From a virus (Duplodnaviria; Heunggongvirae; Uroviricota; Caudoviricetes), in the IMG/VR virus record IMGVR_UViG_3300027777_000022: a DNA stretch of 64,000 bases; one strand, 5' to 3'. The notes beneath the pieces were generated by a model, which ran no database searches, was not told where the DNA came from, and worked only from the letters and a program-made list of their open reading frames with translations. This document shows, one piece after another, positions 1-64,000 of the stretch. The position numbers and the translations under genes are program-made. How positions within the stretch are numbered: the first letter of the stretch is position 1; each line of letters opens with the position of its first letter.

Positions 1-34
1 ACTGCGTTATCAATTATGATTTGTTTTATCATAT

Positions 35-658
35 TTAAATTTTGATAGAATATTTTTTATTGTAATCGCCGACTGTTTTAGTATACAACATGAGATCGTA
101 TTCTAAAAAATTTTTCACAAGTTTTTGATAATTTTTATAATATTTTTCTTTGAGTTTAGTAACGTGATTTCTAATTTTAAAATTCGAAGACACGTTTAAT
201 CTATCTTCTAGAGTGATTTTTAAATCAATTCCTTGTTCTTGAAAAAATAAATTGGTTAAATCATCGCCATTGAGTTCTTCGGGCAGTTGAGGGAATTGAT
301 TCCATTTTGTAATTTTAGCATCAAGCGGAATCCAATGTATTGGCAAATACCACAGTGGTCCGAGCATCATGATTAAACTGTAAGTGTGCTCGTCAAACAC
401 CCCACTGACTAATAATTTTTCAATTTTTTCTTCTTGAATGTCAATAGCATTGTTTCGAACATACTGTTCAACTCCGCGAGTGTGTCGATAATGAGGTTCA
501 GTCAAGTGGCCCCATAATATCATCTGGTCAAGATTCAAATTGTTTTCAAACAAATTAATTTCTTGCCAGCCGTGCCGTTTTAGAAATTCTGAATAGGTCA
601 TGCATCCATTTTTTGCACATTTGATATAGACCCATTTATCCTTGACAAATCCTAACAT
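35..658 (-). CDS. hypothetical protein
   Basis: 207-aa ORF abutting the upstream gene (TAAATG junction); no motif recognised. Confidence 0.6.
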   Translation of the reverse strand: MLGFVKDKWVYIKCAKNGCMTYSEFLKRHGWQEINLFENNLNLDQMILWGHLTEPHYRHTRGVEQYVRNNAIDIQEEKIEKLLVSGVFDEHTYSLIMMLGPLWYLPIHWIPLDAKITKWNQFPQLPEELNGDDLTNLFFQEQGIDLKITLEDRLNVSSNFKIRNHVTKLKEKYYKNYQKLVKNFLEYDLMLYTKTVGDYNKKYSIKI

Positions 659-967
659 TTATATTCTTTGTAACAATAGTTTTATTAGCCCTGCGCTGTC
701 AATTATACTTAATATCAAGTAGTTGCCCAGGATTCCAAAGCTACCACGTGTGTATGAGCACCAGGCCATGATCAAGCAGCCGGCAATGAAAGCACAATAC
801 AATGGTATGAATGGCAGATCGGGCACAGTGATAGCATAGGTCAAGCTACATCCTAATGATATTGCCCACCCTAACATTTCCAAACAGAATCGTAGAGGAT
901 GTGCTCGAAAATCAGCCTGCACATACTGTACTACACTGCTGCGCCAGTCTGCAAATGACTGACTCAA
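659..967 (-). CDS. small membrane protein (about 3 TM helices)
   Basis: Three hydrophobic stretches; stop/start overlap with 964..1227. Confidence 0.6.
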   Translation of the reverse strand: MSQSFADWRSSVVQYVQADFRAHPLRFCLEMLGWAISLGCSLTYAITVPDLPFIPLYCAFIAGCLIMAWCSYTRGSFGILGNYLILSIIDSAGLIKLLLQRI

Positions 968-1227
968 AGGGTTTTGCCTACAGTTTCCAGGATGGTTTCT
1001 AGTAATTCGTGATCTTGCTTGGCTCGACCAAACTCAGCTTTGTGTGCCAGTTTGATGGCTCGTTTTAGCACGCCTGGTTTAATTTCCAATTCTTCGGCAA
1101 TGGCTTTGATGGTATCATTGAGACCACCGGTGAGTGTTTCGATCTCTTGCGTGACTTGCATGCCTTCGTTGATGATTTGGATCAGCTTGATCTTTTGATC
1201 GCCGTTGAATGTTTTCTGATTGTCCAT
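964..1227 (-). CDS. T4 DsbA/GapR-like double-stranded DNA-binding protein
   Basis: 87 aa; pattern EIETL..GLNDTIKAIAEELEIKPGVLKRAIKL resembles T4 DsbA; has its own RBS (GGAGAA) and promoter. Confidence 0.65.
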   Translation of the reverse strand: MDNQKTFNGDQKIKLIQIINEGMQVTQEIETLTGGLNDTIKAIAEELEIKPGVLKRAIKLAHKAEFGRAKQDHELLETILETVGKTL

Positions 1228-1248
1228 TGAGTTCTCCAGTAAAAATAC

Positions 1249-1277
1249 ATTATAGCTGAGTTAACCAATAAGTTCAA
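1249..1277 (-). promoter_or_regulatory. sigma70-like promoter for the DsbA-like gene
   Basis: TTGAAC-N17-TATAAT on the minus strand. Confidence 0.65.
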
Positions 1278-2397
1278 GAGTTTCGGCTAACTTTCTTCGC
1301 ATTCGTGTTTCATACCAGGAATAAATTGTTCGCATCACCAATATGTTTTTTTCAAATCTTGTTTGACACTGTTGCCACAATTGTTTGGCATAATCAGGAT
1401 CAGTGAGCAATCGACGATTGGATTCAATAGCAGTAACTATGCGATCAAATGGATTGGCAATAGAATCATAGCTGTGATCAATCACATCATCAAACACATC
1501 TAGTCCCAGTTCTCGCAAATGTGCCACAGCACCGCAACCATTGAGAATGATTGGAAAATTACAACCATAAAAGCTATGCGCAGTTTTTTCAGTTATAAAA
1601 AAAGAAGGCGCTGAAAATTGAGATTCGCTTACAATTTCTACAAAACTATTTCGATACATGCTTCTTAATTTATTTTCAAAATTTCCTATGTTATGATTGT
1701 GCCCGGCTTTATATATTTCATAATTGTCGTGTACTATCCCATCACCTTGTTTTAGATGATCAAAACCAGCAAGTATTTTTTCTCTTATATCATTGTGTTC
1801 GGGCCCAAACTCCCAATCCACAATATCCAACAATACATCCGGGTTACCTTTTGGATTTTTTAAATAAGATATGATGCCATGATCGGCATATCCTGCTCCA
1901 AATAGATAACTTAATGTAATTAATCTGTGTGGTCTAACCTGTCTATTTAAACAAATAAAGGTACGTGTGCTATCAAAATTCTTGTCAAGAACAGGTTTTA
2001 ACACACTATATTCAGCACGTTGATTAACCCAATCACCACCCCACGGTATGATGTGTAAGTTAGGCTCGTTAAGTTCTAGATCTAGCTGTTCCAGACTAGT
2101 AAATAAAATTATGTTTGTATTTGGATGTCTCTTTACAAATCCTTCAATACTAACGCTGCCAGTATGTTGCCGGTCTTGCCACCAGTTAAATGGTTTCCAG
2201 CTGTCAATACAATCTTTAACTCCAATGATTGCCAATGGGTTACTGCATTTGGCATTTTGAAAAAATTGATCCATGATCCATGGTGGACAACTCCACATAT
2301 AGTAACAATCGAAGTTATTGGTAATGTTATCAACTAGTTCATTGAACAACGGATATGTAAAATCATCGGTGGGGGGTTTTGATATGATGTATGTCAT
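1261..2397 (-). CDS. glycosyltransferase-like protein (distant GT10/GT-B type)
   Basis: C-terminal FVEIVSESQF...FITEKTAHSF..FPIILNG..LRELGLDVFDDVIDHSYD; start moved to MTYIISK just after the upstream stop. Confidence 0.45.
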   Translation of the reverse strand: MTYIISKPPTDDFTYPLFNELVDNITNNFDCYYMWSCPPWIMDQFFQNAKCSNPLAIIGVKDCIDSWKPFNWWQDRQHTGSVSIEGFVKRHPNTNIILFTSLEQLDLELNEPNLHIIPWGGDWVNQRAEYSVLKPVLDKNFDSTRTFICLNRQVRPHRLITLSYLFGAGYADHGIISYLKNPKGNPDVLLDIVDWEFGPEHNDIREKILAGFDHLKQGDGIVHDNYEIYKAGHNHNIGNFENKLRSMYRNSFVEIVSESQFSAPSFFITEKTAHSFYGCNFPIILNGCGAVAHLRELGLDVFDDVIDHSYDSIANPFDRIVTAIESNRRLLTDPDYAKQLWQQCQTRFEKNILVMRTIYSWYETRMRRKLAETLELIG

Positions 2398-2399
2398 AG

Positions 2400-3029
2400 T
2401 TACTCTACTCTGGTTAAATACCAATCTTGTCTTAGGGCCAAGGCTTGATCTATCAATGGAAATATTTGCATTTCTGCACAAACACGTTGATACTCTTGAA
2501 CAAAGGTATTTTTGCTTGTTAATAATAGACCAAGGTCAATTGGTTTCATGTTGAACTGCTGGGTTGATTGCAAAAATTGTTGTTGTTCTCCTGAGCGAAT
2601 TTGAAATTGTAATTTTTGTTGTGCTAACTTTACCCAGTTGCCCCATACTTCAAGATCAAGATCAACATAGTAAAATTCTGTATCAGTGATGTCAGTCAGA
2701 TCGTTAACAAATTCATGCGGGTGCAGAGGAAATACTATTCTAGAATATTTGTGCTTGCAAAATACATTAAGTAATCTGTAAAACACATGCTGTTTATGAT
2801 CTGCAAATGCTCGATGAAATTGTTGCCATGTGTCAAACTCGGTGAGTACCGTAGAAAATTGATAGTTAGCTAACCTATCAAATGAGTCGGCAATTTCCAA
2901 ACCATAATTGATGTACTCATACATCATAGATTGACGTATCAGTGGCATAGTTTCTGCACCCAATGAAAACAGTCTGGCTATAAAGTTTCCTGCATGTCCA
3001 GGCATGTACAACACTATCACAGTTTTCAT
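2400..3029 (-). CDS. P-loop/sulfotransferase-like protein
   Basis: N-terminal beta strand followed by YMPGHAGNF loop, resembling a sulfotransferase 5'-PSB loop. Confidence 0.4.
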   Translation of the reverse strand: MKTVIVLYMPGHAGNFIARLFSLGAETMPLIRQSMMYEYINYGLEIADSFDRLANYQFSTVLTEFDTWQQFHRAFADHKQHVFYRLLNVFCKHKYSRIVFPLHPHEFVNDLTDITDTEFYYVDLDLEVWGNWVKLAQQKLQFQIRSGEQQQFLQSTQQFNMKPIDLGLLLTSKNTFVQEYQRVCAEMQIFPLIDQALALRQDWYLTRVE

Positions 3030-3036
3030 AATCTAC

Positions 3037-3654
3037 TTATAATTGCATGATCCGCAGAGCTTTTTTAGGTTGTAGTTTGATCCATAAGTCTAGGAATTTA
3101 CTTTGATCCGCAGAAGCAGGCGCTGTGATAACCTCCTCTAGTCTTATGATTTTGGCAGGAGTAAATTCATTGATGATCTTGGGCACTAGAGGATCTACCT
3201 TGATGCTATTAAAATCCACAGCAGATTGTTTGATTTGTCGGATATACTGTTGATTACTGGGCGCTTGAAATGCGGCACGGCTGATATTAGTAAACCAGTA
3301 TGCATTTTTTTCCCAAGCCATTCTTAACTGCAATTTCAATGGCGCATATAATAATATCTTGTGTGTTCCATCACTGATGTTGTGATTAATCTTGATCATG
3401 TGATCATTCCAAAGTGGATTACAGATTAAAAATAGCCGTGTTCCGGACTGTTGTTTTAATTCCTGATTGTTGGGCCAGTGTTCTTGATTTTTCCAATTTC
3501 TACTATTAGTCAACAAGTCAATTGGGAATTGACGATGTATCAATTCCCAAGTTTGGTCAATGCTGTGTTGAAACTGCCCTGACAGCAGCAAGTAGTAATA
3601 CAATGCAAACCCACCGCTGCCACCTTGATAAAAGATGCTGACATTACCTGTCAT
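3037..3654 (-). CDS. P-loop/sulfotransferase-like protein
   Basis: N-terminal SIFYQGGSGGF loop, similar in architecture to the neighbouring gene. Confidence 0.35.
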   Translation of the reverse strand: MTGNVSIFYQGGSGGFALYYYLLLSGQFQHSIDQTWELIHRQFPIDLLTNSRNWKNQEHWPNNQELKQQSGTRLFLICNPLWNDHMIKINHNISDGTHKILLYAPLKLQLRMAWEKNAYWFTNISRAAFQAPSNQQYIRQIKQSAVDFNSIKVDPLVPKIINEFTPAKIIRLEEVITAPASADQSKFLDLWIKLQPKKALRIMQL

Positions 3655-3659
3655 TTATA

Positions 3660-5492
3660 TCAATGGCTGTTTAACATCTGTGCCATCAGTGCCCGACGTT
3701 TCACACGATGCTCGCTCACGGTCTTTGGCACAGGGTCTGCTTTCTTGGGTTCTGGCTTTTTGGGAATTGAGCCGGGAGTTCTTGCCAAGCTGGCATCACT
3801 CTTGGCACGTTGTCGATCCCAGGCCGTGCTCAATCGTTGCGCAGCACTTGTACGTGCTTCCGCCACACCTTGCTCTGACACTACCAAGACCTTATCAATA
3901 TGTCGTTTGGCAGCCGCCAGCGTGGTAAATTTTTTAGCACTGGAACTGATACCCCATTGACTTGGTCCTTCCTGTGTTATACCATAACCCTTGTATGTTC
4001 CTTTTTTACCCACAAAAGTATCAGGATTATATTCACCCTCCGCCACACCTTCAGGACTAGCATTTGCTCTAGCTTGTTCTTTGGTAGGATGCCATCCTTC
4101 TCTCTGGGCCTGTGCCACCTGTCTAGGATAGATAGATGCTGTGTACATTTTGGTACCTATCTTCTTGTACCAGTCAGTTGGGTCTAGGTCATGACGCTCA
4201 TCGTCACCGCGATTGAATCTACCACCTGTACCACGGAATGGACGATGACCTTCAGACATGCCTTGCGACTCATTTTGTGCTGCTGGATTGGATATTTTTG
4301 CCGCTGCTTTTGTTCGGGCGATTGTCATCCAGTTGGTTTGCTGTCTACTATCCATTGGTTGACCACGTTCGGCAACCATTTGATCGTAAATTGATTTAGT
4401 AAGGGCATTTATATCTGGAATTTGTTGTATGCGAGGATCATCTCGACGCATATTTAAAAGATCAGATGTTGTATCTTCGGCCATTCCTTGCTCAGGTTGA
4501 ACAATCCAATGATAAAAATATTTATAATTGTCAGGGGTTACACGTACACCAGTGTTTGTGTAATCTGTCTCAAGAGCAAAAATATGTGGGGCGACTTTTC
4601 TCAAACGATCACCAGTATCAAAGATATCATAAAACTTGTTTTTAATAAGTTTGGTTGCGTCAGCTAGACTATTAACGTTGCCTAGATCTTGTGCAACTCC
4701 ATCAGGCTCAACAAATATAACTTTGTAATTCCTGGCATCTTGGCGAGCTTCCTCTACATCTTGCTGTTTACGCCGTTTGGCATAGTCAGTGTTGGCAGGA
4801 TTCTTTTTGTTCTTGGCAGGTGCTCGAGTACCAGCAATACGTTCTTCTTCACTCTTGCGACGTGTGAAATAATCATTGGCAGCAGAGCCTTCCGCCACAC
4901 CTTCCTTATACAATGCTAGTCGCTTCTGCTCGTGGGCAATACTTTGTTGTATAGCAGCCTTGTCGGCATTGGGTTGTTTGAGTTGTGCTTGTAATCTTTC
5001 TATAGCGGCTTTAATAGCAGCCACATCCTTTTGATCACGCTTGCTCAAGCCTTCCGCCACACCTTGCTCGGGATGATGCCCCATTAGCCGCATCATGGTA
5101 CGAACATGCACACGGTCTTTTTCTTTTTCATCTTCGGGCAAATCATCATATGGCACATGCTGTGCTGCATTCCAATCGCCTTTGGGGTTGCGCTTCATCC
5201 ACTCGTTGTGAACGTGTTCGGCTGCTTTTTCCATGTCACGGCCAAAATGTTTCACAGCATGATGAGCAGCATGTGCTGCTGCTAGATTTTCTTTTTTCCA
5301 GTCTGGATGCAACTTCTCAAACGGCACATTGATATCACCTTCGGTACCATCACTATTCTTTTTCACACGTGGCTTTGTACCTGTGGGGTCAAAGTTCCTG
5401 CGCCATTCTTCATGTGCATTGCTAGCAAACTGTGTTATGGGATCCATTTGGGATTCAAAAATGGGCCGGGTAAAAAGGTTATCAATGATCAT
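3660..5492 (-). CDS. modular putative internal head polyprotein with N-terminal tandem RyR-like repeats and repeated (Q/E)G(V/M)(A/S)E junctions
   Basis: HEEW..VPFEKLHPDWK and HNEW..VPYDDLPEDEKEKDR (RyR-domain pattern); six QGVAEG-like motifs separate the modules. Confidence 0.6.
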   Translation of the reverse strand: MIIDNLFTRPIFESQMDPITQFASNAHEEWRRNFDPTGTKPRVKKNSDGTEGDINVPFEKLHPDWKKENLAAAHAAHHAVKHFGRDMEKAAEHVHNEWMKRNPKGDWNAAQHVPYDDLPEDEKEKDRVHVRTMMRLMGHHPEQGVAEGLSKRDQKDVAAIKAAIERLQAQLKQPNADKAAIQQSIAHEQKRLALYKEGVAEGSAANDYFTRRKSEEERIAGTRAPAKNKKNPANTDYAKRRKQQDVEEARQDARNYKVIFVEPDGVAQDLGNVNSLADATKLIKNKFYDIFDTGDRLRKVAPHIFALETDYTNTGVRVTPDNYKYFYHWIVQPEQGMAEDTTSDLLNMRRDDPRIQQIPDINALTKSIYDQMVAERGQPMDSRQQTNWMTIARTKAAAKISNPAAQNESQGMSEGHRPFRGTGGRFNRGDDERHDLDPTDWYKKIGTKMYTASIYPRQVAQAQREGWHPTKEQARANASPEGVAEGEYNPDTFVGKKGTYKGYGITQEGPSQWGISSSAKKFTTLAAAKRHIDKVLVVSEQGVAEARTSAAQRLSTAWDRQRAKSDASLARTPGSIPKKPEPKKADPVPKTVSEHRVKRRALMAQMLNSH

Positions 5493-5493
5493 A

Positions 5494-6156
5494 TTATGCT
5501 TCTTCTAAGTAATCTTCACTAGGATCTTGCGGTAGACCACGACGATGCGCTCTAAACATCTCTACTGCCATCTCAGCTTCATCTAAGTTGCCAAACCGAC
5601 TGGGCAACACACGACCTCGGTGGCGAATTTCAAATCCACGGCTTTGATCTCCCCAGCATTCTAAACAGGTACCATCTTCCAAAGTGATAATTTTTACAGG
5701 TCCACACTCGCCCACACTCACAGGATTCATCATGGCAGTACCTGACATCATGGGCTCTTCAGATTCTTCTTGTGTGTCTTCTTCGTAGTCGTCTTGGTCG
5801 TCGGGTTTGGCTGGATTTTTATCTTGAATTTCTTGTTTGGCTTTTTGTTCCAGCTGGTCAAGGTACTGTGTGAGATCTTTTTTGACTCGGCTTAACATGT
5901 CCTCGTCAATTTCAGACATGCGTTCTGCTAGCGCACTACGAACAGGTTGTACTGAGTCACCCACCATTTTTTTACCTAGAGGTTTCTTTTGATTGTTGCT
6001 GCCCAAGACCGGTGATATGTTTTCAGGCTTGAACAACGCAGGCAGTTGCGGTACTGACTTTTGTTGCTTGTTCAGCCCTTTTTTTACCCCAACAGGAGTA
6101 ATGTCTGATTCAATCATTCTCAGTCGATTTAAAATGTTTGCTATGTCGTTGTTCAT
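5494..6156 (-). CDS. acidic/basic hypothetical protein, possible prohead core-associated protein
   Basis: Start moved to MNNDIANIL (ATGA overlap with the dps stop); acidic linker; ends SEDYLEEA. Confidence 0.55.
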   Translation of the reverse strand: MNNDIANILNRLRMIESDITPVGVKKGLNKQQKSVPQLPALFKPENISPVLGSNNQKKPLGKKMVGDSVQPVRSALAERMSEIDEDMLSRVKKDLTQYLDQLEQKAKQEIQDKNPAKPDDQDDYEEDTQEESEEPMMSGTAMMNPVSVGECGPVKIITLEDGTCLECWGDQSRGFEIRHRGRVLPSRFGNLDEAEMAVEMFRAHRRGLPQDPSEDYLEEA

Positions 6157-6593
6157 GCTCGTTGAACTTTCAAATAACTGGTCAGCTGCCAACGATACTT
6201 GCCATGAGCACTGAGTCGTTCTGCAATAAAATTAGCAATGCCTTGCTCATTTTCTTCGTTGGCCGAAGCAAAGCAAGCATTTAATACATCAAGCATTTGA
6301 TCGTTGTTGGCGTGTAATTCTTCCAACATAAGTCTAGCACGAGGAACCTTAATCTGGCCAGAAATCTTTGTGAGTTCACTGTAACGCTCTAGACTGGCAG
6401 GAGCGTATTCTCCCAAGTAGCGAATGTATTCAGCTGTGGGATCTAGTGCAGAATAAGCATCTTCATAGATGGCTTGAAAGAAAGCATGCAGTTCTCCAAA
6501 GTCAGGACCTTCCACATTCCAATGAAAGCCATGTGCTTTTAAGTAGTAGGCAAAATTAGTTGCCAGGAGTGTTTTTAAATTGTCCGCGAGCAT
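6153..6593 (-). CDS. dps: Dps-family DNA-protecting mini-ferritin
   Basis: HGFHWNVEG, LHAFFQAIYE, D..AEYIRYLG, HGKYRWQL; RBS AAGGAA before MLADNL. Confidence 0.9.
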   Translation of the reverse strand: MLADNLKTLLATNFAYYLKAHGFHWNVEGPDFGELHAFFQAIYEDAYSALDPTAEYIRYLGEYAPASLERYSELTKISGQIKVPRARLMLEELHANNDQMLDVLNACFASANEENEQGIANFIAERLSAHGKYRWQLTSYLKVQRA

Positions 6594-6768
6594 GCTTGTT
6601 CCTTTTGTATTCCTTGGGCGTGTTAGGCGTCGGGTCCGTTGTGTATTTACCACTAAGCATAGAACCGCCCGATCTTGTTTGCATGCCCAAGGGTTGAACC
6701 ATCACAGCCACAGATCCAGTGCCTGAGCTGCCACTGCTTGCATCTTCCATTATTTCATGTACTTTCAT
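6556..6768 (-). CDS. small putative internal head peptide (leader MKVHEIME)
   Basis: Short acidic leader ending in E, then a Gly/Ser-rich and a basic segment. Confidence 0.5.
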   Translation of the reverse strand: MKVHEIMEDASSGSSGTGSVAVMVQPLGMQTRSGGSMLSGKYTTDPTPNTPKEYKRNKHARGQFKNTPGN

Positions 6769-7057
6769 GTTCAATCCTTAACAATGTGTTGTTCACTATA
6801 CTTGCGCCTGGCGGACCTTCTTTGATACGTGTGTTGCTCACTTGAATATGCCCTTGTGCCGGTGACACCAATTCTCGGCGCAATTCATATTCGCCAGGCG
6901 GTGCATAAATTTGTATCAGTTCTTCTAGATACTGCTCTCTCCAGATCCATGTGCGTTCAGAAAACAACTCTCCGCCTACGTACAATCTATAATTAGGCGG
7001 CGGCCCTGACCAGTCAACTGAAACATCAGCGTTGATCAACACAAACTGTGCAGTCAT
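6755..7057 (-). CDS. hypothetical protein
   Basis: 100-aa ORF coupled to both neighbours. Confidence 0.55.
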   Translation of the reverse strand: MTAQFVLINADVSVDWSGPPPNYRLYVGGELFSERTWIWREQYLEELIQIYAPPGEYELRRELVSPAQGHIQVSNTRIKEGPPGASIVNNTLLRIEHEST

Positions 7058-7278
7058 CTTTGTTCTGTTGAGCGTGTGCCTAATACTGTGGCATTATTTC
7101 TGTCTGCCCATGCATACGCAGCTTCGCCACTTGGGAAAATTTTACGCCATACTATACGTTGATCGCGATTGTTGTATCTATAACCATATGCTTCAACTGG
7201 TCCAGATCCTTCCACGTCCTTTTCGCCCAGGAATCCCATGCCTTCGCGTGGATGGTCAAAGAATTCGTATAGTCTCAT
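7054..7278 (-). CDS. small putative internal head protein (leader MRLYEFF)
   Basis: Shares the M-R-x-x-E-F leader with the upstream array genes. Confidence 0.55.
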   Translation of the reverse strand: MRLYEFFDHPREGMGFLGEKDVEGSGPVEAYGYRYNNRDQRIVWRKIFPSGEAAYAWADRNNATVLGTRSTEQR

Positions 7279-7280
7279 GA

Positions 7281-7607
7281 TTATGCTGTCCAGGGCAGTG
7301 GAAGTATTACCACCGGAGGATTGATTTGTAGATCAATTAGAGCTTGCACTTGCAGTTCCACAGCAGCTCTATCAACACCATTGGTCCAGATCCAGTCAAG
7401 CACTTGTTCTTGTGTTAGATCAGCGTAAGGTGTAAAAGAAGTAGAAGGTAAAGGAACATTGCAAGCACTGAGTGCAGCTACCTGAGTGCTGTAAGTATCC
7501 TGTACACCACTGCACACCCAATACACTGCAAACACTACATCCGTATAATTTTCTGCTTCGGGATAGCAGGTCATTTCAGTTACTGTCCAAGTTATTGTTG
7601 CGGCCAT
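7281..7607 (-). CDS. conserved phage protein (ITW..M.CYP...VV..V.W..SG...FTPYADLTQEQVLDWIW family)
   Basis: Start moved to MAATITW with RBS AGAG; motif common in phage structural regions. Confidence 0.6.
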   Translation of the reverse strand: MAATITWTVTEMTCYPEAENYTDVVFAVYWVCSGVQDTYSTQVAALSACNVPLPSTSFTPYADLTQEQVLDWIWTNGVDRAAVELQVQALIDLQINPPVVILPLPWTA

Positions 7608-7630
7608 GATAATTCTCTTTCTATAATTTG

Positions 7631-8281
7631 TTATGCCATTTGTGTGGCAGGTGCCAACGCTGCGGCCATGGCCATGCGTTTTTGTCTTGCTTGCCCATTG
7701 CTGCGCTCGTAGTAATGATCCACAATGGCAGCAGCATCCTTGGCTGTTTTTGCACCTTTCAATGCTTGCCCTGCTTGTGATTCTGTGTTGTTCAATTCCC
7801 ATTGCACAAATTCTAATTGGTCTTGCAAGCTGGAACCTTGCAATGGTTTACGCATTTCTTTAGCAAAATCTTGTTGTCGTGATCCGCGCCATTGTGCAAT
7901 TCCATATGCTTGCTCTTTGGGATTTAGTGCAGCAGGGTTGAGATTTTGTCCTGATTCAGTTTGTAAGTTAGCTACCAGGCCAGCAGCTTGTTCGGGTGAC
8001 CATCCTTGCTGAACAAAGTAGTCCAGGGCAATTTTTGCATTGCCTGATGAACCGCCTTGGCCTGCAGATCCAGTTGATGATCTAGCCATATTGGATCCAG
8101 GCAATCTTATCTGAGATCCAGGCTGGATATCACTGGCATTGGAAAACTGTGGGTTCTGCCACATGATGCCATCTATTGTGGTATCGTTGGCCCGAGCTAT
8201 GCTCTGCAAGGAATCCCCGGATCTCACGGTATAGATATTGCTCGAGCCGGTGGCTTCGGACAAGAACTCAAATGACTTCAT
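7631..8281 (-). CDS. LysM + phage tail-lysozyme-like peptidoglycan hydrolase with capsid-targeting-like leader
   Basis: YTVRSGDSLQSIAR...IQPGSQIRLP (LysM); QAAGLVANLQTESG..LNP...AYGIAQW (Phage_lysozyme2); leader MKSFEFLSE. Confidence 0.85.
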   Translation of the reverse strand: MKSFEFLSEATGSSNIYTVRSGDSLQSIARANDTTIDGIMWQNPQFSNASDIQPGSQIRLPGSNMARSSTGSAGQGGSSGNAKIALDYFVQQGWSPEQAAGLVANLQTESGQNLNPAALNPKEQAYGIAQWRGSRQQDFAKEMRKPLQGSSLQDQLEFVQWELNNTESQAGQALKGAKTAKDAAAIVDHYYERSNGQARQKRMAMAAALAPATQMA

Positions 8282-8282
8282 G

Positions 8283-9110
8283 TTAGCCTTTTAACATGTT
8301 TGATAAACGACGCATGCGATCCACGCTTTCTTCAAAGTCTCTGCGATCTGCATTTGTTGCACCGCCTGTTACAGGTGCTGCTGGTGCTTTAGGCGCTGCC
8401 GGTGCCGCTGGTGCTTTAGGCGCTGCTGGGGATGTTCCTCCTGCAGGTATTCCTAATCTTGCTCTACCTTGATCAATCAAAGATGGGCCTGTAGCTAATC
8501 GTTGGCTAACTGATTGTTTTGTTGGATCTACAGCAGGAGTAGCTGCTTGTTGTACTGCACCTGGTGCAGGTCGCGACAATCTAGCAGTTTCTGCTGATGA
8601 CTGATTGGGTGCTGCTGCTGCTTTTTGTGCTGCTTGAGTAGCTGGCCCCATGATACCGTCGGCTTTGATCTTGTAACCTTTGGCAATAAGATCTTGCTGT
8701 ATTTTCAACACTGCTGGATCAGACCGGCGCCCGGATGTTTGTTGCCCGGGACGGGCAGGTAATTTCACTGGTGCTGCTGCTTGTGCTGTTTGTGCAGGAT
8801 CTTGGCTCATTGGATTTGCAGCAGGTATATTTGGTGCTGCTGGTGCTGCTGGTGCTGCTGGGGGCACAAAAGGATTGGCGTATACATCATCACTGTCATC
8901 CATTGAATTCACTGGCGCCGGTACACCCTGACCAGCTTGTTGTGCCGGATCTCGTGCCATGTTGCTAGCAGCGCCAGTTTGTGGTGCCCCAGCAAAGAAA
9001 TTTTTAATTCCTTGAAGATTCTTTTGACCTTGAGCTTGTTGTGCAGCATATTCAGCATCGGTCATTGGCTCTCCTGGACCTGCTTCTCTAATAAATTCTG
9101 TTGATCTCAT
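8283..9110 (-). CDS. Ala/Pro/Gln-rich protein with a peptidoglycan-binding domain and capsid-targeting-like leader
   Basis: VLKIQQDLIAKGY..KADGIMGPATQAA (PG_binding_1 pattern); leader MRSTEFIRE. Confidence 0.7.
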   Translation of the reverse strand: MRSTEFIREAGPGEPMTDAEYAAQQAQGQKNLQGIKNFFAGAPQTGAASNMARDPAQQAGQGVPAPVNSMDDSDDVYANPFVPPAAPAAPAAPNIPAANPMSQDPAQTAQAAAPVKLPARPGQQTSGRRSDPAVLKIQQDLIAKGYKIKADGIMGPATQAAQKAAAAPNQSSAETARLSRPAPGAVQQAATPAVDPTKQSVSQRLATGPSLIDQGRARLGIPAGGTSPAAPKAPAAPAAPKAPAAPVTGGATNADRRDFEESVDRMRRLSNMLKG

Positions 9111-9140
9111 GTGATGTTCCTTTATGAATGATCTATGCTT

Positions 9141-9146
9141 TATTTA
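9141..9146 (-). promoter_or_regulatory. T4-type late promoter core (TAAATA)
   Basis: TAAATA 30 nt upstream of the 9110 start, with AAGGAA RBS in between. Confidence 0.55.
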
Positions 9147-9148
9147 TT

Positions 9149-9352
9149 CTATTTGCCTTGTGCTGCTAATCTAGCACCATTGTTAAAACTGTTGCTGTGA
9201 CTCATTGCATTCCTGTTGCCACGTGCTTTGCTCCAGGCATATCCAGCTCTGTGGCCAGAACAATCTTTGGTGCAAGGAGATCCCAAGAAGCTCAGTTCGT
9301 CCAGTTCCTGGTGTTCGGGCTTTTTCTTGCGGGTGAATTCTCTTGCTCTCAT
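9149..9352 (-). CDS. small basic putative internal head peptide
   Basis: Leader MRAREF...ELDE, then LSFLGSPCTKDCSGHRAGYAW. Confidence 0.6.
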   Translation of the reverse strand: MRAREFTRKKKPEHQELDELSFLGSPCTKDCSGHRAGYAWSKARGNRNAMSHSNSFNNGARLAAQGK

Positions 9353-9828
9353 TTGGCATCTCCAAAGATAGGTCCACTCACATACTGCCCATTTTGACTC
9401 AATATGCCATTGCGCAAATTCTCAATGATACCATCTGTAATATCTCTGCGTCGAAAGTGTGGCAAAAAGACATGTGTTTCTACCGGTTGATCACCTTGCT
9501 CGTCCAAGATAGCATACATTCTGTGACGGCCGTCATGATCACGAACCCGGGCTTCTAGACTAAAGTCATCTGACTCCCAAGCTTCGGGCACCACAACAGT
9601 CAAGAATGGAGCACCAAAGCCTGGATCATTGATGTGTTTTCTCAAGTGCTGTATAGTCTCTTGCTCGTCGGGTGAGTTCTTGTCCAAGGGTAAACTCAGC
9701 TTCAAAAACATACTGGGCCGCATGACCACTTGCAGGCCAAAGTAATTCACATCTGCATTGTGTGGCACTGCACCCAGACCTTGCCGGTTGTTTATCTTTA
9801 GTTCTGTAATAAATTCAGTTGCTCTCAT
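9349..9828 (-). CDS. ParB/Srx-like domain protein with capsid-targeting-like leader
   Basis: DHDGRHRMYAI (ParB-type DGxHR); leader MRATEFITE; ATGA coupling. Confidence 0.6.
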   Translation of the reverse strand: MRATEFITELKINNRQGLGAVPHNADVNYFGLQVVMRPSMFLKLSLPLDKNSPDEQETIQHLRKHINDPGFGAPFLTVVVPEAWESDDFSLEARVRDHDGRHRMYAILDEQGDQPVETHVFLPHFRRRDITDGIIENLRNGILSQNGQYVSGPIFGDAK

Positions 9829-10622
9829 GCGCCGCTCCAAGTTGCGTATAGTCCAGAATTAAATCTACCACTGCCGTATATTTTGCTCATATAAGTTTTA
9901 ACATAGGCTTCTAATTCTTGTCCAGTTGTTGTGGGCTGTACATCAAATGTAAAAAATCGTTCTCCATCTTTAGATGAGCCAAGATATTCTCCACCCAGTT
10001 GGCCCATGACTGTGTCAATATTACGAGAAGTTAGATCATAATGTTCTAAACCAACATACCCTTTCATTTCAACACCGGGTATACTGGCAAGGCTGACCCA
10101 ATTTTTACGGCCACCGGGTGTTTGGGAAAGACCGGCAACCAGTGGCAATTTCATGATAGTTAATACAATACCATACAATGCTGTGGCAATTCCCTGCCCT
10201 CTATAATCTTCATCAACAGTGATAGTATCAACTCTTACTGCATCAGGTAACGGAAAATTGTGATATCCGGTTTTTGCCGGTGTGGTTAAAAGTTTACCAA
10301 TCAATTGTCCAGGAGTTTGTAATGCTCGTTTATTAGCATGATTCCAATATTGAACTCTTTCGTTATATGACCCGTCTGATTCTCGAGGTTTTCTAACTGG
10401 CGGCGTTTGTGTAGCATTGATATAATCCGGTCCTTTTGGATCCCATATTTGTATATCGGTACCATACTGTCCAGGTCCTATAGTGTATAAGAATCCACTG
10501 CCCCCGGGCAATTTTTTTGTAACATCAGATTTAAACTGTGTGGGAACATATAGTGATTTTTTTCCACCTTGATATTCTCCAGCTGGAATTTTTTCAATAG
10601 TTTCAAACTCCGTTGCTCTCAT
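9825..10622 (-). CDS. GNAT-like acetyltransferase with capsid-targeting-like leader
   Basis: VDTITVDEDYRGQGIATALY (acetyl-CoA-binding motif A); leader MRATEF..IE. Confidence 0.7.
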   Translation of the reverse strand: MRATEFETIEKIPAGEYQGGKKSLYVPTQFKSDVTKKLPGGSGFLYTIGPGQYGTDIQIWDPKGPDYINATQTPPVRKPRESDGSYNERVQYWNHANKRALQTPGQLIGKLLTTPAKTGYHNFPLPDAVRVDTITVDEDYRGQGIATALYGIVLTIMKLPLVAGLSQTPGGRKNWVSLASIPGVEMKGYVGLEHYDLTSRNIDTVMGQLGGEYLGSSKDGERFFTFDVQPTTTGQELEAYVKTYMSKIYGSGRFNSGLYATWSGA

Positions 10623-11704
10623 CAGCAGTTCCACTTTCTCAGTGCCAAGGCCTTGCGGGTGGGTTTGCCATTGGGCTTCTTCATTGGACCTTTGACTCCG
10701 CCCATTCTAGCACAAAAACTCTTGCGGCGTTTGGCTGCTTTTGAGCCGGGCTTGAGTTTTGAGGGCTTGGTGGTCACTGCCATCTGCAAGTGACTGCCTG
10801 GATGCTCTCTGCGGTAACTGGCCACACCTTTGGCATTAAGACCGCCTTTTTTGCTCTTGCCTGCACTTCTACGCCAGGCTGCTGTTTCATACAGTTCATG
10901 ATCATCCACAGCTTCAAAATCTTCCCAGATTTCATCAGCATCCACACCATGTGCTTCGGCCAGTTCCATAACCATTTCTTCAATGATATCAAACTGTTGA
11001 TCAGCGTTGAGATCTTCTGTGATAGTCCCTGCGGCTTCTTCTCGGGCTTTCTTGAATCCTTTGCCTGGGACCCAACCTGCGATGGGTTTACACTTGCATG
11101 AATCACCGGGGCACTTGCAGTTGATCATGCCGCATTGCATGCAGCGTTTTCCTTCGCTTTCTGCCACACTTTCATTCTTGGCAGTCTTGGCTGCATCTCT
11201 CCATGCTTGTGCAGTAGGTGCTTTGGGACTGCTGGCATCTCTACTGGTACCTGCAGCCTTGCGCTTGTTCACATTGTAGTACAGGCCATGTTTGGCAGCT
11301 TCGTCCATTGCTTTTTTCTTTTTCTTGGCTATGGCAATAGCGGCTTGTTGTGCTGCATTAGCAGCTTCGTCTACACTTTCATTTGGCACACAGTTACGTA
11401 CTTGTCCGCCATTTTTGCCTGTCTTGGTACCTTCAGCATGTTTGCCAGGCCAGCACTTGGTAACACCATTTGCGTCCTTGGCACCTTTGGCAATCTCAAT
11501 GAGATTGCCGTGTGTTTGACACATGCCACAGTCTTCGCAGACCATTTCCATCTCAACTGACTCATTGTGTTTCTTCTTGCCAGCGCAATGTGCTCGTTGG
11601 CTGAAACCTTTAGGATGTGAGCAGTTGATACTGCTCTTGTATTTTTGGCTCCACTTTTCCTCCAAGCGGCGGGTGGTTTCTGTAATAAATTCACTTGATT
11701 TCAT
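10622..11704 (-). CDS. polyprotein of short basic/Cys-rich peptides separated by x-x-E sites (putative internal head protein)
   Basis: Leader MKSSEFITE; modules KWSQKYK..CSHPKGFSQRAHC, KCWPG..VRNCVP, CMQCG..CKCPGDSCKC, AAW.R..GK...GGLN.KG...RRKSFCARM. Confidence 0.6.
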   Translation of the reverse strand: MKSSEFITETTRRLEEKWSQKYKSSINCSHPKGFSQRAHCAGKKKHNESVEMEMVCEDCGMCQTHGNLIEIAKGAKDANGVTKCWPGKHAEGTKTGKNGGQVRNCVPNESVDEAANAAQQAAIAIAKKKKKAMDEAAKHGLYYNVNKRKAAGTSRDASSPKAPTAQAWRDAAKTAKNESVAESEGKRCMQCGMINCKCPGDSCKCKPIAGWVPGKGFKKAREEAAGTITEDLNADQQFDIIEEMVMELAEAHGVDADEIWEDFEAVDDHELYETAAWRRSAGKSKKGGLNAKGVASYRREHPGSHLQMAVTTKPSKLKPGSKAAKRRKSFCARMGGVKGPMKKPNGKPTRKALALRKWNC

Positions 11705-12795
11705 GATGCTTTCTTCTTTCCTGATTTCATGTTGGCCATCCAATGTGCCAATTGTGCAGCCCGGCCTGAGTGGCTCTTGGCATATTTACGCAGATTGCTT
11801 ACTGATGATTTGGTAGGAACACCTAGACGTTTTGAGTCGCCTTTGTCTTCAGGGTGTTTACCGTCGGCAAAGTTTTCATCAACCGAAGGCTCACTGGGAG
11901 TTGCAGGTTTCTCAGCAGCTTGCTTGGCTTTGAAGATAGCATCCCATTTGTCGGAGATAGCATTCTTCAATTCCAGTGTGGATTTAAAATCGTTGTCTTG
12001 CATGTACTTAATTATCCAAACTGCACTAGCACGGTCTCCTGAATCGGGCTTGCGAGCATTGCTGAGATCCACACTGAGATTTTGATCTTCATGTGCATTA
12101 CCATAGTACCGCATGGTCTTTAATGCACGTTTTGCTCGTTCACTTAGATGCGCTTCGTCGTTCTTGGTAATCAACTCAATCCAAGGCTTCACAAAGTCTG
12201 TGGGCTTGCGAGAATATCCAGCCGGTTGCGGTCCACGCAACACTTCACGAGCTTGTGCAGGTGTTTTTGCTCGACGTTTGTCCAGCAAGCGCCAGGCAGC
12301 TTCGTCTGTGTAGAAAAACACAGGCAAGCCTTGTTGTTTGGCTGTGATCAGGATTTGTCGTGTTTCTGGACTGCGATATTCATTTTGTTCTTTCAGCAAC
12401 ACATGAACTTCAGTCACAGGAGTGATTGGAATAGTAGGCTCTTTGCTGAACACACGGTCTTCTGATTCTCTTGTTCTTGTGCCATTGCTGTGCAGCCAAG
12501 AACGTTCCCAGTAGTCGATGGGTTTAACAATGTAACGAGAGTTAAACCAGTCGCCGTTGAGCTTGAACATCACAGCACCTGATCCCACCCAGCGATGATA
12601 GTCTCCAGTTATGGTTCGTGTTAGACTAAGAAAGTACGGATAGCCAGGTGGAGCATACTGTTCTTCACTCCTGGTACCAGTCACGCTGGCCAATTCAAAG
12701 TTACCTGATTGCAGTATTTTTAGACCAGCTCTGATACCAGTGTAATGAAACAATACGTCAGTTGCTCGTTCAATTAAAAATTCATTTGCTCTCAT
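11701..12795 (-). CDS. putative ADP-ribosyltransferase-fold protein with capsid-targeting-like leader and a basic C-terminal module
   Basis: LFHYT..LKILQSG, FLSLTR, RESEDR match the H / S-x-T / E-x-E ART layout; leader MRANEFLIE; VDE junction before the C-terminal peptide. Confidence 0.5.
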   Translation of the reverse strand: MRANEFLIERATDVLFHYTGIRAGLKILQSGNFELASVTGTRSEEQYAPPGYPYFLSLTRTITGDYHRWVGSGAVMFKLNGDWFNSRYIVKPIDYWERSWLHSNGTRTRESEDRVFSKEPTIPITPVTEVHVLLKEQNEYRSPETRQILITAKQQGLPVFFYTDEAAWRLLDKRRAKTPAQAREVLRGPQPAGYSRKPTDFVKPWIELITKNDEAHLSERAKRALKTMRYYGNAHEDQNLSVDLSNARKPDSGDRASAVWIIKYMQDNDFKSTLELKNAISDKWDAIFKAKQAAEKPATPSEPSVDENFADGKHPEDKGDSKRLGVPTKSSVSNLRKYAKSHSGRAAQLAHWMANMKSGKKKAS

Positions 12796-15700
12796 TATAC
12801 ATACCTTGCTAATTCATCTTCACCTAAATCTCGTATACGTTCTGGAGGAATGTTAGTTGTGGAGAAGTACCATCCCTGATCATATGTTAATGGAATACCT
12901 GTCACATCAATTTTCAACAATGTTAAAGGATCATCGCTGCCCTCTGTCTTGGCATACATCCAGCCACCAACCATACTTAGTTCTCTTTGTAACTTGGTTT
13001 TGTCACCTTCGTCCACTACCATGAATGCTTTGCCATCATAAGGGTCTAGTCCACCATATAGAATTTCTTCTGCGTTTTCAGTGCTGGTAATATGGTACGC
13101 AGTTTTGAATTTATGATCCGGATGGTGTGTTCTTTCTTCGGCTAGATCGTTTTGTTCCCATACACGGACATCTTCACCTTTGTGCTTGTTCCAGAAACCT
13201 GAACCTGCATCAGTTTGATCCCAGCTTCGTTGTATTGTATAACCTTTGCTTTTGACAAAATCATACATTATTCGAGCAATACCTTGACTTCGAAATTTGT
13301 CCTTGATAAACAAATCCCGCGGATATAGTTCTTTGCTATCGTCAAGGTCAAATACAACATGTCCTAGTTCATTGTTTCCGGTTGGATCAAGAGCATTCAC
13401 AAACAGTTGGCCGCTGTCGGCAACTATTCTAAATTTTAATCCTTCAAAATCTTCTAGTGGATGTTGTTTGCGTTCAGATATGGGTTCCCACTGCATTGCT
13501 TTACTGCCTTTGACAGCAGGCTTGAAGCCTTGACCTCGGTAGAACTTGGTCAGTTTGCTTTGACTCACTTGTCCTTTGTCCCACGGGAACAATGTAAGAC
13601 TAATACCATCTTCACGGGCCATTGCTTGTAGTTCTTTCATTGCTTTAGAACCAACGCCTTGGCGTAATGGATATGCTTGGAACCATTTGACTTCGACTGC
13701 ACCTCGCTTACTGAAGCTAGGTATTAGTTCAAACATAGCAAACTGTTGTTCATCACCCTTGCCCCAAACCATGACATGATTGTTCTGCATGGTATATGGA
13801 TACCGTGCGTAAACTCGTTCAATGAACGCTCGTGCTGCATTGTTGTTGCCTAGATTGATTCTTATCGGTTCTTCTTCGACTTCGTGTATCTTGTTCCAGA
13901 ACAATCGGCCATCTGCTGTTTGGCTATCGCTAGGCACAATGTCTAGCCCAAGAACATGCCTAGCATGTTTGTACATAGCACTGCCAATGCCTTGTCTACG
14001 CAGTCGTTCTGGCACATGAACCATGGCAGCTTTGACTTTACCGTTGCTGAGTCGCTGAAATCTCACCCATCCTACTTCTTTGCCATCACGGTAAGCATAC
14101 ACTTGCATACCACCGGTGCTGGTGGGTTCAGATCGTATTTCTATATTGCCATCAGCATCTTCTGCCACATCTTTCATCAAGTGTTTGGCATCACCGGACT
14201 TCTTCCAAGCCGCCCACATGGCTTTTCCAGGTGGTAATTGATTTTTACTTGGTACAATAGTGTTGCCCAACATTCTAACATACGCATAGATGTTGCGTGC
14301 AATACCTTGCCCTTGATATTCAGGGCGGAAACTGGTGATCAACGACACCACACCTTTTTTGCTTTGTTTGAATTTGGAAATACCCACTTGCTGGAAGTTG
14401 TCATCTAGAACCTTGATTGTGAGTACTGGTTTGCCATATTCTTCTTGTACTGTGGCGCGATACGTCAACCCATCAAAGTGTTGAGTATCATTGAATGCCG
14501 GATCAAAACAATCTGGATTGACAGTTTCATTTAGTTCATTGGCCACGACCTGTGGCAGGAAACTGGCAGCTATGTCTTGACAAGTGTTGAAAATGTCAGC
14601 GTTGTCTGTGACCTGTAGATTAAACGGATAATCTTCAGCGGGCTGCTGTGTGGGGTCTTGCCAACCAGCATAGCATTTTTCAATGCCATAGTCACTCAAC
14701 AACTCAGTACAACTTTCACCATCACGCTCAGTCATGTGATTTACACAAGGACTCAATGTGGTAACCATGATAGCATTGGGGCCAATACGTCCATGACGTT
14801 TTAAATGTTTATCTATGGCCATGCGTTCAGCATGGCGGCGTGTACCATTGGGGCCAGGCATGTTGATAGCATAAGTGTGATTGTTTTTGTTGTCAATCAA
14901 ACAAGCAGCCACGCCCCCGTACTTTTTGGGATTGATTTGCTTGCCACGATGGATCATGCTAATACATTTTTTTAATACCGAGTCCAGTTTGTGAAGTTTA
15001 GTAATTTCTCGGCTTTCACTCACTGGTTGAGCACTCTGTCTTACTGAGAAGTTACTAGCATCTATTGTTGGATCTGTCTGCATTGCAGTGGCCACCCATT
15101 CTTGACCTTTACGCCAGGCTTCGGCTTGATCAGCTGCTCGCATCACAAATACTGGTTGGTTACTAGATCTATTGTATACTTCCCACTGTGTTTGTGCCAT
15201 TGGAATATCTATTTCAATGTCTTGCACTCCGGGAATTGGAGTAGGTGGTGGATAATATGGAGGATTTGTGGAGTTGCTCATAGCTGCATTGCGCAAATGA
15301 TTTGCTGCTGATGGGGCTGCATCAGCGGCCATGCTGGCTGCTGCTAATGCTGCCTGGCGTGCGGGACCCCAGCGGGCTAGAGATTGCGCGCGGCCTGGAA
15401 TAGCCGCAGGAACAACATCAAATTGCTCTCGATAATCATCTAAATCATGGTCAATCAACCATAGTCGTGCTGCTAGGTTGGCATCTCTTTGCACATTTGT
15501 GTCCCAGAAAGTATGCACAGTTTCGCCATTACTATTAATAATGTTCCATTGCATACTACCGGCTTCGGGTTCTGCTGGTGCAGTAGAGTTGGCTGCAGGA
15601 ACAATATCCCATGGGCCACGGCCAGCATGATGACTCAGGCGCTGGCTCCAAATCCATGATCTGCCTGCTTGGTTGGCATCTGATTGCGCATTTGTGTTCC

Positions 15701-18700
15701 GGAAAGTATGCACAACATTTCCGTCGGCATCCACAATGTTCCATTGCACATTGCCGGGTTCGGGTGCTGCTTGTGCAGTGGTTGGCTCTATTTCACGAAC
15801 TTCTGCATCTGCTCGCATTCTTGGATTACTTGCACGAGTCTGGGTGAGGAATTGTTCAGCAGCTTCTTGGCTAGAGAATCTTCTCAACGGAACTGGTTCC
15901 CCCGCAGAATATTCTCCAGGCATACGTGAAAATTGATTTACTGACCCAAGCCAAATACCCCAGTTGCCTTGGTTAACTTCCCCTGGTGCCGTAGCAAGGT
16001 CTTTATACATGGTATCCAGTTCAGCTTGTTTGGCTGCTTTGTTACCACGCACCAGTTGTGCTTGACGTATAAAACTCTTGAGTGCAGCCTTGGGCAGTTC
16101 GCCAGCAGCGTACTTTGCAAAGATAGCTAGAGGATCTGTCTCGCCCTTGGGTGCCAACATCTTGTACAGCTTCTTGAGATACTCTTGTCGGTATGCTTCG
16201 GGATTCAACGCAGCACTCATGGCCACTGTGAATCGCATCAAGGTGTTTTCAATCTTTTCAAAGTTGTCATCCAACCAGTCACCACCGGGGCTGCGAAATT
16301 CAATGTGTCCATCCTTGGTGTTGATTGATGTGTACTTGTCTGTGATGCCCGAATGTATGGCCTTGGTAGCTAACTGATCCATGCCTGACTTCATTTTGTC
16401 TAGTATTTGTTTGGCATTCTCTGGAGTTACCTTGCCTCGGATCTTGCCCATTGCACTTCTTGCATAGGTGTTGCTGGCACGGCCGAAGTTATTCAACACA
16501 TATTCGTCGCCCATGAGCAGGGCCAGTTTCACATAATCCAGTCGGTCTATACTGTAGTTGGGTACACTAATGTTGATGTGCAAGCCAGTTGAGTTATTGG
16601 TGTAGCAACCTGTTTTGTCTGCCCAGGCTTTGACCTTTTTCAAGTCACTCATGATGTCATCTATAGGCAAGGGCGGGCTCACAAACTCCAAGCCCGAATC
16701 GTCAGAATCATCGGGCTGTAAGCTGCCGTCAGGTTCTACCACATAGAAGTTCTTGCCCGGGCCCGGACGCTCTTGACCATATGCATGATAATCACTTCTT
16801 GCTTGTGCAGGGCGACCCACTGCATGACTGAAATCGTCTGCTATGTCTTGAACGCTGGTGTCACCGCCACCACTGGTATAGTGTGGCCAATGGACCATGC
16901 TATCGTAACGATTATGGATGCCACTCATGGTGTCTAGGTCATTGTCTTGTAAAAATTCTTCAAAATGGTCATCATCAAGAAACTCCTCCTGAGATGACTC
17001 TCGAGCATCCTCATACCAAGGAGACATTTGTTCAGTGACAATCATGTCCGCGGCCAGTTGATATTCTTTTTTGGTAATATCGTCGTCTGGTTCTAGATCC
17101 AGCAACTGTCTGATTTCGTCGTCGTCGATATTTTCTTTGATATATTCGTAGATGAATTGTTCGGCGTCCGAATCCCAACGACTGTCAAAATGTTCCACTT
17201 GCCAATCACTGTAATCTTCCATTATCCGATCAATCAGACTATCAACACTTCTGCGACTGTTGTAATCACCGTCATAAAAAAAGTCTCGGATGTCGTATGC
17301 GCTGCTGGCTGATTGATCCTGATCCCAGTCGGGCTCTAGTTCCTGATCCTCTGATGAAGTGTTGGGCACAATCATTTCAAATTCCATGCCAGCGATGGCA
17401 CCGGTCTTGGCAGCTTCTTTACGCAGACTCTTGCCGCCCATGTTGATTTCAAACAGGTCTTGCTCTTTGAACTCACGCAACAACTTGTTTAGGCCTGCTG
17501 TGAGCAAAGCAGGATGTCCTTGGCTATCTGTTTCTAATCCCAGCTTGTTGGCTTCCTTGCCCACAGCACCGGGACGCACATCCCGGGTCAGTGCCATAAC
17601 AAATCGTGGATCTTTGGATTGCTTCTTTGTGGGGATATAACCCGAAGCTTCTTCCAGCGTGGCACCATCAAACATACCGGGCTGCTCTTGTGCCCAGTCT
17701 CTCATGATACGTCCAGCTTGAGCGTTGGCTTGATCTTCCCAAGGGCTACCTGTTTCACCAGCATTGTCGGGCAAAGGATTGCGTTCATCCTGCTGACGAT
17801 GTGTCATTTCATGAGCCATGGTGCGAAGTATATCCAACACATGACGATCAGCAGTGGCCAAGATCAAGGTGTTGGTTTCCGGCTCGTACTGTCCAAAGCT
17901 ACCATTTTGTTGACTCCATGCAGGAGTTGTTTCTAGGCGCAGTCGGGGCGGGTTCTTTAACTGTAGCTTATCAATGCAATTGTTGTAGAAACGCTGTATG
18001 ATCTTTTTAAGCTGATCTGGATCTGCACCTTCATCCACTTGTTCTGCTTCAGTGCCTGCTGGATGATCTTGGCCAGCATACGCAGTACCTGGATACCAGT
18101 AATCACGCATGCCATAATTCATTTTCTTTCTAGGCGCAGGTTTGCGTGTCAAACTCAGTTCACGATCTTGTATTGATGTTTTGGCTTTTTTCAGCTTGGT
18201 CAAGCAGCCGGAATTCCTCAACAGTTTGAATGCAATGTTCTCGCAACCAAACTCGCCGTTCTGTTCCAGGCCAGTTTGACGCATTGTTCGGATCTTTTCC
18301 CACAGTCGATTCACAGCATCTGCATCACCTGACCGGATAGCTTCGTGTATTCTGGCATCAAGATCAGCTGTTTTGTGCTGCACACATGAGTCATCTATTG
18401 TGGCGCGGCGGCGCTGCGGAACTTGTGTCCAGTCACCGTTCTTTACACTGTAGATACCTTGACTCACATGCTTTTGATCACTGGGCTGTACATACAGTTC
18501 TACCGGAACGCCGGCAATCTTTATGTTGTGTTCGGCGTTGTACTGATATTTCTTGGCTGCAAACAATTCCTGATACACAGGATCGTCGGGAATGTCTACC
18601 ACAAGGTGTAGATCAATGTCAGAATTGGGAGTATAACTATAGGCAGCATTGCTACCTGATATGGTAATGTCCTGAATGTTGAGTTCATCAACACCCAGGA

Positions 18701-18848
18701 ATTCTTGAAAATCTGATGCAATTGCCAACAACTTGTCACGCACTTCAGGCAACAAGTGTTCGTCCTTGCCCCACAAACGGGGGTTCAGACGTTGATGGAA
18801 TTTTACGGCATCTGCGAGATTGTAGTTGTCAAGATCATGAAAGTTCAT
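12795..18848 (-). CDS. 2017-aa phage polyvalent protein: PolB-type nucleotidyltransferase, HExxH metallopeptidase, COOH-NH2 amidoligase, Zn deaminase, 4x GNAT, ART/Tpt1-like domain
   Basis: SGSN..DIDLH; AHEMTH; GMEFE/EPDGS/GLEFVSP/TGLHIN/IEFRSPGG; HAE..LSPC..C; QGQGIA, RRQGIG, RQGVG, RSQGIA; YHITS..EEIL..GL.P. Confidence 0.8.
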   Translation of the reverse strand: MNFHDLDNYNLADAVKFHQRLNPRLWGKDEHLLPEVRDKLLAIASDFQEFLGVDELNIQDITISGSNAAYSYTPNSDIDLHLVVDIPDDPVYQELFAAKKYQYNAEHNIKIAGVPVELYVQPSDQKHVSQGIYSVKNGDWTQVPQRRRATIDDSCVQHKTADLDARIHEAIRSGDADAVNRLWEKIRTMRQTGLEQNGEFGCENIAFKLLRNSGCLTKLKKAKTSIQDRELSLTRKPAPRKKMNYGMRDYWYPGTAYAGQDHPAGTEAEQVDEGADPDQLKKIIQRFYNNCIDKLQLKNPPRLRLETTPAWSQQNGSFGQYEPETNTLILATADRHVLDILRTMAHEMTHRQQDERNPLPDNAGETGSPWEDQANAQAGRIMRDWAQEQPGMFDGATLEEASGYIPTKKQSKDPRFVMALTRDVRPGAVGKEANKLGLETDSQGHPALLTAGLNKLLREFKEQDLFEINMGGKSLRKEAAKTGAIAGMEFEMIVPNTSSEDQELEPDWDQDQSASSAYDIRDFFYDGDYNSRRSVDSLIDRIMEDYSDWQVEHFDSRWDSDAEQFIYEYIKENIDDDEIRQLLDLEPDDDITKKEYQLAADMIVTEQMSPWYEDARESSQEEFLDDDHFEEFLQDNDLDTMSGIHNRYDSMVHWPHYTSGGGDTSVQDIADDFSHAVGRPAQARSDYHAYGQERPGPGKNFYVVEPDGSLQPDDSDDSGLEFVSPPLPIDDIMSDLKKVKAWADKTGCYTNNSTGLHINISVPNYSIDRLDYVKLALLMGDEYVLNNFGRASNTYARSAMGKIRGKVTPENAKQILDKMKSGMDQLATKAIHSGITDKYTSINTKDGHIEFRSPGGDWLDDNFEKIENTLMRFTVAMSAALNPEAYRQEYLKKLYKMLAPKGETDPLAIFAKYAAGELPKAALKSFIRQAQLVRGNKAAKQAELDTMYKDLATAPGEVNQGNWGIWLGSVNQFSRMPGEYSAGEPVPLRRFSSQEAAEQFLTQTRASNPRMRADAEVREIEPTTAQAAPEPGNVQWNIVDADGNVVHTFRNTNAQSDANQAGRSWIWSQRLSHHAGRGPWDIVPAANSTAPAEPEAGSMQWNIINSNGETVHTFWDTNVQRDANLAARLWLIDHDLDDYREQFDVVPAAIPGRAQSLARWGPARQAALAAASMAADAAPSAANHLRNAAMSNSTNPPYYPPPTPIPGVQDIEIDIPMAQTQWEVYNRSSNQPVFVMRAADQAEAWRKGQEWVATAMQTDPTIDASNFSVRQSAQPVSESREITKLHKLDSVLKKCISMIHRGKQINPKKYGGVAACLIDNKNNHTYAINMPGPNGTRRHAERMAIDKHLKRHGRIGPNAIMVTTLSPCVNHMTERDGESCTELLSDYGIEKCYAGWQDPTQQPAEDYPFNLQVTDNADIFNTCQDIAASFLPQVVANELNETVNPDCFDPAFNDTQHFDGLTYRATVQEEYGKPVLTIKVLDDNFQQVGISKFKQSKKGVVSLITSFRPEYQGQGIARNIYAYVRMLGNTIVPSKNQLPPGKAMWAAWKKSGDAKHLMKDVAEDADGNIEIRSEPTSTGGMQVYAYRDGKEVGWVRFQRLSNGKVKAAMVHVPERLRRQGIGSAMYKHARHVLGLDIVPSDSQTADGRLFWNKIHEVEEEPIRINLGNNNAARAFIERVYARYPYTMQNNHVMVWGKGDEQQFAMFELIPSFSKRGAVEVKWFQAYPLRQGVGSKAMKELQAMAREDGISLTLFPWDKGQVSQSKLTKFYRGQGFKPAVKGSKAMQWEPISERKQHPLEDFEGLKFRIVADSGQLFVNALDPTGNNELGHVVFDLDDSKELYPRDLFIKDKFRSQGIARIMYDFVKSKGYTIQRSWDQTDAGSGFWNKHKGEDVRVWEQNDLAEERTHHPDHKFKTAYHITSTENAEEILYGGLDPYDGKAFMVVDEGDKTKLQRELSMVGGWMYAKTEGSDDPLTLLKIDVTGIPLTYDQGWYFSTTNIPPERIRDLGEDELARYV

Positions 18849-18857
18849 TTTGGTACA

Positions 18858-18863
18858 TAAATA
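18858..18863 (+). promoter_or_regulatory. late promoter core (TAAATA) for the homing endonuclease
   Basis: TAAATA followed by a hairpin, then AAGGAG RBS and ATG at 18925. Confidence 0.55.
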
Positions 18864-18924
18864 TAGTTGTAGTTCACGGAACTAGGAATTCCCAACTACT
18901 CTAATGCTATAAGGAGCACCAGCA

Positions 18925-19485
18925 ATGATATTTACCAAAAGTTGCCCACCTAGCGGTTTCTATGTATACGCATATCTTCGTAATGACGGTACACCGTATT
19001 ACATCGGTAAAGGAAAAAATAAAAGAGCATGGGATAGAGCCCATAGTGTTGTAGTCCCATTGGATCAAAACAGAATTATAACTTTAGAAACAGGTCTCTC
19101 AGAGATAGGTGCGTTAGCTATAGAACGCAGAATGATTGCTTGGTATGGTCGAAAAGATTGCAATACAGGTATTCTAAGAAACAAAACTGAGGGAGGGGAA
19201 GGCCCATCATCTGCTGACAGATTAGGAAACAAAAATCCCATGTTTGGTAGAAAACAAAGCGCAGAATCTAATAGAATACGTCGAGAAAAATCTTTAGGTA
19301 GGATAGTTACAGAAGAAACACGACAGAAATCATCAGACGCTCTCATTGGCAAAAGAAATGGAAAAGATAATCCCATGTTTGGTAGGAAACATTCTGCTGA
19401 AACTGTAGAGAAAATACGTGAGGCAAAAAAAGGAAAGATTCCTTGGAACAAAGGAAAAACTTACAATCTTAAAAAAAGCCCCTAA
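18925..19485 (+). mobile_element. free-standing GIY-YIG homing endonuclease with NUMOD3 repeats (Seg-like), opposite in orientation to the flanking genes
   Basis: FYVYAYL...PYYIGKG..R; repeated KNPMFGRKQS/DNPMFGRKHS..E..KI; RBS AAGGAG. Confidence 0.85.
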
Positions 19486-19494
19486 GGGCTTTTC
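19471..19494 (-). terminator. rho-independent terminator (probably bidirectional)
   Basis: AAAAGCCC-CTAA-GGGCTTTT hairpin with a U7 tail on the minus strand; the endonuclease stop codon lies in the loop. Confidence 0.75.
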
Positions 19495-19496
19495 CA

Positions 19497-20420
19497 TCAA
19501 GCAGTAGCAGTTTCCTCTGGAGCCTTCTTGTTTGTGGCAATCACAGTGGCTTCAACTGGCGTTGCGGCTGCTGTTAAATCACTTACGGTAGGCTGTTGTT
19601 GGATCACAACCTGTGGTTGATTGGCCTGATTGGTCATGGCAATCTGATGCAGGTCCGCATACAGTTTGTCTTGAGTTTGATAATCAAACACATAGGTACC
19701 TGTGTGTTTCAACAACACACGTTTGTCCACAAAAACTTGTCCGCCGATATCACGCCAGTTTTCACAGAATGTCCAGTCTTCACTGTAATAACGATTTTCA
19801 CGCACCGCAGTGTCAAAGTATGTTTTCATGTGAGGATTCAATGCTGGATCTAGTCCAATGTCGTTGATAAACGGCTTCACAGCAGGATGTGCATTGAGCT
19901 TTTCAAACACACCACGTTTGATCAACAAGAAACCAGTGCCGGTCTTGGTGACTTCAATCAAGCCGGATGGATCATCTTGCACCGCATCAGGAATACCATT
20001 AACACACCATTTTACTGGCAGTGATTTCATTGGATACAAACCGCCTACCACATCCTTGTCATGATTCAACATGACCAGCAAATGCCAAGGTTCCCAACCA
20101 ATGTCTGCATCAATAAACATCAAGTGTGTGGATCCTTCTGTGTGCAAGAACTTGGCAGTGAGTGTGTTTCTAGCACGAGAAATCAGGGATTCATTGGTCA
20201 TTGTTTCCACGGTCCAGTCCAAGCCCAGTTGGCGTGCCACGTTGGCCCACTTGATGTAACTCATGAATGTGCTTTCAGTGAGTTGTCCCCCGTAACATGG
20301 CATGCATATATGCACTCGGGTGGTTTTCAAGTAGTCAATGTTGACTTGAATGCTTTGTTGACCGGTGTTTTGATCCACTGGGGATGCATTCTGGTAAGGT
20401 AATTGTTGTTCGTCTGCCAT
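19497..20420 (-). CDS. GT-A fold glycosyltransferase-like protein
   Basis: ICMPCYGG, SLISRARN, LMFIDADI (DxD), SEDWTFC. Confidence 0.75.
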   Translation of the reverse strand: MADEQQLPYQNASPVDQNTGQQSIQVNIDYLKTTRVHICMPCYGGQLTESTFMSYIKWANVARQLGLDWTVETMTNESLISRARNTLTAKFLHTEGSTHLMFIDADIGWEPWHLLVMLNHDKDVVGGLYPMKSLPVKWCVNGIPDAVQDDPSGLIEVTKTGTGFLLIKRGVFEKLNAHPAVKPFINDIGLDPALNPHMKTYFDTAVRENRYYSEDWTFCENWRDIGGQVFVDKRVLLKHTGTYVFDYQTQDKLYADLHQIAMTNQANQPQVVIQQQPTVSDLTAAATPVEATVIATNKKAPEETATA

Positions 20421-20446
20421 AAGGCCCTTTCAATGTTGTAGAATAT

Positions 20447-21406
20447 TTAACGGAGTATAGCAGGCTGGTAGAATTTCCACGACCTTGCTTCGTCCAAATA
20501 ATCTTCAGCAATGGGCTGGTTGTACTTGCTTTGATAGCTGGCTCGCATGCCGCCTTGGCTCATTTGACGTGTGACTTCTTCGTCGACACTTTGATCCAAC
20601 ATATTTGGTAAGCCTTGTGCCTTACGAGCCATATGACGGGCCCAATCTACTTTTTCATCATCAACAGTATCAACTAACTCAGCCATCTTTTTTGCAATTA
20701 AATTGTGTGCTGTTGATGGTTTATATTTTTTCATATTCAACTTTTTAGCAACATTAAGATAAAGTTGTAAATCATTGCTATCATCGCCACCATTGAAATC
20801 ACCTCGAGCAAACTCATTTAAGTTTTCTGCACCCATAGCAGTATCCAACATCTTGACCACTGTGTTGGCCAATTTAGGGTTCTTCTGTGTGTTGGGATAT
20901 AGACTCATGACCAATGCAGTGCGCTGGCGTTCTGTCAACGACGGCCATGCTGTGCGTATCTGTGTGGCTGAAGTCATACCTGGCCCAAACTCCACCGTGG
21001 GCAAGTAAGCCATGTATGCGTGTTGAGTCATGGGTGCCATTTGATCCGAGATGGGTTGCAAGTATGACAGTGTGCCATCACGTTTGATACCACCAGGTTG
21101 TGGGGGCTTTGTGGCGTCTTTCTCTGAACGCACAAAAATCAACTGTGTGTCTGCAGGATTGTAACTGCGTGTGATTTCTTCTGCACGGAATGGTGATTTA
21201 ACTTGATAGAAGTCTCCTGGAGGAACTCCGGCCAACTGTGCTAGCTTTTCTTTTAGTCGGAAAGGAAAAGGGCGAGTTGAAGTGTCGTTGGTTGCAGCCA
21301 CTTTGACATCAGCATTGGGAAATGCTTGAGTAGCAGAATTATACAGTGCTAAATGGCCTGCGTGAAAAGGATGAAATCCACCAGGCATGATTACTAATTG
21401 TTTCAT
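20447..21406 (-). CDS. HIGH-motif nucleotidyl/cytidylyltransferase-like protein with extra C-terminal modules
   Basis: MPGGFHPFHAGH; SATQIR (KMSKS-like); LNE, VDE and IAE junctions in the C-terminal part. Confidence 0.7.
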   Translation of the reverse strand: MKQLVIMPGGFHPFHAGHLALYNSATQAFPNADVKVAATNDTSTRPFPFRLKEKLAQLAGVPPGDFYQVKSPFRAEEITRSYNPADTQLIFVRSEKDATKPPQPGGIKRDGTLSYLQPISDQMAPMTQHAYMAYLPTVEFGPGMTSATQIRTAWPSLTERQRTALVMSLYPNTQKNPKLANTVVKMLDTAMGAENLNEFARGDFNGGDDSNDLQLYLNVAKKLNMKKYKPSTAHNLIAKKMAELVDTVDDEKVDWARHMARKAQGLPNMLDQSVDEEVTRQMSQGGMRASYQSKYNQPIAEDYLDEARSWKFYQPAILR

Positions 21407-21419
21407 ACCCAGTATTTAG

Positions 21420-21857
21420 TTACAAGTTTTCTAATAGCCAGAGGTAGATGGGTGTGGTAAATTTCACAGAGACTGTGCCATTGCAGCCCATCTCACCATA
21501 GAACTGGTCTGTAGTGTCGGCACCGTGACCATTGAAATTGTGCCGATATTCTGCCAAGGTAGATATCAAATATGTTACATCAATATCTTCAAACATGATA
21601 TCGTCAATTCTAATGCTGGCATCTTTGATAATGTTCTTGTCGGCATCCAGTTGAGTATGCTTGCGCAGTTTGTTCTTTAAAACAAATCGCAACTCATGCT
21701 CTCCATCCTGATCACTCAAGTCATGTTCAACGGTCTCAGTTTGACTCACATGGGCTTGATCAAAGATTTTATCACCATCTAACCAAACTTCCATGCCCAA
21801 CGGCACAGCAGGATCACTCGGAGTGATACTAAATCCAAATTTAGCAGTGCTGGACAT
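21420..21857 (-). CDS. hypothetical protein
   Basis: 145-aa ORF, coupled to the upstream gene. Confidence 0.6.
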   Translation of the reverse strand: MSSTAKFGFSITPSDPAVPLGMEVWLDGDKIFDQAHVSQTETVEHDLSDQDGEHELRFVLKNKLRKHTQLDADKNIIKDASIRIDDIMFEDIDVTYLISTLAEYRHNFNGHGADTTDQFYGEMGCNGTVSVKFTTPIYLWLLENL

Positions 21858-22235
21858 TTAGTATGTGGCCTGTACTGTTTCGATTACACCGTCTTGGAAA
21901 TTAGAGACCACTGCTCGTAACCACACAAAGTTGCCCACCACAGCTTGTATGTAAGTGTCTGTGATAGTGCTGGAATCGGCACTACTGCCATCGCCATAGG
22001 ACGCTATATCAAACCAACGTGATTCAGCAGGATCATTGTCCAAAGTAGCTTGGATAGAAACTTCACCTTGCACGCCACGAAACACCCAGCGTAGAGTTTG
22101 GATGCCGCCACGACCAAGATAGTAGTTGGCAGCTTTTTGTGGATCGCCAATGAAATCTTGTGAGGACCCGTCATAGTTACCAGATGGCACACCATACTCT
22201 GTATAAGGCACTAGTGTGACAGTGGTAATGGCCAT
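21858..22235 (-). CDS. hypothetical beta-rich protein (possible virion protein)
   Basis: 125-aa ORF, TAATG-coupled. Confidence 0.55.
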   Translation of the reverse strand: MAITTVTLVPYTEYGVPSGNYDGSSQDFIGDPQKAANYYLGRGGIQTLRWVFRGVQGEVSIQATLDNDPAESRWFDIASYGDGSSADSSTITDTYIQAVVGNFVWLRAVVSNFQDGVIETVQATY

Positions 22236-22393
22236 TATGCTCGATCCACTTCCACAACAACGCCTGCAAGTTCTTCAACCACAGACACCAGTGATGCTAT
22301 AACATCATCTGTAGCCACTTCAGCAGGTGCTGCATCGTCTTTGACCAATTTATTGAGTGTAATTACAATAGTTTCGGTATAAATTTTAGCCAT
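22235..22393 (-). CDS. small protein missing from the ORF track (MAKIYTETIVITLNKLVKDD...VVVEVDRA, 52 aa)
   Basis: Translated by hand; RBS AAGGAA upstream; TAATG overlap with 22235. Confidence 0.7.
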   Translation of the reverse strand: MAKIYTETIVITLNKLVKDDAAPAEVATDDVIASLVSVVEELAGVVVEVDRA

Positions 22394-22497
22394 TTATTAT
22401 TTCCTTATGTTTTTTGTAAGGGCCTCTCTTTACTCCAAGCATAGCGAGACTTCTTTGTTTTTTAAATTCTTCATAGTGTTTCAATTCCATACTGTAT

Positions 22498-23208
22498 TTA
22501 TGGCCGTTTTTGCACTTGTACAGTTTTACGAGTCAACCCCGGACATAGCATTGCCAACATGGTAATATGCTTGAGATCAGTGTGTTCTATAAAATAATGC
22601 CCCCGACACCAATCAGATCCTGCTCCTGACCAGTTATAACCATATGGACTCGGGCGCGACTGTGCAGTAAACCATTTTTTAGTTACGGGACTGGCCACAA
22701 GATCTGGAGTCTGATTGCTGATCCACGTCCATAATGCCTGTTTCTTTTCCAATGCCAGATTCTTTTCCTTAAAATAAGTTCTGTATGGATATTTAGGTTC
22801 AGTTGCTAACATTACCACATCCGACGGATATACCACTGCTGCTTGTTTGGTAGTTGACTCCATGGGATAATTCTTCTGCAGGATCTCAACATCTTGAAGA
22901 TCATTGGTGTACACATGAAAAGTGTTATGCCCATACGTGCGATGAATGAATGTGCTCTTGAGAGTCGCCATTACATGCACAGCATGCATTAGATTCTCCT
23001 TGGTCAAGTCTGATATTCTTGCCCGACCAATGGCCGAAAGATGATATTGATCATGTTTACGCATTCTTTCCAAAACCGCTGTTCGAGAAAGATTGCGCAG
23101 CAACCAAGCATCATTGATCCGCAGACTTACTACATATTCGTACTTGCCGAAATAAAGTGAGTCGCGTGGCTCACACTGTATCTGGGCTGGTGATATGCGT
23201 ATGTACAT
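22498..23208 (-). CDS. hypothetical protein
   Basis: 236-aa ORF overlapping the end of clpA. Confidence 0.55.
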   Translation of the reverse strand: MYIRISPAQIQCEPRDSLYFGKYEYVVSLRINDAWLLRNLSRTAVLERMRKHDQYHLSAIGRARISDLTKENLMHAVHVMATLKSTFIHRTYGHNTFHVYTNDLQDVEILQKNYPMESTTKQAAVVYPSDVVMLATEPKYPYRTYFKEKNLALEKKQALWTWISNQTPDLVASPVTKKWFTAQSRPSPYGYNWSGAGSDWCRGHYFIEHTDLKHITMLAMLCPGLTRKTVQVQKRP

Positions 23209-25450
23209 GTTGTGGGTCCTTTAGTTCAAACACAATCTTTTCGTCTTGTAATTCCACATTTAATGCACAGTCGGTCAACTGTTCAAACAAGATACGCTTG
23301 CTCAATGGCACACGGATCAATTCATCAATCTTGCGATTCAACGGACGAGCACCCATTTTGCTATCGTAACCCTTGTCTGCCAACAGTTCAATCACTGCTT
23401 CTGAGAAAAACAGTTTGATGTTCTTTTCTGCCACACTTGATTTCAAGTGATCCAAGAACTTCACCACAATCTTCTTGATAGCCAAGGTGTCCAACTTGAC
23501 AAACTTGCAGATCTTGTCAATACGATTGCGCAGCTCTGGGCGGAAAAACTCTTTCATTGCACGATCTTCTTCACCGGTCTTGGACAAGTCTGTAGAGAAT
23601 CCAATGTTGTTGTTTTCATTGTCTCTGGCACCCAGGTTTGATGTCATGATGATAATGGTGTTCTTGCAGTCTACCCGTTTGCCATTTGCGCCAGTCACAT
23701 GTCCTTCATCCAGCATTTGCAGCAGGATGTTGGTAACGTCAGAGTGTGCTTTTTCAATTTCATCAAACAAGATAACAGAGAATGGATGCTTGCTGAGGTC
23801 ACTGATCAGTTTGCCACCGCCCACATTGCCATCCGCAAAGCCCACATAGCCAGGAGGTGCACCAATCAGGCTGCTGACCGAGAACTTTTCTTGAAACTCA
23901 CTCATGTCATAGCGCAGCAGATGCATGTCCAGGTTCTCACTCAACAGCTTGGCCAACTCAGTTTTGCCTGTACCTGTTGGGCCCAGAAACAAGAAACTTG
24001 CCATGGGCTTGCCTTGTGTACCAATACCTGAGAAGTTGATATACACACGTTCTAGCACACTATCCACGGCTTCTTCTTGTCCGTACAGCTTTTGCTTGAT
24101 GTTAGATTCCAGATCCACAATCTTCAAACTGCGTTCATTTTGCAAGCGGTCAGTGGGCACACCTGTTACTCGTGCCACTTGTTCTTCGATCATGCTTTTG
24201 TTCACAGTGACCTGACCTGCATCCTTCACACGTTCTCTGGCACATGCAGCATCCAGCAAGTCAATTGATTTGTCTGGATTCTTTTTGTCATGGATATAAC
24301 GACCAGCAAGATCCACAGCAGCAGTCATGGCTTCTGTGTCGATCATGACATTGTGGAATTTTTCCAAGCGTGGGCTCAGTCCAATCAGAATCTTTTCTGT
24401 GGTGTCACGATCTGGTTCATCAATGCTGAGACGATAGAAGCGACGCATGAGTGCGCGGTCTTTCTCAAATGACTCGTAGTATTCTTCCCAGGTGGTTGAT
24501 GCAATTACTTTTAAATTGCCTTTGGTAATAGCTGGCTTCAGCATGTTAGCAAAGTCCAAGCTACCCGAACTGCCTGCCCCTGCACCTTTCATGGTATGCG
24601 CTTCATCCACAAACAAGATGCAATTTTTCTTGGCTTCCAGGGCAGCAATTACTGCTTTGAACTTTTCTTCAAAGTCGCCGCGATATTTTGATCCTGCTAC
24701 CAAGCTACCAATTTCCAGGCTCCATACTTCGTGATTTTTAAGGAACTCAGGCACACGATTTTGTGCGATTTCCTGTGCAAGGCCTTCAATGATGGCAGTT
24801 TTGCCCACACCTGGATCACCTACCATGAGTACATTGGCTTTGAAACGACGTGCTAGCACAGCGATCATTTCATCCAGTTCTGTTGAGCGTCCAATCAGCG
24901 GTTCCAATTGATCTGCTGCGGCCATTGAACTGAGACTGGTACAGTATTCTTCCAGCACTTCTGTGGCTTGTTGATGATTCATACCTGCGGCTGCTCGCTC
25001 AGATTTGTAGTTCTTGGTCCAGAAGTCTACGAATTCAGTTTTGTGTACACCGTATTTCAGCAAGAAGTAGTGTGCATTGCTGTTGGTCTCGCCCATGATG
25101 GCCAAGTACAAGTCAACAGTGACCACTTGTCTGCGTCCTGTAAACAATACCTGGGTTAGCGCACGATTAAACACTCGCTCTAGTGCAACAGTTTTACGTG
25201 GAGTTAGATCTTCTCCAGCACGAATTAGACTTTGTAGACTGTCCAAGTAGCCGCACAGTTCAGTTTCTAACATGTCCACATCGCAGCCGTATTTGGCTAG
25301 AGTCTTTCTAAATGGATCATGTCTGATTAAACTCAGCAACAAGTGTTCTGTTAGAACATATTCATGTTGCCAGCCACGTGCGATTTGCACAGCGCCTTCA
25401 ATGATGGCGTCAATTTCGGGATTGTCTTGGATTTGATTTGAATTGCTCAT
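23171..25450 (-). CDS. clpA: ClpA-type Hsp100 AAA+ chaperone / Clp protease ATP-binding subunit
   Basis: Clp-N domain; GDPGVGKT and GPTGTGKT Walker A motifs; LFVDEAH, LFDEIEKAH; GAPPGYVG; no ClpB middle coiled coil. Confidence 0.9.
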   Translation of the reverse strand: MSNSNQIQDNPEIDAIIEGAVQIARGWQHEYVLTEHLLLSLIRHDPFRKTLAKYGCDVDMLETELCGYLDSLQSLIRAGEDLTPRKTVALERVFNRALTQVLFTGRRQVVTVDLYLAIMGETNSNAHYFLLKYGVHKTEFVDFWTKNYKSERAAAGMNHQQATEVLEEYCTSLSSMAAADQLEPLIGRSTELDEMIAVLARRFKANVLMVGDPGVGKTAIIEGLAQEIAQNRVPEFLKNHEVWSLEIGSLVAGSKYRGDFEEKFKAVIAALEAKKNCILFVDEAHTMKGAGAGSSGSLDFANMLKPAITKGNLKVIASTTWEEYYESFEKDRALMRRFYRLSIDEPDRDTTEKILIGLSPRLEKFHNVMIDTEAMTAAVDLAGRYIHDKKNPDKSIDLLDAACARERVKDAGQVTVNKSMIEEQVARVTGVPTDRLQNERSLKIVDLESNIKQKLYGQEEAVDSVLERVYINFSGIGTQGKPMASFLFLGPTGTGKTELAKLLSENLDMHLLRYDMSEFQEKFSVSSLIGAPPGYVGFADGNVGGGKLISDLSKHPFSVILFDEIEKAHSDVTNILLQMLDEGHVTGANGKRVDCKNTIIIMTSNLGARDNENNNIGFSTDLSKTGEEDRAMKEFFRPELRNRIDKICKFVKLDTLAIKKIVVKFLDHLKSSVAEKNIKLFFSEAVIELLADKGYDSKMGARPLNRKIDELIRVPLSKRILFEQLTDCALNVELQDEKIVFELKDPQHVHTHITSPDTV

Positions 25451-25456
25451 GTGAGT

Positions 25457-25485
25457 AGTATACTATAGATCTCAATTGAGATCAA
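25457..25485 (-). promoter_or_regulatory. sigma70-like promoter of clpA overlapped by a 16-bp palindrome
   Basis: TTGATC-N17-TATACT; GATCTCAATTGAGATC at 25468-25483. Confidence 0.6.
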
Positions 25486-25497
25486 CCTTTCATGTGA

Positions 25498-26277
25498 TTA
25501 TTCGGCAGATTCCCGCTGTATAGCTGCCATCAATTCTGGAGAGATCCTGGCGGGCAATCTGGCTTGTACTCTGACCAACATGTCTCCCAGCTGGCCATTT
25601 CGATCTGGCAAGCCGCGACCTCTAGCACGTAACATACTGCCAGGCTGTGTGTTGGCAGGTATGCTGATTTCAATTCGATTGCCACGTATGTCCAACATGG
25701 GCACATCACCTCCTGCAATGAATTTCCACATGCTCACAGTGGTTTCAGTATGCACATTGTTGTTCACACGTTGCCATGTCTTGTCCGGATGCACACGGAA
25801 CGTGATCACAAGATCCTGCCCACCGGGACCAAGACTGGGATATTGCACATTGTCCCCGTCGGCAATACCATTGGGAATGTTGATTTCAATATTGTGTGTG
25901 CCTGTTGGTGTGCCCATGGCCACAACTCTGGACCCTGGCGCAGCCACATCTTGTATGGTTATCCACAAGGTCATTCTGGCATGGCTACGCTGTTGTGGTT
26001 GTTGAAATTTGGTTCCAAACATGTTGAAGATTTCATTGAAATCAAAGTTCTGATGGAATCCGCCACCACCAAATGGCGGTTGTGGCTGAGGGTTGTTGTA
26101 TGCTGCTCGTTTTTGCTCGTCGCCCAGTGTTTCGTAGGCAGCTTGAATCTCTTGGAATTTCTTTGTGTCACCACCTTTGTCAGGGTGATGCTGTGACGCC
26201 AGTTTTCTGAACGCACGTTTTATTTCATCGGCAGAAGCGTTACGGGCCACGCCCAGGGTAGCATAGTGATCAGTCAT
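25498..26277 (-). CDS. DnaJ-class co-chaperone (type II / CbpA-like, no zinc finger)
   Basis: J domain with HPD motif (HHPDKGG), G/F-rich linker, DnaJ_C domain. Confidence 0.9.
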   Translation of the reverse strand: MTDHYATLGVARNASADEIKRAFRKLASQHHPDKGGDTKKFQEIQAAYETLGDEQKRAAYNNPQPQPPFGGGGFHQNFDFNEIFNMFGTKFQQPQQRSHARMTLWITIQDVAAPGSRVVAMGTPTGTHNIEINIPNGIADGDNVQYPSLGPGGQDLVITFRVHPDKTWQRVNNNVHTETTVSMWKFIAGGDVPMLDIRGNRIEISIPANTQPGSMLRARGRGLPDRNGQLGDMLVRVQARLPARISPELMAAIQRESAE

Positions 26278-26305
26278 TGTATGTAATTATACACACAGTA
26301 GTGGA

Positions 26306-26521
26306 TCATTTCTTTTCAGGGACTCGAGTGCCCTCCAGTTTTTTGTGCTTTTTCATTGTTTTGCAAGTTTGTTTGACCTTGCCTTTGGAATCTTTAACTG
26401 GCTGCCCAGCACGATCTCGGACGTCTACGCAAACTTGTGTGGTCTCTGCTCGTGCCGGCAAACCTGATGCCAGTAACAACAATATCACTAGCAAAATTCC
26501 AATCAAAATTGAATTTTTCAT
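26306..26521 (-). CDS. small secreted/periplasmic basic protein
   Basis: Signal peptide ending ARA; two Cys; last gene of the lysis cassette. Confidence 0.55.
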   Translation of the reverse strand: MKNSILIGILLVILLLLASGLPARAETTQVCVDVRDRAGQPVKDSKGKVKQTCKTMKKHKKLEGTRVPEKK

Positions 26522-26530
26522 GTCATGTCC

Positions 26531-27103
26531 TTATAGTTCTGGAAATACAGGGTCAGGAGGTGCTTTTTTGCCTCCCCATCCTATGGTCACTGGTGCTGCT
26601 GCTGATACTGTGGGCCAGGTAACTGCTGTGGGCGTGGTTGGTGTACCAAAACCACCTGGTGAGCTAACGCCTGTTGTTGGCGCAGAGCCAAATGCTGTTG
26701 GGCTGGTTGCAAATCCTGCACTTGATGTTGTTGCGTTGACATTAACAGGTACTCCTGGGTTGGTGGACTGTACATAAGTTGTGCCTGCATTAGATGGCAA
26801 TTGTATACCACCGTTGTTGGCTCCGTTGAGTTTTTCCTGTGTACGTCCATATGCTGCCAGTCCTAACACACCACCCATGGCAATGTGAAACAAGCCAGCA
26901 CCTTGCAAGGTCAATGGTTGCCATTGGCTGGTCACTGCTCCTTTGCTCATTGACTGTAACAAACTCCATAGCACTGGAAATATGATAAAGTCGCACATGC
27001 ACACAGTCATGTACATCCAGCCCATCATGGGCCGCCATTTTGAATTCATCCAGTCTTCTTTGGCTTTTTCACTGTGACTTGCGTGATGATGTTTTTTTGT
27101 CAT
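26531..27103 (-). CDS. holin (3TM GTA-holin-like) with a low-complexity C-terminal tail
   Basis: WMNSKWRPMMGWMY followed by TM helices; directly downstream of the endolysin. Confidence 0.7.
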   Translation of the reverse strand: MTKKHHHASHSEKAKEDWMNSKWRPMMGWMYMTVCMCDFIIFPVLWSLLQSMSKGAVTSQWQPLTLQGAGLFHIAMGGVLGLAAYGRTQEKLNGANNGGIQLPSNAGTTYVQSTNPGVPVNVNATTSSAGFATSPTAFGSAPTTGVSSPGGFGTPTTPTAVTWPTVSAAAPVTIGWGGKKAPPDPVFPEL

Positions 27104-27104
27104 T

Positions 27105-27725
27105 TTATACTCCCATCACATGCAATGCATGTTCATAATGGCTGATGCGATCCTCCAGCCCAAGGTATCCACCATTAATGGCTCGTGTGAGCCCTTTTAT
27201 ATCCCCGACATCTGCGAATCTATTCAAGTTGTTGGTTTCCCAGAACCAGCAGGCAGACTGCGTAGCGCCTTCAAATGTGGCCAGATATTCACTGGCTTCC
27301 TCCACTGGAATATCCAAACTGCCGGCGAAGAATGTGTAGTTATCGCGCCCGGTGAGTTGTATCAGCCCACGTCCGCAGAAACGATAGCCATCGCCTGACG
27401 CTTCGTCACCGTTGCCCATTCTATTGGCATATACTCTATTGGCAATCCGTTCAGGCTTGTTGGCATAAGCTGCTGCTGTGGCATCATCGGTGAAATACTT
27501 GCCAAATGTTTTTCTTAAACTAGCAGCTCGGTAGTTGAGATTTTCTTTCACAAACACAAAGTTTCCTGACTCGTGAGCGCATTGTGCGATAAAGGCAGCA
27601 ACTCTGGCAGGGGTATTGATATCGTATTCGGGCAACAGTTGATCAATGGCTTCATACCAATGTTCAATGTGCGGGTTCTTGACCATTTGCTTTAGTTGTT
27701 CCAGTGTGAGTATTGAATTGCTCAT
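27105..27725 (-). CDS. glycoside hydrolase family 19 endolysin
   Basis: AAFIAQCAHESG, YRFCGRGLIQLTGRDNY, INGGYLGLEDR; start at MSNSIL (ATGA). Confidence 0.9.
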   Translation of the reverse strand: MSNSILTLEQLKQMVKNPHIEHWYEAIDQLLPEYDINTPARVAAFIAQCAHESGNFVFVKENLNYRAASLRKTFGKYFTDDATAAAYANKPERIANRVYANRMGNGDEASGDGYRFCGRGLIQLTGRDNYTFFAGSLDIPVEEASEYLATFEGATQSACWFWETNNLNRFADVGDIKGLTRAINGGYLGLEDRISHYEHALHVMGV

Positions 27726-27985
27726 TGTGCGCCATCCCATATTTTCTTTTGTTTTGTATACCATTCTTGCCAAGCTGAGTTTTTAGCTGAACAGTCGTGA
27801 TATGCGGTATAGTTTTCTGTTACTGTTTTTACAAAATCTACTATACTGACCTGGTCTCTCGAAATGGTCTTTAGATCCATACAGCGTTGCATCAACATTT
27901 CTGGTGCATCAGGAAATGCAGCAGTAACAGGAACTGCTGCACAGCCAGACAAACACAATATCAGTGAAATGGCCAGGTATCTCAT
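27722..27985 (-). CDS. o-spanin (Rz1-like outer-membrane lipoprotein)
   Basis: Lipobox LSGC; Pro-containing mature part; position in the lysis cassette. Confidence 0.75.
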   Translation of the reverse strand: MRYLAISLILCLSGCAAVPVTAAFPDAPEMLMQRCMDLKTISRDQVSIVDFVKTVTENYTAYHDCSAKNSAWQEWYTKQKKIWDGAQ

Positions 27986-28455
27986 TTCTTTTCCTCAACA
28001 GGTTGATTCAGTGCTGCCGCATTGTGTGTGGCAATAATGACTGTGGGTATGGGGCAATTTTCTACAAAACGTATCACTTCTTGATTGCCGACCACTTCTC
28101 TGTCTATGTAGTTAACAATGTCTTGTCCTCGATCGTGTATGACTCGGGTTTTTTTCACGAACTTTGTTATTATTTTTGTATTGGTTTCTGCACTGAGTTT
28201 TTCTGCTTCGGCTACTTTTGATTCTGCTTCACGCACACGTTCTCGCCAGGCCATTTCTGTTGAATATCCACCTTCAAAATAAACTCCTGTAACCAACAGC
28301 AAGATGCCTGCTATTTGCACAGGTGTTCTATAGGTGTTTACGAACGGAATGAAACTTACAAAAAAGCCAGCCACTGTGGTCACAGCGCCGGCTATTAAAA
28401 TGATATTGACGATCCAGTTTATGAATGCATCAGGAAGAAGGTGTAAAATCCACAT
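27982..28455 (-). CDS. i-spanin (Rz-like)
   Basis: N-terminal TM helices, coiled coil, C-terminal CPIP..II..HN.AA; adjacent to the lipoprotein. Confidence 0.7.
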   Translation of the reverse strand: MWILHLLPDAFINWIVNIILIAGAVTTVAGFFVSFIPFVNTYRTPVQIAGILLLVTGVYFEGGYSTEMAWRERVREAESKVAEAEKLSAETNTKIITKFVKKTRVIHDRGQDIVNYIDREVVGNQEVIRFVENCPIPTVIIATHNAAALNQPVEEKK

Positions 28456-28460
28456 GCAGA

Positions 28461-28466
28461 TATTTA
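28461..28466 (-). promoter_or_regulatory. late promoter core 5 nt upstream of the i-spanin ATG
   Basis: TAAATA-TCTGC-ATG. Confidence 0.55.
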
Positions 28467-28479
28467 TCTGCAAAGGTGT

Positions 28480-29337
28480 TTATAAGCCCAGGCTTTTTCT
28501 TATGGCTGTGGCTGATACAGCATGGGTAGCAGCATCAAAAGTTTCTTGCTCAATTTGATACCCTACATCACGACCGTATGTTATGTTCACAATGTTTGGC
28601 ACCACAATCACAGTGAATTGCCCTTGATACAGCGGGTCCAGATCACGTTTGATAAATCTTGTGACTTGTGCATAGTCAAAAGGATTTGACCCTTCCCAAC
28701 CTTGACAATCACGGATCATGATTGCAACTTGCCCTGTTTTGGCAATAGCACGTTCAAACAATGCACGATGGCCAGCATGCCACGGTTGCCAACGACCCAG
28801 CATCTGCACAGTTTCTTTCTTGAAATCAAACACAGGTCTACGGCGATTTTCTAATATATGTTGCCCAATGAACTCTGCCCACTTATCAGCATCTTGTTCT
28901 GTAACACGGAAATCATATACTTCAGGTGGAATAAATGCTTTGTTAGTATCATCAAACCTACCTTGATCAATGGTATCAACCCAGATAGTCCAATCAGCTT
29001 TGAAGTTATTACGCATCTCAACCAATGGTGCAACAAAGTCACAAATAACAAAATCGCCTGTACACTTGAATGCAAACTCGGCCATTCGTAGTGATTGACG
29101 AAGACGACCCTCACGACTAAAGTCCCAGTCATTAAAACGCTTGCGAATTTCATCAGCATTAAACCAATCTACATTTACTCTAAGAGTATTGTTATTTGGC
29201 ATGCCTTCAAAGTTTAATACTCTGCCTGGGTTAACTTTGAATATATCTCCGTTACGTTCTAAATATGCTTTCAATGCTTTGGAAAGAAATGTTTTACCTG
29301 CTCCGGGCAAGCCCATTATTAATATTTTTTGTGTCAT
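28480..29337 (-). CDS. adenylylsulfate-kinase-like domain fused to a HIGH-type nucleotidyltransferase domain
   Basis: GLPGAGKT, DADEIR-like NADEIRK..DWDFS.EGR; C-terminal GRWQPWHAGH and SATAIR. Confidence 0.75.
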   Translation of the reverse strand: MTQKILIMGLPGAGKTFLSKALKAYLERNGDIFKVNPGRVLNFEGMPNNNTLRVNVDWFNADEIRKRFNDWDFSREGRLRQSLRMAEFAFKCTGDFVICDFVAPLVEMRNNFKADWTIWVDTIDQGRFDDTNKAFIPPEVYDFRVTEQDADKWAEFIGQHILENRRRPVFDFKKETVQMLGRWQPWHAGHRALFERAIAKTGQVAIMIRDCQGWEGSNPFDYAQVTRFIKRDLDPLYQGQFTVIVVPNIVNITYGRDVGYQIEQETFDAATHAVSATAIRKSLGL

Positions 29338-29954
29338 GTGTGTTTTCTTGAAGAATATCGTGCAAGATCATCTGTGGGATGGTCAGAAACTGCATTAAAA
29401 TATTTACTGTTTGTGTCATCTTGCAAAATTATTTTTAGTCTAGCATCTGCTGATGCAATAGGAAATGCCAATTGCTGTGACACAGATTCTAGATATTTTG
29501 TGCCATACAAGTGCAGCAGTTCATAACTCAAGAACACAGGAGCAGCAAATTGATCGTATGCAGACAATGCCTGTGGCATGGTAATGGCGCCGCGCACACG
29601 AGCCTGTTGCATTTTTACTATGTTCTGATCTCTGCCCAGTATAGCAAAAAGAACTTTGTGTCCAAGATTCTGCACACCGCGCACAAATGCCTTGAAGTTG
29701 GGTTCTGTAGCTGTGCCATTATTCATGTACGGCACACTCATTGACGTCACAAACCAATCAGCTTGTGACCAACGAAATTCATTTAATCTTGTGGGATCTT
29801 GCCAATATGGTGCAAATGGTTCTTGATCATGCCCAATCCAGTATTCATTCAAGAGATCTCGCCAGCCATAAACTTGTGGATGTAATGCAAATATCTTTGA
29901 CCATAAATGGTTGCCTGCGCCCTGCGGCCCTGTCAGTATCAACACTGTTTTCAA
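29334..29954 (-). CDS. sulfotransferase-like P-loop protein
   Basis: LILTGPQGAGNHLW loop; next to the APS kinase-like gene. Confidence 0.45.
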   Translation of the reverse strand: MKTVLILTGPQGAGNHLWSKIFALHPQVYGWRDLLNEYWIGHDQEPFAPYWQDPTRLNEFRWSQADWFVTSMSVPYMNNGTATEPNFKAFVRGVQNLGHKVLFAILGRDQNIVKMQQARVRGAITMPQALSAYDQFAAPVFLSYELLHLYGTKYLESVSQQLAFPIASADARLKIILQDDTNSKYFNAVSDHPTDDLARYSSRKHT

Positions 29955-30610
29955 TAGTTGTACCTCAATACGCGAAGAAAGTCTCGGGTTTGTTTTGTTT
30001 TTACACCGGTCAATTGTAGTGTGACCCTGGCATGATATCCTGCGTTGGCAGTTGAGTGCGGTATGTTGGTCCAGTCAAAGGTACTGATATCGCCTGCACG
30101 CCATTGATTCCAGTGATAGTTTCCGTATTCCCAGAACTGTCCAGGTTGCCAATCTGTCAGTTGTACAAACGCTCGTAACACACGTGAAGGATCTTCTGGG
30201 CACCATTTTTGCAATCGGTCAATGTGTAGATTCCACACTTCACCAGGATGCTGCACATGTATTCTGTACATGGCATCGTCCAGGCCAAACTCATCTGCAA
30301 ACAATTGCAAGCTCTGGGGCAACTGCCAATTCAAGTGTGTGATAACTGTGTCAGGTGCCATTCCTGCCTGAGTGAGATCATATTCTTCTGCTGCCAAATC
30401 CTCTCGTGGTGGCCGCACTCCTTTTCCTTTGTATCCTCTCGTGGCCCAGGTTGCTGGCTTAGAGTTGGCAACAATCTCATCAATATCATTTTGCCAATGA
30501 CCTGGATCCACCCGCCCAAGATGTTCAATCACTTCATGTGCTTGATCTCTACGTTGCGGATCAAAATGATATCTGCTGCGTTGTTTTGATTCTTTCCAAT
30601 TTGATTTCAT
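29951..30610 (-). CDS. cupin / 2OG-Fe(II) oxygenase-like protein
   Basis: PGEVWNLHID...IPHSTANAG..RVTLQLTG (HxD...H); start MKSNW (ATGA). Confidence 0.65.
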   Translation of the reverse strand: MKSNWKESKQRSRYHFDPQRRDQAHEVIEHLGRVDPGHWQNDIDEIVANSKPATWATRGYKGKGVRPPREDLAAEEYDLTQAGMAPDTVITHLNWQLPQSLQLFADEFGLDDAMYRIHVQHPGEVWNLHIDRLQKWCPEDPSRVLRAFVQLTDWQPGQFWEYGNYHWNQWRAGDISTFDWTNIPHSTANAGYHARVTLQLTGVKTKQTRDFLRVLRYNY

Positions 30611-31173
30611 AATTTTTGCCACCACCATACTATTCTTTTCAGGTCCTCTAAATTGTTATTTAGATCAAGTAACGGCCCTTTGATCAAATTCAATCCTAGA
30701 TCTTTGCTGATCTTTTCAAACCATTCTTGACTCCAATTGTATGTGAATTCACTCTTTGACGAATCGGACTCAGGCACAAATTGTTTATTTCTGACCACTA
30801 AGTAACCGCCAGGGCGTATCCAGCCTACAACTCGTTGTATATCTATTAGAGTAAGTTCTCTATTTCTGTATTGTAAAGAGCCCAATGCAAGTACCACATC
30901 CACTGAGTCATTGTCAATTACCATGTCCTGGATTGAACAATGAAAATCAGAGTCAGGATAATCTACAACATCAAACCCAATGAGATTTTTGATTTTGCCA
31001 CGGAAATAATTTACACCGCAGCCCACATCAATTACCAATTGAGGATTTAAAGAATTTATTTCATCAATGAGATTGGTTCCTGAATAACGGAATCCCTTCA
31101 GTCTGAATTCGGTCTGAGAATAAGTATCACGGAAAGGAACCATTTCTGTTCTTTTTTCAACAATATGATTCAT
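30607..31173 (-). CDS. class I SAM-dependent methyltransferase
   Basis: VIDVGCG, DVVLALGSLQY, RPGG. Confidence 0.8.
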   Translation of the reverse strand: MNHIVEKRTEMVPFRDTYSQTEFRLKGFRYSGTNLIDEINSLNPQLVIDVGCGVNYFRGKIKNLIGFDVVDYPDSDFHCSIQDMVIDNDSVDVVLALGSLQYRNRELTLIDIQRVVGWIRPGGYLVVRNKQFVPESDSSKSEFTYNWSQEWFEKISKDLGLNLIKGPLLDLNNNLEDLKRIVWWWQKL

Positions 31174-31784
31174 ATTACTGTTACCTTTACATCTGATTTA
31201 TAGTAGTCTTGAAAATAAGACTCCGGCGGTGAAATATCTAACGATTTGCACAGGTCCAAATTGTTGTCGGGCCAACGTGATGGATAACGTGCAATAGCTT
31301 GCTGTATGCCAAGATTCTGACTGTGAATAATACTGGCCATTGTTCGTAGATCTCGATAGTATTCGTGATACAATGGATAAGTGATATCAAAATGGCCGCA
31401 TTTGACCCACCATCCCAAACAAGCATCGTCGGGGCGATGTACCAGCACAACAGCACAATCGGGCCAGCAGGCCTTTAAGAAATCAATATTGTTGGCAAAG
31501 ATGTGGCTCTTGATAATACGAATGCCATTGCCTGAGAATGCACTGTTAAATATATCCTCCAGTGCATCTTTACTCAGAGTGAACAAGTCAGGTGGTAAAC
31601 CAAACTCCATGCCAGGATCAAAATACGCACCCAAATGCATCAAATCCATTGTGCCGCCAGCGTCGTGATAATAAGTCCTAGCAACACTGTAATCGCTTTG
31701 ATCTAGGTCAGTGCTGTAATAAATGTTCTTGACCACACTGCTCCATTTACTGCCCGGGGCGCCGGCTACAAAGATATATTTCAT
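31170..31784 (-). CDS. sulfotransferase-like protein
   Basis: IFVAGAPGSKWS loop, IIKSH, VLVHRP. Confidence 0.45.
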   Translation of the reverse strand: MKYIFVAGAPGSKWSSVVKNIYYSTDLDQSDYSVARTYYHDAGGTMDLMHLGAYFDPGMEFGLPPDLFTLSKDALEDIFNSAFSGNGIRIIKSHIFANNIDFLKACWPDCAVVLVHRPDDACLGWWVKCGHFDITYPLYHEYYRDLRTMASIIHSQNLGIQQAIARYPSRWPDNNLDLCKSLDISPPESYFQDYYKSDVKVTVI

Positions 31785-32764
31785 TCTTTACTTAAATCAA
31801 TTCGACTCAGCACAGGAATAAAGGCGGCTCGCAATTCATCCATTTGTCGACGCAGGCCTGCTGGTGTGAGTTCATCTTCTTCGTAGAATACCACATTGAT
31901 TTCTCTCCATTCAGCATATTCTTTACTACGCACAGCAGCACTGAAATTCTTCTGATACCATTCTACAATATCTCTGGGAGTGTTGGGTGGTAACTGGATA
32001 CTCCACGCAGCATAAACGTTGATACCGGGTGCCACATCTTTCAACAAGGGCACTGTAGGGAACTGTGGCATGCGTTGTGTGCCGGTGAATCCGATAGGCT
32101 TGACTTTGCCGCCTTCCACTAGCGCACGAGCCACTGCAATGGGCATGATGCCAAATTCAGTTCCGCCGTTTTTAGGATCAAAGGACGCTACACTGATCAC
32201 TGCGGGCATAGGGCCGTTGAACTTGATAGGCTGCACTTGCTGTCTATTTCCGTGGCCACGTTCCATCAAGTATTCGTATGCTGTTCTATGTGCGCCGCCG
32301 CCTAGCGCCACATTGACAGGGCGTGTGGTAGTGCTGATTAACTTAACAAAATCCTGTGGAGTGTTTACACTACTGCTGGGATGTGCTACTAGCACCAAGG
32401 GTGATTTGCCCATGGTCAACACATCTACAAATGAATCGTAGTTGTATTTCTTCACAGACTTTTCCCAGATGTCGTTGGTCACATAACTGCTCATGTGACT
32501 TGGCAGATTGATTGAGTGCCCGTCAGGTGCCTGTGTTAGGAAATAGTTGTTGGCCAGTGCTGAATCCACACCTGGGCGATTTTCAACTGCAAAACTGACC
32601 TTGGGATTGGTCTTTTGTACGATCTCGGCCAGTTTCCTAAACGCTATTTCGTTGCCGGCGCCGGCGGTATTGCCCACGATTACAGTAACGGGTCGGGTGG
32701 GTTCCCAGGCAAATGCTATCGCGGGCAAGAGAACCAAAGTTGCTAGTATTTTTTTGATGTTCAT
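31781..32764 (-). CDS. Bug/TctC-family tripartite tricarboxylate transporter substrate-binding protein
   Basis: Signal peptide; PVTVIVG..AG..., VENRPG, APDGHS, G.AH, PQFPTVP, W....P.NTP. Confidence 0.85.
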   Translation of the reverse strand: MNIKKILATLVLLPAIAFAWEPTRPVTVIVGNTAGAGNEIAFRKLAEIVQKTNPKVSFAVENRPGVDSALANNYFLTQAPDGHSINLPSHMSSYVTNDIWEKSVKKYNYDSFVDVLTMGKSPLVLVAHPSSSVNTPQDFVKLISTTTRPVNVALGGGAHRTAYEYLMERGHGNRQQVQPIKFNGPMPAVISVASFDPKNGGTEFGIMPIAVARALVEGGKVKPIGFTGTQRMPQFPTVPLLKDVAPGINVYAAWSIQLPPNTPRDIVEWYQKNFSAAVRSKEYAEWREINVVFYEEDELTPAGLRRQMDELRAAFIPVLSRIDLSKE

Positions 32765-32774
32765 AACTTCTCCT

Positions 32775-32802
32775 TAAATATGTTTGAAATCAAAGTTATT
32801 TA
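32775..32802. promoter_or_regulatory. face-to-face pair of late promoter cores
   Basis: TAAATA on + at 32775-32780 and on - at 32797-32802, between divergent genes. Confidence 0.5.
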
Positions 32803-32815
32803 CCAAAAATTTTAT

Positions 32816-33544
32816 ATGAACACAAAAATTTTCTCCTTAATTGCAAAAAATTTGCAGAGTGCATTTATTTTGCCCAAATATAGCAAAATTTCTATCACTG
32901 AAGATACAGTAGTAGATCAATTGCCCTGGACACCTGCTCGCTATCGCAAGTTCAAAGATGCCGTGGAAGCTGAGCTGAGTCTGCCCTGTGAATATCGCGG
33001 CACACTAAAACAAATAGTAGATGATCTCAGTGAGCGTTACACACACAGATTCTTTGCTGAAATATGGAAACCTCGCACAGGTGATTATGAGCACACAGGA
33101 TGGAGTCTAGTGGATGAGATCAATGCGTTGGATCCAGGATCAGTATTAGATGTAGGCTGTGGGTATCATCCGTTTAAAGGGCGTATACAAAATCTTGTGG
33201 GCATTGATCCTTACAATAATTGTGCCGATTATGAAGTAGACATATTAGACTATCGAGTGAAGTCAGCCAGCCACGACGTGATCATTGCTCTAGGCTCAAT
33301 CAACTTCAATAGTAGAGATGATATTGAACAACGATTTGTTCATTGTGTGAGTTTGCTGAAAACACACGGGAAGTTTTATCTACGTGCTAATCCGGGTATC
33401 ACACATAAAACAGGGCCGTATGTGGAAATATTTCCTTGGACTTTTGAAGTTGTGAATGAGTTTGCAGAAACATACAATCTAAGGTTAGACACATTCAAAC
33501 GTGACGCAAATGATCGATTGTATTTTGTTTATACCAAATTATAA
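32816..33544 (+). CDS. class I SAM-dependent methyltransferase with a small N-terminal helical domain
   Basis: VLDVGCGYHPF, DVIIALGSINF; start set at MNTKIF, downstream of the promoter. Confidence 0.8.
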   Translation: MNTKIFSLIAKNLQSAFILPKYSKISITEDTVVDQLPWTPARYRKFKDAVEAELSLPCEYRGTLKQIVDDLSERYTHRFFAEIWKPRTGDYEHTGWSLVDEINALDPGSVLDVGCGYHPFKGRIQNLVGIDPYNNCADYEVDILDYRVKSASHDVIIALGSINFNSRDDIEQRFVHCVSLLKTHGKFYLRANPGITHKTGPYVEIFPWTFEVVNEFAETYNLRLDTFKRDANDRLYFVYTKL

Positions 33545-34132
33545 TATACCTGCTGCGGCTTGCATGGCCTGCAGGTCTTTGCTGACCTTGGTATAGATAG
33601 GCTTTACGTCTAACCCGGCAGCTATACGCATCTCATTGAGATCGCCTTCGGTACGTCGACGATACTCATTGGGTGTAAGTGGAACAAGTTCAGCGAATGT
33701 TTCGGGACTCCATTCATGTTTTTGTTTCTTGTAAACCATGATCCAATCATCAGGTTCGTACTCTGTTAGTGTGTTGAGATCTCGAAGAATTTCGTCAATT
33801 TGTCCAGGTGCAGCATTGCGACGGCGCATTTCCAAATACACTAGATAACGATTGGGTTTGATTTCGCCGGGGCTTTGATCAGCATCTAGCACAAAGTCGT
33901 AGCCTTTTTCAAACCAATTCATGAGATCTTTGGCTGCTTGCTTGTCGCGAACAAAAAAGCTCACCACAATCACATCAGCATCTTCGCCCATCTTGGAACT
34001 GAATTCGTCGATATGCACGGTGGGCTTCATCATGCCCTCCATATCCTTATAGCTCAAGCCCTCGTTAAGCTGCTGGCGGCGCTGCGGCTGTGGGGGCTGC
34101 TGCGGGTTGTTGAAGTTGTTGTTGTGCTGCAT
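33539..34132 (-). CDS. conserved hypothetical protein (possible head-associated)
   Basis: LNE-GL leader-like site; HIDEFSSKMG, WFEKGYDFVLDAD; start uncertain because of overlap with the upstream ORF. Confidence 0.6.
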   Translation of the reverse strand: MQHNNNFNNPQQPPQPQRRQQLNEGLSYKDMEGMMKPTVHIDEFSSKMGEDADVIVVSFFVRDKQAAKDLMNWFEKGYDFVLDADQSPGEIKPNRYLVYLEMRRRNAAPGQIDEILRDLNTLTEYEPDDWIMVYKKQKHEWSPETFAELVPLTPNEYRRRTEGDLNEMRIAAGLDVKPIYTKVSKDLQAMQAAAGIL

Positions 34133-34664
34133 CTGCTTTCTCTTCATCTTTGTATTGGTCTTTGTCGATATCTTCTGCATAAGCATCGTCGAGATCTTGT
34201 AAATCTATTTCTTCACCTTCTAAATCAATACTGCCTGTGCGTATGTCTGCAATGAGATTTTTGGGCATGATGATTTCTACCAACCATACTTTTTTAGTTA
34301 TCAATCTAGCAATGTGTGTTCCGGCTTCGTAGTCACTGGGTTCTGTGACCTTGACAGGAATCTTCATGTCTACTTTTTTAAACTTTACTTCACAGTCAAA
34401 TGGCAGCAGTCTGCGACCGCCGCGTGGGTCAGGCATGAGATTTTCAGGCCACATGAATATGCAACCTATTTTGTACTTGCCAATGTCTGGACCTTGTACC
34501 AGTTCGCCGCGATCCCAGTTGCGAAATGCATAGATATCTAGTTCATCAAGAACTCGTTCAAAATCCAACAGTGTGAGCAAGCTGCCTTCACTGAGGTAGA
34601 TATCACGGATGTTTTCGGCCACATTCCAGTAGTCAGTGTGATCTTTAAAGATGTTTTCGTCCAT
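34065..34664 (-). CDS. conserved hypothetical protein
   Basis: 199-aa acidic ORF preceded by TAAATA-N5-ATG. Confidence 0.65.
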   Translation of the reverse strand: MDENIFKDHTDYWNVAENIRDIYLSEGSLLTLLDFERVLDELDIYAFRNWDRGELVQGPDIGKYKIGCIFMWPENLMPDPRGGRRLLPFDCEVKFKKVDMKIPVKVTEPSDYEAGTHIARLITKKVWLVEIIMPKNLIADIRTGSIDLEGEEIDLQDLDDAYAEDIDKDQYKDEEKADAAQQQLQQPAAAPTAAAPPAA

Positions 34665-34742
34665 ACGGATATTTATGGCAAGAGACTAGAACCTGTGCGC
34701 TTTGGTTTCTTTCCGCAAAGCCAAATACTTATGCCAATAATC

Positions 34743-34770
34743 TCTGAGATCTCGATACATAGATCTCAGA
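34743..34770. promoter_or_regulatory. inverted repeat in the divergent intergenic region upstream of phoH
   Basis: TCTGAGATCT-N8-AGATCTCAGA, perfect 10-bp arms. Confidence 0.6.
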
Positions 34771-34827
34771 CTACAAACACCTAAATATTCATGCTATCAA
34801 ATAGCAAACACTTTAGGAGAACCAAAC

Positions 34828-35571
34828 TTGAGTAGACAACGCGGGGCCAAAGCCCAAATACAAAAACGCATCACACCACCAATGGTAGAAAACACAATTC
34901 CATTTAATCCAGAACCCAGGCAGCGACAACGACCAATAGAACTCATACCAAAATCACGCAATCAAGAAAATCTCATATTAAACCTACTCAACTCAGAACA
35001 ATCAATTGTAGTAGCAGTTGGACCTGCAGGCACTGGTAAAACTTACCTGGCCATGTTGGCTGCTGTGAAAGCATTTAGAACAGGCGAATGTAAACGTATC
35101 ATCCTAACACGACCGGCCATTGGCGTAGAAGACGAACAGCACGGGTTCTTACCCGGGAATCTCGTTGCCAAGATGGAACCGTGGACTCGTCCCTTGCTGG
35201 ATGTATTGCGTGAATACTATCGCCCACCCGAAATTGCAGCTATGATCGACGAAGGCACTATAGAAATATCACCCTTGGCCTACATGCGTGGACGTACATT
35301 TAAACATGCGTGGATCATTGCAGATGAGATGCAGAACGCCACGCCAGCACAGATGAAAATGCTGCTGAGTCGCATAGGCACTGAATCTCGCATTGTGGTC
35401 ACTGGGGATGTAGAACAAGCCGATCGCGCCCAGGGACAAAATGGACTGTTAGATCTCTGTTCACGATTGGAGCATTATCCAGTCACAGGAATGGCTGTTT
35501 GCAGGCTAAACGGAAGAGACATACAACGCCATCCAATTATAGGAAGTGTACTGGCATTGTACGACAGATAA
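34828..35571 (+). CDS. phoH: PhoH-family ATPase
   Basis: GPAGTGKT, LTRPA, LPG...KM.PW, PLAYMRGRTF, DEMQN, GDVEQ.D; RBS AGGAG, TTG start. Confidence 0.92.
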   Translation: MSRQRGAKAQIQKRITPPMVENTIPFNPEPRQRQRPIELIPKSRNQENLILNLLNSEQSIVVAVGPAGTGKTYLAMLAAVKAFRTGECKRIILTRPAIGVEDEQHGFLPGNLVAKMEPWTRPLLDVLREYYRPPEIAAMIDEGTIEISPLAYMRGRTFKHAWIIADEMQNATPAQMKMLLSRIGTESRIVVTGDVEQADRAQGQNGLLDLCSRLEHYPVTGMAVCRLNGRDIQRHPIIGSVLALYDR

Positions 35572-35587
35572 TTAATGTCAACTGCAA

Positions 35588-36514
35588 TCACAATGGCCCA
35601 ATGGGCCATTGTGTCTGTTCTCCGCAACTGAATTGGCAAACTGGTTCGTTGGCTAATTTATCATAAAATTCTGCCACGGCTGTTCTATCAAGGATCTCAC
35701 TCAATGTGGTATTTTCAATGGAATATTGATTTTTATTTTTACCAAATTTAGTTTTGTAATAAAATCTATGATCTCCCACATAGCAGCAAGGCATGTAATA
35801 TCCATCAGCTGAAATAAAATGTGCTTGTCCACTGTGACATTCAGGAATCACTTTGTTTGTTGTGAGTGTTTGTTTCCAACTTTGTTGGCTATGCCATTGT
35901 ATTCCAGTTTGTTCTTTACTGGGTTTGAAATGCATGGTTTGATCATCAAATCTAGAACTGCGACTGATTTGAAATTGATCTATGCCCAAGTTTTGACTTA
36001 GTTGTCTTGCTTGCTCAATATTATTTTCGTTATAAGAAAAAGGAATAAATTTCCACACAGTATTGCATGCAGATTCTACACACACTTTGATGGCATCCTG
36101 CGTGGTTTTCCAATCACCATTGATCCTGTATTGTGTGAAATTTTCTGGAATACCATCTATAGAAAATGTCACGGAATCGTTTGATGACAACTCTTCTACC
36201 AGTTCTTGCCACCAACTTTGTTTTCGATGGCCTCCATTGGTAACAATAGATATTACTGCTCCTCGACGTTTGAGATCACGTATCAATCCTACTAGATCAG
36301 GATGATAGATTGGATCGCCATAGTTTCCGCATAGATCTATATTGATTCCTGATAAATCAATATCTAAAAATTTCAACAGTGCTTGTTTATCTATACTGTG
36401 ATTTTTCCAATGCTGACCCCATTGATTAATAAATCTAGTTCTTGAACATCCTGGACATTTTAATGTACAGATGTTAGTGGGTTCAAGATGGATTCCCTGG
36501 ATGGTCGGTATCAT
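35588..36514 (-). CDS. radical SAM protein with a SPASM/twitch-like C-terminus
   Basis: CTLKCPGC (CxxxCxxC), GDP, SIDG, PCCY. Confidence 0.85.
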   Translation of the reverse strand: MIPTIQGIHLEPTNICTLKCPGCSRTRFINQWGQHWKNHSIDKQALLKFLDIDLSGINIDLCGNYGDPIYHPDLVGLIRDLKRRGAVISIVTNGGHRKQSWWQELVEELSSNDSVTFSIDGIPENFTQYRINGDWKTTQDAIKVCVESACNTVWKFIPFSYNENNIEQARQLSQNLGIDQFQISRSSRFDDQTMHFKPSKEQTGIQWHSQQSWKQTLTTNKVIPECHSGQAHFISADGYYMPCCYVGDHRFYYKTKFGKNKNQYSIENTTLSEILDRTAVAEFYDKLANEPVCQFSCGEQTQWPIGPL

Positions 36515-36793
36515 TTATTGTTCAGAAGTTTTAGAATCAATTTTGTATCCATTCTCTGCAAACAATCTCTTAATGATGCTTTCATAGTGCTGAATGTAGT
36601 ATTCCACAATCTTGTTAAAGTCTTTAGGAACACTTACTCCATTCATGTGAGCTTTGACCACTTGAAGTTTCTTAAAATCCAATATCACGCTGCATGTTTG
36701 AATATCCTTGGGCTTGAGATTTTTAGCAACAGCAGTGCTTTCGTCAATTTTGCCGTCGGCTTTGAGATAGTAGGTGATTAGTAAATATCTCAT
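36515..36793 (-). CDS. hypothetical protein
   Basis: 92-aa ORF coupled to the clamp loader gene. Confidence 0.6.
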   Translation of the reverse strand: MRYLLITYYLKADGKIDESTAVAKNLKPKDIQTCSVILDFKKLQVVKAHMNGVSVPKDFNKIVEYYIQHYESIIKRLFAENGYKIDSKTSEQ

Positions 36794-37713
36794 TTTAGAT
36801 TTGCCAATTCAATTAGTGTAGCACTCAAGTTGATCTCAACATCGGCAACGGAGTTATGATTTACAATACCATTGCGAATGATTACAACAGCTTGATCTTT
36901 TTGTTCGTCAGTTTTGCCCCACAAGTCCAAGTTATCATACATCCAACGGAATACATCTTCTGCTTCTTCCGGTGTTGAACTTTGACATAAAAGTGTACGT
37001 GCTTGACGTACCTGCCCACGCTTGAACAGGTCTACACAATCCAGTTTCCAATCTCGAGCTGCCTTGTCTGTGGCACTGGGCGCACTCAACGTGCCTGACT
37101 GTGAATTCATCTGTGTGAGATTCAAGCACTTGCGCAGATCTGGATATGTGGCTTTGACATAAGTGTCAAGCACATCTAGATCAAACTCCACATCTTCGGT
37201 TACCAACACAGTGGCCACACGGGCTGTGAACTCTGTATGATCAGTCTTGGTAATATGGAATCCTTGGCAGCGACTATGGATTGGATCAATGATCTTGTGT
37301 GGATAGTTACAAGTCATGATGAATCGCACTGTGCTGCTATAGTCCTCCATCAAGTTACGCAATGCAGGTTGCACCGATTCTTTGTTCATGTAGTCAGCTT
37401 CATCAATCAGCACAACTTTGAACCGGCCAAACGGCATGGTTTGCACAAAGCTGATCAGCCGATCTACCCATTCAATTTTACGACCTTCCTTGCTTCCGTT
37501 CACATACATCACATCGTATTGGTCTATGCCCAGTTCGTTGATCAGAACTTTGGCCAGAGTGGTCTTGCCTGTGCCTGCTGCACCACTCAGTAACAAGTGT
37601 GGAATTGTTCCGTCTTGGATCCAAGATTGCACTTGATCTCGTTGTGAATCATCCACAAACACATAACCGTCAACTGTGTCCGGACGGTATTTTTCTACCC
37701 ATAATTGTTTCAT
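36790..37713 (-). CDS. sliding-clamp loader AAA+ subunit (T4 gp44 / RFC-like)
   Basis: LWVEKYRP, PHLLLSGAAGTGKT, LIDEAD, SRC, PDLRK. Confidence 0.9.
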   Translation of the reverse strand: MKQLWVEKYRPDTVDGYVFVDDSQRDQVQSWIQDGTIPHLLLSGAAGTGKTTLAKVLINELGIDQYDVMYVNGSKEGRKIEWVDRLISFVQTMPFGRFKVVLIDEADYMNKESVQPALRNLMEDYSSTVRFIMTCNYPHKIIDPIHSRCQGFHITKTDHTEFTARVATVLVTEDVEFDLDVLDTYVKATYPDLRKCLNLTQMNSQSGTLSAPSATDKAARDWKLDCVDLFKRGQVRQARTLLCQSSTPEEAEDVFRWMYDNLDLWGKTDEQKDQAVVIIRNGIVNHNSVADVEINLSATLIELANLK

Positions 37714-37988
37714 TTGTATCTACTTCCTGGTTGGCCTGGATCATTTGAATTGGTACAGGCTAGGTTATGATCAGTTGCTCTTGGACACCGCTTGTTACCG
37801 CATTTGGGGCACACAATAAATGTGCTCATGGTCAGTGGCCAACCGCGGGCGTCCTTGATCTTGTTCATGCAATTATAACACCCGCACTGAACATTTGCAA
37901 CCTTGTTTTCAAAAATAAGATCAAGTTTGTCACTGAATGTTTCCGGACTCACACTGAGTGTACATGGCGCACTACCCTTGCCCATCAT
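37710..37988 (-). CDS. Cys-rich putative zinc-binding protein
   Basis: CGCYNC and CPKCGNKRCP..H...C. Confidence 0.55.
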   Translation of the reverse strand: MMGKGSAPCTLSVSPETFSDKLDLIFENKVANVQCGCYNCMNKIKDARGWPLTMSTFIVCPKCGNKRCPRATDHNLACTNSNDPGQPGSRYK

Positions 37989-38046
37989 GTACGCCCTTGA
38001 TTATAATCACAGTCTGGGCAAATTACACCGTGACAAGTGTTACATT

Positions 38047-38526
38047 TCATTTTTGTGTCAGACCACGTTCTACTTCAGCTTTGGCCACTCTGCGACGCAG
38101 ACTTGAGCTGGAGAATGAATGATCGCGACCGTTGAATATCAGTTCAATACCTCTTGTTAGACACTCAGCCCTCCCGCTGAACTCCATACCTTGATATTCA
38201 ACACCTAGGATACGCACATCTACCGGCAGGATCAACAACAGATCTATAAGGTCCTCCTCAGTTTGATACACCACCACTTCATCAACGTACCGACAAGCCG
38301 CCAGTTGTATCTGGCGTTCCACTATACTTTGTACAGGATGATTTTTGGTATCTGGGCGATCTATTGTGGGATCAGTTTGCAAGCCAGCAATCAAGTAGTC
38401 ACAGTGGTTCTTGGCTTCACTCAGCATGGCAATATGCCCGGCATGCAGTATATCAAATGCCGAAAAAACGATTCCAATTTTTTTTCCTTCTGCTTTAAGT
38501 TGTTTGTTATTGTTAAAAATATTCAT
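38047..38526 (-). CDS. TagD/RfaE-like cytidylyltransferase
   Basis: AFDILHAGH, ERQIQL..CRYVDEV, SSSSLR. Confidence 0.85.
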   Translation of the reverse strand: MNIFNNNKQLKAEGKKIGIVFSAFDILHAGHIAMLSEAKNHCDYLIAGLQTDPTIDRPDTKNHPVQSIVERQIQLAACRYVDEVVVYQTEEDLIDLLLILPVDVRILGVEYQGMEFSGRAECLTRGIELIFNGRDHSFSSSSLRRRVAKAEVERGLTQK

Positions 38527-38529
38527 AGA

Positions 38530-38931
38530 CTAATTGTGTTGCATCCAGTCAGGCTTGGCCTCCACGTGGATGGCTGTGGAGAATGTGTCGTCTCTGGGCA
38601 CTTCATCGGAGATCATCATGATATCTTTTGGATCCACTCTGCGCAAAGTTACTTTGCCGCTTTCATCTTCAATATCAATACCGCGAGTCCATCGTCCATG
38701 CTCGATACAGACCCATTGCCCAACAACAACATCCTGCTGTTCGGGACCTATTGCATACACTCGACCCCAGCGTGGGCGAATTCCAGTGCTTTTGCCGTTG
38801 TCGTTGGGTATGATAATACCACCAGTAGTAATACGTGTTTCAAAGATCATATCACTCACAATTACTGAATCTTTGAGTGGAACAATCTGTTGTCGAGTGA
38901 GTTGATGTGGTTGGAAGGCAAATTTGGTCAT
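38530..38931 (-). CDS. GroES/Cpn10-like co-chaperonin
   Basis: PLKDSVIV, TTGGIIIP, GRVYAIGP, V.VG..V, DIM. Confidence 0.8.
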   Translation of the reverse strand: MTKFAFQPHQLTRQQIVPLKDSVIVSDMIFETRITTGGIIIPNDNGKSTGIRPRWGRVYAIGPEQQDVVVGQWVCIEHGRWTRGIDIEDESGKVTLRRVDPKDIMMISDEVPRDDTFSTAIHVEAKPDWMQHN

Positions 38932-39330
38932 TTATTCCTCGTTGGGTTGTTTTGCTGCACGTGCCATGGCTGCTGCTAGCCCCGTTGCAGGTTCTTGAAC
39001 TTGAGGCACTGCTCCCTGAGTTCTCAACGCCTGTCGTTGTAATCTTGCTTGCTCTAGTTTTTCTTGATCAGCTGCCCGAATAGCAGCATCTGTTTCTTTT
39101 TGTGCCTGTGTGCTGGTGGGGATCGGTCCTGGTACTGCATTGGTGGTGCGATTGAGATTGCGATTGACCTGCTGCGCTCTAGTAGAAATAATGTTTCCAT
39201 CAGCATCTAGTTTATCACCTCGCGCATTCACTTGCATATTGCCCACAGCCCGAACCTGTTCATTCTGTGCTTGTAATGCACCAAAGTCTACAATTCGACC
39301 TTGTGCTGTTCTGTAAATTTTCTTTGACAT
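38932..39330 (-). CDS. hypothetical protein
   Basis: Start MSKKIY with RBS AAGGAG and upstream TAAATA; VGNMQVNARGD motif. Confidence 0.65.
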   Translation of the reverse strand: MSKKIYRTAQGRIVDFGALQAQNEQVRAVGNMQVNARGDKLDADGNIISTRAQQVNRNLNRTTNAVPGPIPTSTQAQKETDAAIRAADQEKLEQARLQRQALRTQGAVPQVQEPATGLAAAMARAAKQPNEE

Positions 39331-39349
39331 AATAGTCTCCTTGAGATAT

Positions 39350-39868
39350 TTAACGCAGAAACTCTGCAATATCTAAATTGTAGTGCAGGCTGTCTATTCT
39401 GTGTATCTCCAGTAGGTACAACACATAGCTGGCCACTGAACTTCCACGTCCTACACCCCAAATTAGATTGTTTTGTTTCATGATATCTACTAGAAATTTG
39501 AGATATCGTAATAGATTAAATAAGTCACGTGCTTGATATAGCAATAGTTCTTCTCCCACACGCTGTAATGCTGTTTCGGATTCACACAGGCCAAGAACAT
39601 GTTCTGCAATGTCTAAGTTCTTGTATTCGTCAGGCATGAGCCAATTGTTTTGATTGCGGTGATCAAAATCTTCCACAGTCATTGCCTGCAATGACAGTTC
39701 ATTGTATCGAATAAATGTAGGTACATCTTCCAATATCAACGCAGCAGTTTCTAGATCCACCGTAGCGTCAACCAACATACCATTGACATGTATGCTCTGC
39801 CCACGCATGAGCATGTTCACGCAGTCATCTTCTGAAAAGATTATCTGGCCTAGATGATCAGTTTTCAT
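39350..39868 (-). CDS. stand-alone fragment of a DnaE-type (family C) DNA polymerase alpha subunit
   Basis: RV.EEL, WGVGRGSSVASYVLYLLEIHRIDSL.YNL..AEFLR; the ORF ends just before the expected PD(F/I)D.D catalytic motif. Confidence 0.75.
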   Translation of the reverse strand: MKTDHLGQIIFSEDDCVNMLMRGQSIHVNGMLVDATVDLETAALILEDVPTFIRYNELSLQAMTVEDFDHRNQNNWLMPDEYKNLDIAEHVLGLCESETALQRVGEELLLYQARDLFNLLRYLKFLVDIMKQNNLIWGVGRGSSVASYVLYLLEIHRIDSLHYNLDIAEFLR

Positions 39869-40472
39869 CTGTAGGAAATTTGGCAAATACCACAGTGTTG
39901 GTAGCAGAATCAGCAACGGGGGTTGGTGTGCCACTCCAATCAAGATCTAGATCGCGCCAGATTGGTGTGCGATTGAGTTTGACCACTTGTTTTTTGCTAC
40001 TGTTGGTAGGTTTGAAATTGCTATGAGTAGGACCAGCATCAAGCCACCAACCAGTTTCTTCGCATGGTCCTAGACTTTCTTGATCACTGTGCAAGTACCG
40101 CACATTGTCTCCAAGACTACTTTGTATGGTCACATCAGTTACCATCATTCGTTGTTCTAAAATTGCATTGAGTTTGCAGTATAGCGCAATACCTATGATC
40201 TGGTCAATGGGCTCTTCGGGTAATGGAGTAATGTTAATACCTGCTGTGGTCAACAACTGCATCTGTTCTTGATTGTCCTGGTTGATAAACACAGTGTTGG
40301 TCAGTTCGTGATACACAAAGTGATTTAGTCGTGCCAAACTGGTCACATGATCGTCCTGATCGGCAGTGTTGGTATAGATGGACAATTCAGCTGTGTATTC
40401 GTTGATTTGTAGGCGGCCTTCAAACCATATGGCTGCATGCCAGGTCATGTCATATTCTAATCGCACGTTCAT
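39858..40472 (-). CDS. hypothetical protein
   Basis: 204-aa ORF coupled to both neighbours. Confidence 0.6.
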   Translation of the reverse strand: MNVRLEYDMTWHAAIWFEGRLQINEYTAELSIYTNTADQDDHVTSLARLNHFVYHELTNTVFINQDNQEQMQLLTTAGINITPLPEEPIDQIIGIALYCKLNAILEQRMMVTDVTIQSSLGDNVRYLHSDQESLGPCEETGWWLDAGPTHSNFKPTNSSKKQVVKLNRTPIWRDLDLDWSGTPTPVADSATNTVVFAKFPTDEN

Positions 40473-40708
40473 GATATGTCAATCTTGTTGTTAAATGAGT
40501 TTTCATCGCCTGGCAGCGGTGCGTTCAGCGCCATCATTTTTTGTTGATGTTTGCTGGTGTAGCTTGCCAATGCCATGCGAATCTGATCACAGAGATAGCT
40601 ATTGCCCATCCTGTGCGCTATGCTGAGTTTTTTATGAAGTTCGGAAATCTTTGACCCTAGTTGCTCCAAGGTCAAATCTTCTAAATTGTTGATAAACGGG
40701 TGTTCCAT
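40469..40708 (-). CDS. hypothetical coiled-coil protein
   Basis: 79 aa with RBS AAGGAG and an upstream promoter. Confidence 0.65.
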   Translation of the reverse strand: MEHPFINNLEDLTLEQLGSKISELHKKLSIAHRMGNSYLCDQIRMALASYTSKHQQKMMALNAPLPGDENSFNNKIDIS

Positions 40709-40726
40709 TTGACTCCTTGCTGAGTA

Positions 40727-40755
40727 AGTTTACAGCAACAGTCAATAGAAGTCAA
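40727..40755 (-). promoter_or_regulatory. sigma70-like promoter
   Basis: TTGACT-N17-TAAACT. Confidence 0.6.
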
Positions 40756-40760
40756 CACAT

Positions 40761-41660
40761 TTAGGAAAATACAGCTCCGTTGTTGCCAATACAGAACCAT
40801 TTGTTGCTGATGTATTGCAATGTTACTGCACTACCGATGGTGTTGAATGTGATAACACCTGTGCCAGATGTTTTCCACCCAGCATTGGTCACAGTGATTT
40901 CCATGTCGCCACCGTCGGCATTCATCATGATGGTTTTGATCTGACCGTTGTAGCCAGCTGCCAAATTAGAAAATGACGGGCCAGCAGCAGTGGTAGAAAA
41001 ATAAGTAGCTGTGGTAGTAAGGTTAACGTTAGGGAAATTCCCTACTCCGGTTCCAAGATTTTGAGTGCTAGGCAAATAGATCGGATCCTGGTTTTGGCTA
41101 GCATCAAATACCGAAATGGTAGTACCACCAATGCTGGTGGTAAAATCGTATGTGTATATTCCAGTCTGATTGTATGTGATTACTCCAGAGCTGTATCCTT
41201 GCAGATTACTGGTTCCTACACTGACAGCAGCAGGTAATGTAACAGTATACGCAGTATTGGTTACGGTAATAGCCACACGAACTATACCAAAATTACCAGC
41301 AGCAGGCCAGTTTGTAAATGCCAAAGATATTGATCCGCTAGTGGTCACAGTTTGATAATGTCCGTCAGCATAATTGATAGTGACTGAACCTGTTTGATTG
41401 CCCAGCTGGGCCACTATTGCACTGAAATCTGAGATGTTGGCATTACTCAATGGACTGCCGGCCATGTCGTTGTCTATCACAGTGCCTACCAGTGCTGCTT
41501 TGAGCACCGCTTTGCTTTGAAGATCAGTAATCTCGTTAGCTGCGTACTGAAAGTTAGTTTTGGTGTTGGTGAAGTTGTCACGAAAACCTTGACTGTTGTT
41601 GTCTTGCCCGGCCACTGGATATGTGCCGTCGATGTCGTTTGGGTTAATTGCACTGGTCAT
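40761..41660 (-). CDS. virion structural protein (tail/baseplate-associated)
   Basis: Thr/Gly/Asn-rich beta composition; N-terminal YPVAGQDNNSQGFRDNF coiled segment; lies in the tail module. Confidence 0.6.
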   Translation of the reverse strand: MTSAINPNDIDGTYPVAGQDNNSQGFRDNFTNTKTNFQYAANEITDLQSKAVLKAALVGTVIDNDMAGSPLSNANISDFSAIVAQLGNQTGSVTINYADGHYQTVTTSGSISLAFTNWPAAGNFGIVRVAITVTNTAYTVTLPAAVSVGTSNLQGYSSGVITYNQTGIYTYDFTTSIGGTTISVFDASQNQDPIYLPSTQNLGTGVGNFPNVNLTTTATYFSTTAAGPSFSNLAAGYNGQIKTIMMNADGGDMEITVTNAGWKTSGTGVITFNTIGSAVTLQYISNKWFCIGNNGAVFS

Positions 41661-41669
41661 ATGTTGGTC

Positions 41670-44561
41670 CTACACTAAAATGTTCCTACGGGGAAATACT
41701 AGATATTTATCGAATGCGTCTGTGTTGGTATAGATATCGACAGGTGCTTCAAATCTCATGCTAGTAGCGTCAAATGTTGTTGGGTTGCCTGATCCTATTG
41801 CAAAGTCAAATTCCGCGCCTGATCCTGTTCCAACAATATTGGTACCGGTTATGTTGTCAAATGTTAAATTGATAGACCAGGTGTTGTATGTTCCTGCACC
41901 AGCAAAACTTGTAACGTTCACATACATATTACCAGTTATTGGAGAGTATACAGTTACAGTACCAATCATGTAATTGGCCCCGTCATACGAAACAATCACA
42001 GGGTCGCCTGCAACATAGGACAATCCAATATTTATATTGAGATTTCTCAAGCCGGTGCCTATGATCAAAGTAGTTTTGCTTGCTGCGTTATATTGTTCAA
42101 GGAACGGAGCAGCACTGGTATAATTTACTATGGTTATTGCTCCAGTTGCTGGATTTGTATCCTGGACTGTAATTATTGTATCATTTATTGCATCGGTGCC
42201 GCCTACATCACTGCCCAATACCAATATCTTGTCACCAATCTTATATCCAAGTCCTCCGTCCACAATTGATGTGATCACATAATGCAATATCAAATCAAAT
42301 GTGGTTTCGGCACCCGGTGGTACCCATGCACCATGTGTTGAATCTGCAATTGGATCCCAGTGGATACTGAGCAGGCGGTCTAGCTCATAACGATCAACTT
42401 TGAAGTCAACCAAGTTAAGCTGTTGACCAAACTGAGTACGCACGTTGTACGCAACTTTTCCTGAAGTTCCCGGGTTACAGTAGGCCACGACCCAAGCCGG
42501 AGTGAATCCTAAAACTTTTCCATCTGCTTGTTTGCTCAACATCCACAATGGCAACAAGTTTGAAATTTGTCCAACTACATCAATAACTTGATTTCGCATG
42601 TTGTCCAAGCTGTTGGGATATACTGTGGCAATTTCTGTGCTGTCATCGGCATTGATTGGATAAGGTAGTGTGACTTGTTTGCTCACACTGATACCTGAAT
42701 TATTAACCAGGTTGTCCTGTATAGCACTGTATACAACTTCATAAATCACTGTTCCGGTTGTGGGATCCACGGCTTGAGCCGTTTTAATTTCACCCAGTAT
42801 TAGATTTTTCCAGTAATGATTTTTAACCAGGCTACTGATATACAGTTCATAGGTTGAACTGGTCAGCCCAAAGCAGTGATTATATATTACTGATTTTGCT
42901 ATACCAAAATTAGGGTCTTGATATCTAAATATTGTGCTGGGTGGAAATATGTCTGAATCCTGAATCAAACTGTTGATCAACGCACGATCAGGATACGGCG
43001 GCATTGCTTTGATATAGAGATTCTCATATGGCTCGTTGTACACCCGCAATACTTTTACTGTGAATGTTTTGTATACAGATATTTGTCCGTCGAGAGAATA
43101 TGCATTTACTGTAAATGTAAATTGGGCATCAAATGTGGTCTCCTGTGGAGATTGAATCAAGTTGGTACGTAACTCTTTATCAAAAGTGGTAGTTCCTAGA
43201 TCCAATGCAAATGTGTTAAAACTCACACGACCAGCGATTTCCCCCGACGGTAGCAATGACAAGCCCTGTGGCAACTTGTTGTAGTACCCTGGTACATAAT
43301 CACTAGGAGGAATTGCACCCGGGCGCAGTTGATACTGCAAGGATCGTCCGCCAGTGTTAATCGCTTGAACTTTTAACAAGCTAGTTGATCCGTTGATTAT
43401 ACTACCAAGATCCGAATTGGTAAGCCATATCACTTGCGTTTCTACTTGGCCATTTATGGTCACACTAAAATAATACGGTTTAGATTTTATCACTGGGTCA
43501 GCAGTATCTATCAGATAGATAGCAAAGTTATATGTGATTTCTGTTATGCCCGAATACGGAAGATACCCATACAACCAACCAGTGAATGGATCAAGTGTGG
43601 TACCAGGCGGCAATTCTAATCCAACACTGGGATATTCTAAGTATTCGATTGTGTAAGGGCCAAATGTTAATCCTTTGAATTGATATGCCCAGAAGTTGTC
43701 TGATCGAATTACACCAAGATCATCAGGAGTGTTATAGTTTTGAGAGCTTAGTGGGGCATTGGTCAAGAATGGCAAGTAATCTGGAGTCTGCGACGCATCA
43801 ACAAAGGTATCATCCGCAGTGATATCCGTGGTAGATGCTTGTAGAGTGGTTCTACTGTACACGTAAATTTGATAAGTTCTCAAATCACTGCTTTTACCGT
43901 CAGATACTCGTAATGTAAACTGATAGTTAGTATTGGGACTTTGTCTGACAAAGTCAAACGGAAACATATCAAAATTTTCTTGATATCTATCAAACCCACC
44001 GGTCTTGTCGATGGGATTTACTGGAATGACATATCCCGTAATAAGGCCTCGGGTACTGATGGATAGTCCAGGTGGTAATTGGCCTGTTGCCACAGTTATA
44101 ACAGTGGTGTCTAACGGATCGGTATCAGAGATTTCTATCTGTATAGGATCAATAGGAGTGCCATCGTAGAATGTTCCTACATTGCCTGACGGAGTGATAA
44201 ATTTTGGAGGATTTTGCCCAGTTATAGTAAGACTAAATGTTCTATCTGTCAGGCGATCAATCACTACCTTACCTAATACTGTTTTTTTAGTGTAGGCACG
44301 TATGGCAAACACACTTGTGGTATCTGAGCTTACTGGCAACGGAACTCCTTGAATATTGGCAATAGCTTGTGGTGTTCCAGAAATCACTCCTGACGAATTG
44401 CACTGTATACCTGGCGGCAATTGCCCAGCTAGCAACACATAATATACTTTGTTACCCAATGGGTCTGCTGGATCGTATGCTACCAAGGGCACTTGATAAA
44501 AAATACCCTCTGGTATGGTACCTAAACTTCCAGCATCAGTGACCCAGACTGGTTGCGCCAT
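41670..44561 (-). CDS. baseplate wedge-like structural protein with putative Ig-like repeats
   Basis: Repeated GQLPPG(L/I)...G.I.G motifs (He_PIG-like); lies in the tail module. Confidence 0.6.
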   Translation of the reverse strand: MAQPVWVTDAGSLGTIPEGIFYQVPLVAYDPADPLGNKVYYVLLAGQLPPGIQCNSSGVISGTPQAIANIQGVPLPVSSDTTSVFAIRAYTKKTVLGKVVIDRLTDRTFSLTITGQNPPKFITPSGNVGTFYDGTPIDPIQIEISDTDPLDTTVITVATGQLPPGLSISTRGLITGYVIPVNPIDKTGGFDRYQENFDMFPFDFVRQSPNTNYQFTLRVSDGKSSDLRTYQIYVYSRTTLQASTTDITADDTFVDASQTPDYLPFLTNAPLSSQNYNTPDDLGVIRSDNFWAYQFKGLTFGPYTIEYLEYPSVGLELPPGTTLDPFTGWLYGYLPYSGITEITYNFAIYLIDTADPVIKSKPYYFSVTINGQVETQVIWLTNSDLGSIINGSTSLLKVQAINTGGRSLQYQLRPGAIPPSDYVPGYYNKLPQGLSLLPSGEIAGRVSFNTFALDLGTTTFDKELRTNLIQSPQETTFDAQFTFTVNAYSLDGQISVYKTFTVKVLRVYNEPYENLYIKAMPPYPDRALINSLIQDSDIFPPSTIFRYQDPNFGIAKSVIYNHCFGLTSSTYELYISSLVKNHYWKNLILGEIKTAQAVDPTTGTVIYEVVYSAIQDNLVNNSGISVSKQVTLPYPINADDSTEIATVYPNSLDNMRNQVIDVVGQISNLLPLWMLSKQADGKVLGFTPAWVVAYCNPGTSGKVAYNVRTQFGQQLNLVDFKVDRYELDRLLSIHWDPIADSTHGAWVPPGAETTFDLILHYVITSIVDGGLGYKIGDKILVLGSDVGGTDAINDTIITVQDTNPATGAITIVNYTSAAPFLEQYNAASKTTLIIGTGLRNLNINIGLSYVAGDPVIVSYDGANYMIGTVTVYSPITGNMYVNVTSFAGAGTYNTWSINLTFDNITGTNIVGTGSGAEFDFAIGSGNPTTFDATSMRFEAPVDIYTNTDAFDKYLVFPRRNILV

Positions 44562-44565
44562 GATT

Positions 44566-45336
44566 TTACATTCTTCCTACAACAATTTCTATTCTGCCAT
44601 TATCACCATTGAAGTGTTCTAGTGCTTTACCCAGCACAGTGCCCATTGCCGGAGTAGAACAGGCCTGAGCATACCCGTTACCAGCTGATATCATCATGTC
44701 ACCTTTGACCACAGGTCCATGCACCAAGGTTGGAACACGCCCAGTCAGTGCCACTATGGCTCTGTGATCAGCAGTGAGTCCGTTGTTCATTAAGTAGCTG
44801 GGTTTTTCAGATATCACCCCGGCTATCCTAGGATCACCCAACTGCCGAGACACGGTAACTTCTTTGTCGCCACCAAATACCACAACAGTACCTGGTGGAT
44901 AATCTGCATCAGCTTCGTACACTTCGGCCAAGTCAGCATACAATGCTGTAGTTGCTTGAGCAAATACACTGCCAAAATATGCACCAGTGGCGCCGATATT
45001 ACCCACACCATTGCCGGCGGCATTGTTGATGGCAGTTGCGGCGTTAATACTATTGACTGAGACTGATTTAGATACTATCAAGTTTGCACCGGTGATATCG
45101 CCGGTGACTGACACTGTGGTTCCTGCGTGAGTAGCTGCATTTACTGTACCGGTTGCACTTAAAGTTGTACCAGTGACTGTGCCTGTTGCAGACACTGTGG
45201 TGGCATTGGTGGTTATAAAAGCACCCAACGTGGTCACTGTTACCTTGTAAGTTGCACCAGAATAATCAACTGGGGCCACAGTGGCCCCATTAATGGTTAA
45301 AGTTTCTGCTAATCCTGATATACTTGTGGTTGCCAT
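44566..45336 (-). CDS. short tail-fibre-like protein with a C-terminal intramolecular-chaperone-like domain
   Basis: TVSATGTVTG repeats; ADLAEVY...PGTV...AGVIS..P..LMN...VALTGRVP...KGD...GKALE. Confidence 0.6.
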   Translation of the reverse strand: MATTSISGLAETLTINGATVAPVDYSGATYKVTVTTLGAFITTNATTVSATGTVTGTTLSATGTVNAATHAGTTVSVTGDITGANLIVSKSVSVNSINAATAINNAAGNGVGNIGATGAYFGSVFAQATTALYADLAEVYEADADYPPGTVVVFGGDKEVTVSRQLGDPRIAGVISEKPSYLMNNGLTADHRAIVALTGRVPTLVHGPVVKGDMMISAGNGYAQACSTPAMGTVLGKALEHFNGDNGRIEIVVGRM

Positions 45337-45346
45337 GCGTACTTCC

Positions 45347-45490
45347 TTAAATGGTAACTAATAGGAGACCGGACAACGTGGTAATATTAAACCCGTCAAC
45401 AAGAGTGATAATCTCAGAACCTGGTGGCGGCCCACCTTGGATACTCCAACCTCCTGCTATGCTCCAACCTCTTGCTATGTATACTGGCAT
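45347..45490 (-). CDS. small protein missing from the ORF track (MPVYIARGWSIAGGWSIQGG...LLLVTI, 47 aa)
   Basis: Translated by hand; fills the gap exactly, with RBS AAGGGA upstream. Confidence 0.6.
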   Translation of the reverse strand: MPVYIARGWSIAGGWSIQGGPPPGSEIITLVDGFNITTLSGLLLVTI

Positions 45491-45500
45491 TTTATTTCCC

Positions 45501-48500
45501 TTATAATCTTCCTACTACAATTTCTATCATGCCTTCAAGGCCAGTGAAATCTTCTAGTGATTTACCAATGATAGATCCTGTCAATGGATTTTCTTCTGCT
45601 CTGGCTCTGCCGTTACCGGCAGATACCATCATATCTCCTTTGGCCACATTTCCAAATACCAGAGTTGGAACACGACCAGTCAATGCTACTATGGCTCTGT
45701 GATCAACAGTGAGTCCGTTGTTCATTAAGTAGCTGGGTTTGTCAGATATCACCCCAGCCACACGACGACTTGAATCAACTGTGCTCATGGTGACTTCTTT
45801 GTTGCCACCGAATACCATAACAGTGCCCGGCGGGTAATCTGCATCAGCTTCGTACACTTCGGCCAAGTCAGCATACAATGCTGTGGTTGCTTGAGCATAT
45901 ACTTGATTGAAATATGCACCTGGGCCACCAATGCTGCCTATAGCATTGCCACCAGCATTTACAATTCCAGTTGCACCTCCACTACTATTTACAACCAATG
46001 CTCCTGTGATACTGAGGTTACCATTATTATCAAGTTTTGCTTTTTGAGTTGTGGTACTTGCTGCGCCAATGGTTCCTAAATACAGTACGTTTGTATCGCC
46101 AATTATCCATGGACCGCTGGCGGTAAATCTCAACTCAGTGTTGGCTGCGTTTAAAATCATTGGACCATTAACTGACAGCTTGAATCCTGCTGTTGCTGAT
46201 CCAACTATTAGATTACTAGCGGCTGTGATATTACCTGCTGATGATAAAGTGCCACCGGTTATGGTACCTGTGCCCGAAATTGCGCCGCCTGACCCAGTTG
46301 TGACAATACCAGAAGATGTAAGGTTTCCAGTCACAGATACTGCGGTACCCAGCAGACTTGCTCCAAGTATATTACCACCTGCACTGGTATATCCTGTGGA
46401 TATTAAATTACCACCAGCATTGATGTTACCCCCAGCTGACAGGGTAGTACCAGCTGTCACAGCACCAGTGGTACTGGTAAATCCTGTAACTGTCAATCCA
46501 CCGGTGCTGAACACAGCTATATTACCAGCACCACCAATTGTGACATTTGCATTGCCGCCCGGTGCACCAATATTGGCTTCAGATGTACCATTAACAATTT
46601 TGGTACTAACACCTTGCACACCCTGTGCACCAGTTACACCTTGAGTGCCTTGTGCGCCAGTGGTACCTTGCGCACCTTGAGCTACCGCAGATCCATCACG
46701 GCCTTGTACACCTTGCACCCCTTGTACGCCCTGCCCAGCGTATGCACCGCTAATACCTTGAACGCCTTGCACGCCCTGCACACCTTGACCAGCGTATATA
46801 CCTGCAAGACCTTGTACACCCTGAACACCCTGAACGCCTTGCGTACCTTGGGCAACAGCAGCACCATCACGCCCCTGAACACCCTGAACGCCTTGCGTAC
46901 CTTGGGCAACAGCAGCACCATCACGCCCTTGTACACCTTGAATGCCTTGAACACCTTGTACACCTTGAGCGCCAGTTGTGCCTTGGGCGCTGATATTACC
47001 TTGTGCTCCGGACACACCTTGTGTGCCTTGAACACCTTGTACACCTTGAGCGCCAGTTGTGCCTTGGGCGCTGATATTACCTTGTGCTCCGGACACACCT
47101 TGAATGCCTTGAACACCTTGTACACCTTGAGCGCCAGTTGTGCCTTGGGCGCTGATATTACCTTGTGCTCCGGACACACCTTGTGTACCCTGTACACCCT
47201 GTACACCTTGTGCAGCCTGCACACCTTGTCTACCTTGTACACCTTGTGTACCCTGTGCGGCTTGTATAGCCGCTATGCCTTGTACGCCTTGTGTACCTTG
47301 TGCAGCCTGCACACCTTGCACACCTTGCACACCTTGAGTACCTTGAGAAGCTTGTATAGCCGCTATGCCTTGTGTGCCTTGTGTACCTTGAGCAGCTTGT
47401 ACACCTTGCACACCTTGTGTACCCTGTGCGGCTTGTATAGCCGCTATGCCTTGTACGCCTTGTGTGCCTTGTGTGCCTTGTGTGCCTTGTGCAGCTTGAA
47501 CGCCTTGTGTGCCTTGTGTGCCTTGAGAGGCTTGTATAGCCGCTATGCCTTGTACGCCTTGTGTGCCTTGTGTGCCCTGTGCAGCTTGAACGCCTTGTAC
47601 ACCTTGTACACCTTGTGTACCTTGAACGCCTTGAGTACCTTGTGCGGCTTGTACACCTTGAACGCCTTGAACGCCTTGAACTCCTTGAGAAGCTTGTATA
47701 GCCGCTATGCCTTGTGTGCCTTGTGTGCCTTGTGTGCCTTGTGCAGCTTGTACACCTTGTACGCCTTGTACACCTTGTACACCTTGTGTACCTTGCGCAG
47801 CTTGTACACCCTGAACACCTTGAACGCCTTGAACGCCTTGAGTACCTTGAGAAGCTTGTATAGCCGCTATGCCTTGTGTGCCTTGTGTGCCTTGTGTGCC
47901 TTGTGCAGCTTGTACACCTTGTACGCCTTGTACACCTTGTACACCTTGTGTACCTTGCGCAGCTTGTACACCCTGAACACCTTGAACGCCTTGAACGCCT
48001 TGAGTACCTTGAGAAGCTTGTATAGCCGCTATGCCTTGTGTGCCTTGTGTGCCTTGTGTGCCTTGTGCAGCTTGTACACCTTGTACGCCTTGTACACCTT
48101 GTACACCTTGTGTACCTTGCGCAGCTTGTACACCCTGAACACCTTGAACGCCTTGAACGCCTTGAGTACCTTGTGCGGCTTGTATAGCCGCTATGCCTTG
48201 TGTGCCTTGAGTGCCTTGTGTGCCTTGTGTGCCTTGAACGCCTTGTACACCTTGTACACCTTGCCGGCCTTGTACACCTTGAACGCCTTGTGCAGCTTGT
48301 ACACCTTGTACACCTTGTACACCTTGAACGCCTTGAACACCTTGAGTACCTTGAGTACCTTGTGCGGCTTGTACACCTTGAACGCCTTGTACACCTTGTG
48401 TGCCTTGGGAAGCTTGGATGGCTGCTATGCCTTGTGTGCCTTGAGTGCCTTGTGCAGCTTGAACGCCTTGAACACCTTGACCGCCTTGAACGCCTTGAAC

Positions 48501-51296
48501 GCCTTGAACGCCTTGAACGCCTTGAACGCCTTGTGCGGCTTGTACACCTTGTACGCCTTGTACACCTTGCACGCCTTGTGTGCCTTGCGCAGCTTGTACA
48601 CCCTGAACACCTTGAACGCCTTGAACACCTTGTGTGCCTTGAGAAGCTTGGATAGCCGCTATGCCTTGTGTGCCTTGTGTGCCTTGTGTGCCTTGTGCAG
48701 CTTGTACGCCTTGTACACCTTGTCGGCCTTGTACACCTTGTGTACCTTGCGCAGCTTGTACACCCTGAACACCTTGAACGCCTTGAACGCCTTGAGTACC
48801 TTGTGCGGCTTGGATAGCCGCTATGCCTTGTGTGCCTTGTGTACCTTGTGTGCCTTGTGCAGCTTGTACACCTTGTACGCCTTGTACACCTTGAACTCCT
48901 TGAACGCCTTGAGTACCTTGTGCAGCTTGCACACCTTGAACGCCTTGAACGCCTTGAGTGCCTTGAGAAGCTTGTATAGCCGCTATGCCTTGTGTGCCTT
49001 GAGTGCCTTGTGTGCCTTGTGTGCCTTGTACACCTTGAACGCCTTGTACACCCTGAACGCCTTGTCGGCCTTGTACACCTTGCACGCCTTGAGTACCTTG
49101 TGCGGCTTGAACGCCTTGCACACCTTGCACGCCTTGTGTGCCTTGTGTGCCTTGTGCGGCTTGAACGCCTTGTACACCTTGCACGCCTTGAATGCCTTGA
49201 GAAGCTTGGATGGCTGCTATGCCTTGTGTGCCTTGAGTGCCTTGTGCAGCTTGAACGCCTTGAACACCTTGTACACCCTGAACGCCTTGAACACCCTGAG
49301 TACCCTGAGTACCTTGAGCGGCTTGCACACCCTGAACGCCTTGTACACCCTGAACACCCTGCACACCCTGAACACCTTGAGCACCGGTTACACCTTGTGT
49401 ACCTTGACCGCCTTGAACACCTTGTGTGCCTTGTGCGGCTTGGATAGCTGCTATGCCTTGTACACCTTGTGTACCTTGTGCGGCTTGAACACCCTGCACA
49501 CCTTGTGTGCCTTGTAAACCTGCTGCTACAAAAGTCCATGCAGAGAATGGACCTGCCACCCCGCCACTATTAGTAGATGTGAATGTCAATGTACTGGCAA
49601 TAAAGTCAGTGATTGATCCTTCCATAAAGTTGGCAGGTGCGGCAGTATTGAATACTCGGACTCGTTGTCCAACTGTGAATGCGGTGGCAGTATTTGCCAA
49701 ATTAGTTGCAAACGAGTATACACTATTATCAGAAATAGTAGCAGTTGAGCTGGAAGTTAATCCTGCATAGCCCAACCCAATTACGCCTTGTACGCCTTGT
49801 CGACCTTGTACACCTTGTGTTCCTTGTGCGGCTTGTACGCCCTGCAGACCAAGTACACCTTGTGTGCCTTGTGCAGCTTGTACACCTTGTACACCTTGAA
49901 CGCCTTGTGTACCTTGTACGCCTTGCACACCTTGTGTGCCTTGCGCGGCTTGAACACCTTGTACACCTTGTACACCTTGTGTGCCTTGAGAAGCTTGGAT
50001 GGCTGCTATGCCTTGTGTGCCTTGAGTGCCTTGTGCAGCTTGAACGCCTTGTACACCTTGTCGGCCCTGTACGCCTTGTGTGCCTTGTGCGGCTTGTACA
50101 CCTTGAACACCTTGAACACCTTGAACACCTTGTGCGGCCTGGGCGCCTTGCAGACCAATTACACCTTGAGTACCTTGTGCGGCTTGTATACCTTGAACAC
50201 CTTGAACACCTTGACGGCCCTGTACGCCTTGAGTACCTTGTGCAGCTTGCACACCTTGCGTGCCTTGAGCGCCAGTTGTACCTTGTGCGCCAGTTCTGCC
50301 CTGTACACCTTGTACACCCTGTACACCTGATGCTATATTAGTAATTAAACTGCCGTCACCTATAAAATATCCCGATGTACTGATATTACCAGCAGCAGAA
50401 ACTTTTCCTCCAGTGGTTAAATTGCCAGCAATCACATTGCCGGTTGATGAAACCGTACCAGTTACCACAGCCACATTTGTAGCGTAATCAAAAGTAAATC
50501 CTGTAGCTGCACCAGCAAAGCCTTGGTTGTTAAACAGCACTTGCGTATTAGAACCGGGCACAACAATACAGCCAGTGATACTGCCAGCAAATAATCCAAC
50601 AAAATATCCGTCGGTATAGATATTAGCTGTGGCTGATATTTCACCAGCGGTGGTCAAATTGCCACCTCTCACATTACCTTGGGCAGAGATATTGCCGGTA
50701 ACGCTGACTGATTGGCCAGTGAAGCTGGATGTGTTCACTATGGTGGTAAACATGCCGTTGTTGGCAGTGACATTGCCAGTAACATCAACTGATCCACCAA
50801 CTGTTAGTCCTTGCTCAACATTCAACCCATCTTCTATGGTGACAAAACTTGAGTCATTGGACCTAATGCTGTTGGTCACAATCTGTGGTACTGTGACTGT
50901 ACCACTTAGATCAAGTCCTGCAGGAGTAAACACAGCTATGTTTAGTGTTCCGCCAACACTCACGGTAATATCGCCGCTGGCCACAGGAATACTAATATTT
51001 GATGTACCGTTAGAGATACTGTTGGAAATTGCAACAACACCGGTTAGACTTGCGCCATTACCAAAGAAATAACTGCCTGTGATATTGCCCGAAGCTGAAA
51101 CTGATACCACACTGATAGCATTGGTCCAAACTCTGACTCCATCTGTGCCCAGTCTCAGCAGATCGTTAGGACTGTAACCGTTACCAAGATTTGGTTCAGC
51201 TTGATTCAGTCCCAGAAACTGGTAACGATCTGCGGTAAGGTTTCCTAAATCGGTTACCGGGACCCGGCCACTGATAAGTCTAATTGATGAACTCAT
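45501..51296 (-). CDS. 1931-aa collagen-like long tail fibre with a C-terminal chaperone-like domain
   Basis: About 1.2k residues of in-register (G/A)-X-Q triplets flanked by beta-rich domains; same C-terminal domain as 44566..45336. Confidence 0.8.
46610..50330 (-). repeat. 9-bp-period collagen-coding tandem repeats (e.g. GGTGTACAA / GGCGTTCAA / GGCACACAA), in two blocks split by a non-repeat insert at about 49520-49790
   Basis: Visible repeats; higher-order units GIAAIQASQ and [12 protein letters not shown]. Confidence 0.95.
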
Positions 51297-51303
51297 TCTA
51301 ACT

Positions 51304-51639
51304 TTATCCTGTCGATGTTTCTAACACACTCAATACCAATTGAGAAGAGTCGGTAACGTTGGCGCCTGCTGCAAAACTATCTCCAACTTGCAAGATCAAT
51401 CGCCCACCCACTAAACTTATTGCGTCATTTGGCGGTAATTTTGCTGATCGCACCAGAGACACGTTGTTTCCAGTTGATTTATGTATGTTACCGCTTACTG
51501 TCAGGATACCACCGGTGAGATTACTAACCTGTGCTAGCAAAACCACTGCGCTGTATCCTTGTGGTGCTGTATATACGTTGGCTATACTGCTGGTTAGATT
51601 TGCTGTTATGGTTCTAAAATTATTTAATGCTGCTGCCAT
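51304..51639 (-). CDS. small structural protein
   Basis: Beta-rich 111-aa ORF between fibre genes; RBS AAGGAA. Confidence 0.6.
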
Positions 51640-51659
51640 GTTTATTCCTTAACTATTAC

Positions 51660-54116
51660 TTATGGCACTTCTTGTAGAGCCAAAATGTACGGGGTCATGA
51701 TCGCAAACAAGGATCTATAAAAGTCATCCCCGCTTACTGTTCCTGTGGCCTGATTGACTGTAAAGCCCTTGCCTACTCTAAAATTACCCTTTTGATCAGT
51801 ACTGGTAAATGTGACCACACCACCATTGGCAGTGACCACTTCATTTGCCGGCACAGGTATTCCACCATACTGTGGCAATGCTGTGGCTGGATCATTACCT
51901 GCACCCACATATTCAAACGTGTGTGCGCTGGCAATAATGGCACTGCGTGTATAGAATTCTACATTGGTGTCAGCCACCAAATTGGCTGTGTAAACTTCTT
52001 GTATGATCACAGTAGCATTACCCACGGCCGGGGTGTCTTTAATTATAGTATCAATGGTATAATATTTCAAAGGAAATAAATTTACTCTCCAAGAACTATA
52101 TGTTCCTGATCCTTCCGTGCCAGTTACATCTACAACCAATGCACCCGAGCTATCATTATATGACACTACAGTTCCAGTCATGAAATTGGTTGCATTATAG
52201 GCTATGATCACAGTCTGCCCTGCTGAATACTTTAAGTTAATTCCAATGGTCAACGCAGCCACCTGTACTGCAATGGTAAGTGTGTTGCTACTGGTGGTAG
52301 AATACTGTTTATCATTGATAAACATCACGGTGTTCACGTGAGGGTTTCCATTGGTCAGTTGGCCTATTACAAAAGTACCACCTATGCTGTCTCCTATTGT
52401 GTTTCCCGAAGTTTGCAACGGGCCAATACCGGTGGCCACAAGACCATAGGTACCAATAGAGCAGTCTGAACCATTCAGTGTACAGAATGCACCGCTTTGT
52501 GCTCTGATACCAATTTCTGTGCCAATGGTGTAAATGTTAACCAACTGACTGTATGCGCTGTTTGATAAATCTATACCAATACCACCCTTGTTGATAATGG
52601 TGTAGAAGCCCACAATCATGGCCTTGGTACTGGTAGAGCTGACTTTGCTGCCATCAATACGCACACCAGTTCCCGTGGTGGTATACGAAGTGATATTTTG
52701 TATGTAAGGGCTGGTATACACATTGTTAGCAGACCCGTCGGGATTGTAAGAAAATGCAGCACCAAGATAATCTCTAACTGTGATTCCCCAAACGTACACA
52801 GCATTGGTCATGTAGAACAAGTCACCAGCTGGATTTGCTGGAATTACCGATACTGTACGCAGATTATCTCCCATGAGGGCCGTTTTGGGAGGAATAGTCA
52901 CAGGATTATCTTCTACATAAGTTCCCGATGCTATACGGATGGCAGTGCCTGGACCATATGCTGCGGCAGCGGTACATGCACGTTTGATAGTAAGGAATGG
53001 AGTATTCAATCCGCCGTCATTGCTGTCGCTGCCGTTCTTGGCCACGTACCAAGTTTGTGATACCGATGGTATGGGCCCTAGGATATTACCACTGGCGCTG
53101 AGTATGCTGGTATTGATTCGCTGTGACAAGATTAGGTCAACAGCCAGTTCGGTGTCAATGGTAACCGAAGCTGAGAATCTTGTGTCGGGAGTGACTGTGA
53201 TTTGACTGCTGTCTGGGGAATCAATTAGAGTGGTAAAAATATTACCATACACTCCTTGATCGCCCACAATGGTATTACCTTGAACAGTATTAACACCTAC
53301 AATGTTACCACCAATCACATTGCCAGTTGCACTGACAGTAGTTCCAGTAACTGTGCCAGTTGCACTGACAGTAGTTCCAGTCACTGTGCCGCTTGCGCTG
53401 ACTGTGGTTCCAGAAACTGTGCCAGTTGCACTGACAGTAGTTCCAGTCACTGTGCCGCTTGCGCTGACTGTGGTTCCAGAAACTGTGCCAGTTGCACTGA
53501 GAGTGGTTCCAGTAACGGTGCCGGTTACATTCAGTCCAGTTGTGGTGAATACTGCTACATTTGATACACCTGCAATTGTGACATTGGCATTACCGTCTGA
53601 CGCTCCAAACCCCAAGAAGCTACTGCCATAAGATATAGAATTTCTAGTGATATTACCTGATATTGTGGCATTGCCTGTTACACTAAGATCACCATAAACA
53701 GTTACCTTACGGTCTGCCACGCCCAACGTGAGATTTCCGTTTGCTGTGGTGTTTACATTGCCATTTGGTGTTGGGATGGTTACACTACTGTTACCACTTC
53801 TTATGGAAACATCAGTTAGGTAGTACCCATTACCTACAAAATTTGTCAGTGCAACTACGTTACCAACGGCTGTTAAATTACTACCAGTTACTCCAGAGGG
53901 ATTTATGACCATCACATTAGGCACATCCCCTACCATTGTGTAGATGGCACCATTCGCATAAGGAATGTTTATATTGCTGGTGCCATTGGAGATTTTGGTA
54001 GTACCAAACTGTTGTAGTTGGGCAAAATTGTTGTTTATTTTTATATACGCAGTGCGTAATGGGTCACCTGTGCCATCATCGGGCTCGGCGCCAACATAAA
54101 CATATTCATAGGTCAT
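51660..54116 (-). CDS. tail fibre/spike with a T4 gp9/gp10-like N-terminus and a beta-helix (pectin-lyase-like) domain
   Basis: GAEPDDGTGDPLRTAY.KINNNF; 11-aa TVSGTTVSASG repeats; WYVAKNGSDSNDG..TPFLTIKRA...I..G.YVE. Confidence 0.7.
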   Translation of the reverse strand: MTYEYVYVGAEPDDGTGDPLRTAYIKINNNFAQLQQFGTTKISNGTSNINIPYANGAIYTMVGDVPNVMVINPSGVTGSNLTAVGNVVALTNFVGNGYYLTDVSIRSGNSSVTIPTPNGNVNTTANGNLTLGVADRKVTVYGDLSVTGNATISGNITRNSISYGSSFLGFGASDGNANVTIAGVSNVAVFTTTGLNVTGTVTGTTLSATGTVSGTTVSASGTVTGTTVSATGTVSGTTVSASGTVTGTTVSATGTVTGTTVSATGNVIGGNIVGVNTVQGNTIVGDQGVYGNIFTTLIDSPDSSQITVTPDTRFSASVTIDTELAVDLILSQRINTSILSASGNILGPIPSVSQTWYVAKNGSDSNDGGLNTPFLTIKRACTAAAAYGPGTAIRIASGTYVEDNPVTIPPKTALMGDNLRTVSVIPANPAGDLFYMTNAVYVWGITVRDYLGAAFSYNPDGSANNVYTSPYIQNITSYTTTGTGVRIDGSKVSSTSTKAMIVGFYTIINKGGIGIDLSNSAYSQLVNIYTIGTEIGIRAQSGAFCTLNGSDCSIGTYGLVATGIGPLQTSGNTIGDSIGGTFVIGQLTNGNPHVNTVMFINDKQYSTTSSNTLTIAVQVAALTIGINLKYSAGQTVIIAYNATNFMTGTVVSYNDSSGALVVDVTGTEGSGTYSSWRVNLFPLKYYTIDTIIKDTPAVGNATVIIQEVYTANLVADTNVEFYTRSAIIASAHTFEYVGAGNDPATALPQYGGIPVPANEVVTANGGVVTFTSTDQKGNFRVGKGFTVNQATGTVSGDDFYRSLFAIMTPYILALQEVP

Positions 54117-54169
54117 AGATACATATCCTCTGGTGTATTTACCAGAGCTGCGTATCTATGTCTATCAGT

Positions 54170-54490
54170 CTAAACGGAGAAGCTTGATCCGCAGCCGCAG
54201 GTACTGGCCGCAGTGGGATTGTTGATTACAAAGCTGGAACCCATGACATCTTCACGATAATCAATGGTAGATCCTTGTAGATATTGCATACTCATGGCAT
54301 CTACTACCACACTAACTTCCTCGTAATTGAAGTCAAAATCGTCCTCGTTTTGCACTTCATCAAAGGTGAATCCGTAACTGAATCCTGAACATCCACCGCC
54401 TTGCACAAACACTCGCAGCTTGAGTGCAGGGTTGGCTTCTTCGGCAATGAGTTCTCGCAGTTTGGCAACTGCGCCTGGTTCTAGTTTCAT
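54170..54490 (-). CDS. erpA: A-type Fe-S cluster carrier (ErpA/IscA, HesB family)
   Basis: [43 protein letters not shown]. Confidence 0.9.
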
Positions 54491-54502
54491 AATATGATCC
54501 GT

Positions 54503-55045
54503 TTACAGTCTATCTGAGCACACATCCCAGTTGATAATGCGCCAGATATTGTTGAGATATTTCTCTTTTTCCCACTGGTAGTCTGTGGCCCACACATGCT
54601 CCCACCAGTCAATGAGTACGCAGATATCTGTACGCACAGCATGATTTTTGATGGTTTTGATTTCACCACCAGTACTCAGATACACCCAACCTGATCCTTG
54701 GATCTTCATGGCCACTTCTTTCACAGCATCTTGAAATGCCTCGTAACTTTTGAATTTTCTTTCTATCAGTTCCAGTACAGCACCTCTTGGTCGATTTGTG
54801 CCTCTGGGTGGTTGCAATTGTGGGAAGAATTTGTTGTGTAAAAAGCTACCAGCACGATTGAAATCTGGATCACCTTCGCCGGCATTGTAACGTTTGGCAT
54901 ATCCTGTGGCTAAATGTCCGTAATGATAGTTGATACTGTCTGCACTCAGTACAGGCGCCAAATCATCAGGCGAATAGGGAAGGGGTGTAGTTTCTAATTT
55001 TGCCGGTCTGGTACTGGCTTCTACAAGATCAATATGTTCACGCAT
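54503..55045 (-). CDS. Fe/Mn superoxide dismutase with a short acidic N-terminal leader
   Basis: LPY..DDLAP, YHY, HNKFF, GSGW, DWWEH retain the H/H/D/H metal ligands; N-terminus MREHIDLVE. Confidence 0.85.
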   Translation of the reverse strand: MREHIDLVEASTRPAKLETTPLPYSPDDLAPVLSADSINYHYGHLATGYAKRYNAGEGDPDFNRAGSFLHNKFFPQLQPPRGTNRPRGAVLELIERKFKSYEAFQDAVKEVAMKIQGSGWVYLSTGGEIKTIKNHAVRTDICVLIDWWEHVWATDYQWEKEKYLNNIWRIINWDVCSDRL

Positions 55046-55053
55046 GTAAGTAT

Positions 55054-55272
55054 TTAGCGGCGTCGCGTGATACGACCTCTGGTGAGATCGTAGGGCGAAA
55101 ACTCAATCAACACACGATCCCCCAGCAAGATCTTGATATCATGCTTGCGCATACGGCCAGAGATATAGCCGATAACTGGGTTATTTACACCATCTAACTG
55201 GATACGGAACATGGTATTAGGCAGGACTTCTAACACCTTGCCTTCTAATTCTAGAGTTTCTTCTTTTGCCAT
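55054..55272 (-). CDS. infA: translation initiation factor IF-1
   Basis: MAKEE..E.EG.V.E.LPN.MFR..L....[27 protein letters not shown]. Confidence 0.95.
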
Positions 55273-55283
55273 TAACCTATTAC

Positions 55284-55685
55284 TTAGCTGAAACTAATTT
55301 CAGCTGTGATCTTCTGAAGCCGATCAAATCGGAAACTGCGCCACTCTGCTTTTTGCAAATCATATACCCTGATACTGTGCGGATCTGGTTCTTTTCGTGG
55401 CTTTTGGCTTTCGGTCAAGCCATCCACATTTGCGGTGCTGGTGTTGACCACTGTGGCTGGAGCAGGTTTTGCAGGAATACGATTACTGTCCAGGGTGCAT
55501 AGCATTTCGCGCACAGTGCCGTCGGCCTTGACAAACTGCACGGTGACTTCGGAGTTTGTGAGCAGCCCTTTGACCCAATTGCGCATGAGCAACTTGCCGT
55601 CATCGTCTGCTTCTTGATAATGTGTGCCCGGCTGGCCTTTCAGCAGTCGAAACACTTCGTTCTTTTCCCAATCCATTGTATCCAT
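55284..55685 (-). CDS. WYL_2/SH3-like phage protein
   Basis: [17 protein letters not shown] and VYDL...EWRSFR. Confidence 0.65.
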
Positions 55686-55706
55686 AAGTTCTCCTTTTAA
55701 AAATTT

Positions 55707-55961
55707 CTACGACCACTTTAGCAAAAATAAAGTAGCATCTCTAGCTTCCTTGAAAGCAATCTGGCCATCCCACAAATGATATTCTCCGCAGTGGGTTTCT
55801 ACCCAGTCTGTTACTGTATTATTAAGCAGGTGAGGAATGTACCATGGATGAGATATTTTAACAATAGTCCACCCCCGGGCTGTGTACAACACCTCGGTAT
55901 CAATACTGTCAGCCAGGTCCTTGGCCAGTATATCAAGATATTTGTGTTCTATATCCATCAT
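55707..55961 (-). CDS. tandem paralog family member 5 (C-terminal F..A.D..LFLLKWS)
   Basis: Shared C-terminus; ATGA-coupled start. Confidence 0.6.
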   Translation of the reverse strand: MMDIEHKYLDILAKDLADSIDTEVLYTARGWTIVKISHPWYIPHLLNNTVTDWVETHCGEYHLWDGQIAFKEARDATLFLLKWS

Positions 55962-56335
55962 GACCATTTCAATGCTGCTATTGTAGCATACTTCTCATGC
56001 TTGCGTCTAATCTTTATGGTCAACCGATTCTTGGTAGCATCCGTATTGGCCATGCCCCAGTTCCAATCCCAACCTTGTTTGCCCACATGCTCTTCCAACC
56101 AAGGACGATAGAAGTCGTTGGGATCTGCACTTTCAACATATTCAAAATAATTACCTATGCCATTCCATCCAAGCCTATGACTGGGACCAACTCGAATTTG
56201 TCCTTTAGGCCACTTTACATTGATTACAACACCAGGCATGAATCTCCACCAAAGTTTATCTTTGAGATTAAGTCCGCACGGCACAAACTGACCATGATTA
56301 AAGAAGAACAATCCGTTGATTTCACTACGGCTCAT
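55958..56335 (-). CDS. tandem paralog family member 4 (ends AALKWS)
   Basis: Shared WS-stop end; ATGA-coupled start at MSRSEING. Confidence 0.6.
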   Translation of the reverse strand: MSRSEINGLFFFNHGQFVPCGLNLKDKLWWRFMPGVVINVKWPKGQIRVGPSHRLGWNGIGNYFEYVESADPNDFYRPWLEEHVGKQGWDWNWGMANTDATKNRLTIKIRRKHEKYATIAALKWS

Positions 56336-56523
56336 GACCACCTCAACAGGAACCACATTAGGTCTTTTTTTCTTTTAAAATAGAACACGCTGCCTGCAAG
56401 ACGATGGTGCTCCCACTTGAAGGTTGCCTCGCACCATTTGGTCTGCTGATACAAACGGGCAAAATCGCCCTGGGCACTATGCGGCATCTCCACACGCACA
56501 TGCCCGTAATCAACAATCAGCAT
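56332..56523 (-). CDS. tandem paralog family member 3 (ends FKRKKDLMWFLLRWS)
   Basis: Shared C-terminus; start MLIVDYG overlaps the upstream end. Confidence 0.6.
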   Translation of the reverse strand: MLIVDYGHVRVEMPHSAQGDFARLYQQTKWCEATFKWEHHRLAGSVFYFKRKKDLMWFLLRWS

Positions 56524-56768
56524 GACCACCTCAACAAGAACCACATCATGTCTGCTTCTTCACGGAACCAAAAATGTGATCCATTGGTGTACCAACGCTC
56601 ATCTGGCAAACTCATTCTCTTTTTGGCGCCCTCTGCATGTGTGATGCTGCTGGTAGTTTGACCAAACTGCTGATCGCACCAGGTCACTTGTGTGCCCCAT
56701 TCTTTTCCACCATTAGGCACACGTATAGTATAATAAGGTTGCCCGTATACTGTGTCTTGTGTTTTCAT
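56517..56768 (-). CDS. tandem paralog family member 2 (ends FREEADMMWFLLRWSC)
   Basis: Shared C-terminus; ATGA-coupled start MKTQDT. Confidence 0.6.
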   Translation of the reverse strand: MKTQDTVYGQPYYTIRVPNGGKEWGTQVTWCDQQFGQTTSSITHAEGAKKRMSLPDERWYTNGSHFWFREEADMMWFLLRWSC

Positions 56769-56992
56769 GACCATCTCAACAAGAAAAAGGTTCTATCTGC
56801 TTCATCACGGAACCAATACTTACGATCAGTACCTACCCAACGAGCATGTTCTACCGACCAATCACTATATCCCATGGTATCTACTATCCAATATCCCATC
56901 TTAAACCACTCGTCTGTAGAGTAGTTCAATGGTCGAACCCAATAGGGCCATTTGGGTTGATTATCAGCATAACCAGTTTCAAGCCGCTTCAT
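56765..56992 (-). CDS. tandem paralog family member 1 (ends FRDEADRTFFLLRWS)
   Basis: Shared C-terminus; ATGA-coupled start MKRLETG. Confidence 0.6.
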   Translation of the reverse strand: MKRLETGYADNQPKWPYWVRPLNYSTDEWFKMGYWIVDTMGYSDWSVEHARWVGTDRKYWFRDEADRTFFLLRWS

Positions 56993-57378
56993 CGTCTCAT
57001 TGAGGCGGCGTCTATTGCTTGTTGCTGGTTGAACACCGGCTGCAAACAAGATTTATGTAGAACGGTCACTCCAATGATCTCAGTTCCTGTGTACACTTTC
57101 ACATTGGGCGTGGTATCATGCCCTGCTGTAACTCTGCTAGGAATGTGATGAGTGTTGGTACGACCCACTGGCGTTTCTAATCGATACACCAAGGGTTCTG
57201 CTGCTAGAGCACGGCGACGCTTTTTTTCTTCTGCTTCCACACCTTGACGCTTGAGCAGTTCTTTCCAGCTCAAATCCAGCTCACGAGCTCGTTGTGCTTC
57301 GGCTGCATTACGGAATTTTACCTTGCCTTTTTTCTTGCCGTTGAGGCTCAAAGCAGGGCCGCATAAATGCATGGTCAT
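56989..57378 (-). CDS. basic hypothetical protein
   Basis: RBS GGAGAA; YTGTEIIGV.VLHKSCLQPVF motif; has its own promoter. Confidence 0.6.
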   Translation of the reverse strand: MTMHLCGPALSLNGKKKGKVKFRNAAEAQRARELDLSWKELLKRQGVEAEEKKRRRALAAEPLVYRLETPVGRTNTHHIPSRVTAGHDTTPNVKVYTGTEIIGVTVLHKSCLQPVFNQQQAIDAASMRR

Positions 57379-57404
57379 AGGGTTCTCCAAGTAGTCATGT
57401 GCTT

Positions 57405-57433
57405 ATTATAGCACAGCCCGAATTACTGGTCAA
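57405..57433 (-). promoter_or_regulatory. sigma70-like promoter
   Basis: TTGACC-N17-TATAAT. Confidence 0.7.
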
Positions 57434-58637
57434 GTGGTAAATGCTTGGCAAATTCAGGAAGATAATCCTTTATGGATATACCTTTCCAACGATCCTGTTT
57501 TTGTATTTCCACAAGAAATCGTTGATAGTTTTGATCGTCTTGATTAGTATGGGTGCCTAATAGTTTGGCAATATCAGGGTTGCAAGCAACGATGAGATCT
57601 TTGATGTGTTTGGGTACAGCCGACGGCTGGAAATGTGTTGGATAATCAACTAAATTGGTTAGAAAATTTATTCCTTGTTGATTGAACCATGCTGTAGTTT
57701 GTATGTAATACCAAAGATTTACGTTGCTCAATGTATAACTCACGCTAACATCAATCTCATAGTCTTGAGCCCATTTGATATTGTCCAAAATTTTATTCCA
57801 ACTCAACGGATATCTCATGTATTCAAACACTGGACCAATTCCATCTATACTAAAACAGAAGTTGACTTTTTTAAACTTGTTCAATATATTTTTCTGAGTA
57901 TCAGTTAGATCAAAACTACCATTGGTTACAAAACTCACAAAACAATCGCTGTTGTCGTGTTTCAATAGTTTATCTAGTATGTCAAAATTAGTTGAACTCA
58001 AAAATGGTTCACCACCACGGAATGATATTGACTGCAGACGAGAATAATCCAACGTGTGATTAAAATCCTCATGCCGTACCCTCCAGGTCTTTTTAGGGAC
58101 TATGTTGTTTTTTCTTTCCAGTGCTGCCCACGCAGAACTAGATCCACTATCACAGGTCACGCAAGTGGCGTTACATGTATTGCTGGTGTCAATTTTCAAC
58201 ATCGCAATACTGTATTGATCGTTCTGACATTGGTCCAATAGAGATTGGATTGATGTGTCTTCTAAAAAACTCAGTGTTTGATTTTTAAGCTGGCGATCGC
58301 TGAGTAACTCGGCATCTTCATTTCTCCAACACCTGGCACATTCTGTTGGCCGAATTCCGTCCAACATCTGGGTGCGTATTTTTTTGATGTCGTATCCTGC
58401 TGGAAGCAAACAACATGCAGTTTTTGACAATCCTAGTTCTAGCCCAAAAAATGGTAACACGCAGAACGCTGGATGATCAAACTCCTCGTTGGGCTCGAGC
58501 ATCTGATTGATTTCATCATACACAAATTGTTCTATATTTTCGTGCGATCGAAACTGATCAAATGCTGGCCAATCTGGACCTGCTACAGATTCATAGTCAG
58601 CCTGTGTGACATAACTATATCTTTCCGATAATTGCAT
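57423..58637 (-). CDS. radical SAM protein
   Basis: CNATCVTC, FRGGEPF, VTNGS, FSIDG; additional N-terminal Cys cluster (CVLPF..CC..C..C). Confidence 0.85.
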   Translation of the reverse strand: MQLSERYSYVTQADYESVAGPDWPAFDQFRSHENIEQFVYDEINQMLEPNEEFDHPAFCVLPFFGLELGLSKTACCLLPAGYDIKKIRTQMLDGIRPTECARCWRNEDAELLSDRQLKNQTLSFLEDTSIQSLLDQCQNDQYSIAMLKIDTSNTCNATCVTCDSGSSSAWAALERKNNIVPKKTWRVRHEDFNHTLDYSRLQSISFRGGEPFLSSTNFDILDKLLKHDNSDCFVSFVTNGSFDLTDTQKNILNKFKKVNFCFSIDGIGPVFEYMRYPLSWNKILDNIKWAQDYEIDVSVSYTLSNVNLWYYIQTTAWFNQQGINFLTNLVDYPTHFQPSAVPKHIKDLIVACNPDIAKLLGTHTNQDDQNYQRFLVEIQKQDRWKGISIKDYLPEFAKHLPLDQ

Positions 58638-58943
58638 TTATTTGAACAGGATTAGTGCCATTAACACAGCCTGCACAATGAATCCTGTGCCAACGGTGAC
58701 AATATTCAGCATGTCACGAAGCACCACAGCTCGCATGAACAGCAACACCAAGCCAGCCCACATGAACAGCACGATATCCAAACTGGGAGTGCGATCACTC
58801 AGTCCTGTCATCAAGGCCAGCATGGTGGGAATGGTAGCAGCATGAAACACAATGGCTGCAAGCCAGCCCAGCGTTTCTGCACTCAGTCGAGGCAAGTGTT
58901 CTTGCACCCATTTGGCAACTGAGTTGATAGGGTCAAAGTTCAT
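58638..58943 (-). CDS. small membrane protein (3 TM helices, SemiSWEET/PQ-loop-like size)
   Basis: Hydropathy pattern; Pro in the first helix (IPT). Confidence 0.5.
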   Translation of the reverse strand: MNFDPINSVAKWVQEHLPRLSAETLGWLAAIVFHAATIPTMLALMTGLSDRTPSLDIVLFMWAGLVLLFMRAVVLRDMLNIVTVGTGFIVQAVLMALILFK

Positions 58944-59512
58944 ACTTTCTCTCCATAAAAAATGTGATGCCCAATTTTTTCTAGCCGGGGTTTGTTCCAG
59001 CCAGGATTCACGTAGTCGGCGTGATAGTACAGTGCGTCTTTGAGTCCAGGCAATCGGAATCCTTCCAACAGCACTTTCTTGGCCACTTCTTCACTTTCGT
59101 TCCACAGTGGTCGGTGGATGGTTTTGACAGTGTGACCCGACTCGCAGAACCATGAGAATTGACATACTATCTTTTGATAGAACAAGTTCTTTTGATACAC
59201 TACTCCGCACACAGATGGTGCAAAGCGTCCCGACTCCATACGGTTCAGAGTGACCTGTGCCACTCCTACTTTGCCTTCAAATGGTTCCGACGCAGCTTCC
59301 CAATAGATGTTGCGTGTTAGGCAATCCAGTTCCTGAGTGCGTTGAGCAGCACTGATGTAGTTTGGAGATAAATTTCCTGATTGTTCACGTAGGATATCAA
59401 ACCGTGTGGTTGTTACTGAGCACACTGTATAAATCACCACAAACAGGCCAATGGCCTTGAGTATAAGTGATATATATTGTTGTGCCAGAAGTGATAGTTG
59501 ATTTGCTTTCAT
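58940..59512 (-). CDS. SleB/Hydrolase_2-family cell wall hydrolase with an N-terminal TM anchor
   Basis: CL..NIYWEAASEP..GK..VAQVT.NR, CGVVYQ, CQFSW, ALYYHADYVNP.W, IG.HIFY. Confidence 0.88.
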   Translation of the reverse strand: MKANQLSLLAQQYISLILKAIGLFVVIYTVCSVTTTRFDILREQSGNLSPNYISAAQRTQELDCLTRNIYWEAASEPFEGKVGVAQVTLNRMESGRFAPSVCGVVYQKNLFYQKIVCQFSWFCESGHTVKTIHRPLWNESEEVAKKVLLEGFRLPGLKDALYYHADYVNPGWNKPRLEKIGHHIFYGEKV

Positions 59513-59557
59513 GGTATGTTACTTAATGAAATGGGCAAAATCACCCGAAAGATACGC

Positions 59558-59577
59558 ACGAAACTGATCAGTTTCGT
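59558..59577. promoter_or_regulatory. perfect 20-bp palindrome in an intergenic region
   Basis: ACGAAACTGATCAGTTTCGT. Confidence 0.6.
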
Positions 59578-59603
59578 ATTTCTCAATGTGTATTATAACA
59601 CAA

Positions 59604-60431
59604 TCAGCTGAGCTTGCAAACCGGAATTGGCAACATCTTGTGCAAGTTTGCTGCGCGAATCTCACGGTATCGGCGAAGGTTTTTCTTTTGCTGCGGAGTG
59701 GCCAATTTGGCCAGTTCTGAATAGGTATCTTGGCGCATGGCCAATTCCAATTCTGGGTACGTCATGCCCAACTGATCTTCATCAGTTCGACCATCCTCCC
59801 ACAATCCGTCAGTTGGCGGTGCATCAATGATTGCTTGCAACAATCCCATTTCCTGTCCCATGGCCCATACTTCAGTTTTCATGCAGTCGCCAATGGGGCT
59901 AATGTCTACGCCACCGTCACCATATTTAGTAAAGAATCCCACTCCAAAATCCTCCACTCGATTACCTGTACCTACCACAATGCCTTTCATGCTTTGTGCA
60001 ATCTGATACAAGGTCATCATGCGCAATCTAGCTCTGCTGTTGGCATAGGCCAGTTCATTGTACACACCATCCGCTGTGGCTTTTTCAAACTGTCGGAATG
60101 ATGAAGTGAGATTAACGGTTTTGTGCAGCACAGTATCTGGAAAGTGCTCCACTAGCCAAGCACCATGTGCCATACTGAGACTGTGAGTTTTTGCACTTTG
60201 ACGAATGGGCATGCTCACCGCATGTACGTTCAAGCCTGTGCGGGCACACAAGGTGCTGACCACAGCAGAATCAATCCCACCAGATACCCCTACCACTAAT
60301 GTGTCAATTTTGGCACTGCGGGCATAAGCCCGGATCCACTTCACAATGGTGGTGATACGCTGTTTAGGTGTTATAGTTTTGGCTTGGGCAACTTCTTCAG
60401 TGCTTCCCACATCTGCGCTTTCTCTTGACAT
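59604..60431 (-). CDS. nadE: NH3-dependent NAD+ synthetase
   Basis: VGVSGGIDSAV, N.RARLRM..LY, GTGN..E, FFTKYGDG, P.D..KTEV, PPTDGLW, TDEDQLG.TY. Confidence 0.92.
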   Translation of the reverse strand: MSRESADVGSTEEVAQAKTITPKQRITTIVKWIRAYARSAKIDTLVVGVSGGIDSAVVSTLCARTGLNVHAVSMPIRQSAKTHSLSMAHGAWLVEHFPDTVLHKTVNLTSSFRQFEKATADGVYNELAYANSRARLRMMTLYQIAQSMKGIVVGTGNRVEDFGVGFFTKYGDGGVDISPIGDCMKTEVWAMGQEMGLLQAIIDAPPTDGLWEDGRTDEDQLGMTYPELELAMRQDTYSELAKLATPQQKKNLRRYREIRAANLHKMLPIPVCKLS

Positions 60432-60979
60432 TTCTTCTCCAATTTTCTATATCGTTCGCCCAGGCGGCGTAGGTCATCCCAGTCTTTTTCCAGCTCAGGA
60501 TTGGGTGTTAGTATGTTCAGTCGCTCTTCAACTTTCTCCATCCAGGCTGTCATGCTCTTGCCGTTGATCTCAATGTCAGCGTTTTTGCCCTTCAGGGTCA
60601 TCTTGCCATTTTGGTCAAACTGTGTGTTTGCTATGGAAACATTGCCATTACCGAGACCAGTACCATAGTTGCCTGCTCCAATGGTATATGGATTAGTGGT
60701 ATTGGTGGTATAGGTATACCCCTGGCTCAATGATCCAGTGGGACCAGTGGCACCAGTGGCACCAGTGGCTAAGGCTGCGGTAAGTGGCCCTATAGTACCG
60801 TAGTCAATTGAATGCATGACACCAGTAGTCCAATCAGTTTCTTGGTATAAGGGTGTGGAGGCAGCATTTTTAACTGCTTGATTTAGACCACGCATTTTTG
60901 TCAAGAAATCATCCTGGCCAGTGACTGAGTTTGCGCAGTCTGCAAGAGTTAGTGGTGGTAACTCTTGTTTCATGATCAT
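60371..60979 (-). CDS. hypothetical protein
   Basis: 202-aa ORF; Thr/Gly-rich middle and coiled-coil C-terminus. Confidence 0.55.
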   Translation of the reverse strand: MIMKQELPPLTLADCANSVTGQDDFLTKMRGLNQAVKNAASTPLYQETDWTTGVMHSIDYGTIGPLTAALATGATGATGPTGSLSQGYTYTTNTTNPYTIGAGNYGTGLGNGNVSIANTQFDQNGKMTLKGKNADIEINGKSMTAWMEKVEERLNILTPNPELEKDWDDLRRLGERYRKLEKKCQEKAQMWEALKKLPKPKL

Positions 60980-61164
60980 GCCTTGACGGACAGTGCTTCT
61001 TTTTCAGCAGTGATTTCTTTGCGGCGTTCTTTGATACCCTTGCTCATTTCCTGCAAGGCCTTGCGAGCTCGAGCAGCAGCAGCTTTCACACCCTTGGTTG
61101 TGAATTTCTCATTTTCTGCAAGATAAGTTTCGTAAGCAGCTACGATTTGTTCGTGATTGGTCAT
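60976..61164 (-). CDS. small basic histone-H1-like (Hc1-type) protein
   Basis: FTTKGVKAAAARARKALQE..K..KE.RKEI; RBS AAGGAA. Confidence 0.65.
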   Translation of the reverse strand: MTNHEQIVAAYETYLAENEKFTTKGVKAAAARARKALQEMSKGIKERRKEITAEKEALSVKA

Positions 61165-61209
61165 AATATTGTTCCTTTGTTAATGACTGGATGTTGTTTC
61201 CATGTCAGT

Positions 61210-61238
61210 AGTATATACTCTAGATCAACAGAAGTCAA
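61210..61238 (-). promoter_or_regulatory. sigma70-like promoter
   Basis: TTGACT-N17-TATACT. Confidence 0.7.
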
Positions 61239-61240
61239 TA

Positions 61241-61456
61241 TTATTCTATCACAATATGGCGACGCTCCCAGGAATCCCATATCACCGTGAGATTCCAATC
61301 ACCTGTCCAACTCAGTTGGAATAGTCCCAGTGCCCGGTAGTCAGGCAAGTGCAAGCGATTGTCTTGTATGCGAGCATGACCTGTGGGATTGTGTTTAATC
61401 CAGGTCTTGAATTTGGCATCCGGTGCTTCGCCGCGATATAGTATTATGTATTGCAC
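61241..61456 (-). CDS. hypothetical protein
   Basis: 71-aa ORF with GTG start. Confidence 0.45.
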   Translation of the reverse strand: MQYIILYRGEAPDAKFKTWIKHNPTGHARIQDNRLHLPDYRALGLFQLSWTGDWNLTVIWDSWERRHIVIE

Positions 61457-61494
61457 AGAATTAGCATGAACTTGTGTTCATGAAATATTTAGTC

Positions 61495-61520
61495 AAAACA
61501 AAAGGCCCTTGCGGGCCTTT
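61495..61520 (-). terminator. rho-independent terminator
   Basis: AAAGGCCC-GCAA-GGGCCTTT followed by TGTTTT. Confidence 0.8.
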
Positions 61521-61542
61521 GGCGTGCGGAAGCAACAGTTGT

Positions 61543-61893
61543 TTATACCGTGACCTTGTTCCAACCTTCAGGGTTGGTTTCAGTAGCTGCCGGCACTGTC
61601 GCGGCCTTGGTGGCCTTGACTTTGATTTCGCCCTTTTTGGCCATCTTGCTCTTTTCAGAGATCTTGTTAGCCACAGCAAAGCCGGCATCACCAGCAGTGA
61701 TACCCAAACTCTGCAAGTGTTGCAGGGCCTCCAGCTTGGTCATTGCTGTGGGCAATTCAACCAAGTTGATGTTGGTGCAGTTGTTTTTGTTGAGAATCTT
61801 GATACGTGCTACCAAGTCGTTTGCAAAGCGTACCTTAACGGTGCCATCGGCATTGGTTGCGGTTCCTGCTACGGTAAAAGTTTTTTCATCCAT
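61543..61893 (-). CDS. hypothetical Lys/Ala-rich protein
   Basis: Has its own promoter and terminator; GK/GTVKVRFAND motif. Confidence 0.65.
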   Translation of the reverse strand: MDEKTFTVAGTATNADGTVKVRFANDLVARIKILNKNNCTNINLVELPTAMTKLEALQHLQSLGITAGDAGFAVANKISEKSKMAKKGEIKVKATKAATVPAATETNPEGWNKVTV

Positions 61894-61946
61894 GATTTAA
61901 ATTGCCTTTCGAGTTGATTAAAATGCTGTTCCGCACAGCTGACCTA

Positions 61947-61975
61947 AGTATAACATAAAGATTGGTCAATGTCAA
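61947..61975 (-). promoter_or_regulatory. sigma70-like promoter
   Basis: TTGACA-N17-TATACT. Confidence 0.75.
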
Positions 61976-62004
61976 CCTCTTTGTTATACCAGATTGGAGT
62001 GGGT

Positions 62005-62253
62005 TCACTTGGAACCAGTATTGGTGAATTGGCCTGAGTTCAGCATGAGTTCAAAGGTGTCAAACAGCGTTTCAAACTTGCGATGGTACACAGTGGCCAG
62101 TGCAGCAAATTCGTCGCTGGGTGCGCCTTGCTCAGCAAACAACTTGACGTCATCTACCATGCTCCAACACTGCATGATTTGCTGTTCTAGATCAAATCGA
62201 TCCACATGAGTTTCAAGATCCAGTGTAGTGGATTTGCTTTTGTCTTTTTTCAT
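62005..62253 (-). CDS. hypothetical protein
   Basis: 82 aa; DRFDLEQQIMQCW motif. Confidence 0.6.
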   Translation of the reverse strand: MKKDKSKSTTLDLETHVDRFDLEQQIMQCWSMVDDVKLFAEQGAPSDEFAALATVYHRKFETLFDTFELMLNSGQFTNTGSK

Positions 62254-62283
62254 TTTGTTACCTATTGTGTAAACATCAATTTG

Positions 62284-62490
62284 TCAAAGGTTTTTTAGCC
62301 TGTATTTGGCATCAAGTGCAACTATTTCTTCTTCAGTAGCCAAGCACTCGCGGGCTAAACGATTCTTCTCTGCCTGTATGACTCGAGCCTCAGTCTGACC
62401 ACGTGTCCAGGCCGTGTAGTCATCACTGCGGTCATAGGTCCAATCGTGGTGGGCCAACAAGGTCTTCAGTGTAGCCAATTCTGGATTCAT
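62284..62490 (-). CDS. hypothetical protein
   Basis: 68 aa; HDWTY..SDD. Confidence 0.6.
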   Translation of the reverse strand: MNPELATLKTLLAHHDWTYDRSDDYTAWTRGQTEARVIQAEKNRLARECLATEEEIVALDAKYRLKNL

Positions 62491-62723
62491 TCTTCAACTC
62501 CGAAATGTTCTGCAATCTCATTGGCAATCTGTTTGATACCAAGTACACGGTCGCGGTGTTGCAAGATTTCTTCTGTCTCATTTAAGATATCTTCGGCAAT
62601 ATGCCAAGCACCTCGACTAGCATAATCTATTTGTCCACGCCCAGCCATTACGCCTTGGCAAACTGCTAGTGCAAGCAAGTCTTTCAACGATATTTTATCG
62701 TCAATTATACGATTGCTGATCAT
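62487..62723 (-). CDS. hypothetical protein ending IAEHFGVEE
   Basis: Shares its C-terminus and a 23-bp junction with the upstream gene. Confidence 0.6.
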   Translation of the reverse strand: MISNRIIDDKISLKDLLALAVCQGVMAGRGQIDYASRGAWHIAEDILNETEEILQHRDRVLGIKQIANEIAEHFGVEE

Positions 62724-63001
62724 TCTTCAACTCCGAAATGTTTTTGAATCTCTTGCCCTAATATCTCTACTTGAAAGGCAGCACTTGTGGCAGTGATCAT
62801 CTCTTCCTTATCTGCGGCATATTCCTCTGCTTTTTGCATGATAACAAATGCTTTCTTTTTAGCAAGGTCAGCACATTCCCGAACAATCAACTCGGCGAAC
62901 TTTTCTAGGTTGTAGTCATACTCGCCAGCAGTACACTTGCCAGGGCGAGGCCAGAGGCTCTGAGCACCGTCTAACCAAAGTTCTTTAATTCGTTCGTTCA
63001 T
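62720..63001 (-). CDS. hypothetical protein (MNERIKEL...FAELIVREC...HFGVEE family)
   Basis: Conserved-looking termini; shared junction repeat. Confidence 0.65.
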   Translation of the reverse strand: MNERIKELWLDGAQSLWPRPGKCTAGEYDYNLEKFAELIVRECADLAKKKAFVIMQKAEEYAADKEEMITATSAAFQVEILGQEIQKHFGVEE

Positions 63002-63002
63002 A

Positions 63003-63269
63003 TTACTCTCCAGTGTAGAATTCGTAGATCTTAACTGTGGGATCCAACTGCACCAACTGCTGAGCCACCCGGGTCAATTCCAAGTAGCGATGCCGTGTTT
63101 GAGTAGCGGACAGTTCGCCATCACAGCTGAGGTTCTCCGGACTCAGTTCGCAGTCGATGAGGTCTGCCACACGCTGACGACCCTTTGCAGTCCGGATCTC
63201 AAACTGGTCGCCTCGGAACATGGCGTTCCACTTGTTCTTCTGATCAATGTAGGCTTGCAATGCTTTCAT
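63003..63269 (-). CDS. hypothetical protein
   Basis: RBS AAGGAG; LSPENLSCDGE motif; start MKALQAY. Confidence 0.65.
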   Translation of the reverse strand: MKALQAYIDQKNKWNAMFRGDQFEIRTAKGRQRVADLIDCELSPENLSCDGELSATQTRHRYLELTRVAQQLVQLDPTVKIYEFYTGE

Positions 63270-63297
63270 ATCTGCTCCTTGGTGTGTGTAAGCCGTT

Positions 63298-63326
63298 ATT
63301 ATAACAGGGTTCTTACACCCTGTCAA
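63298..63326 (-). promoter_or_regulatory. consensus sigma70 promoter with an internal inverted repeat
   Basis: TTGACA-N17-TATAAT; ACAGGG-N8-CCCTGT spans the -35 element and spacer. Confidence 0.85.
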
Positions 63327-63328
63327 CT

Positions 63329-63607
63329 TTACATGCTCCAGTAAGTTTCTGAAGAGGGCGAGCAGTAGTAAGGGGTGTTCACGTCCTCTTGGAACTCCGC
63401 ACCGCTCATCAAGTTCTTGCGAGTAACCATACGCGGTTGGTAGGTCTTGGTGTCAACAATGTCCAGCTCGTTAACGCCCCAACCTGCCTTGTTGCAAAGA
63501 CGAGTGCGGGTTGCTTTGGCAGCACCAAACGTATTGTACGAACGAGTGCGGTTGGGACCATCAGTTGCAATAAGACCAGTGGCTTTGACGATTACGTAGT
63601 AGCTCAT
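63329..63607 (-). CDS. hypothetical protein
   Basis: RBS AAGGAG; ends TPYYCSPSSETYWSM. Confidence 0.65.
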   Translation of the reverse strand: MSYYVIVKATGLIATDGPNRTRSYNTFGAAKATRTRLCNKAGWGVNELDIVDTKTYQPRMVTRKNLMSGAEFQEDVNTPYYCSPSSETYWSM

Positions 63608-63637
63608 TTTGAACTCCTTTTTGCTGAACATGTGTAT

Positions 63638-63666
63638 ATTATAGCCGATCTGCCAATACCGGTCTA
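63638..63666 (-). promoter_or_regulatory. sigma70-like promoter
   Basis: TAGACC-N17-TATAAT. Confidence 0.6.
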
Positions 63667-63684
63667 CCGTTTTATACCATATTT

Positions 63685-64000
63685 TTACAAAAAAGACATG
63701 AATTTTTGTGGGTTTTTTGCAATAAACTTTTGTTGTTTTTGTGCAACACTATCCAGCGCAGCTTCAATTTGATCCCAGGGCACCCCATGTTCTTCATACC
63801 CTTGTGACAGCATGTCCAAGTAGCCCTGGCTGGGATAATCATCCAGATTATCGGGCTGCATACGATAGCATTCTGCCATTACGATATTACCGTGATATTC
63901 AACTGGTAATATGTCACGCCCGTAATAGTATGGATATCCTTCCAACTGATCCAAGGATTCCAGATGGTCTGTATCAATCAGCCACAGCACACCATCGACT
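63685..64000 (-). CDS. gamma-glutamylcyclotransferase (GGCT/AIG2-like), 5' end outside the window
   Basis: VDGVLW.I....L..LDQLEGYP..Y.R; frame is open to the window edge. Confidence 0.8.
   Translation of the reverse strand, partial: VDGVLWLIDTDHLESLDQLEGYPYYYGRDILPVEYHGNIVMAECYRMQPDNLDDYPSQGYLDMLSQGYEEHGVPWDQIEAALDSVAQKQQKFIAKNPQKFMSFL

Follow-up and report, generated by a model that had tools for sequence, protein, structure and literature searches.

A putative head-protease-cut cargo polyprotein of an uncultured freshwater giant phage, with a recombining joint word

The 64-kb stretch of DNA analysed here (the window) comes from a T4-related phage whose nearest cultured relatives are the Pseudomonas PA5oct group. 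A minus-strand ORF at 3660-5492 is open throughout and encodes a protein of 610 aa. Its start ATG overlaps the stop codon of the upstream gene (TAATATG), and the syntenic order is Dps/ferritin, a 220-aa gene, the polyprotein and, further on, PolB. A preliminary description had reported six junctions in this ORF, which we confirm: the motif G-[VM]-[AS]-E occurs at aa 144, 198, 336, 411, 482 and 542, against only three G[VMIL][AS]E in the six frames of the other ~62 kb of the window. The parts of the gene are given below from 5' to 3' on the minus strand; slashes mark proposed cuts, and the canonical DNA word is CAAGGTGTGGCGGAAGGC.

3660-5492, minus strand: polyprotein gene, 610 aa plus stop
5454-5492, minus strand: leader MIIDNLFTRPIFE/, aa 1-13, N-terminal, capsid-targeting-like
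5052-5453, minus strand: module 1, aa 14-147, RyR-like domain
5049-5066, minus strand: joint 1, QGVAE/G, canonical word
4890-5051, minus strand: module 2, aa 148-201, 54 aa, helical and basic
4887-4904, minus strand: joint 2, EGVAE/G, canonical word
4749-4889, minus strand: module 3a, aa 202-248, basic
4746-4760, minus strand: cryptic variant joint DVEE/A, GAT GTA GAG GAA GCT, homology breakpoint
4476-4748, minus strand: module 3b, aa 249-339, small alpha/beta domain (AF2 pLDDT 67)
4473-4490, minus strand: joint 3, QGMAE/D, CAA GGA ATG GCC GAA GAT, DNA diverged and peptide conserved
4251-4475, minus strand: module 4, aa 340-414, helical
4248-4265, minus strand: joint 4, QGMSE/G, CAA GGC ATG TCT GAA GGT, DNA diverged and peptide conserved
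4038-4250, minus strand: module 5, aa 415-485, conserved core ERHDLDPxDWY
4035-4052, minus strand: joint 5, EGVAE/G, canonical word
3858-4037, minus strand: module 6, aa 486-545, 60 aa, found at varying positions elsewhere
3855-3872, minus strand: joint 6, QGVAE/A, canonical word
3663-3857, minus strand: module 7, aa 546-610, pI 11.6, constant C-terminal module

The 17-mer CAAGGTGTGGCGGAAGG has four matches with 0-2 mismatches (3856-3872, 4036-4052, 4888-4904 and 5050-5066), each on the minus strand within the ORF, when 0.09 are expected in shuffled sequence. These four canonical joints read GGT GTG GCG GAR, and since GGT GTG GCG is present in 4/4, the reported conservation of synonymous codons stands for these copies. 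The joints near 4249 (QGMSE, CAA GGC ATG TCT GAA GG) and near 4474 (QGMAE, CAA GGA ATG GCC GAA GA) differ from the 17-mer at 5 and 4 bases, respectively, and are therefore kept as peptides and not as DNA, so that the shared DNA first attributed to six junctions holds for four. Removal of the 13-aa leader and a split at the cryptic joint DVEE/A (aa 248) give eight modules without mutual similarity (best pairwise E 0.18). The modules are unrelated, as had been proposed, but the size range given for them (40-110 aa) has to be revised: the segments between the six joints have 54-147 aa.

The same modules recur in many relatives, in varied orders and combinations, as families of fixed length (54 aa, 60 aa) bounded by the motif. 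We counted 287 GVAE motifs in 120 homologues, mostly EQGVAEG, and single modules account for the best matches in a set of 762 representative clusters. The leader is kept on 65 of 226 relatives, ahead of at least seven different first modules, and module 7 is C-terminal in 36 of the 37 relatives that carry it. Between them, module 2 (always 54 aa) occupies positions 2 to 9 of other polyproteins and module 6 positions 3 to 9. Module 3a stands immediately after the leader in many relatives and upstream of the cryptic joint, where it is followed by four other modules in aligned genes (five with P0129), and module 4 has a canonical QGVAE on either side in P0158. In many related phages, module 1 is encoded by a gene of its own that has a separate leader, and module 3b stands alone in P0176, behind the leader MKSIREYINLIE. 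Module 1 matches RyR (PF02026) with 23.7 bits and E 5.6e-5, below the Pfam gathering cut-off of 27.4; the domain is precomputed on two homologues (P0040 and P0078). This sub-threshold match is the only one in Pfam; no match to the polyprotein was found in PHROGs, nor to the whole protein by tblastn in 50,697 phage records. AF2 folded module 3b (pLDDT 67) and module 5 (pLDDT 71) with only moderate confidence, the latter as a beta-hairpin and two helices, and the joint residues have pLDDT <50 in these models. Foldseek gave no PDB match to either with E <= 0.001, and a search of the ESM Atlas returned unnamed small proteins only. One alignment (A1), of the whole protein with module fragments, was discarded because the fragments were misaligned onto the shared joint.

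Whole-module exchanges, deletions and duplications happen exactly at the word in natural populations. First, the syntenic orthologues have 7-11 modules, in different sets and orders, and module content thus varies between relatives. Second, direct comparisons place the limits of homology at the joints. The DNA of L088 is 98.4% identical from -1200 to nt 445 of the gene and unrelated beyond, with joint 1 at 430-441; collinear homology to L085 (91.3%) also stops at joint 1; and L087 is 100% identical over 1475 nt from nt 1440, which is 4 nt ahead of joint 5 (1444-1455), with no relation further upstream. Module 2 has been transposed along with both flanking joints, and L091 carries a 537-nt tandem duplication that starts exactly at the word. 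Third, of the 226 internal ends of blastn HSPs, 138 are no more than 15 nt from a joint, where random placement would give 21.7 +/- 4.4. These comparisons support the earlier idea of a recombination handle; that the word is the substrate of these events, rather than their mere marker, and is kept intact for that reason, is what we infer from the sequences. Identical module content, breakpoints unrelated to the repeat and similarity explained by codon bias were the three outcomes named as contrary to this idea; all were tested for and none occurred. Selection for intact modules alone could nevertheless place the surviving breakpoints at joints, and five different modules follow the variant joint QQDV[ETD]E, which lacks the DNA word. 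In-frame exchange also takes place at variant joints, and the word is therefore not strictly required. For homologous recombination of the T4 type to be efficient, 15-22 nt of identity is short. In the ten ORFs scanned (nine around the gene at 35-7057 and the one at 18925-19485), no recombinase family was found, a dedicated one beside the array being the mark of integron-like or site-specific cassette systems. The only nuclease among them is a NUMOD3 homing-endonuclease-like ORF at 18925-19485, 13 kb away.

The silent sites of the word were analysed in 60 joints of ten genes chosen by protein homology. Glycine is encoded by GGT in 60/60 (background 0.47), valine by GTG in 55/60 (0.25) and alanine by GCG in 58/60 (0.07, p about 1e-64), although the binomial p-values overstate independence because junction copies share ancestry. 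The codon before the motif is CAA, GAA or AAA in 58/60, i.e., the residue varies and the AA ending is fixed, and the glycine codon that follows it is GGC in 31/37. No word out of frame or between genes was found. An exact-word scan of IMG/VR, which served for the reading frame only and not for codon statistics, gave at least 120 loci, with 82 of 85 matches in frame within the multi-hit loci listed. A 14-mer is roughly estimated to find chance matches in a collection of this size, and some single hits may be such matches. Descent of all copies by recent duplication from one linker, a plausible ancestor of all of them, would give identical joints with unconstrained DNA. This is extremely improbable: flanking genes are only ~73% identical between phages that have the same word, and in homologous modules that have diverged below 75% nucleotide identity (interior four-fold codon identity down to 0.55, with 0.55-0.66 as the range) the joint codons are the same in 33/33 comparisons over all diverged classes. 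Judged from these alignments, the DNA identity of the joints is far beyond what codon bias and recent ancestry would produce, which answers the question of codon usage in favour of the preliminary description.

The constraint also acts on the protein, since variant joints keep [VIM]-x-E with a free choice of codons. Their glycine codon is GGT in 27/50, the background level, against 180/183 at canonical joints; the 50 variant sites come from a regex search and could contain some non-joints, and the way the loci were selected biases the canonical count. These figures bear on a different account of the data, in which recombinants that cut modules are lost, leaving breakpoints at the joints, and the silent conservation serves translation, e.g., a pause between modules at the rare GCG or at the two Shine-Dalgarno-like AAGG cores of cAAGGtgtggcggAAGG. 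GCG is indeed the rarest alanine codon (7%), AAGG is among the commonest ribosome-binding cores of this phage (10/54 genes) and occurs twice in the word, and exchange is also seen at joints without the word. Yet the return of GGT to background away from the word suggests that the word is kept as a unit, and genes that look functional retain variant joints with unconstrained codons (two such joints in this ORF), so the pause signal would not be essential. Breaks also fall within the identical stretch at nucleotide resolution, and we regard the translational account as rather unlikely. Internal translation starts at the word were considered separately and rejected because no suitably spaced start codon is present.

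At the protein level, the joints are probably cut sites of the phage head protease, as their sequences suggest. T4-type proteases cut C-terminal to Glu, with P3 and P1 as the determinants of a 10-residue capsid targeting sequence (PMC9026906, PMC5694885). The V-A-E of the joints fits this hydrophobic-x-Glu rule, and joints whose DNA has drifted still obey it (GMAE, GMSE, GITE, GVTE, NIDE, DVEE, DIDE). At 359 of 416 GVAE joints, Glu is followed by G, A or S. Modules of the polyprotein also exist as stand-alone genes behind capsid-targeting-like leaders with the same tripeptide ending, such as MIKEFMNIVE/S in the stand-alone RyR genes, and the neighbouring genes at 7054-12795 have MRATEFITE-type leaders. 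The leader MIIDNLFTRPIFE/ ends in I-F-E and is longer than MRATEFITE or the T4 sequence, to neither of which it can be aligned by residue; the MIID leader resembles the T4 capsid targeting sequence without matching it. The T4 late promoter TATAAATA has two matches in the window, which is the chance level, one of them inside the polyprotein ORF. The joints might instead be uncut flexible linkers of one multidomain (polyvalent) protein, their peptide conserved as a by-product of the DNA word. The ESM Atlas model, of low confidence (pTM 0.27), has a beads-on-a-string shape that would suit such linkers, and polyvalent phage proteins can be packaged unprocessed (PMC5512222). The hydrophobic-x-Glu retained where the DNA has drifted, the small residue after Glu and the stand-alone genes whose leaders end in the same tripeptide all argue for cleavage and make uncut linkers unlikely.

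The candidate enzyme is encoded by relatives of this phage. Peptidase_S77 is above the cut-off in all four near-complete related genomes, and on two contigs with QGVAEG polyproteins it lies beside scaffold and Gp23-type capsid genes; on one S77-bearing QGVAEG contig, module 6 is 90% identical. The word is present in 0-1 copy in the near-complete relatives whose RyR genes stand alone. The same number applies to the four near-complete relatives with S77, and the protease therefore does not depend on this spelling. Within the 64-kb window, Peptidase_S77 and head genes are absent. This absence would also suit a protease outside the S77 family, e.g., an S8-like peptidase or a host enzyme acting possibly outside the capsid, and the window does encode a relative of S8-family peptidases (963 aa, 41670-44561). 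Glu at P1 with a hydrophobic P3 is, however, not known to be typical of subtilases. When the Glu is invariant, this combination marks the head proteases of the T4 type (PMC9026906, PMC5694885), and S77 is found on related contigs that have the joints. Cleavage by another protease is accordingly very unlikely.

Taken together, we consider it on balance probable that the product of the gene, in an uncultured giant phage of freshwater, is a cargo polyprotein cut by the head protease and with a joint word at which the gene recombines. A constant leader of 13 residues and a C-terminal module that is basic and likewise constant frame a variable string of independent mini-proteins of 47-134 aa. The leader would carry the precursor into the prohead, where a prohead protease of the T4 gp21 type (Peptidase_S77) would cut after Glu at every hydrophobic-x-Glu joint (IFE/S, GVAE/G, GMAE/D, GMSE/G and DVEE/A being the proposed sites). 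About eight small proteins would thus be released and might exit with the DNA. Most joints are spelled as one fixed 15-nt word, AAGGTGTGGCGGAAG, in a constant frame, and any two of them, in one gene or in co-infecting phages, would therefore offer an in-frame crossover. More tentatively, and with some doubt on our part, the word may be an actively maintained signal for in-frame cassette exchange, perhaps recognised by a dedicated factor or hotspot mechanism. The locus would then be a kind of protein-coding integron without integrase, in which protease and recombination sites occupy the same bases and ready-to-cut injected mini-proteins are traded across a clade of lake phages.

Elements of this arrangement have parallels in known systems. 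The internal head proteins IPI, IPII, IPIII and Alt of T4 and the T-even phages lose their capsid targeting sequence to gp21 (PMC9026906, PMC3012670). The present gene resembles theirs in a short leader with a hydrophobic-x-Glu ending, in highly variable predicted cargo behind a conserved tag and in its place within an array of tagged cargo genes; relatives of this phage encode a Glu-specific S77 protease. Unlike in these, one precursor holds many unrelated cargos with an internal predicted cut-site motif between each, the internal site is fixed in DNA and modules shift between stand-alone and fused forms. No sequence similarity of the polyprotein to the T4 internal proteins was found. The prohead proteases of phiKZ, 201phi2-1 and SPN3US cut after Glu at A/S/G-x-E, several times per precursor (PMC9026906, PMC5694885). 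The extra cuts in these giant phages mainly remove propeptides, and neither cassette shuffling nor a fixed DNA spelling of the sites is reported there. Polyvalent proteins (Iyer, Burroughs, Anand, de Souza, Aravind 2017, PMC5512222) likewise join unrelated modules in one polypeptide that is probably delivered with the DNA, and are defined by enzymatic effector domains, with processing proposed via built-in peptidase domains. The modules described here differ in being small and without known enzyme families, and in having a uniform, repeated, DNA-conserved joint, which is not described in PMC5512222. Two or more of the listed effector or enzymatic domains were not found in the polyprotein with Pfam and PHROGs. 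An example of a polyvalent protein (2017 aa) is encoded 7 kb away in the same operon direction. CdiA (VENN) and Rhs (PxxxxDPxGL) have a short peptide at the border of constant and variable parts, which is linked to the release of the variable part and at which cassettes are exchanged. They have one junction per protein, where a C-terminal toxin is swapped with its immunity gene between long flanking homologies. In the polyproteins, by contrast, each gene has 6-10 junctions, toxin-immunity pairs are lacking and the shared DNA is only ~15 nt long; no Rhs or CdiA Pfam domains and no pattern of paired small immunity genes were found. A literature search for the motif and the concept found no description of either.

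Among the weapons of a phage, the proteins delivered along with its DNA reach the host first, and the renewal of this arsenal is poorly understood. The locus points to a simple, general solution in nature, in which mini-proteins unrelated to one another sit in frame as cassettes flanked by identical joints, so that a single crossover gives a new cargo set that can still be processed. With cleavage at the joints as predicted, about eight proteins would be loaded in equal amounts by one targeting tag. Fifteen bases that encode a protease site and at the same time serve as a crossover word in the DNA would make a clear and testable case of silent-site selection. A design rule by which several foreign proteins could be loaded into T4-type heads is also suggested. 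Finally, the module families, which number in the hundreds, form a so far unexplored source of candidate proteins for host takeover or anti-defence.

Positions 3660-5492 on the minus strand form a single open reading frame of 610 aa; its ATG shares bases with the stop codon of the upstream gene. Its product, the polyprotein, contains G-[VM]-[AS]-E at six sites, aa 144, 198, 336, 411, 482, and 542 (joints 1 to 6), and the broader G[VMIL][AS]E gives only three hits when the remainder of the 64-kb window is read in all six frames. The preliminary description had six junctions with common DNA. This holds for four of them, which match its 17-mer with 0-2 mismatches, all inside the polyprotein frame (0.09 expected), and are spelled GGT GTG GCG GA[AG]; in the other two, QGMAE (GGA ATG GCC GAA) and QGMSE (GGC ATG TCT GAA), the peptide is conserved and the DNA is not. 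Among GMAE/GMSE joints of the window (4248-4265, 4473-4490) and related loci, 11/17 have GGC ATG, not GGT, and may form a second class of junction spelling. Comparison with relatives adds two boundaries, the end of a 13-residue leader, MIIDNLFTRPIFE/ (the slash marks a predicted cut), and a cryptic variant joint, DVEE/A, at aa 248. Together with the six joints, they delimit eight modules (1, 2, 3a, 3b, 4, 5, 6, and 7) of 47-134 aa, which are mutually unrelated, as had been described (best pairwise E 0.18).

Module content differs between relatives, in which the same families are found in different positions and company. A word-indexed search gave 235 relatives of widely differing lengths, with query coverage of just 8-84%, and an exhaustive search gave 762 representative clusters at E <= 1e-3, the best-matching stretches being single modules. 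The matches listed include 287 GVAE motifs in 120 relatives, most commonly in the context EQGVAEG, and the pieces obtained by cutting at the motif cluster into families of fixed length (e.g., 54 aa or 60 aa) whose position and neighbours vary from protein to protein. The ends of the polyprotein are constant: 65 of 226 proteins begin with a MIID-type leader, behind which the first module is of at least seven kinds, and 36 of 37 fragments of module 7 end at the protein C-terminus or within a residue of it. Modules also occur alone. Module 1 has a sub-threshold RyR match, and the RyR module is a stand-alone gene with its own leader in many IMG/VR phages (e.g., MIKEFMNIVE/S); module 3b stands alone in the related protein P0176, behind MKSIREYINLIE...SVEE/A. 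In the related locus L003 (8195-12049), a 1294-residue open frame has among its internal modules both halves of a Cys-rich protein that is encoded in the window (10622-11743) as a separate gene with its own leader. Hence, modules move between stand-alone and fused forms.

The breakpoints sit on the repeat, as anticipated in the preliminary description. We mapped them against the DNA of three syntenic orthologues. Between 1200 nt upstream of the coding sequence and its nt 445, L088 is 98.4% identical; beyond, it is unrelated, joint 1 being at nt 430-441. L085 shows the same pattern, with homology stopping at nt 448. L087 is unrelated upstream of nt 1440; from there to the end of the contig (1475 nt) it is 100% identical, joint 5 being at nt 1444-1455. 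In L087 and L088, module 2 with both its joints (nt 424-607) is found at another place. Of the 226 internal blastn ends in ten polyprotein genes, 138 lie at most 15 nt from a joint centre, against a random expectation of 21.7 +/- 4.4 (maximum 36 in 1000 trials), and the others are mostly at variant joints (QNIDE/A, QGITE/A, QGVTE/V, QQDV[ETD]E/, HDIDE/A) or at the end of the leader. In a related polyprotein (L091:2240-3313), a block of two to three modules is tandemly duplicated (537 nt); the copies are 100% identical across the first 300 nt, and the duplication starts exactly at the word, the fixed DNA spelling of the joint.

Codon use at 60 joints with distinct contexts, from ten genes picked by protein similarity; p-values presume independent joints, which these are not, and are upper bounds on significance
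Gly: GGT in 60/60 joints; background 0.47; p 2e-20
Val: GTG in 55/60 joints; background 0.25; p 1e-27
Ala: GCG in 58/60 joints; background 0.07; p 2e-64
Glu: GAA in 50/60 joints; background 0.74; no excess

At Gly, Val, and Ala, the DNA identity of the joints exceeds codon bias, in line with the earlier proposal. The codon preceding Gly is CAA, GAA, or AAA (Gln, Glu, or Lys) in 58/60 joints, its two A's being fixed (A-ending 58/58 vs 40 expected, p 6e-10, again an upper bound), and the Gly codon following Glu is GGC in 31/37, which gives the conserved word AAGGTGTGGCGGAAG(GC). This identity goes beyond recency: diverged homologous modules have interior four-fold codon identity of 0.55-0.66 while the adjoining joint codons are identical in 33/33, a contrast free of the assumption of independent joints. 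Variant joints retain hydrophobic-x-Glu with free codons (GGG ATA ACC, GGT GTC ACG, GGC GTA GAC, GAT GTA GAG). They use GGT for Gly in 27/50 cases, near background, versus 180/183 for canonical joints, although part of the canonical set was chosen by way of the word and the regex that defines the variants may have picked up sites other than true joints. There is thus a protein rule, [VIM]-x-E, then usually G/A/S, which is independent of the DNA word; the word itself seems to behave as one unit. Since all joints share one frame, any crossover inside the word stays in frame. The homology breaks are located inside the identical stretch. The word is a candidate recombination handle, and the shared frame, the position of the breaks, and its fixed silent sites, which have no protein-level explanation, count in favour of this role. 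Three points count against a strict need for it: exchanges took place at word-less joints too, 15-22 nt is a short stretch for homologous recombination to be efficient, and selection for intact modules would by itself cluster surviving breakpoints at joints. No recombinase was found near the polyprotein gene. The main rival is a translational role: the word holds GCG, a rare codon, and two copies of AAGG, which is among the phage's commoner ribosome-binding cores. We rate it lower than the handle, given that joints lose the word as a whole and that recoded joints survive.

The window is a fragment of an uncultured giant phage, with nearly all genes on the minus strand, and its nearest cultured relatives, on the basis of 51% aa identity in the clamp loader and 65% in the capsid protein encoded on a related contig, are the Pseudomonas PA5oct group. 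The polyprotein locus is conserved: Dps/ferritin, 220-aa gene, polyprotein, and, farther along, DNA polymerase B.

Features of the window
5494-6192, minus: gene directly upstream of the polyprotein, 220 aa in relatives, without Pfam family
6153-6653, minus: Dps/ferritin-like protein (PF00210, E 3.5e-18)
18925-19485, plus: NUMOD3 homing-endonuclease-like frame, antisense, between the 2017-aa polyvalent gene and the next operon
31781-32764, minus: TctC-like tripartite tricarboxylate transporter receptor (PF03401, E 3e-17), an unusual phage-encoded auxiliary gene
41670-44561, minus: 963-aa protein, 26-27% identical to S8-family peptidases of Agrobacterium phage Atu_ph07 and Sinorhizobium phage Phosso
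46614-49517, plus (967 aa), and 47230-49539, minus (769 aa): long frames overlapping the collagen-repeat tail-fibre gene in other frames, most likely artefacts of GGX repeat composition
In window: collagen-like tail fibre (1931 aa); ClpB-like ATPase; clamp loader; multi-enzyme protein (2017 aa)

In 8/8 related loci listed, the gene order is Dps/ferritin-like, 220-aa gene, polyprotein, from upstream to downstream. The 5494-6192 gene probably starts with MNNDIANILNRLRMIE/S, a leader-like N-terminus ending in hydrophobic-x-Glu, and its product may be further head cargo.

Every gene at 7054-12795 begins with a MRATEFITE-type leader resembling the T4 capsid targeting sequence, which ends in I-A-E. 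Head proteases of the T4 type cleave on the C-terminal side of Glu, with few further determinants, and processing of the 10-residue targeting sequence hinges on residues 8 and 10, i.e., P3 and P1 (PMC9026906; PMC5694885). A cut at V-A-E/G, as proposed in the preliminary description, would fit this rule. Peptidase_S77, the T4 gp21 family, is above cut-off in four near-complete related genomes. It also occurs on two contigs carrying word-bearing polyproteins, where the genes for the protease, a scaffold, and a Gp23-type capsid protein follow one another in that order; one of these contigs has a copy of module 6 (90% identical). Each of the four near-complete genomes with S77 contains 0-1 copies of the word, so its spelling is specific to one clade. 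The S8-like protein at 41670-44561, for which Pfam and PHROG searches gave no hit, might do the processing instead. AF2 models of modules 3b and 5 have small folded cores and joint residues with pLDDT <50, a weak support for cleavage since chain ends often score low anyway. The two models had no match in the PDB, Atlas searches, run for modules 3b and 5-6, pointed to no function, and a PHROGs search gave nothing; four modules and the tail are basic (pI 9.1-11.6).

From this indirect evidence, the joints are candidate protease sites, and targeting, cutting, and ejection are predicted. Our literature search found no description of the QGVAEG joint or of the concept, and the polyvalent-protein paper, which proposes built-in peptidases and not repeated head-protease sites, makes no mention of DNA-conserved joints (PMC5512222). 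T4 head cargo is tagged and processed, and the polyprotein would belong with such T4-style cargo. Whereas processing of polyvalent proteins is attributed to built-in peptidases, here it would involve repeated putative head-protease joints, most of which are also conserved as DNA.

Follow-up and report, generated by a model that had tools for sequence, protein, structure and literature searches.

A chain of enzyme modules bounded by prohead-protease-like sites in a T4-related jumbo phage, a probable cargo polyprotein

The window analysed here, the whole stretch of 64 kb (64,000 nucleotides), originates from an uncultured, T4-related giant (jumbo) phage and carries, at positions 12795–18848 of the minus strand, an ATG-initiated open reading frame of 2017 aa (P0001), the span and length of which agree with the first-pass annotation. 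The short joints between its modules have the sequence at which the T4-type head protease cuts, and P0001 is therefore probably, as judged from sequence, cut into separate enzymes; by analogy with T4, this cutting would most likely take place inside the capsid, for delivery with the DNA. The evidence that we regard as decisive is comparative: among homologous sequences, modules are swapped at the joints, where only a hydrophobic P3 residue and a P1 Glu are fixed. Tail fibre, endolysin and clamp loader genes provide the phage context in the window, and a late promoter was looked for at the P0001 gene, with none identified.

From the N- to the C-terminus, P0001 comprises a probable Pol-beta-type nucleotidyltransferase (NTase), an HExxH gluzincin, a 67-aa peptide, a glutamine-synthetase (GS)-like amidoligase, three small repeats, a CDA-fold deaminase, four GNAT-like modules and a C-terminal domain without family assignment, all encoded on the minus strand. 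This is the domain order proposed earlier, the ART identity of the last domain excepted. Catalytic residues are intact in the modules and, with at least two biochemically disparate domains on one polypeptide (NTase, zincin, amidoligase, deaminase and GNAT), P0001 has the domain make-up of a polyvalent protein.

Module 1 (residues 1–273; positions 18030–18848), the NTase, ends with EQVDE/ at residue 273 (the slash marking, here and below, the predicted cut), within a linker (residues 231–276) with an AlphaFold2 pLDDT below 50. The expected GS..DID motif was located at residues 65–79, and G65, S66, D77, D79 and E117 are invariant among homologs. The Pfam profile NTP_transf_2 matches just below its cut-off (E = 0.0015; 19.3 bits vs. 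21), PHROG 36119 matches with E = 1e-44, and Foldseek returned weak matches to CdnE (CD-NTase) and to ANT(9)/AadA aminoglycoside NTases. The very start of P0001, MNFHDLDNYNL, is part of the conserved NTase domain, and no capsid-targeting-like leader was found at this N-terminus. Stand-alone homologs of the module occur in T4-like cyanophages, among metabolic genes and adjoining a cytidylyltransferase, a setting that hints, at the sequence level, at a non-virion ancestry.

Module 2 (residues 274–400; positions 17649–18029) is a small HExxH gluzincin-like metallopeptidase ending with TLEE/ at residue 400. The peptidase motif noticed earlier corresponds to H346, E347 and H350, which, together with E371, are invariant in 73 homologs; DUF6782 is matched with E = 1e-4, and Foldseek pointed to the minigluzincins abylysin, selecase and jannalysin (probability 0.9–1.0, weak E-values). 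TLEE/ and the following site, DLFE/ at residue 467, are both real and 100% conserved in homologs, but the stretch between them is, rather than a plain linker, a near-invariant module of 67 aa (module 3, residues 401–467; positions 17448–17648), which remains with the amidoligase where homologs insert modules after the zincin. Module 4 (residues 468–1019; positions 15792–17447), the GS-like amidoligase, carries a helical insertion and closes with a C-terminal helix. Its membership of Amidoligase_2 (PF12224), in line with the amidoligase proposed earlier, follows from a profile score of 29 bits vs. a Pfam cut-off of 22 and from invariant acidic and His-containing motifs (ExE 489–491, EPD 705–707, H757/N759/S761 and EFR 850–852), while Foldseek gave weak matches to glutamine synthetase.

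The region described as a repeat linker (residues 1020–1278; positions 15015–15791; ending with PVSE/ at residue 1278) does contain a 126-nt direct repeat, and AlphaFold2 folds it as three small beta-beta-alpha domains (approximately residues 1034–1084, 1099–1147 and 1220–1271; pLDDT 80–90) with long Pro/Ala linkers. The three repeats are not parted from one another by [LIVM]-x-E, and the site at residue 1019, at the end of the amidoligase, is weakly conserved (22% of homologs). Module 5 (residues 1279–1441; positions 14526–15014; ending with ELNE/ at residue 1441) displays the motifs of a zinc-dependent CDA-fold deaminase, the predicted activity: HAE at residues 1339–1341, the codons of which lie at 14826–14834, exactly as had been claimed, PC at 1367–1368 and C1380, with H1339, E1341, C1368 and C1380 each at least 90% conserved. 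The dCMP_cyt_deam_1 profile (PF00383) is matched with E = 7e-11 and 42 bits vs. a cut-off of 25, and the Foldseek matches to RibD, TadA and dCMP deaminases have a probability of 1.0. The Cys-Cys spacing of 11 residues is unusual.

Four GNAT-like modules follow: module 6 (residues 1442–1563; positions 14160–14525; ending with DVAE/ at 1563), module 7 (residues 1564–1659; positions 13872–14159; ending with EVEE/ at 1659, with IHE/ at 1656 beside it), module 8 (residues 1660–1792; positions 13473–13871; ending with PISE/ at 1792) and module 9 (residues 1793–1904; positions 13137–13472; ending with DLAE/ at 1904, a joint that reads [LV]-x-E in five of six homologs and IKE in the sixth). All four carry Q/R-x-x-G-x-G/A and fold as alpha/beta domains in AlphaFold2, as expected of the GNATs they had been taken for, with one above the Pfam cut-off and three weak: module 7 exceeds it for both Acetyltransf_7 and Acetyltransf_1, whereas the GNAT matches of modules 6 (motif YQGQGIA), 8 and 9 have E-values of 0.04–0.07, 0.006 and 0.007, respectively. 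At 96–133 aa, these modules are short for GNATs, and in tandem they might act as an uncut pseudo-dimer. Module 10 (residues 1905–2017; positions 12798–13136) is a conserved C-terminal domain with 90% mean identity among six homologs. Its proposed ART/Tpt1-like identity was not confirmed, with no match in Pfam, NCBIfam or PDB sequences, an AlphaFold2 pLDDT below 50 and no resemblance either to the putative ART encoded nearby or to the YHAT-type modules of homologs. The sole pointer to an ART comes from Atlas language-model neighbours, namely PARP (16%), Tox-ART-HYD1 and Arr-ms, at about 0.9, and the ART-like reading is only a lead.

Nine x-x-E sites had been proposed as domain boundaries, and all are present, with P1 Glu at residues 273, 400, 467, 1278, 1441, 1563, 1659, 1792 and 1905, the last of these (LAEE/) being better read as the DLAE/ one residue upstream. 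The bare x-x-E is, however, uninformative because P0001 contains 129 Glu; it is as [L/I/V/M]-x-E that the punctuation is real. Although the total of 29 such sites in P0001 is close to the composition expectation, at least one lies in each of the eight inter-enzyme linkers (214 aa altogether), an outcome for which random placement gives a probability of 2.5e-5 and shuffling one of 5e-5. Two AlphaFold2 models place all nine sites in, or at the edge of, inter-domain segments with pLDDT below 50, as the boundary claim requires, and the joints usually continue with a small or polar residue after the Glu.

More than 1100 metagenomic homologs, from freshwater and other metagenomes, share the NTase-zincin-amidoligase core, whereas no relative of the P0001 architecture was found among the cultured phages of INPHARED; the combination, called unusual in the first-pass annotation, is thus so among cultured phages only. 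Ortholog comparison revealed module gain and loss exactly at the claimed joints, the BLASTP alignments between P0001 and its homologs breaking at query residues 273/274, 400–402, 1276–1278, 1436–1445, 1563–1567 and 1789–1792. Every inserted module lies between two copies of [LIVM]-x-E, each continuing with a small or polar residue (e.g. VDE/AVGG to ITE/SVDPD, or LEE/SAHD to MSE/ASGYIP). Joints 273, 400, 467, 1278 and 1563 are conserved in 75–100% of homologs (89–95% for 1563), and most intradomain copies of the tripeptide are kept in at most 25%.

Upstream contexts were also collected by anchoring on module starts, blind to the motif. For a module starting with NFADG, 34 distinct upstream 8-mers were obtained, in which P1 is Glu in 34/34 and P3 is Leu, Ile, Val or Met in 33/34, with P2 and P4–P8 varying; for the deaminase module, the corresponding counts are 23/23 and 22/23 distinct contexts, giving a P1 Glu in 57/57 for the two module starts. 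For the SGYIP module, the motif occurs in all 40 upstream contexts listed, out of 47 distinct ones. No DNA repeats were found at the joints, so that recombination homology does not explain them. Taken together, linker placement, conservation and module exchange suggest, from sequence and structure models, that the joints are exposed sites of the L/I-x-E kind cut by gp21.

No prohead protease gene was found within the 64-kb window. Three near-complete relatives (G005, G006 and G008; 340–364 kb), however, encode a Peptidase_S77/gp21 protein (E ~ 1e-24), next to which lie genes for a gp22-like scaffold and a Gp23 capsid protein (E ~ 1e-98), while a fourth (G007, 99% complete) gave no S77 or Gp23 match. 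A gp21-type protease is therefore encoded in three of the four near-complete relatives syntenic with the window (in these three, ClpA-like gene 71–75% identical; gene upstream of the polyprotein 73–78% identical), from which we infer, by analogy, that this phage has one too. In the three relatives, the [LIVM]-x-E sites of the capsid protein lie at residues 7, 19, 34 and 42, the next one following at about residue 389, and the scaffold has 21–24 such sites in 364 aa.

Directly downstream of P0001, a back-to-back gene array (positions 7631–12795, minus strand) includes a GNAT, a DUF6321 protein, a PG_binding protein and a LysM+Phage_lysozyme2 protein. Six of its genes, starting at 12795, 11704, 10622, 9828, 9110 and 8281, open with T4 capsid-targeting-like leaders of the form M-[KR]-x-x-E-F-x(1-3)-E; these are the only six matches of this expression in the window, and none occurred in 20 shuffles. 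The NFADG module also exists as a 64-aa gene right behind such a leader (MRAAEFVIDE/NFADG, locus L006). Since it is found behind both a leader and a joint, leader end and internal joint are interchangeable.

Site placement, homolog module exchange, joint conservation and the presence of a gp21-type protease in the lineage support the proposed reading of P0001 as a polyprotein of separate enzymes. On balance, we judge it rather probable that P0001 is a cargo polyprotein, cut at its joints by a gp21-type protease into about ten proteins that are packed in the head and ejected with the DNA; the actual cleavage, the responsible protease, packaging, ejection and all substrates are what we infer. 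Some ten autonomous modules would be joined via short exposed [L/I/V/M]-x-Glu joints, and the T4 gp21-type prohead serine protease of the phage would cut these after Glu, so that a single translation product would give rise to some ten individual proteins. With T4 Alt and the internal proteins as the analogy, the cuts would be made in the core of the prohead; the resulting pieces would remain in the head, exit with the DNA and modify host or defence components. The joint would share its "grammar" with the ends of the neighbours' capsid-targeting leaders, and modules could therefore move between stand-alone leader genes and polyprotein positions.

Among the alternatives, the one that survives best, unlikely as we hold it to be, keeps the gp21-type cutting at the joints but has the products act late in the infected cell or capsid, e.g. 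on phage DNA or virion components, instead of being ejected as effectors. A bioRxiv preprint (PMC12991175) describes T4 gp21 cutting a protein of the cytosol within a disordered loop that contains I/LxE, and processing therefore need not mean packaging. P0001 also lacks a CTS leader, and its NTase is paired with a cytidylyltransferase-like gene both in the window and in cyanophage S-CRM01, where the pair lies among non-structural genes. Against late action within the producing cell, the P0001 gene heads the array of genes with CTS-like leaders, and homologs carry GH19/LysM, M23 and PG_binding modules, cell-wall hydrolases that are typical of ejected proteins and sensible only outside the producing cell's cytoplasm. 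Moreover, the amidoligase module has a homolog in the virion of Agrobacterium phage Atu_ph07: gp196 (AUZ94978.1; 33% identity over 252 aa, E = 1e-31), encoded two genes from the portal, was found in purified virions by mass spectrometry, 14 peptides covering 30% of it (PMC6102473 supplement).

A cut of the same joints by the embedded HExxH zincin rather than by a prohead protease, whether in cis or in trans and whether ahead of packaging or following injection, appears to us quite doubtful, even though the intact H-E-x-x-H...E lies within the invariant core of the more than 1100 homologs and such release was generally proposed by Iyer et al. 2017, citing P1 DdrB (PMC5512222). The specificity documented for gp21 is a hydrophobic P3 combined with a P1 Glu (PMC9026906). 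The leaders of the neighbouring genes, which have no zincin, end with this motif, and it fills the capsid propeptide and scaffold of the relatives, which are classical gp21 substrates. It is not known to be a specificity of small gluzincins. In Atu_ph07 gp196, which has no zincin, the 13-aa N-terminus ends with L-T-E and aligns with the DLFE/ joint. Finally, it is very improbable that P0001 works uncut as a single multi-enzyme machine, with joints reflecting linker composition or a recombination by-product, as the whole transfer of N4 vRNAP and some plasmid polyvalent proteins (PMC5512222) and the composition-like tripeptide total might suggest, given that P3 and P1 alone are fixed across dozens of unrelated contexts, including the invariant P1 Glu at the two module starts, that the joints lack DNA repeats and that the motif equals that of the lineage's own protease substrates.

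If the cargo-polyprotein reading holds and the joints are cut, tailed phages could use a polyprotein to bring many enzymes into the capsid at a fixed ratio, and cargo sets could evolve through module swaps at protease sites. A hydrophobic P3 and a P1 Glu, within a linker and where the modules of homologs differ, would then serve as a rule for spotting injected effectors in uncultured T4-related jumbo phages. The amidoligase and the CDA-type deaminase would be activities not yet known as phage cargo. More tentatively, the joint and the M-R/K-x-x-E-F-x-x-E leader could form a plug-and-play cargo grammar, with the 67-aa peptide as an excised internal targeting or pro-peptide, a possibility that we put forward with considerable reserve. 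Any module could then be either a leader-bearing gene or a polyprotein bead across a large clade of T4-related jumbo phages, the head protease being the universal releaser, and the 67-aa peptide would direct the polyprotein, which has no leader, into the prohead and would be excised afterwards. Such a grammar would be the dsDNA-phage counterpart of the RNA-virus polyprotein strategy, and a sequence rule for spotting head cargo in metagenomes.

As for known systems, P0001 resembles the T4 internal proteins IPI-III and Alt in its L/I-x-E cut-site motif and in a lineage with gp21, gp22 and gp23 homologs, and Alt further in being a head-packaged host-modifying enzyme. T4 Alt is packaged without an IP-type CTS. 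T4 gp21 cuts after the Glu of L/I-x-E, processing is governed by residues 8 and 10 of the CTS, and Alt loses sequence at both ends, with a 7-residue trim (PMC9026906). The T4 CTS, MKTYQEFIAE (PMC8442874), is very like the leader MRATEFITE of a gene downstream of P0001. T4 cargo is, however, single-domain with one or two trims, vs. about nine predicted internal sites and about ten enzymes in P0001, which has no N-terminal CTS and in which Val and Met are common at P3.

Atu_ph07, another jumbo phage related to T4, encodes a gp21 homolog (gp204); its gp196 is a stand-alone protein of 500 aa. The phiKZ, 201phi2-1 and SPN3US systems also pack abundant ejection proteins cut after Glu at several sites, but they belong to another lineage, the processing is mostly propeptide removal and the substrates are not recognisable enzyme chains. 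Their protease motif has a small P3 residue (S/A/G-x-E). Multi-site processing by gp21-related proteases was described for these inner-body/ejection proteins (PMC9026906, PMC5694885, PMC7411985, PMC10052503).

With the polyvalent proteins, already likened to RNA-virus polyproteins by Iyer, Burroughs, Anand, de Souza and Aravind in 2017 (PMC5512222), P0001 shares disparate enzyme domains (NTase, GNAT, zincin and possibly ART), a phage origin and a predicted head-packaged or injected context. In that survey, amidoligase is mentioned zero times, "deaminase" appears only where folds are compared and a cleavage motif is not defined, whereas P0001 has a defined tripeptide at every joint, one that fits the gp21-type protease encoded in the relatives' genomes and at which modules are exchanged; release by gp21 would thus be an alternative to release of the domains by embedded zincins. 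As judged from its sequence, P0001 would combine features of polyvalent proteins and of head cargo processed by gp21, both of them known kinds, the joint-bounded enzyme chain being a new variation.

P0001, the polyprotein, is a single unbroken ORF of 2017 aa with an ATG start, located at 12795..18848 on the minus strand of the window. It is set in a phage genome: elsewhere the window encodes two fibres (one of them a collagen-like tail fibre), an endolysin and a holin, a clamp loader, a homing endonuclease and a ClpA/B-like ATPase. Synteny links the window to three near-complete related IMG/VR genomes (G005, G006 and G008), with identities of 71-75% for the ClpA-like gene and 73-78% for the gene that lies upstream of the polyprotein. 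The P0001 gene had no megablast match among 50,697 phage records, and tblastn against the phage records found relatives of single modules only. Protein searches of these records placed relatives of the N-terminal 233 aa in T4-like cyanophages, Lak phages and Maribacter phages, and a relative of the amidoligase in Agrobacterium phage Atu_ph07. The metagenomic family of P0001 comprises over 1100 proteins, which are 1100-3500 aa long and come from contigs of up to about 350 kb; its members have the first ~940 residues in common, and what comes after varies.

A homing-endonuclease-like gene (phrog_314/15526; 18925-19485, plus strand) separates the conserved upstream gene from the polyprotein ATG, and carries its own terminator, a GC-rich hairpin followed by a T-run, at about 19470-19493. 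In relatives devoid of this insertion, the upstream gene and the polyprotein gene are adjacent, and ACGGTAAATAC, 5-10 nt ahead of the polyprotein ATG, is conserved. A search of the window for late promoters showed that TATAAATA, CTATATTTA and GTAAATAC are no commoner than in shuffles. GTAAATAC is similar to the core of the T4 late promoter TATAAATA and, in relatives, is conserved 5-10 nt ahead of the polyprotein start codon (loci L006-L036, about 9985-9995). Its two copies in the window, a count equal to chance, are both on the minus strand: one (54135-54142) precedes the tail-fibre gene 51660-54116 by 19-26 nt, the other (6643-6650) is upstream of a Dps-like gene.

The domain content of P0001 was analysed with Pfam (run on the full-length protein and ten segments of it), NCBIfam, PHROGs and Foldseek, and with two AlphaFold2 models built from 73- and 45-row alignments. 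Residues 1-230 correspond to a Pol-beta-type nucleotidyltransferase (NTase), just below the Pfam cut-off, in which G65, S66, D77, D79 and E117 are invariant; its fold matches, to CD-NTases and aminoglycoside nucleotidyltransferases, are weak. It is followed by a gluzincin of ~120 aa (residues 277-393; H346, E347, H350 and E371 invariant) with minigluzincin fold matches, by a near-invariant peptide with neither a family match nor a confident fold (residues 401-467), and by a glutamine-synthetase-like amidoligase (residues 470-942), which scores above the Amidoligase_2 cut-off and whose acidic and His motifs are all invariant. Three beta-beta-alpha repeats of ~50 aa (residues 1034-1271), two of which form a 126-nt direct repeat, precede a CDA-fold deaminase (residues 1282-1431; Pfam E=7e-11; Foldseek probability of 1.0 to RibD/TadA) with conserved HAE and PC...C motifs. 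Next come four short GNAT-like modules (residues 1445-1877), all four with the acetyl-CoA motif, one above cut-off and three weak, and finally a conserved C-terminal domain (residues 1905-2017) assigned to no family. Since their catalytic residues are intact and conserved, the assignable enzymes look like working ones.

Foldseek matches of the 1000-residue N-half model were weak (E>0.01) and served as consistency checks only, while the gelsolin/villin matches of the C-half model, with an rmsd of about 30 Å, were discarded as artefacts of repeated alpha/beta domains. The ART/Tpt1-like identity that the first-pass annotation gave to the C-terminal domain found no confirmation: Pfam, NCBIfam and a PDB profile search were negative, as was pairwise comparison with the neighbouring gene and with YHAT modules, and language-model neighbours are the sole pointer to it. 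Flanked by two cut-site motifs with 100% conservation, the 67-aa peptide of residues 401-467 (17448-17648, minus strand) has no counterpart in the stand-alone amidoligase of Atu_ph07 and could be an internal targeting peptide or pro-peptide. The NTase module (in 12795-18848) is paired with a cytidylyltransferase-like gene (20447-21406), and the same pairing occurs in the T4-like cyanophage Synechococcus phage S-CRM01 (g125-g127, locus L092), whose NTase is a stand-alone 242-aa protein amid replication and nucleotide-metabolism genes. No homology was found between the NTase module and Atu_ph07 gp195, annotated as a nucleotidyltransferase. Searches for stand-alone homologs of the deaminase module yielded gene fragments on contigs of less than 3 kb only, where leaders are not readable.

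The first-pass annotation had proposed that x-x-E sites punctuate the enzymes of P0001. The bare motif proved uninformative, the protein containing 129 Glu residues, and what stood was the location of the sites at inter-domain segments. Eight of the nine sites fit the narrower [L/I/V]-x-E, and the ninth is one residue off such a site (DLAE|1904). All nine lie within or border inter-domain segments that the AlphaFold2 models leave at a pLDDT below 50: 231-276 (site 273), 394-469 (sites 400 and 467), 1274-1281 (1278), 1432-1440 (1441), 1550-1567 (1563), 1655-1667 (1659), 1779-1785 (1792) and 1877 onward (1904/1905). P0001 holds 29 [LIVM]-x-E tripeptides, as many as its composition predicts, and the signal is therefore in their placement and not in their number: the chance that each of the eight inter-enzyme linkers, together 214 aa, contains at least one is 2.5e-5 under random placement and 5e-5 under protein shuffling. 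The sequence grammar of these joints and their structural position are matters of observation.

The strongest evidence for the joints comes from the comparison of homologs. BLASTP of P0001 against 120 homologs showed query breaks at 273/274, 400-402, 1276-1278, 1436-1445, 1563-1567 and 1789-1792, and extra or missing modules occur exactly at these breaks, so that the gain and loss of modules at the same junctions, proposed as a check in the first-pass annotation, was borne out. The two HSPs at a break often share a few query residues, since each side of the insert carries the motif; indeed, every inserted module, its flanks being read in the homologs, has the same tripeptide at both ends (e.g. 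..VDE|AVGG with ITE|SVDPD, ..LEE|SAHD with MSE|ASGYIP, and ..VDE|GERK with INE|ASS).

This was quantified in 143 distinct family proteins, with module starts as anchors and no use of the motif. Of the 34 different 8-mers that precede the 'NFADG' module, all 34 end in Glu (P1) and 33 have L/I/V/M at P3, P2 and P4-P8 being free to vary. Upstream of the deaminase module, the corresponding counts are 23/23 and 22/23, and for the 'SGYIP' peptide the motif is present in all 40 upstream contexts listed, out of 47 distinct ones. In the alignments, the motif is conserved in 75% of homologs at joint 273, 100% at 400 and 467, 82-100% at 1278, 59-77% at 1441 and 89-95% at 1563, whereas intradomain copies are mostly kept in at most 25%; the better-conserved exceptions are two buried copies, at 35 and at 705 (the one at 705 has Pro after it). 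A scan of breakpoints in all-vs-all comparisons, where HSP ends are fuzzy, placed the motif within 12 residues of 54% of breakpoints vs. 25% of random positions; the sharper anchor-based analysis superseded it. Module exchange in evolution has thus made use of the joints. An origin by recombination at DNA repeats was rejected: no joint has a repeat, those of the P0001 gene corresponding to the small-domain duplication and GNAT motif A, and the constraint therefore acts on the protein.

The prohead protease of T4, gp21, recognises L/I-X-E and cleaves behind the Glu. Processing of IPIII is governed by residues 8 and 10 of its capsid-targeting sequence (CTS), which is ten residues long; Alt is shortened at either end, and gp22, gp67 and gp68 receive many cuts (PMC9026906). 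The gp21 of the relatives had no tblastn match within the 64 kb of the window, and Peptidase_S77 and Gp23 searches of the four closest IMG/VR fragments (10-44% complete) found no match, which is no evidence of absence since the sequences searched are fragments. An alignment-based IMG/VR scan gave 80 loci with polyprotein homologs, among them four near-complete genomes. A Peptidase_S77/gp21 protein (212-217 aa, E about 1e-24) is present in three of these four, namely G005 (364 kb, with terminal repeats), G006 (349 kb) and G008 (340 kb), which shows that this type of protease occurs in the lineage. Its gene stands between gp67/68-like and gp22-like genes, adjoining that of a Gp23 capsid protein (E about 1e-98).

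The Gp23-type capsid proteins of these three genomes (L088-L090) have [LIVM]-x-E at positions 7, 19, 34 and 42 and no further copy over the next ~350 residues, and 21-24 such sites are packed into the 364 aa of the neighbouring gp22-like scaffold; the classical gp21 substrates of the lineage therefore bear the tripeptide of the joints. The likely maturation site of the capsid proteins is YLKE|NAS. The fourth genome, G007 (IMGVR_UViG_3300032268_000986; 342,865 bp, 99% complete), has a polyprotein homolog (L036) and no Pfam match to Peptidase_S77 or Gp23; its head module may be too diverged for the profiles, or of another type.

The stop codon of P0001 overlaps the next ATG at 12795, and the downstream gene is translationally coupled. 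Immediately downstream stand six genes in a row, whose products start with MRANEFLIE, MKSSEFITE, MRATEFETIE, MRATEFITE, MRSTEFIRE and MKSFEFLSE, to be compared with the T4 CTS, MKTYQEFIAE (PMC8442874). The strict leader pattern is found in these six only in the 64 kb, and never in 20 shuffled windows. The proteins behind the leaders include a GNAT, a DUF6321 protein, a peptidoglycan-binding protein and a LysM-lysozyme, and the same arrangement after the homologous gene is found in L034 and L076 (in G006 and G008), L006 and L012. At 7631-9110 (minus strand), a LysM + Phage_lysozyme2 protein and a PG_binding protein both bear a CTS-like leader, and for that reason these cell-wall-acting proteins seem to be routed to the head and not to the tail.

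The small basic module NFADG(K/R)xPxDKGDSKR, with 79 occurrences in the family, is a C-terminal bead of polyproteins and also forms the C-terminal ~60 aa of the window gene 11701-12795 (minus strand), after SVDE|. A 64-aa gene of a relative (L006:17981-18175) consists of a CTS-like leader ending in VIDE, directly followed by this module. Leader ends and internal joints are therefore interchangeable contexts for one module, as expected if one enzyme cuts both. At 3660-5492 (minus strand), a 610-aa ORF starting with MIIDNLFTRPIFE|S is divided into short, mutually unrelated modules by about six internal joints of the form (E)QGVAE|G or QGMSE|G, and looks like a second, smaller polyprotein with the same V/M-x-E grammar. 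The QGVAE joint is also found ahead of NFADG modules in homologs.

As regards virion association, the stand-alone homolog of the amidoligase module in Atu_ph07, gp196 (AUZ94978.1, 500 aa, E=1e-31), is encoded two genes from the T4-like portal and is on the list of virion proteins, 14 unique peptides covering 30% of its sequence (supplement, PMC6102473). Atu_ph07 also encodes a gp21 homolog, gp204, and the N-terminal 13 residues of gp196, which finish in L-T-E, align collinearly but weakly with the DLFE|INMGG joint. This makes gp196 the nearest experimental datum on virion association, a datum on the homolog and not on P0001. Polyprotein homologs carry GH19/LysM, M23 and PG_binding modules, whose presence fits proteins leaving the capsid at infection.

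We consider it highly probable that the joints are functional protease sites. P0001 would be translated as one chain, which would enter the prohead core, or at least meet the activated protease, presumably of gp21 type, and be cut after Glu 273, 400, 467, 1278, 1441, 1563, 1659 (or 1656), 1792 and 1904, and perhaps 1019; the enzymes would be kept in the head, then released with the DNA towards putative targets. This full course, from one polypeptide to head-delivered enzymes, is the reading we favour with moderate confidence. There is a small chance that gp21 cuts P0001 and that the products act within the infected cell or capsid and are not ejected: gp21 is able to cleave a disordered I/LxE loop of a cytosolic protein (2026 preprint, PMC12991175), the polyprotein has no CTS, and the NTase, next to a cytidylyltransferase in the window as in S-CRM01, has stand-alone, apparently non-structural relatives. 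That the embedded zincin cuts the joints, as Iyer et al. proposed in general, appears unlikely, the motif being also found on zincin-less neighbours and on the capsid and scaffold proteins of the lineage. A polyprotein that stays whole is very improbable: it would hardly account for P1 and P3 being invariant across dozens of unrelated contexts.

Amidoligases are unmentioned in the polyvalent-protein paper of 2017 (PMC5512222). The published accounts that we found do not describe a cargo with an amidoligase and a CDA deaminase, a defined cleavage motif between modules, the exchange of modules at such sites, or a protease acting in trans from elsewhere in the genome. In the phiKZ/SPN3US group, a different lineage with a P3 preference different from that of the joints analysed here, ejection proteins are also cut at multiple sites, and these substrates, unlike P0001, are not enzyme chains. 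By its architecture, P0001 is a member of the polyvalent proteins, and in its cut-site grammar and gene neighbourhood it is similar to T4 head cargo.
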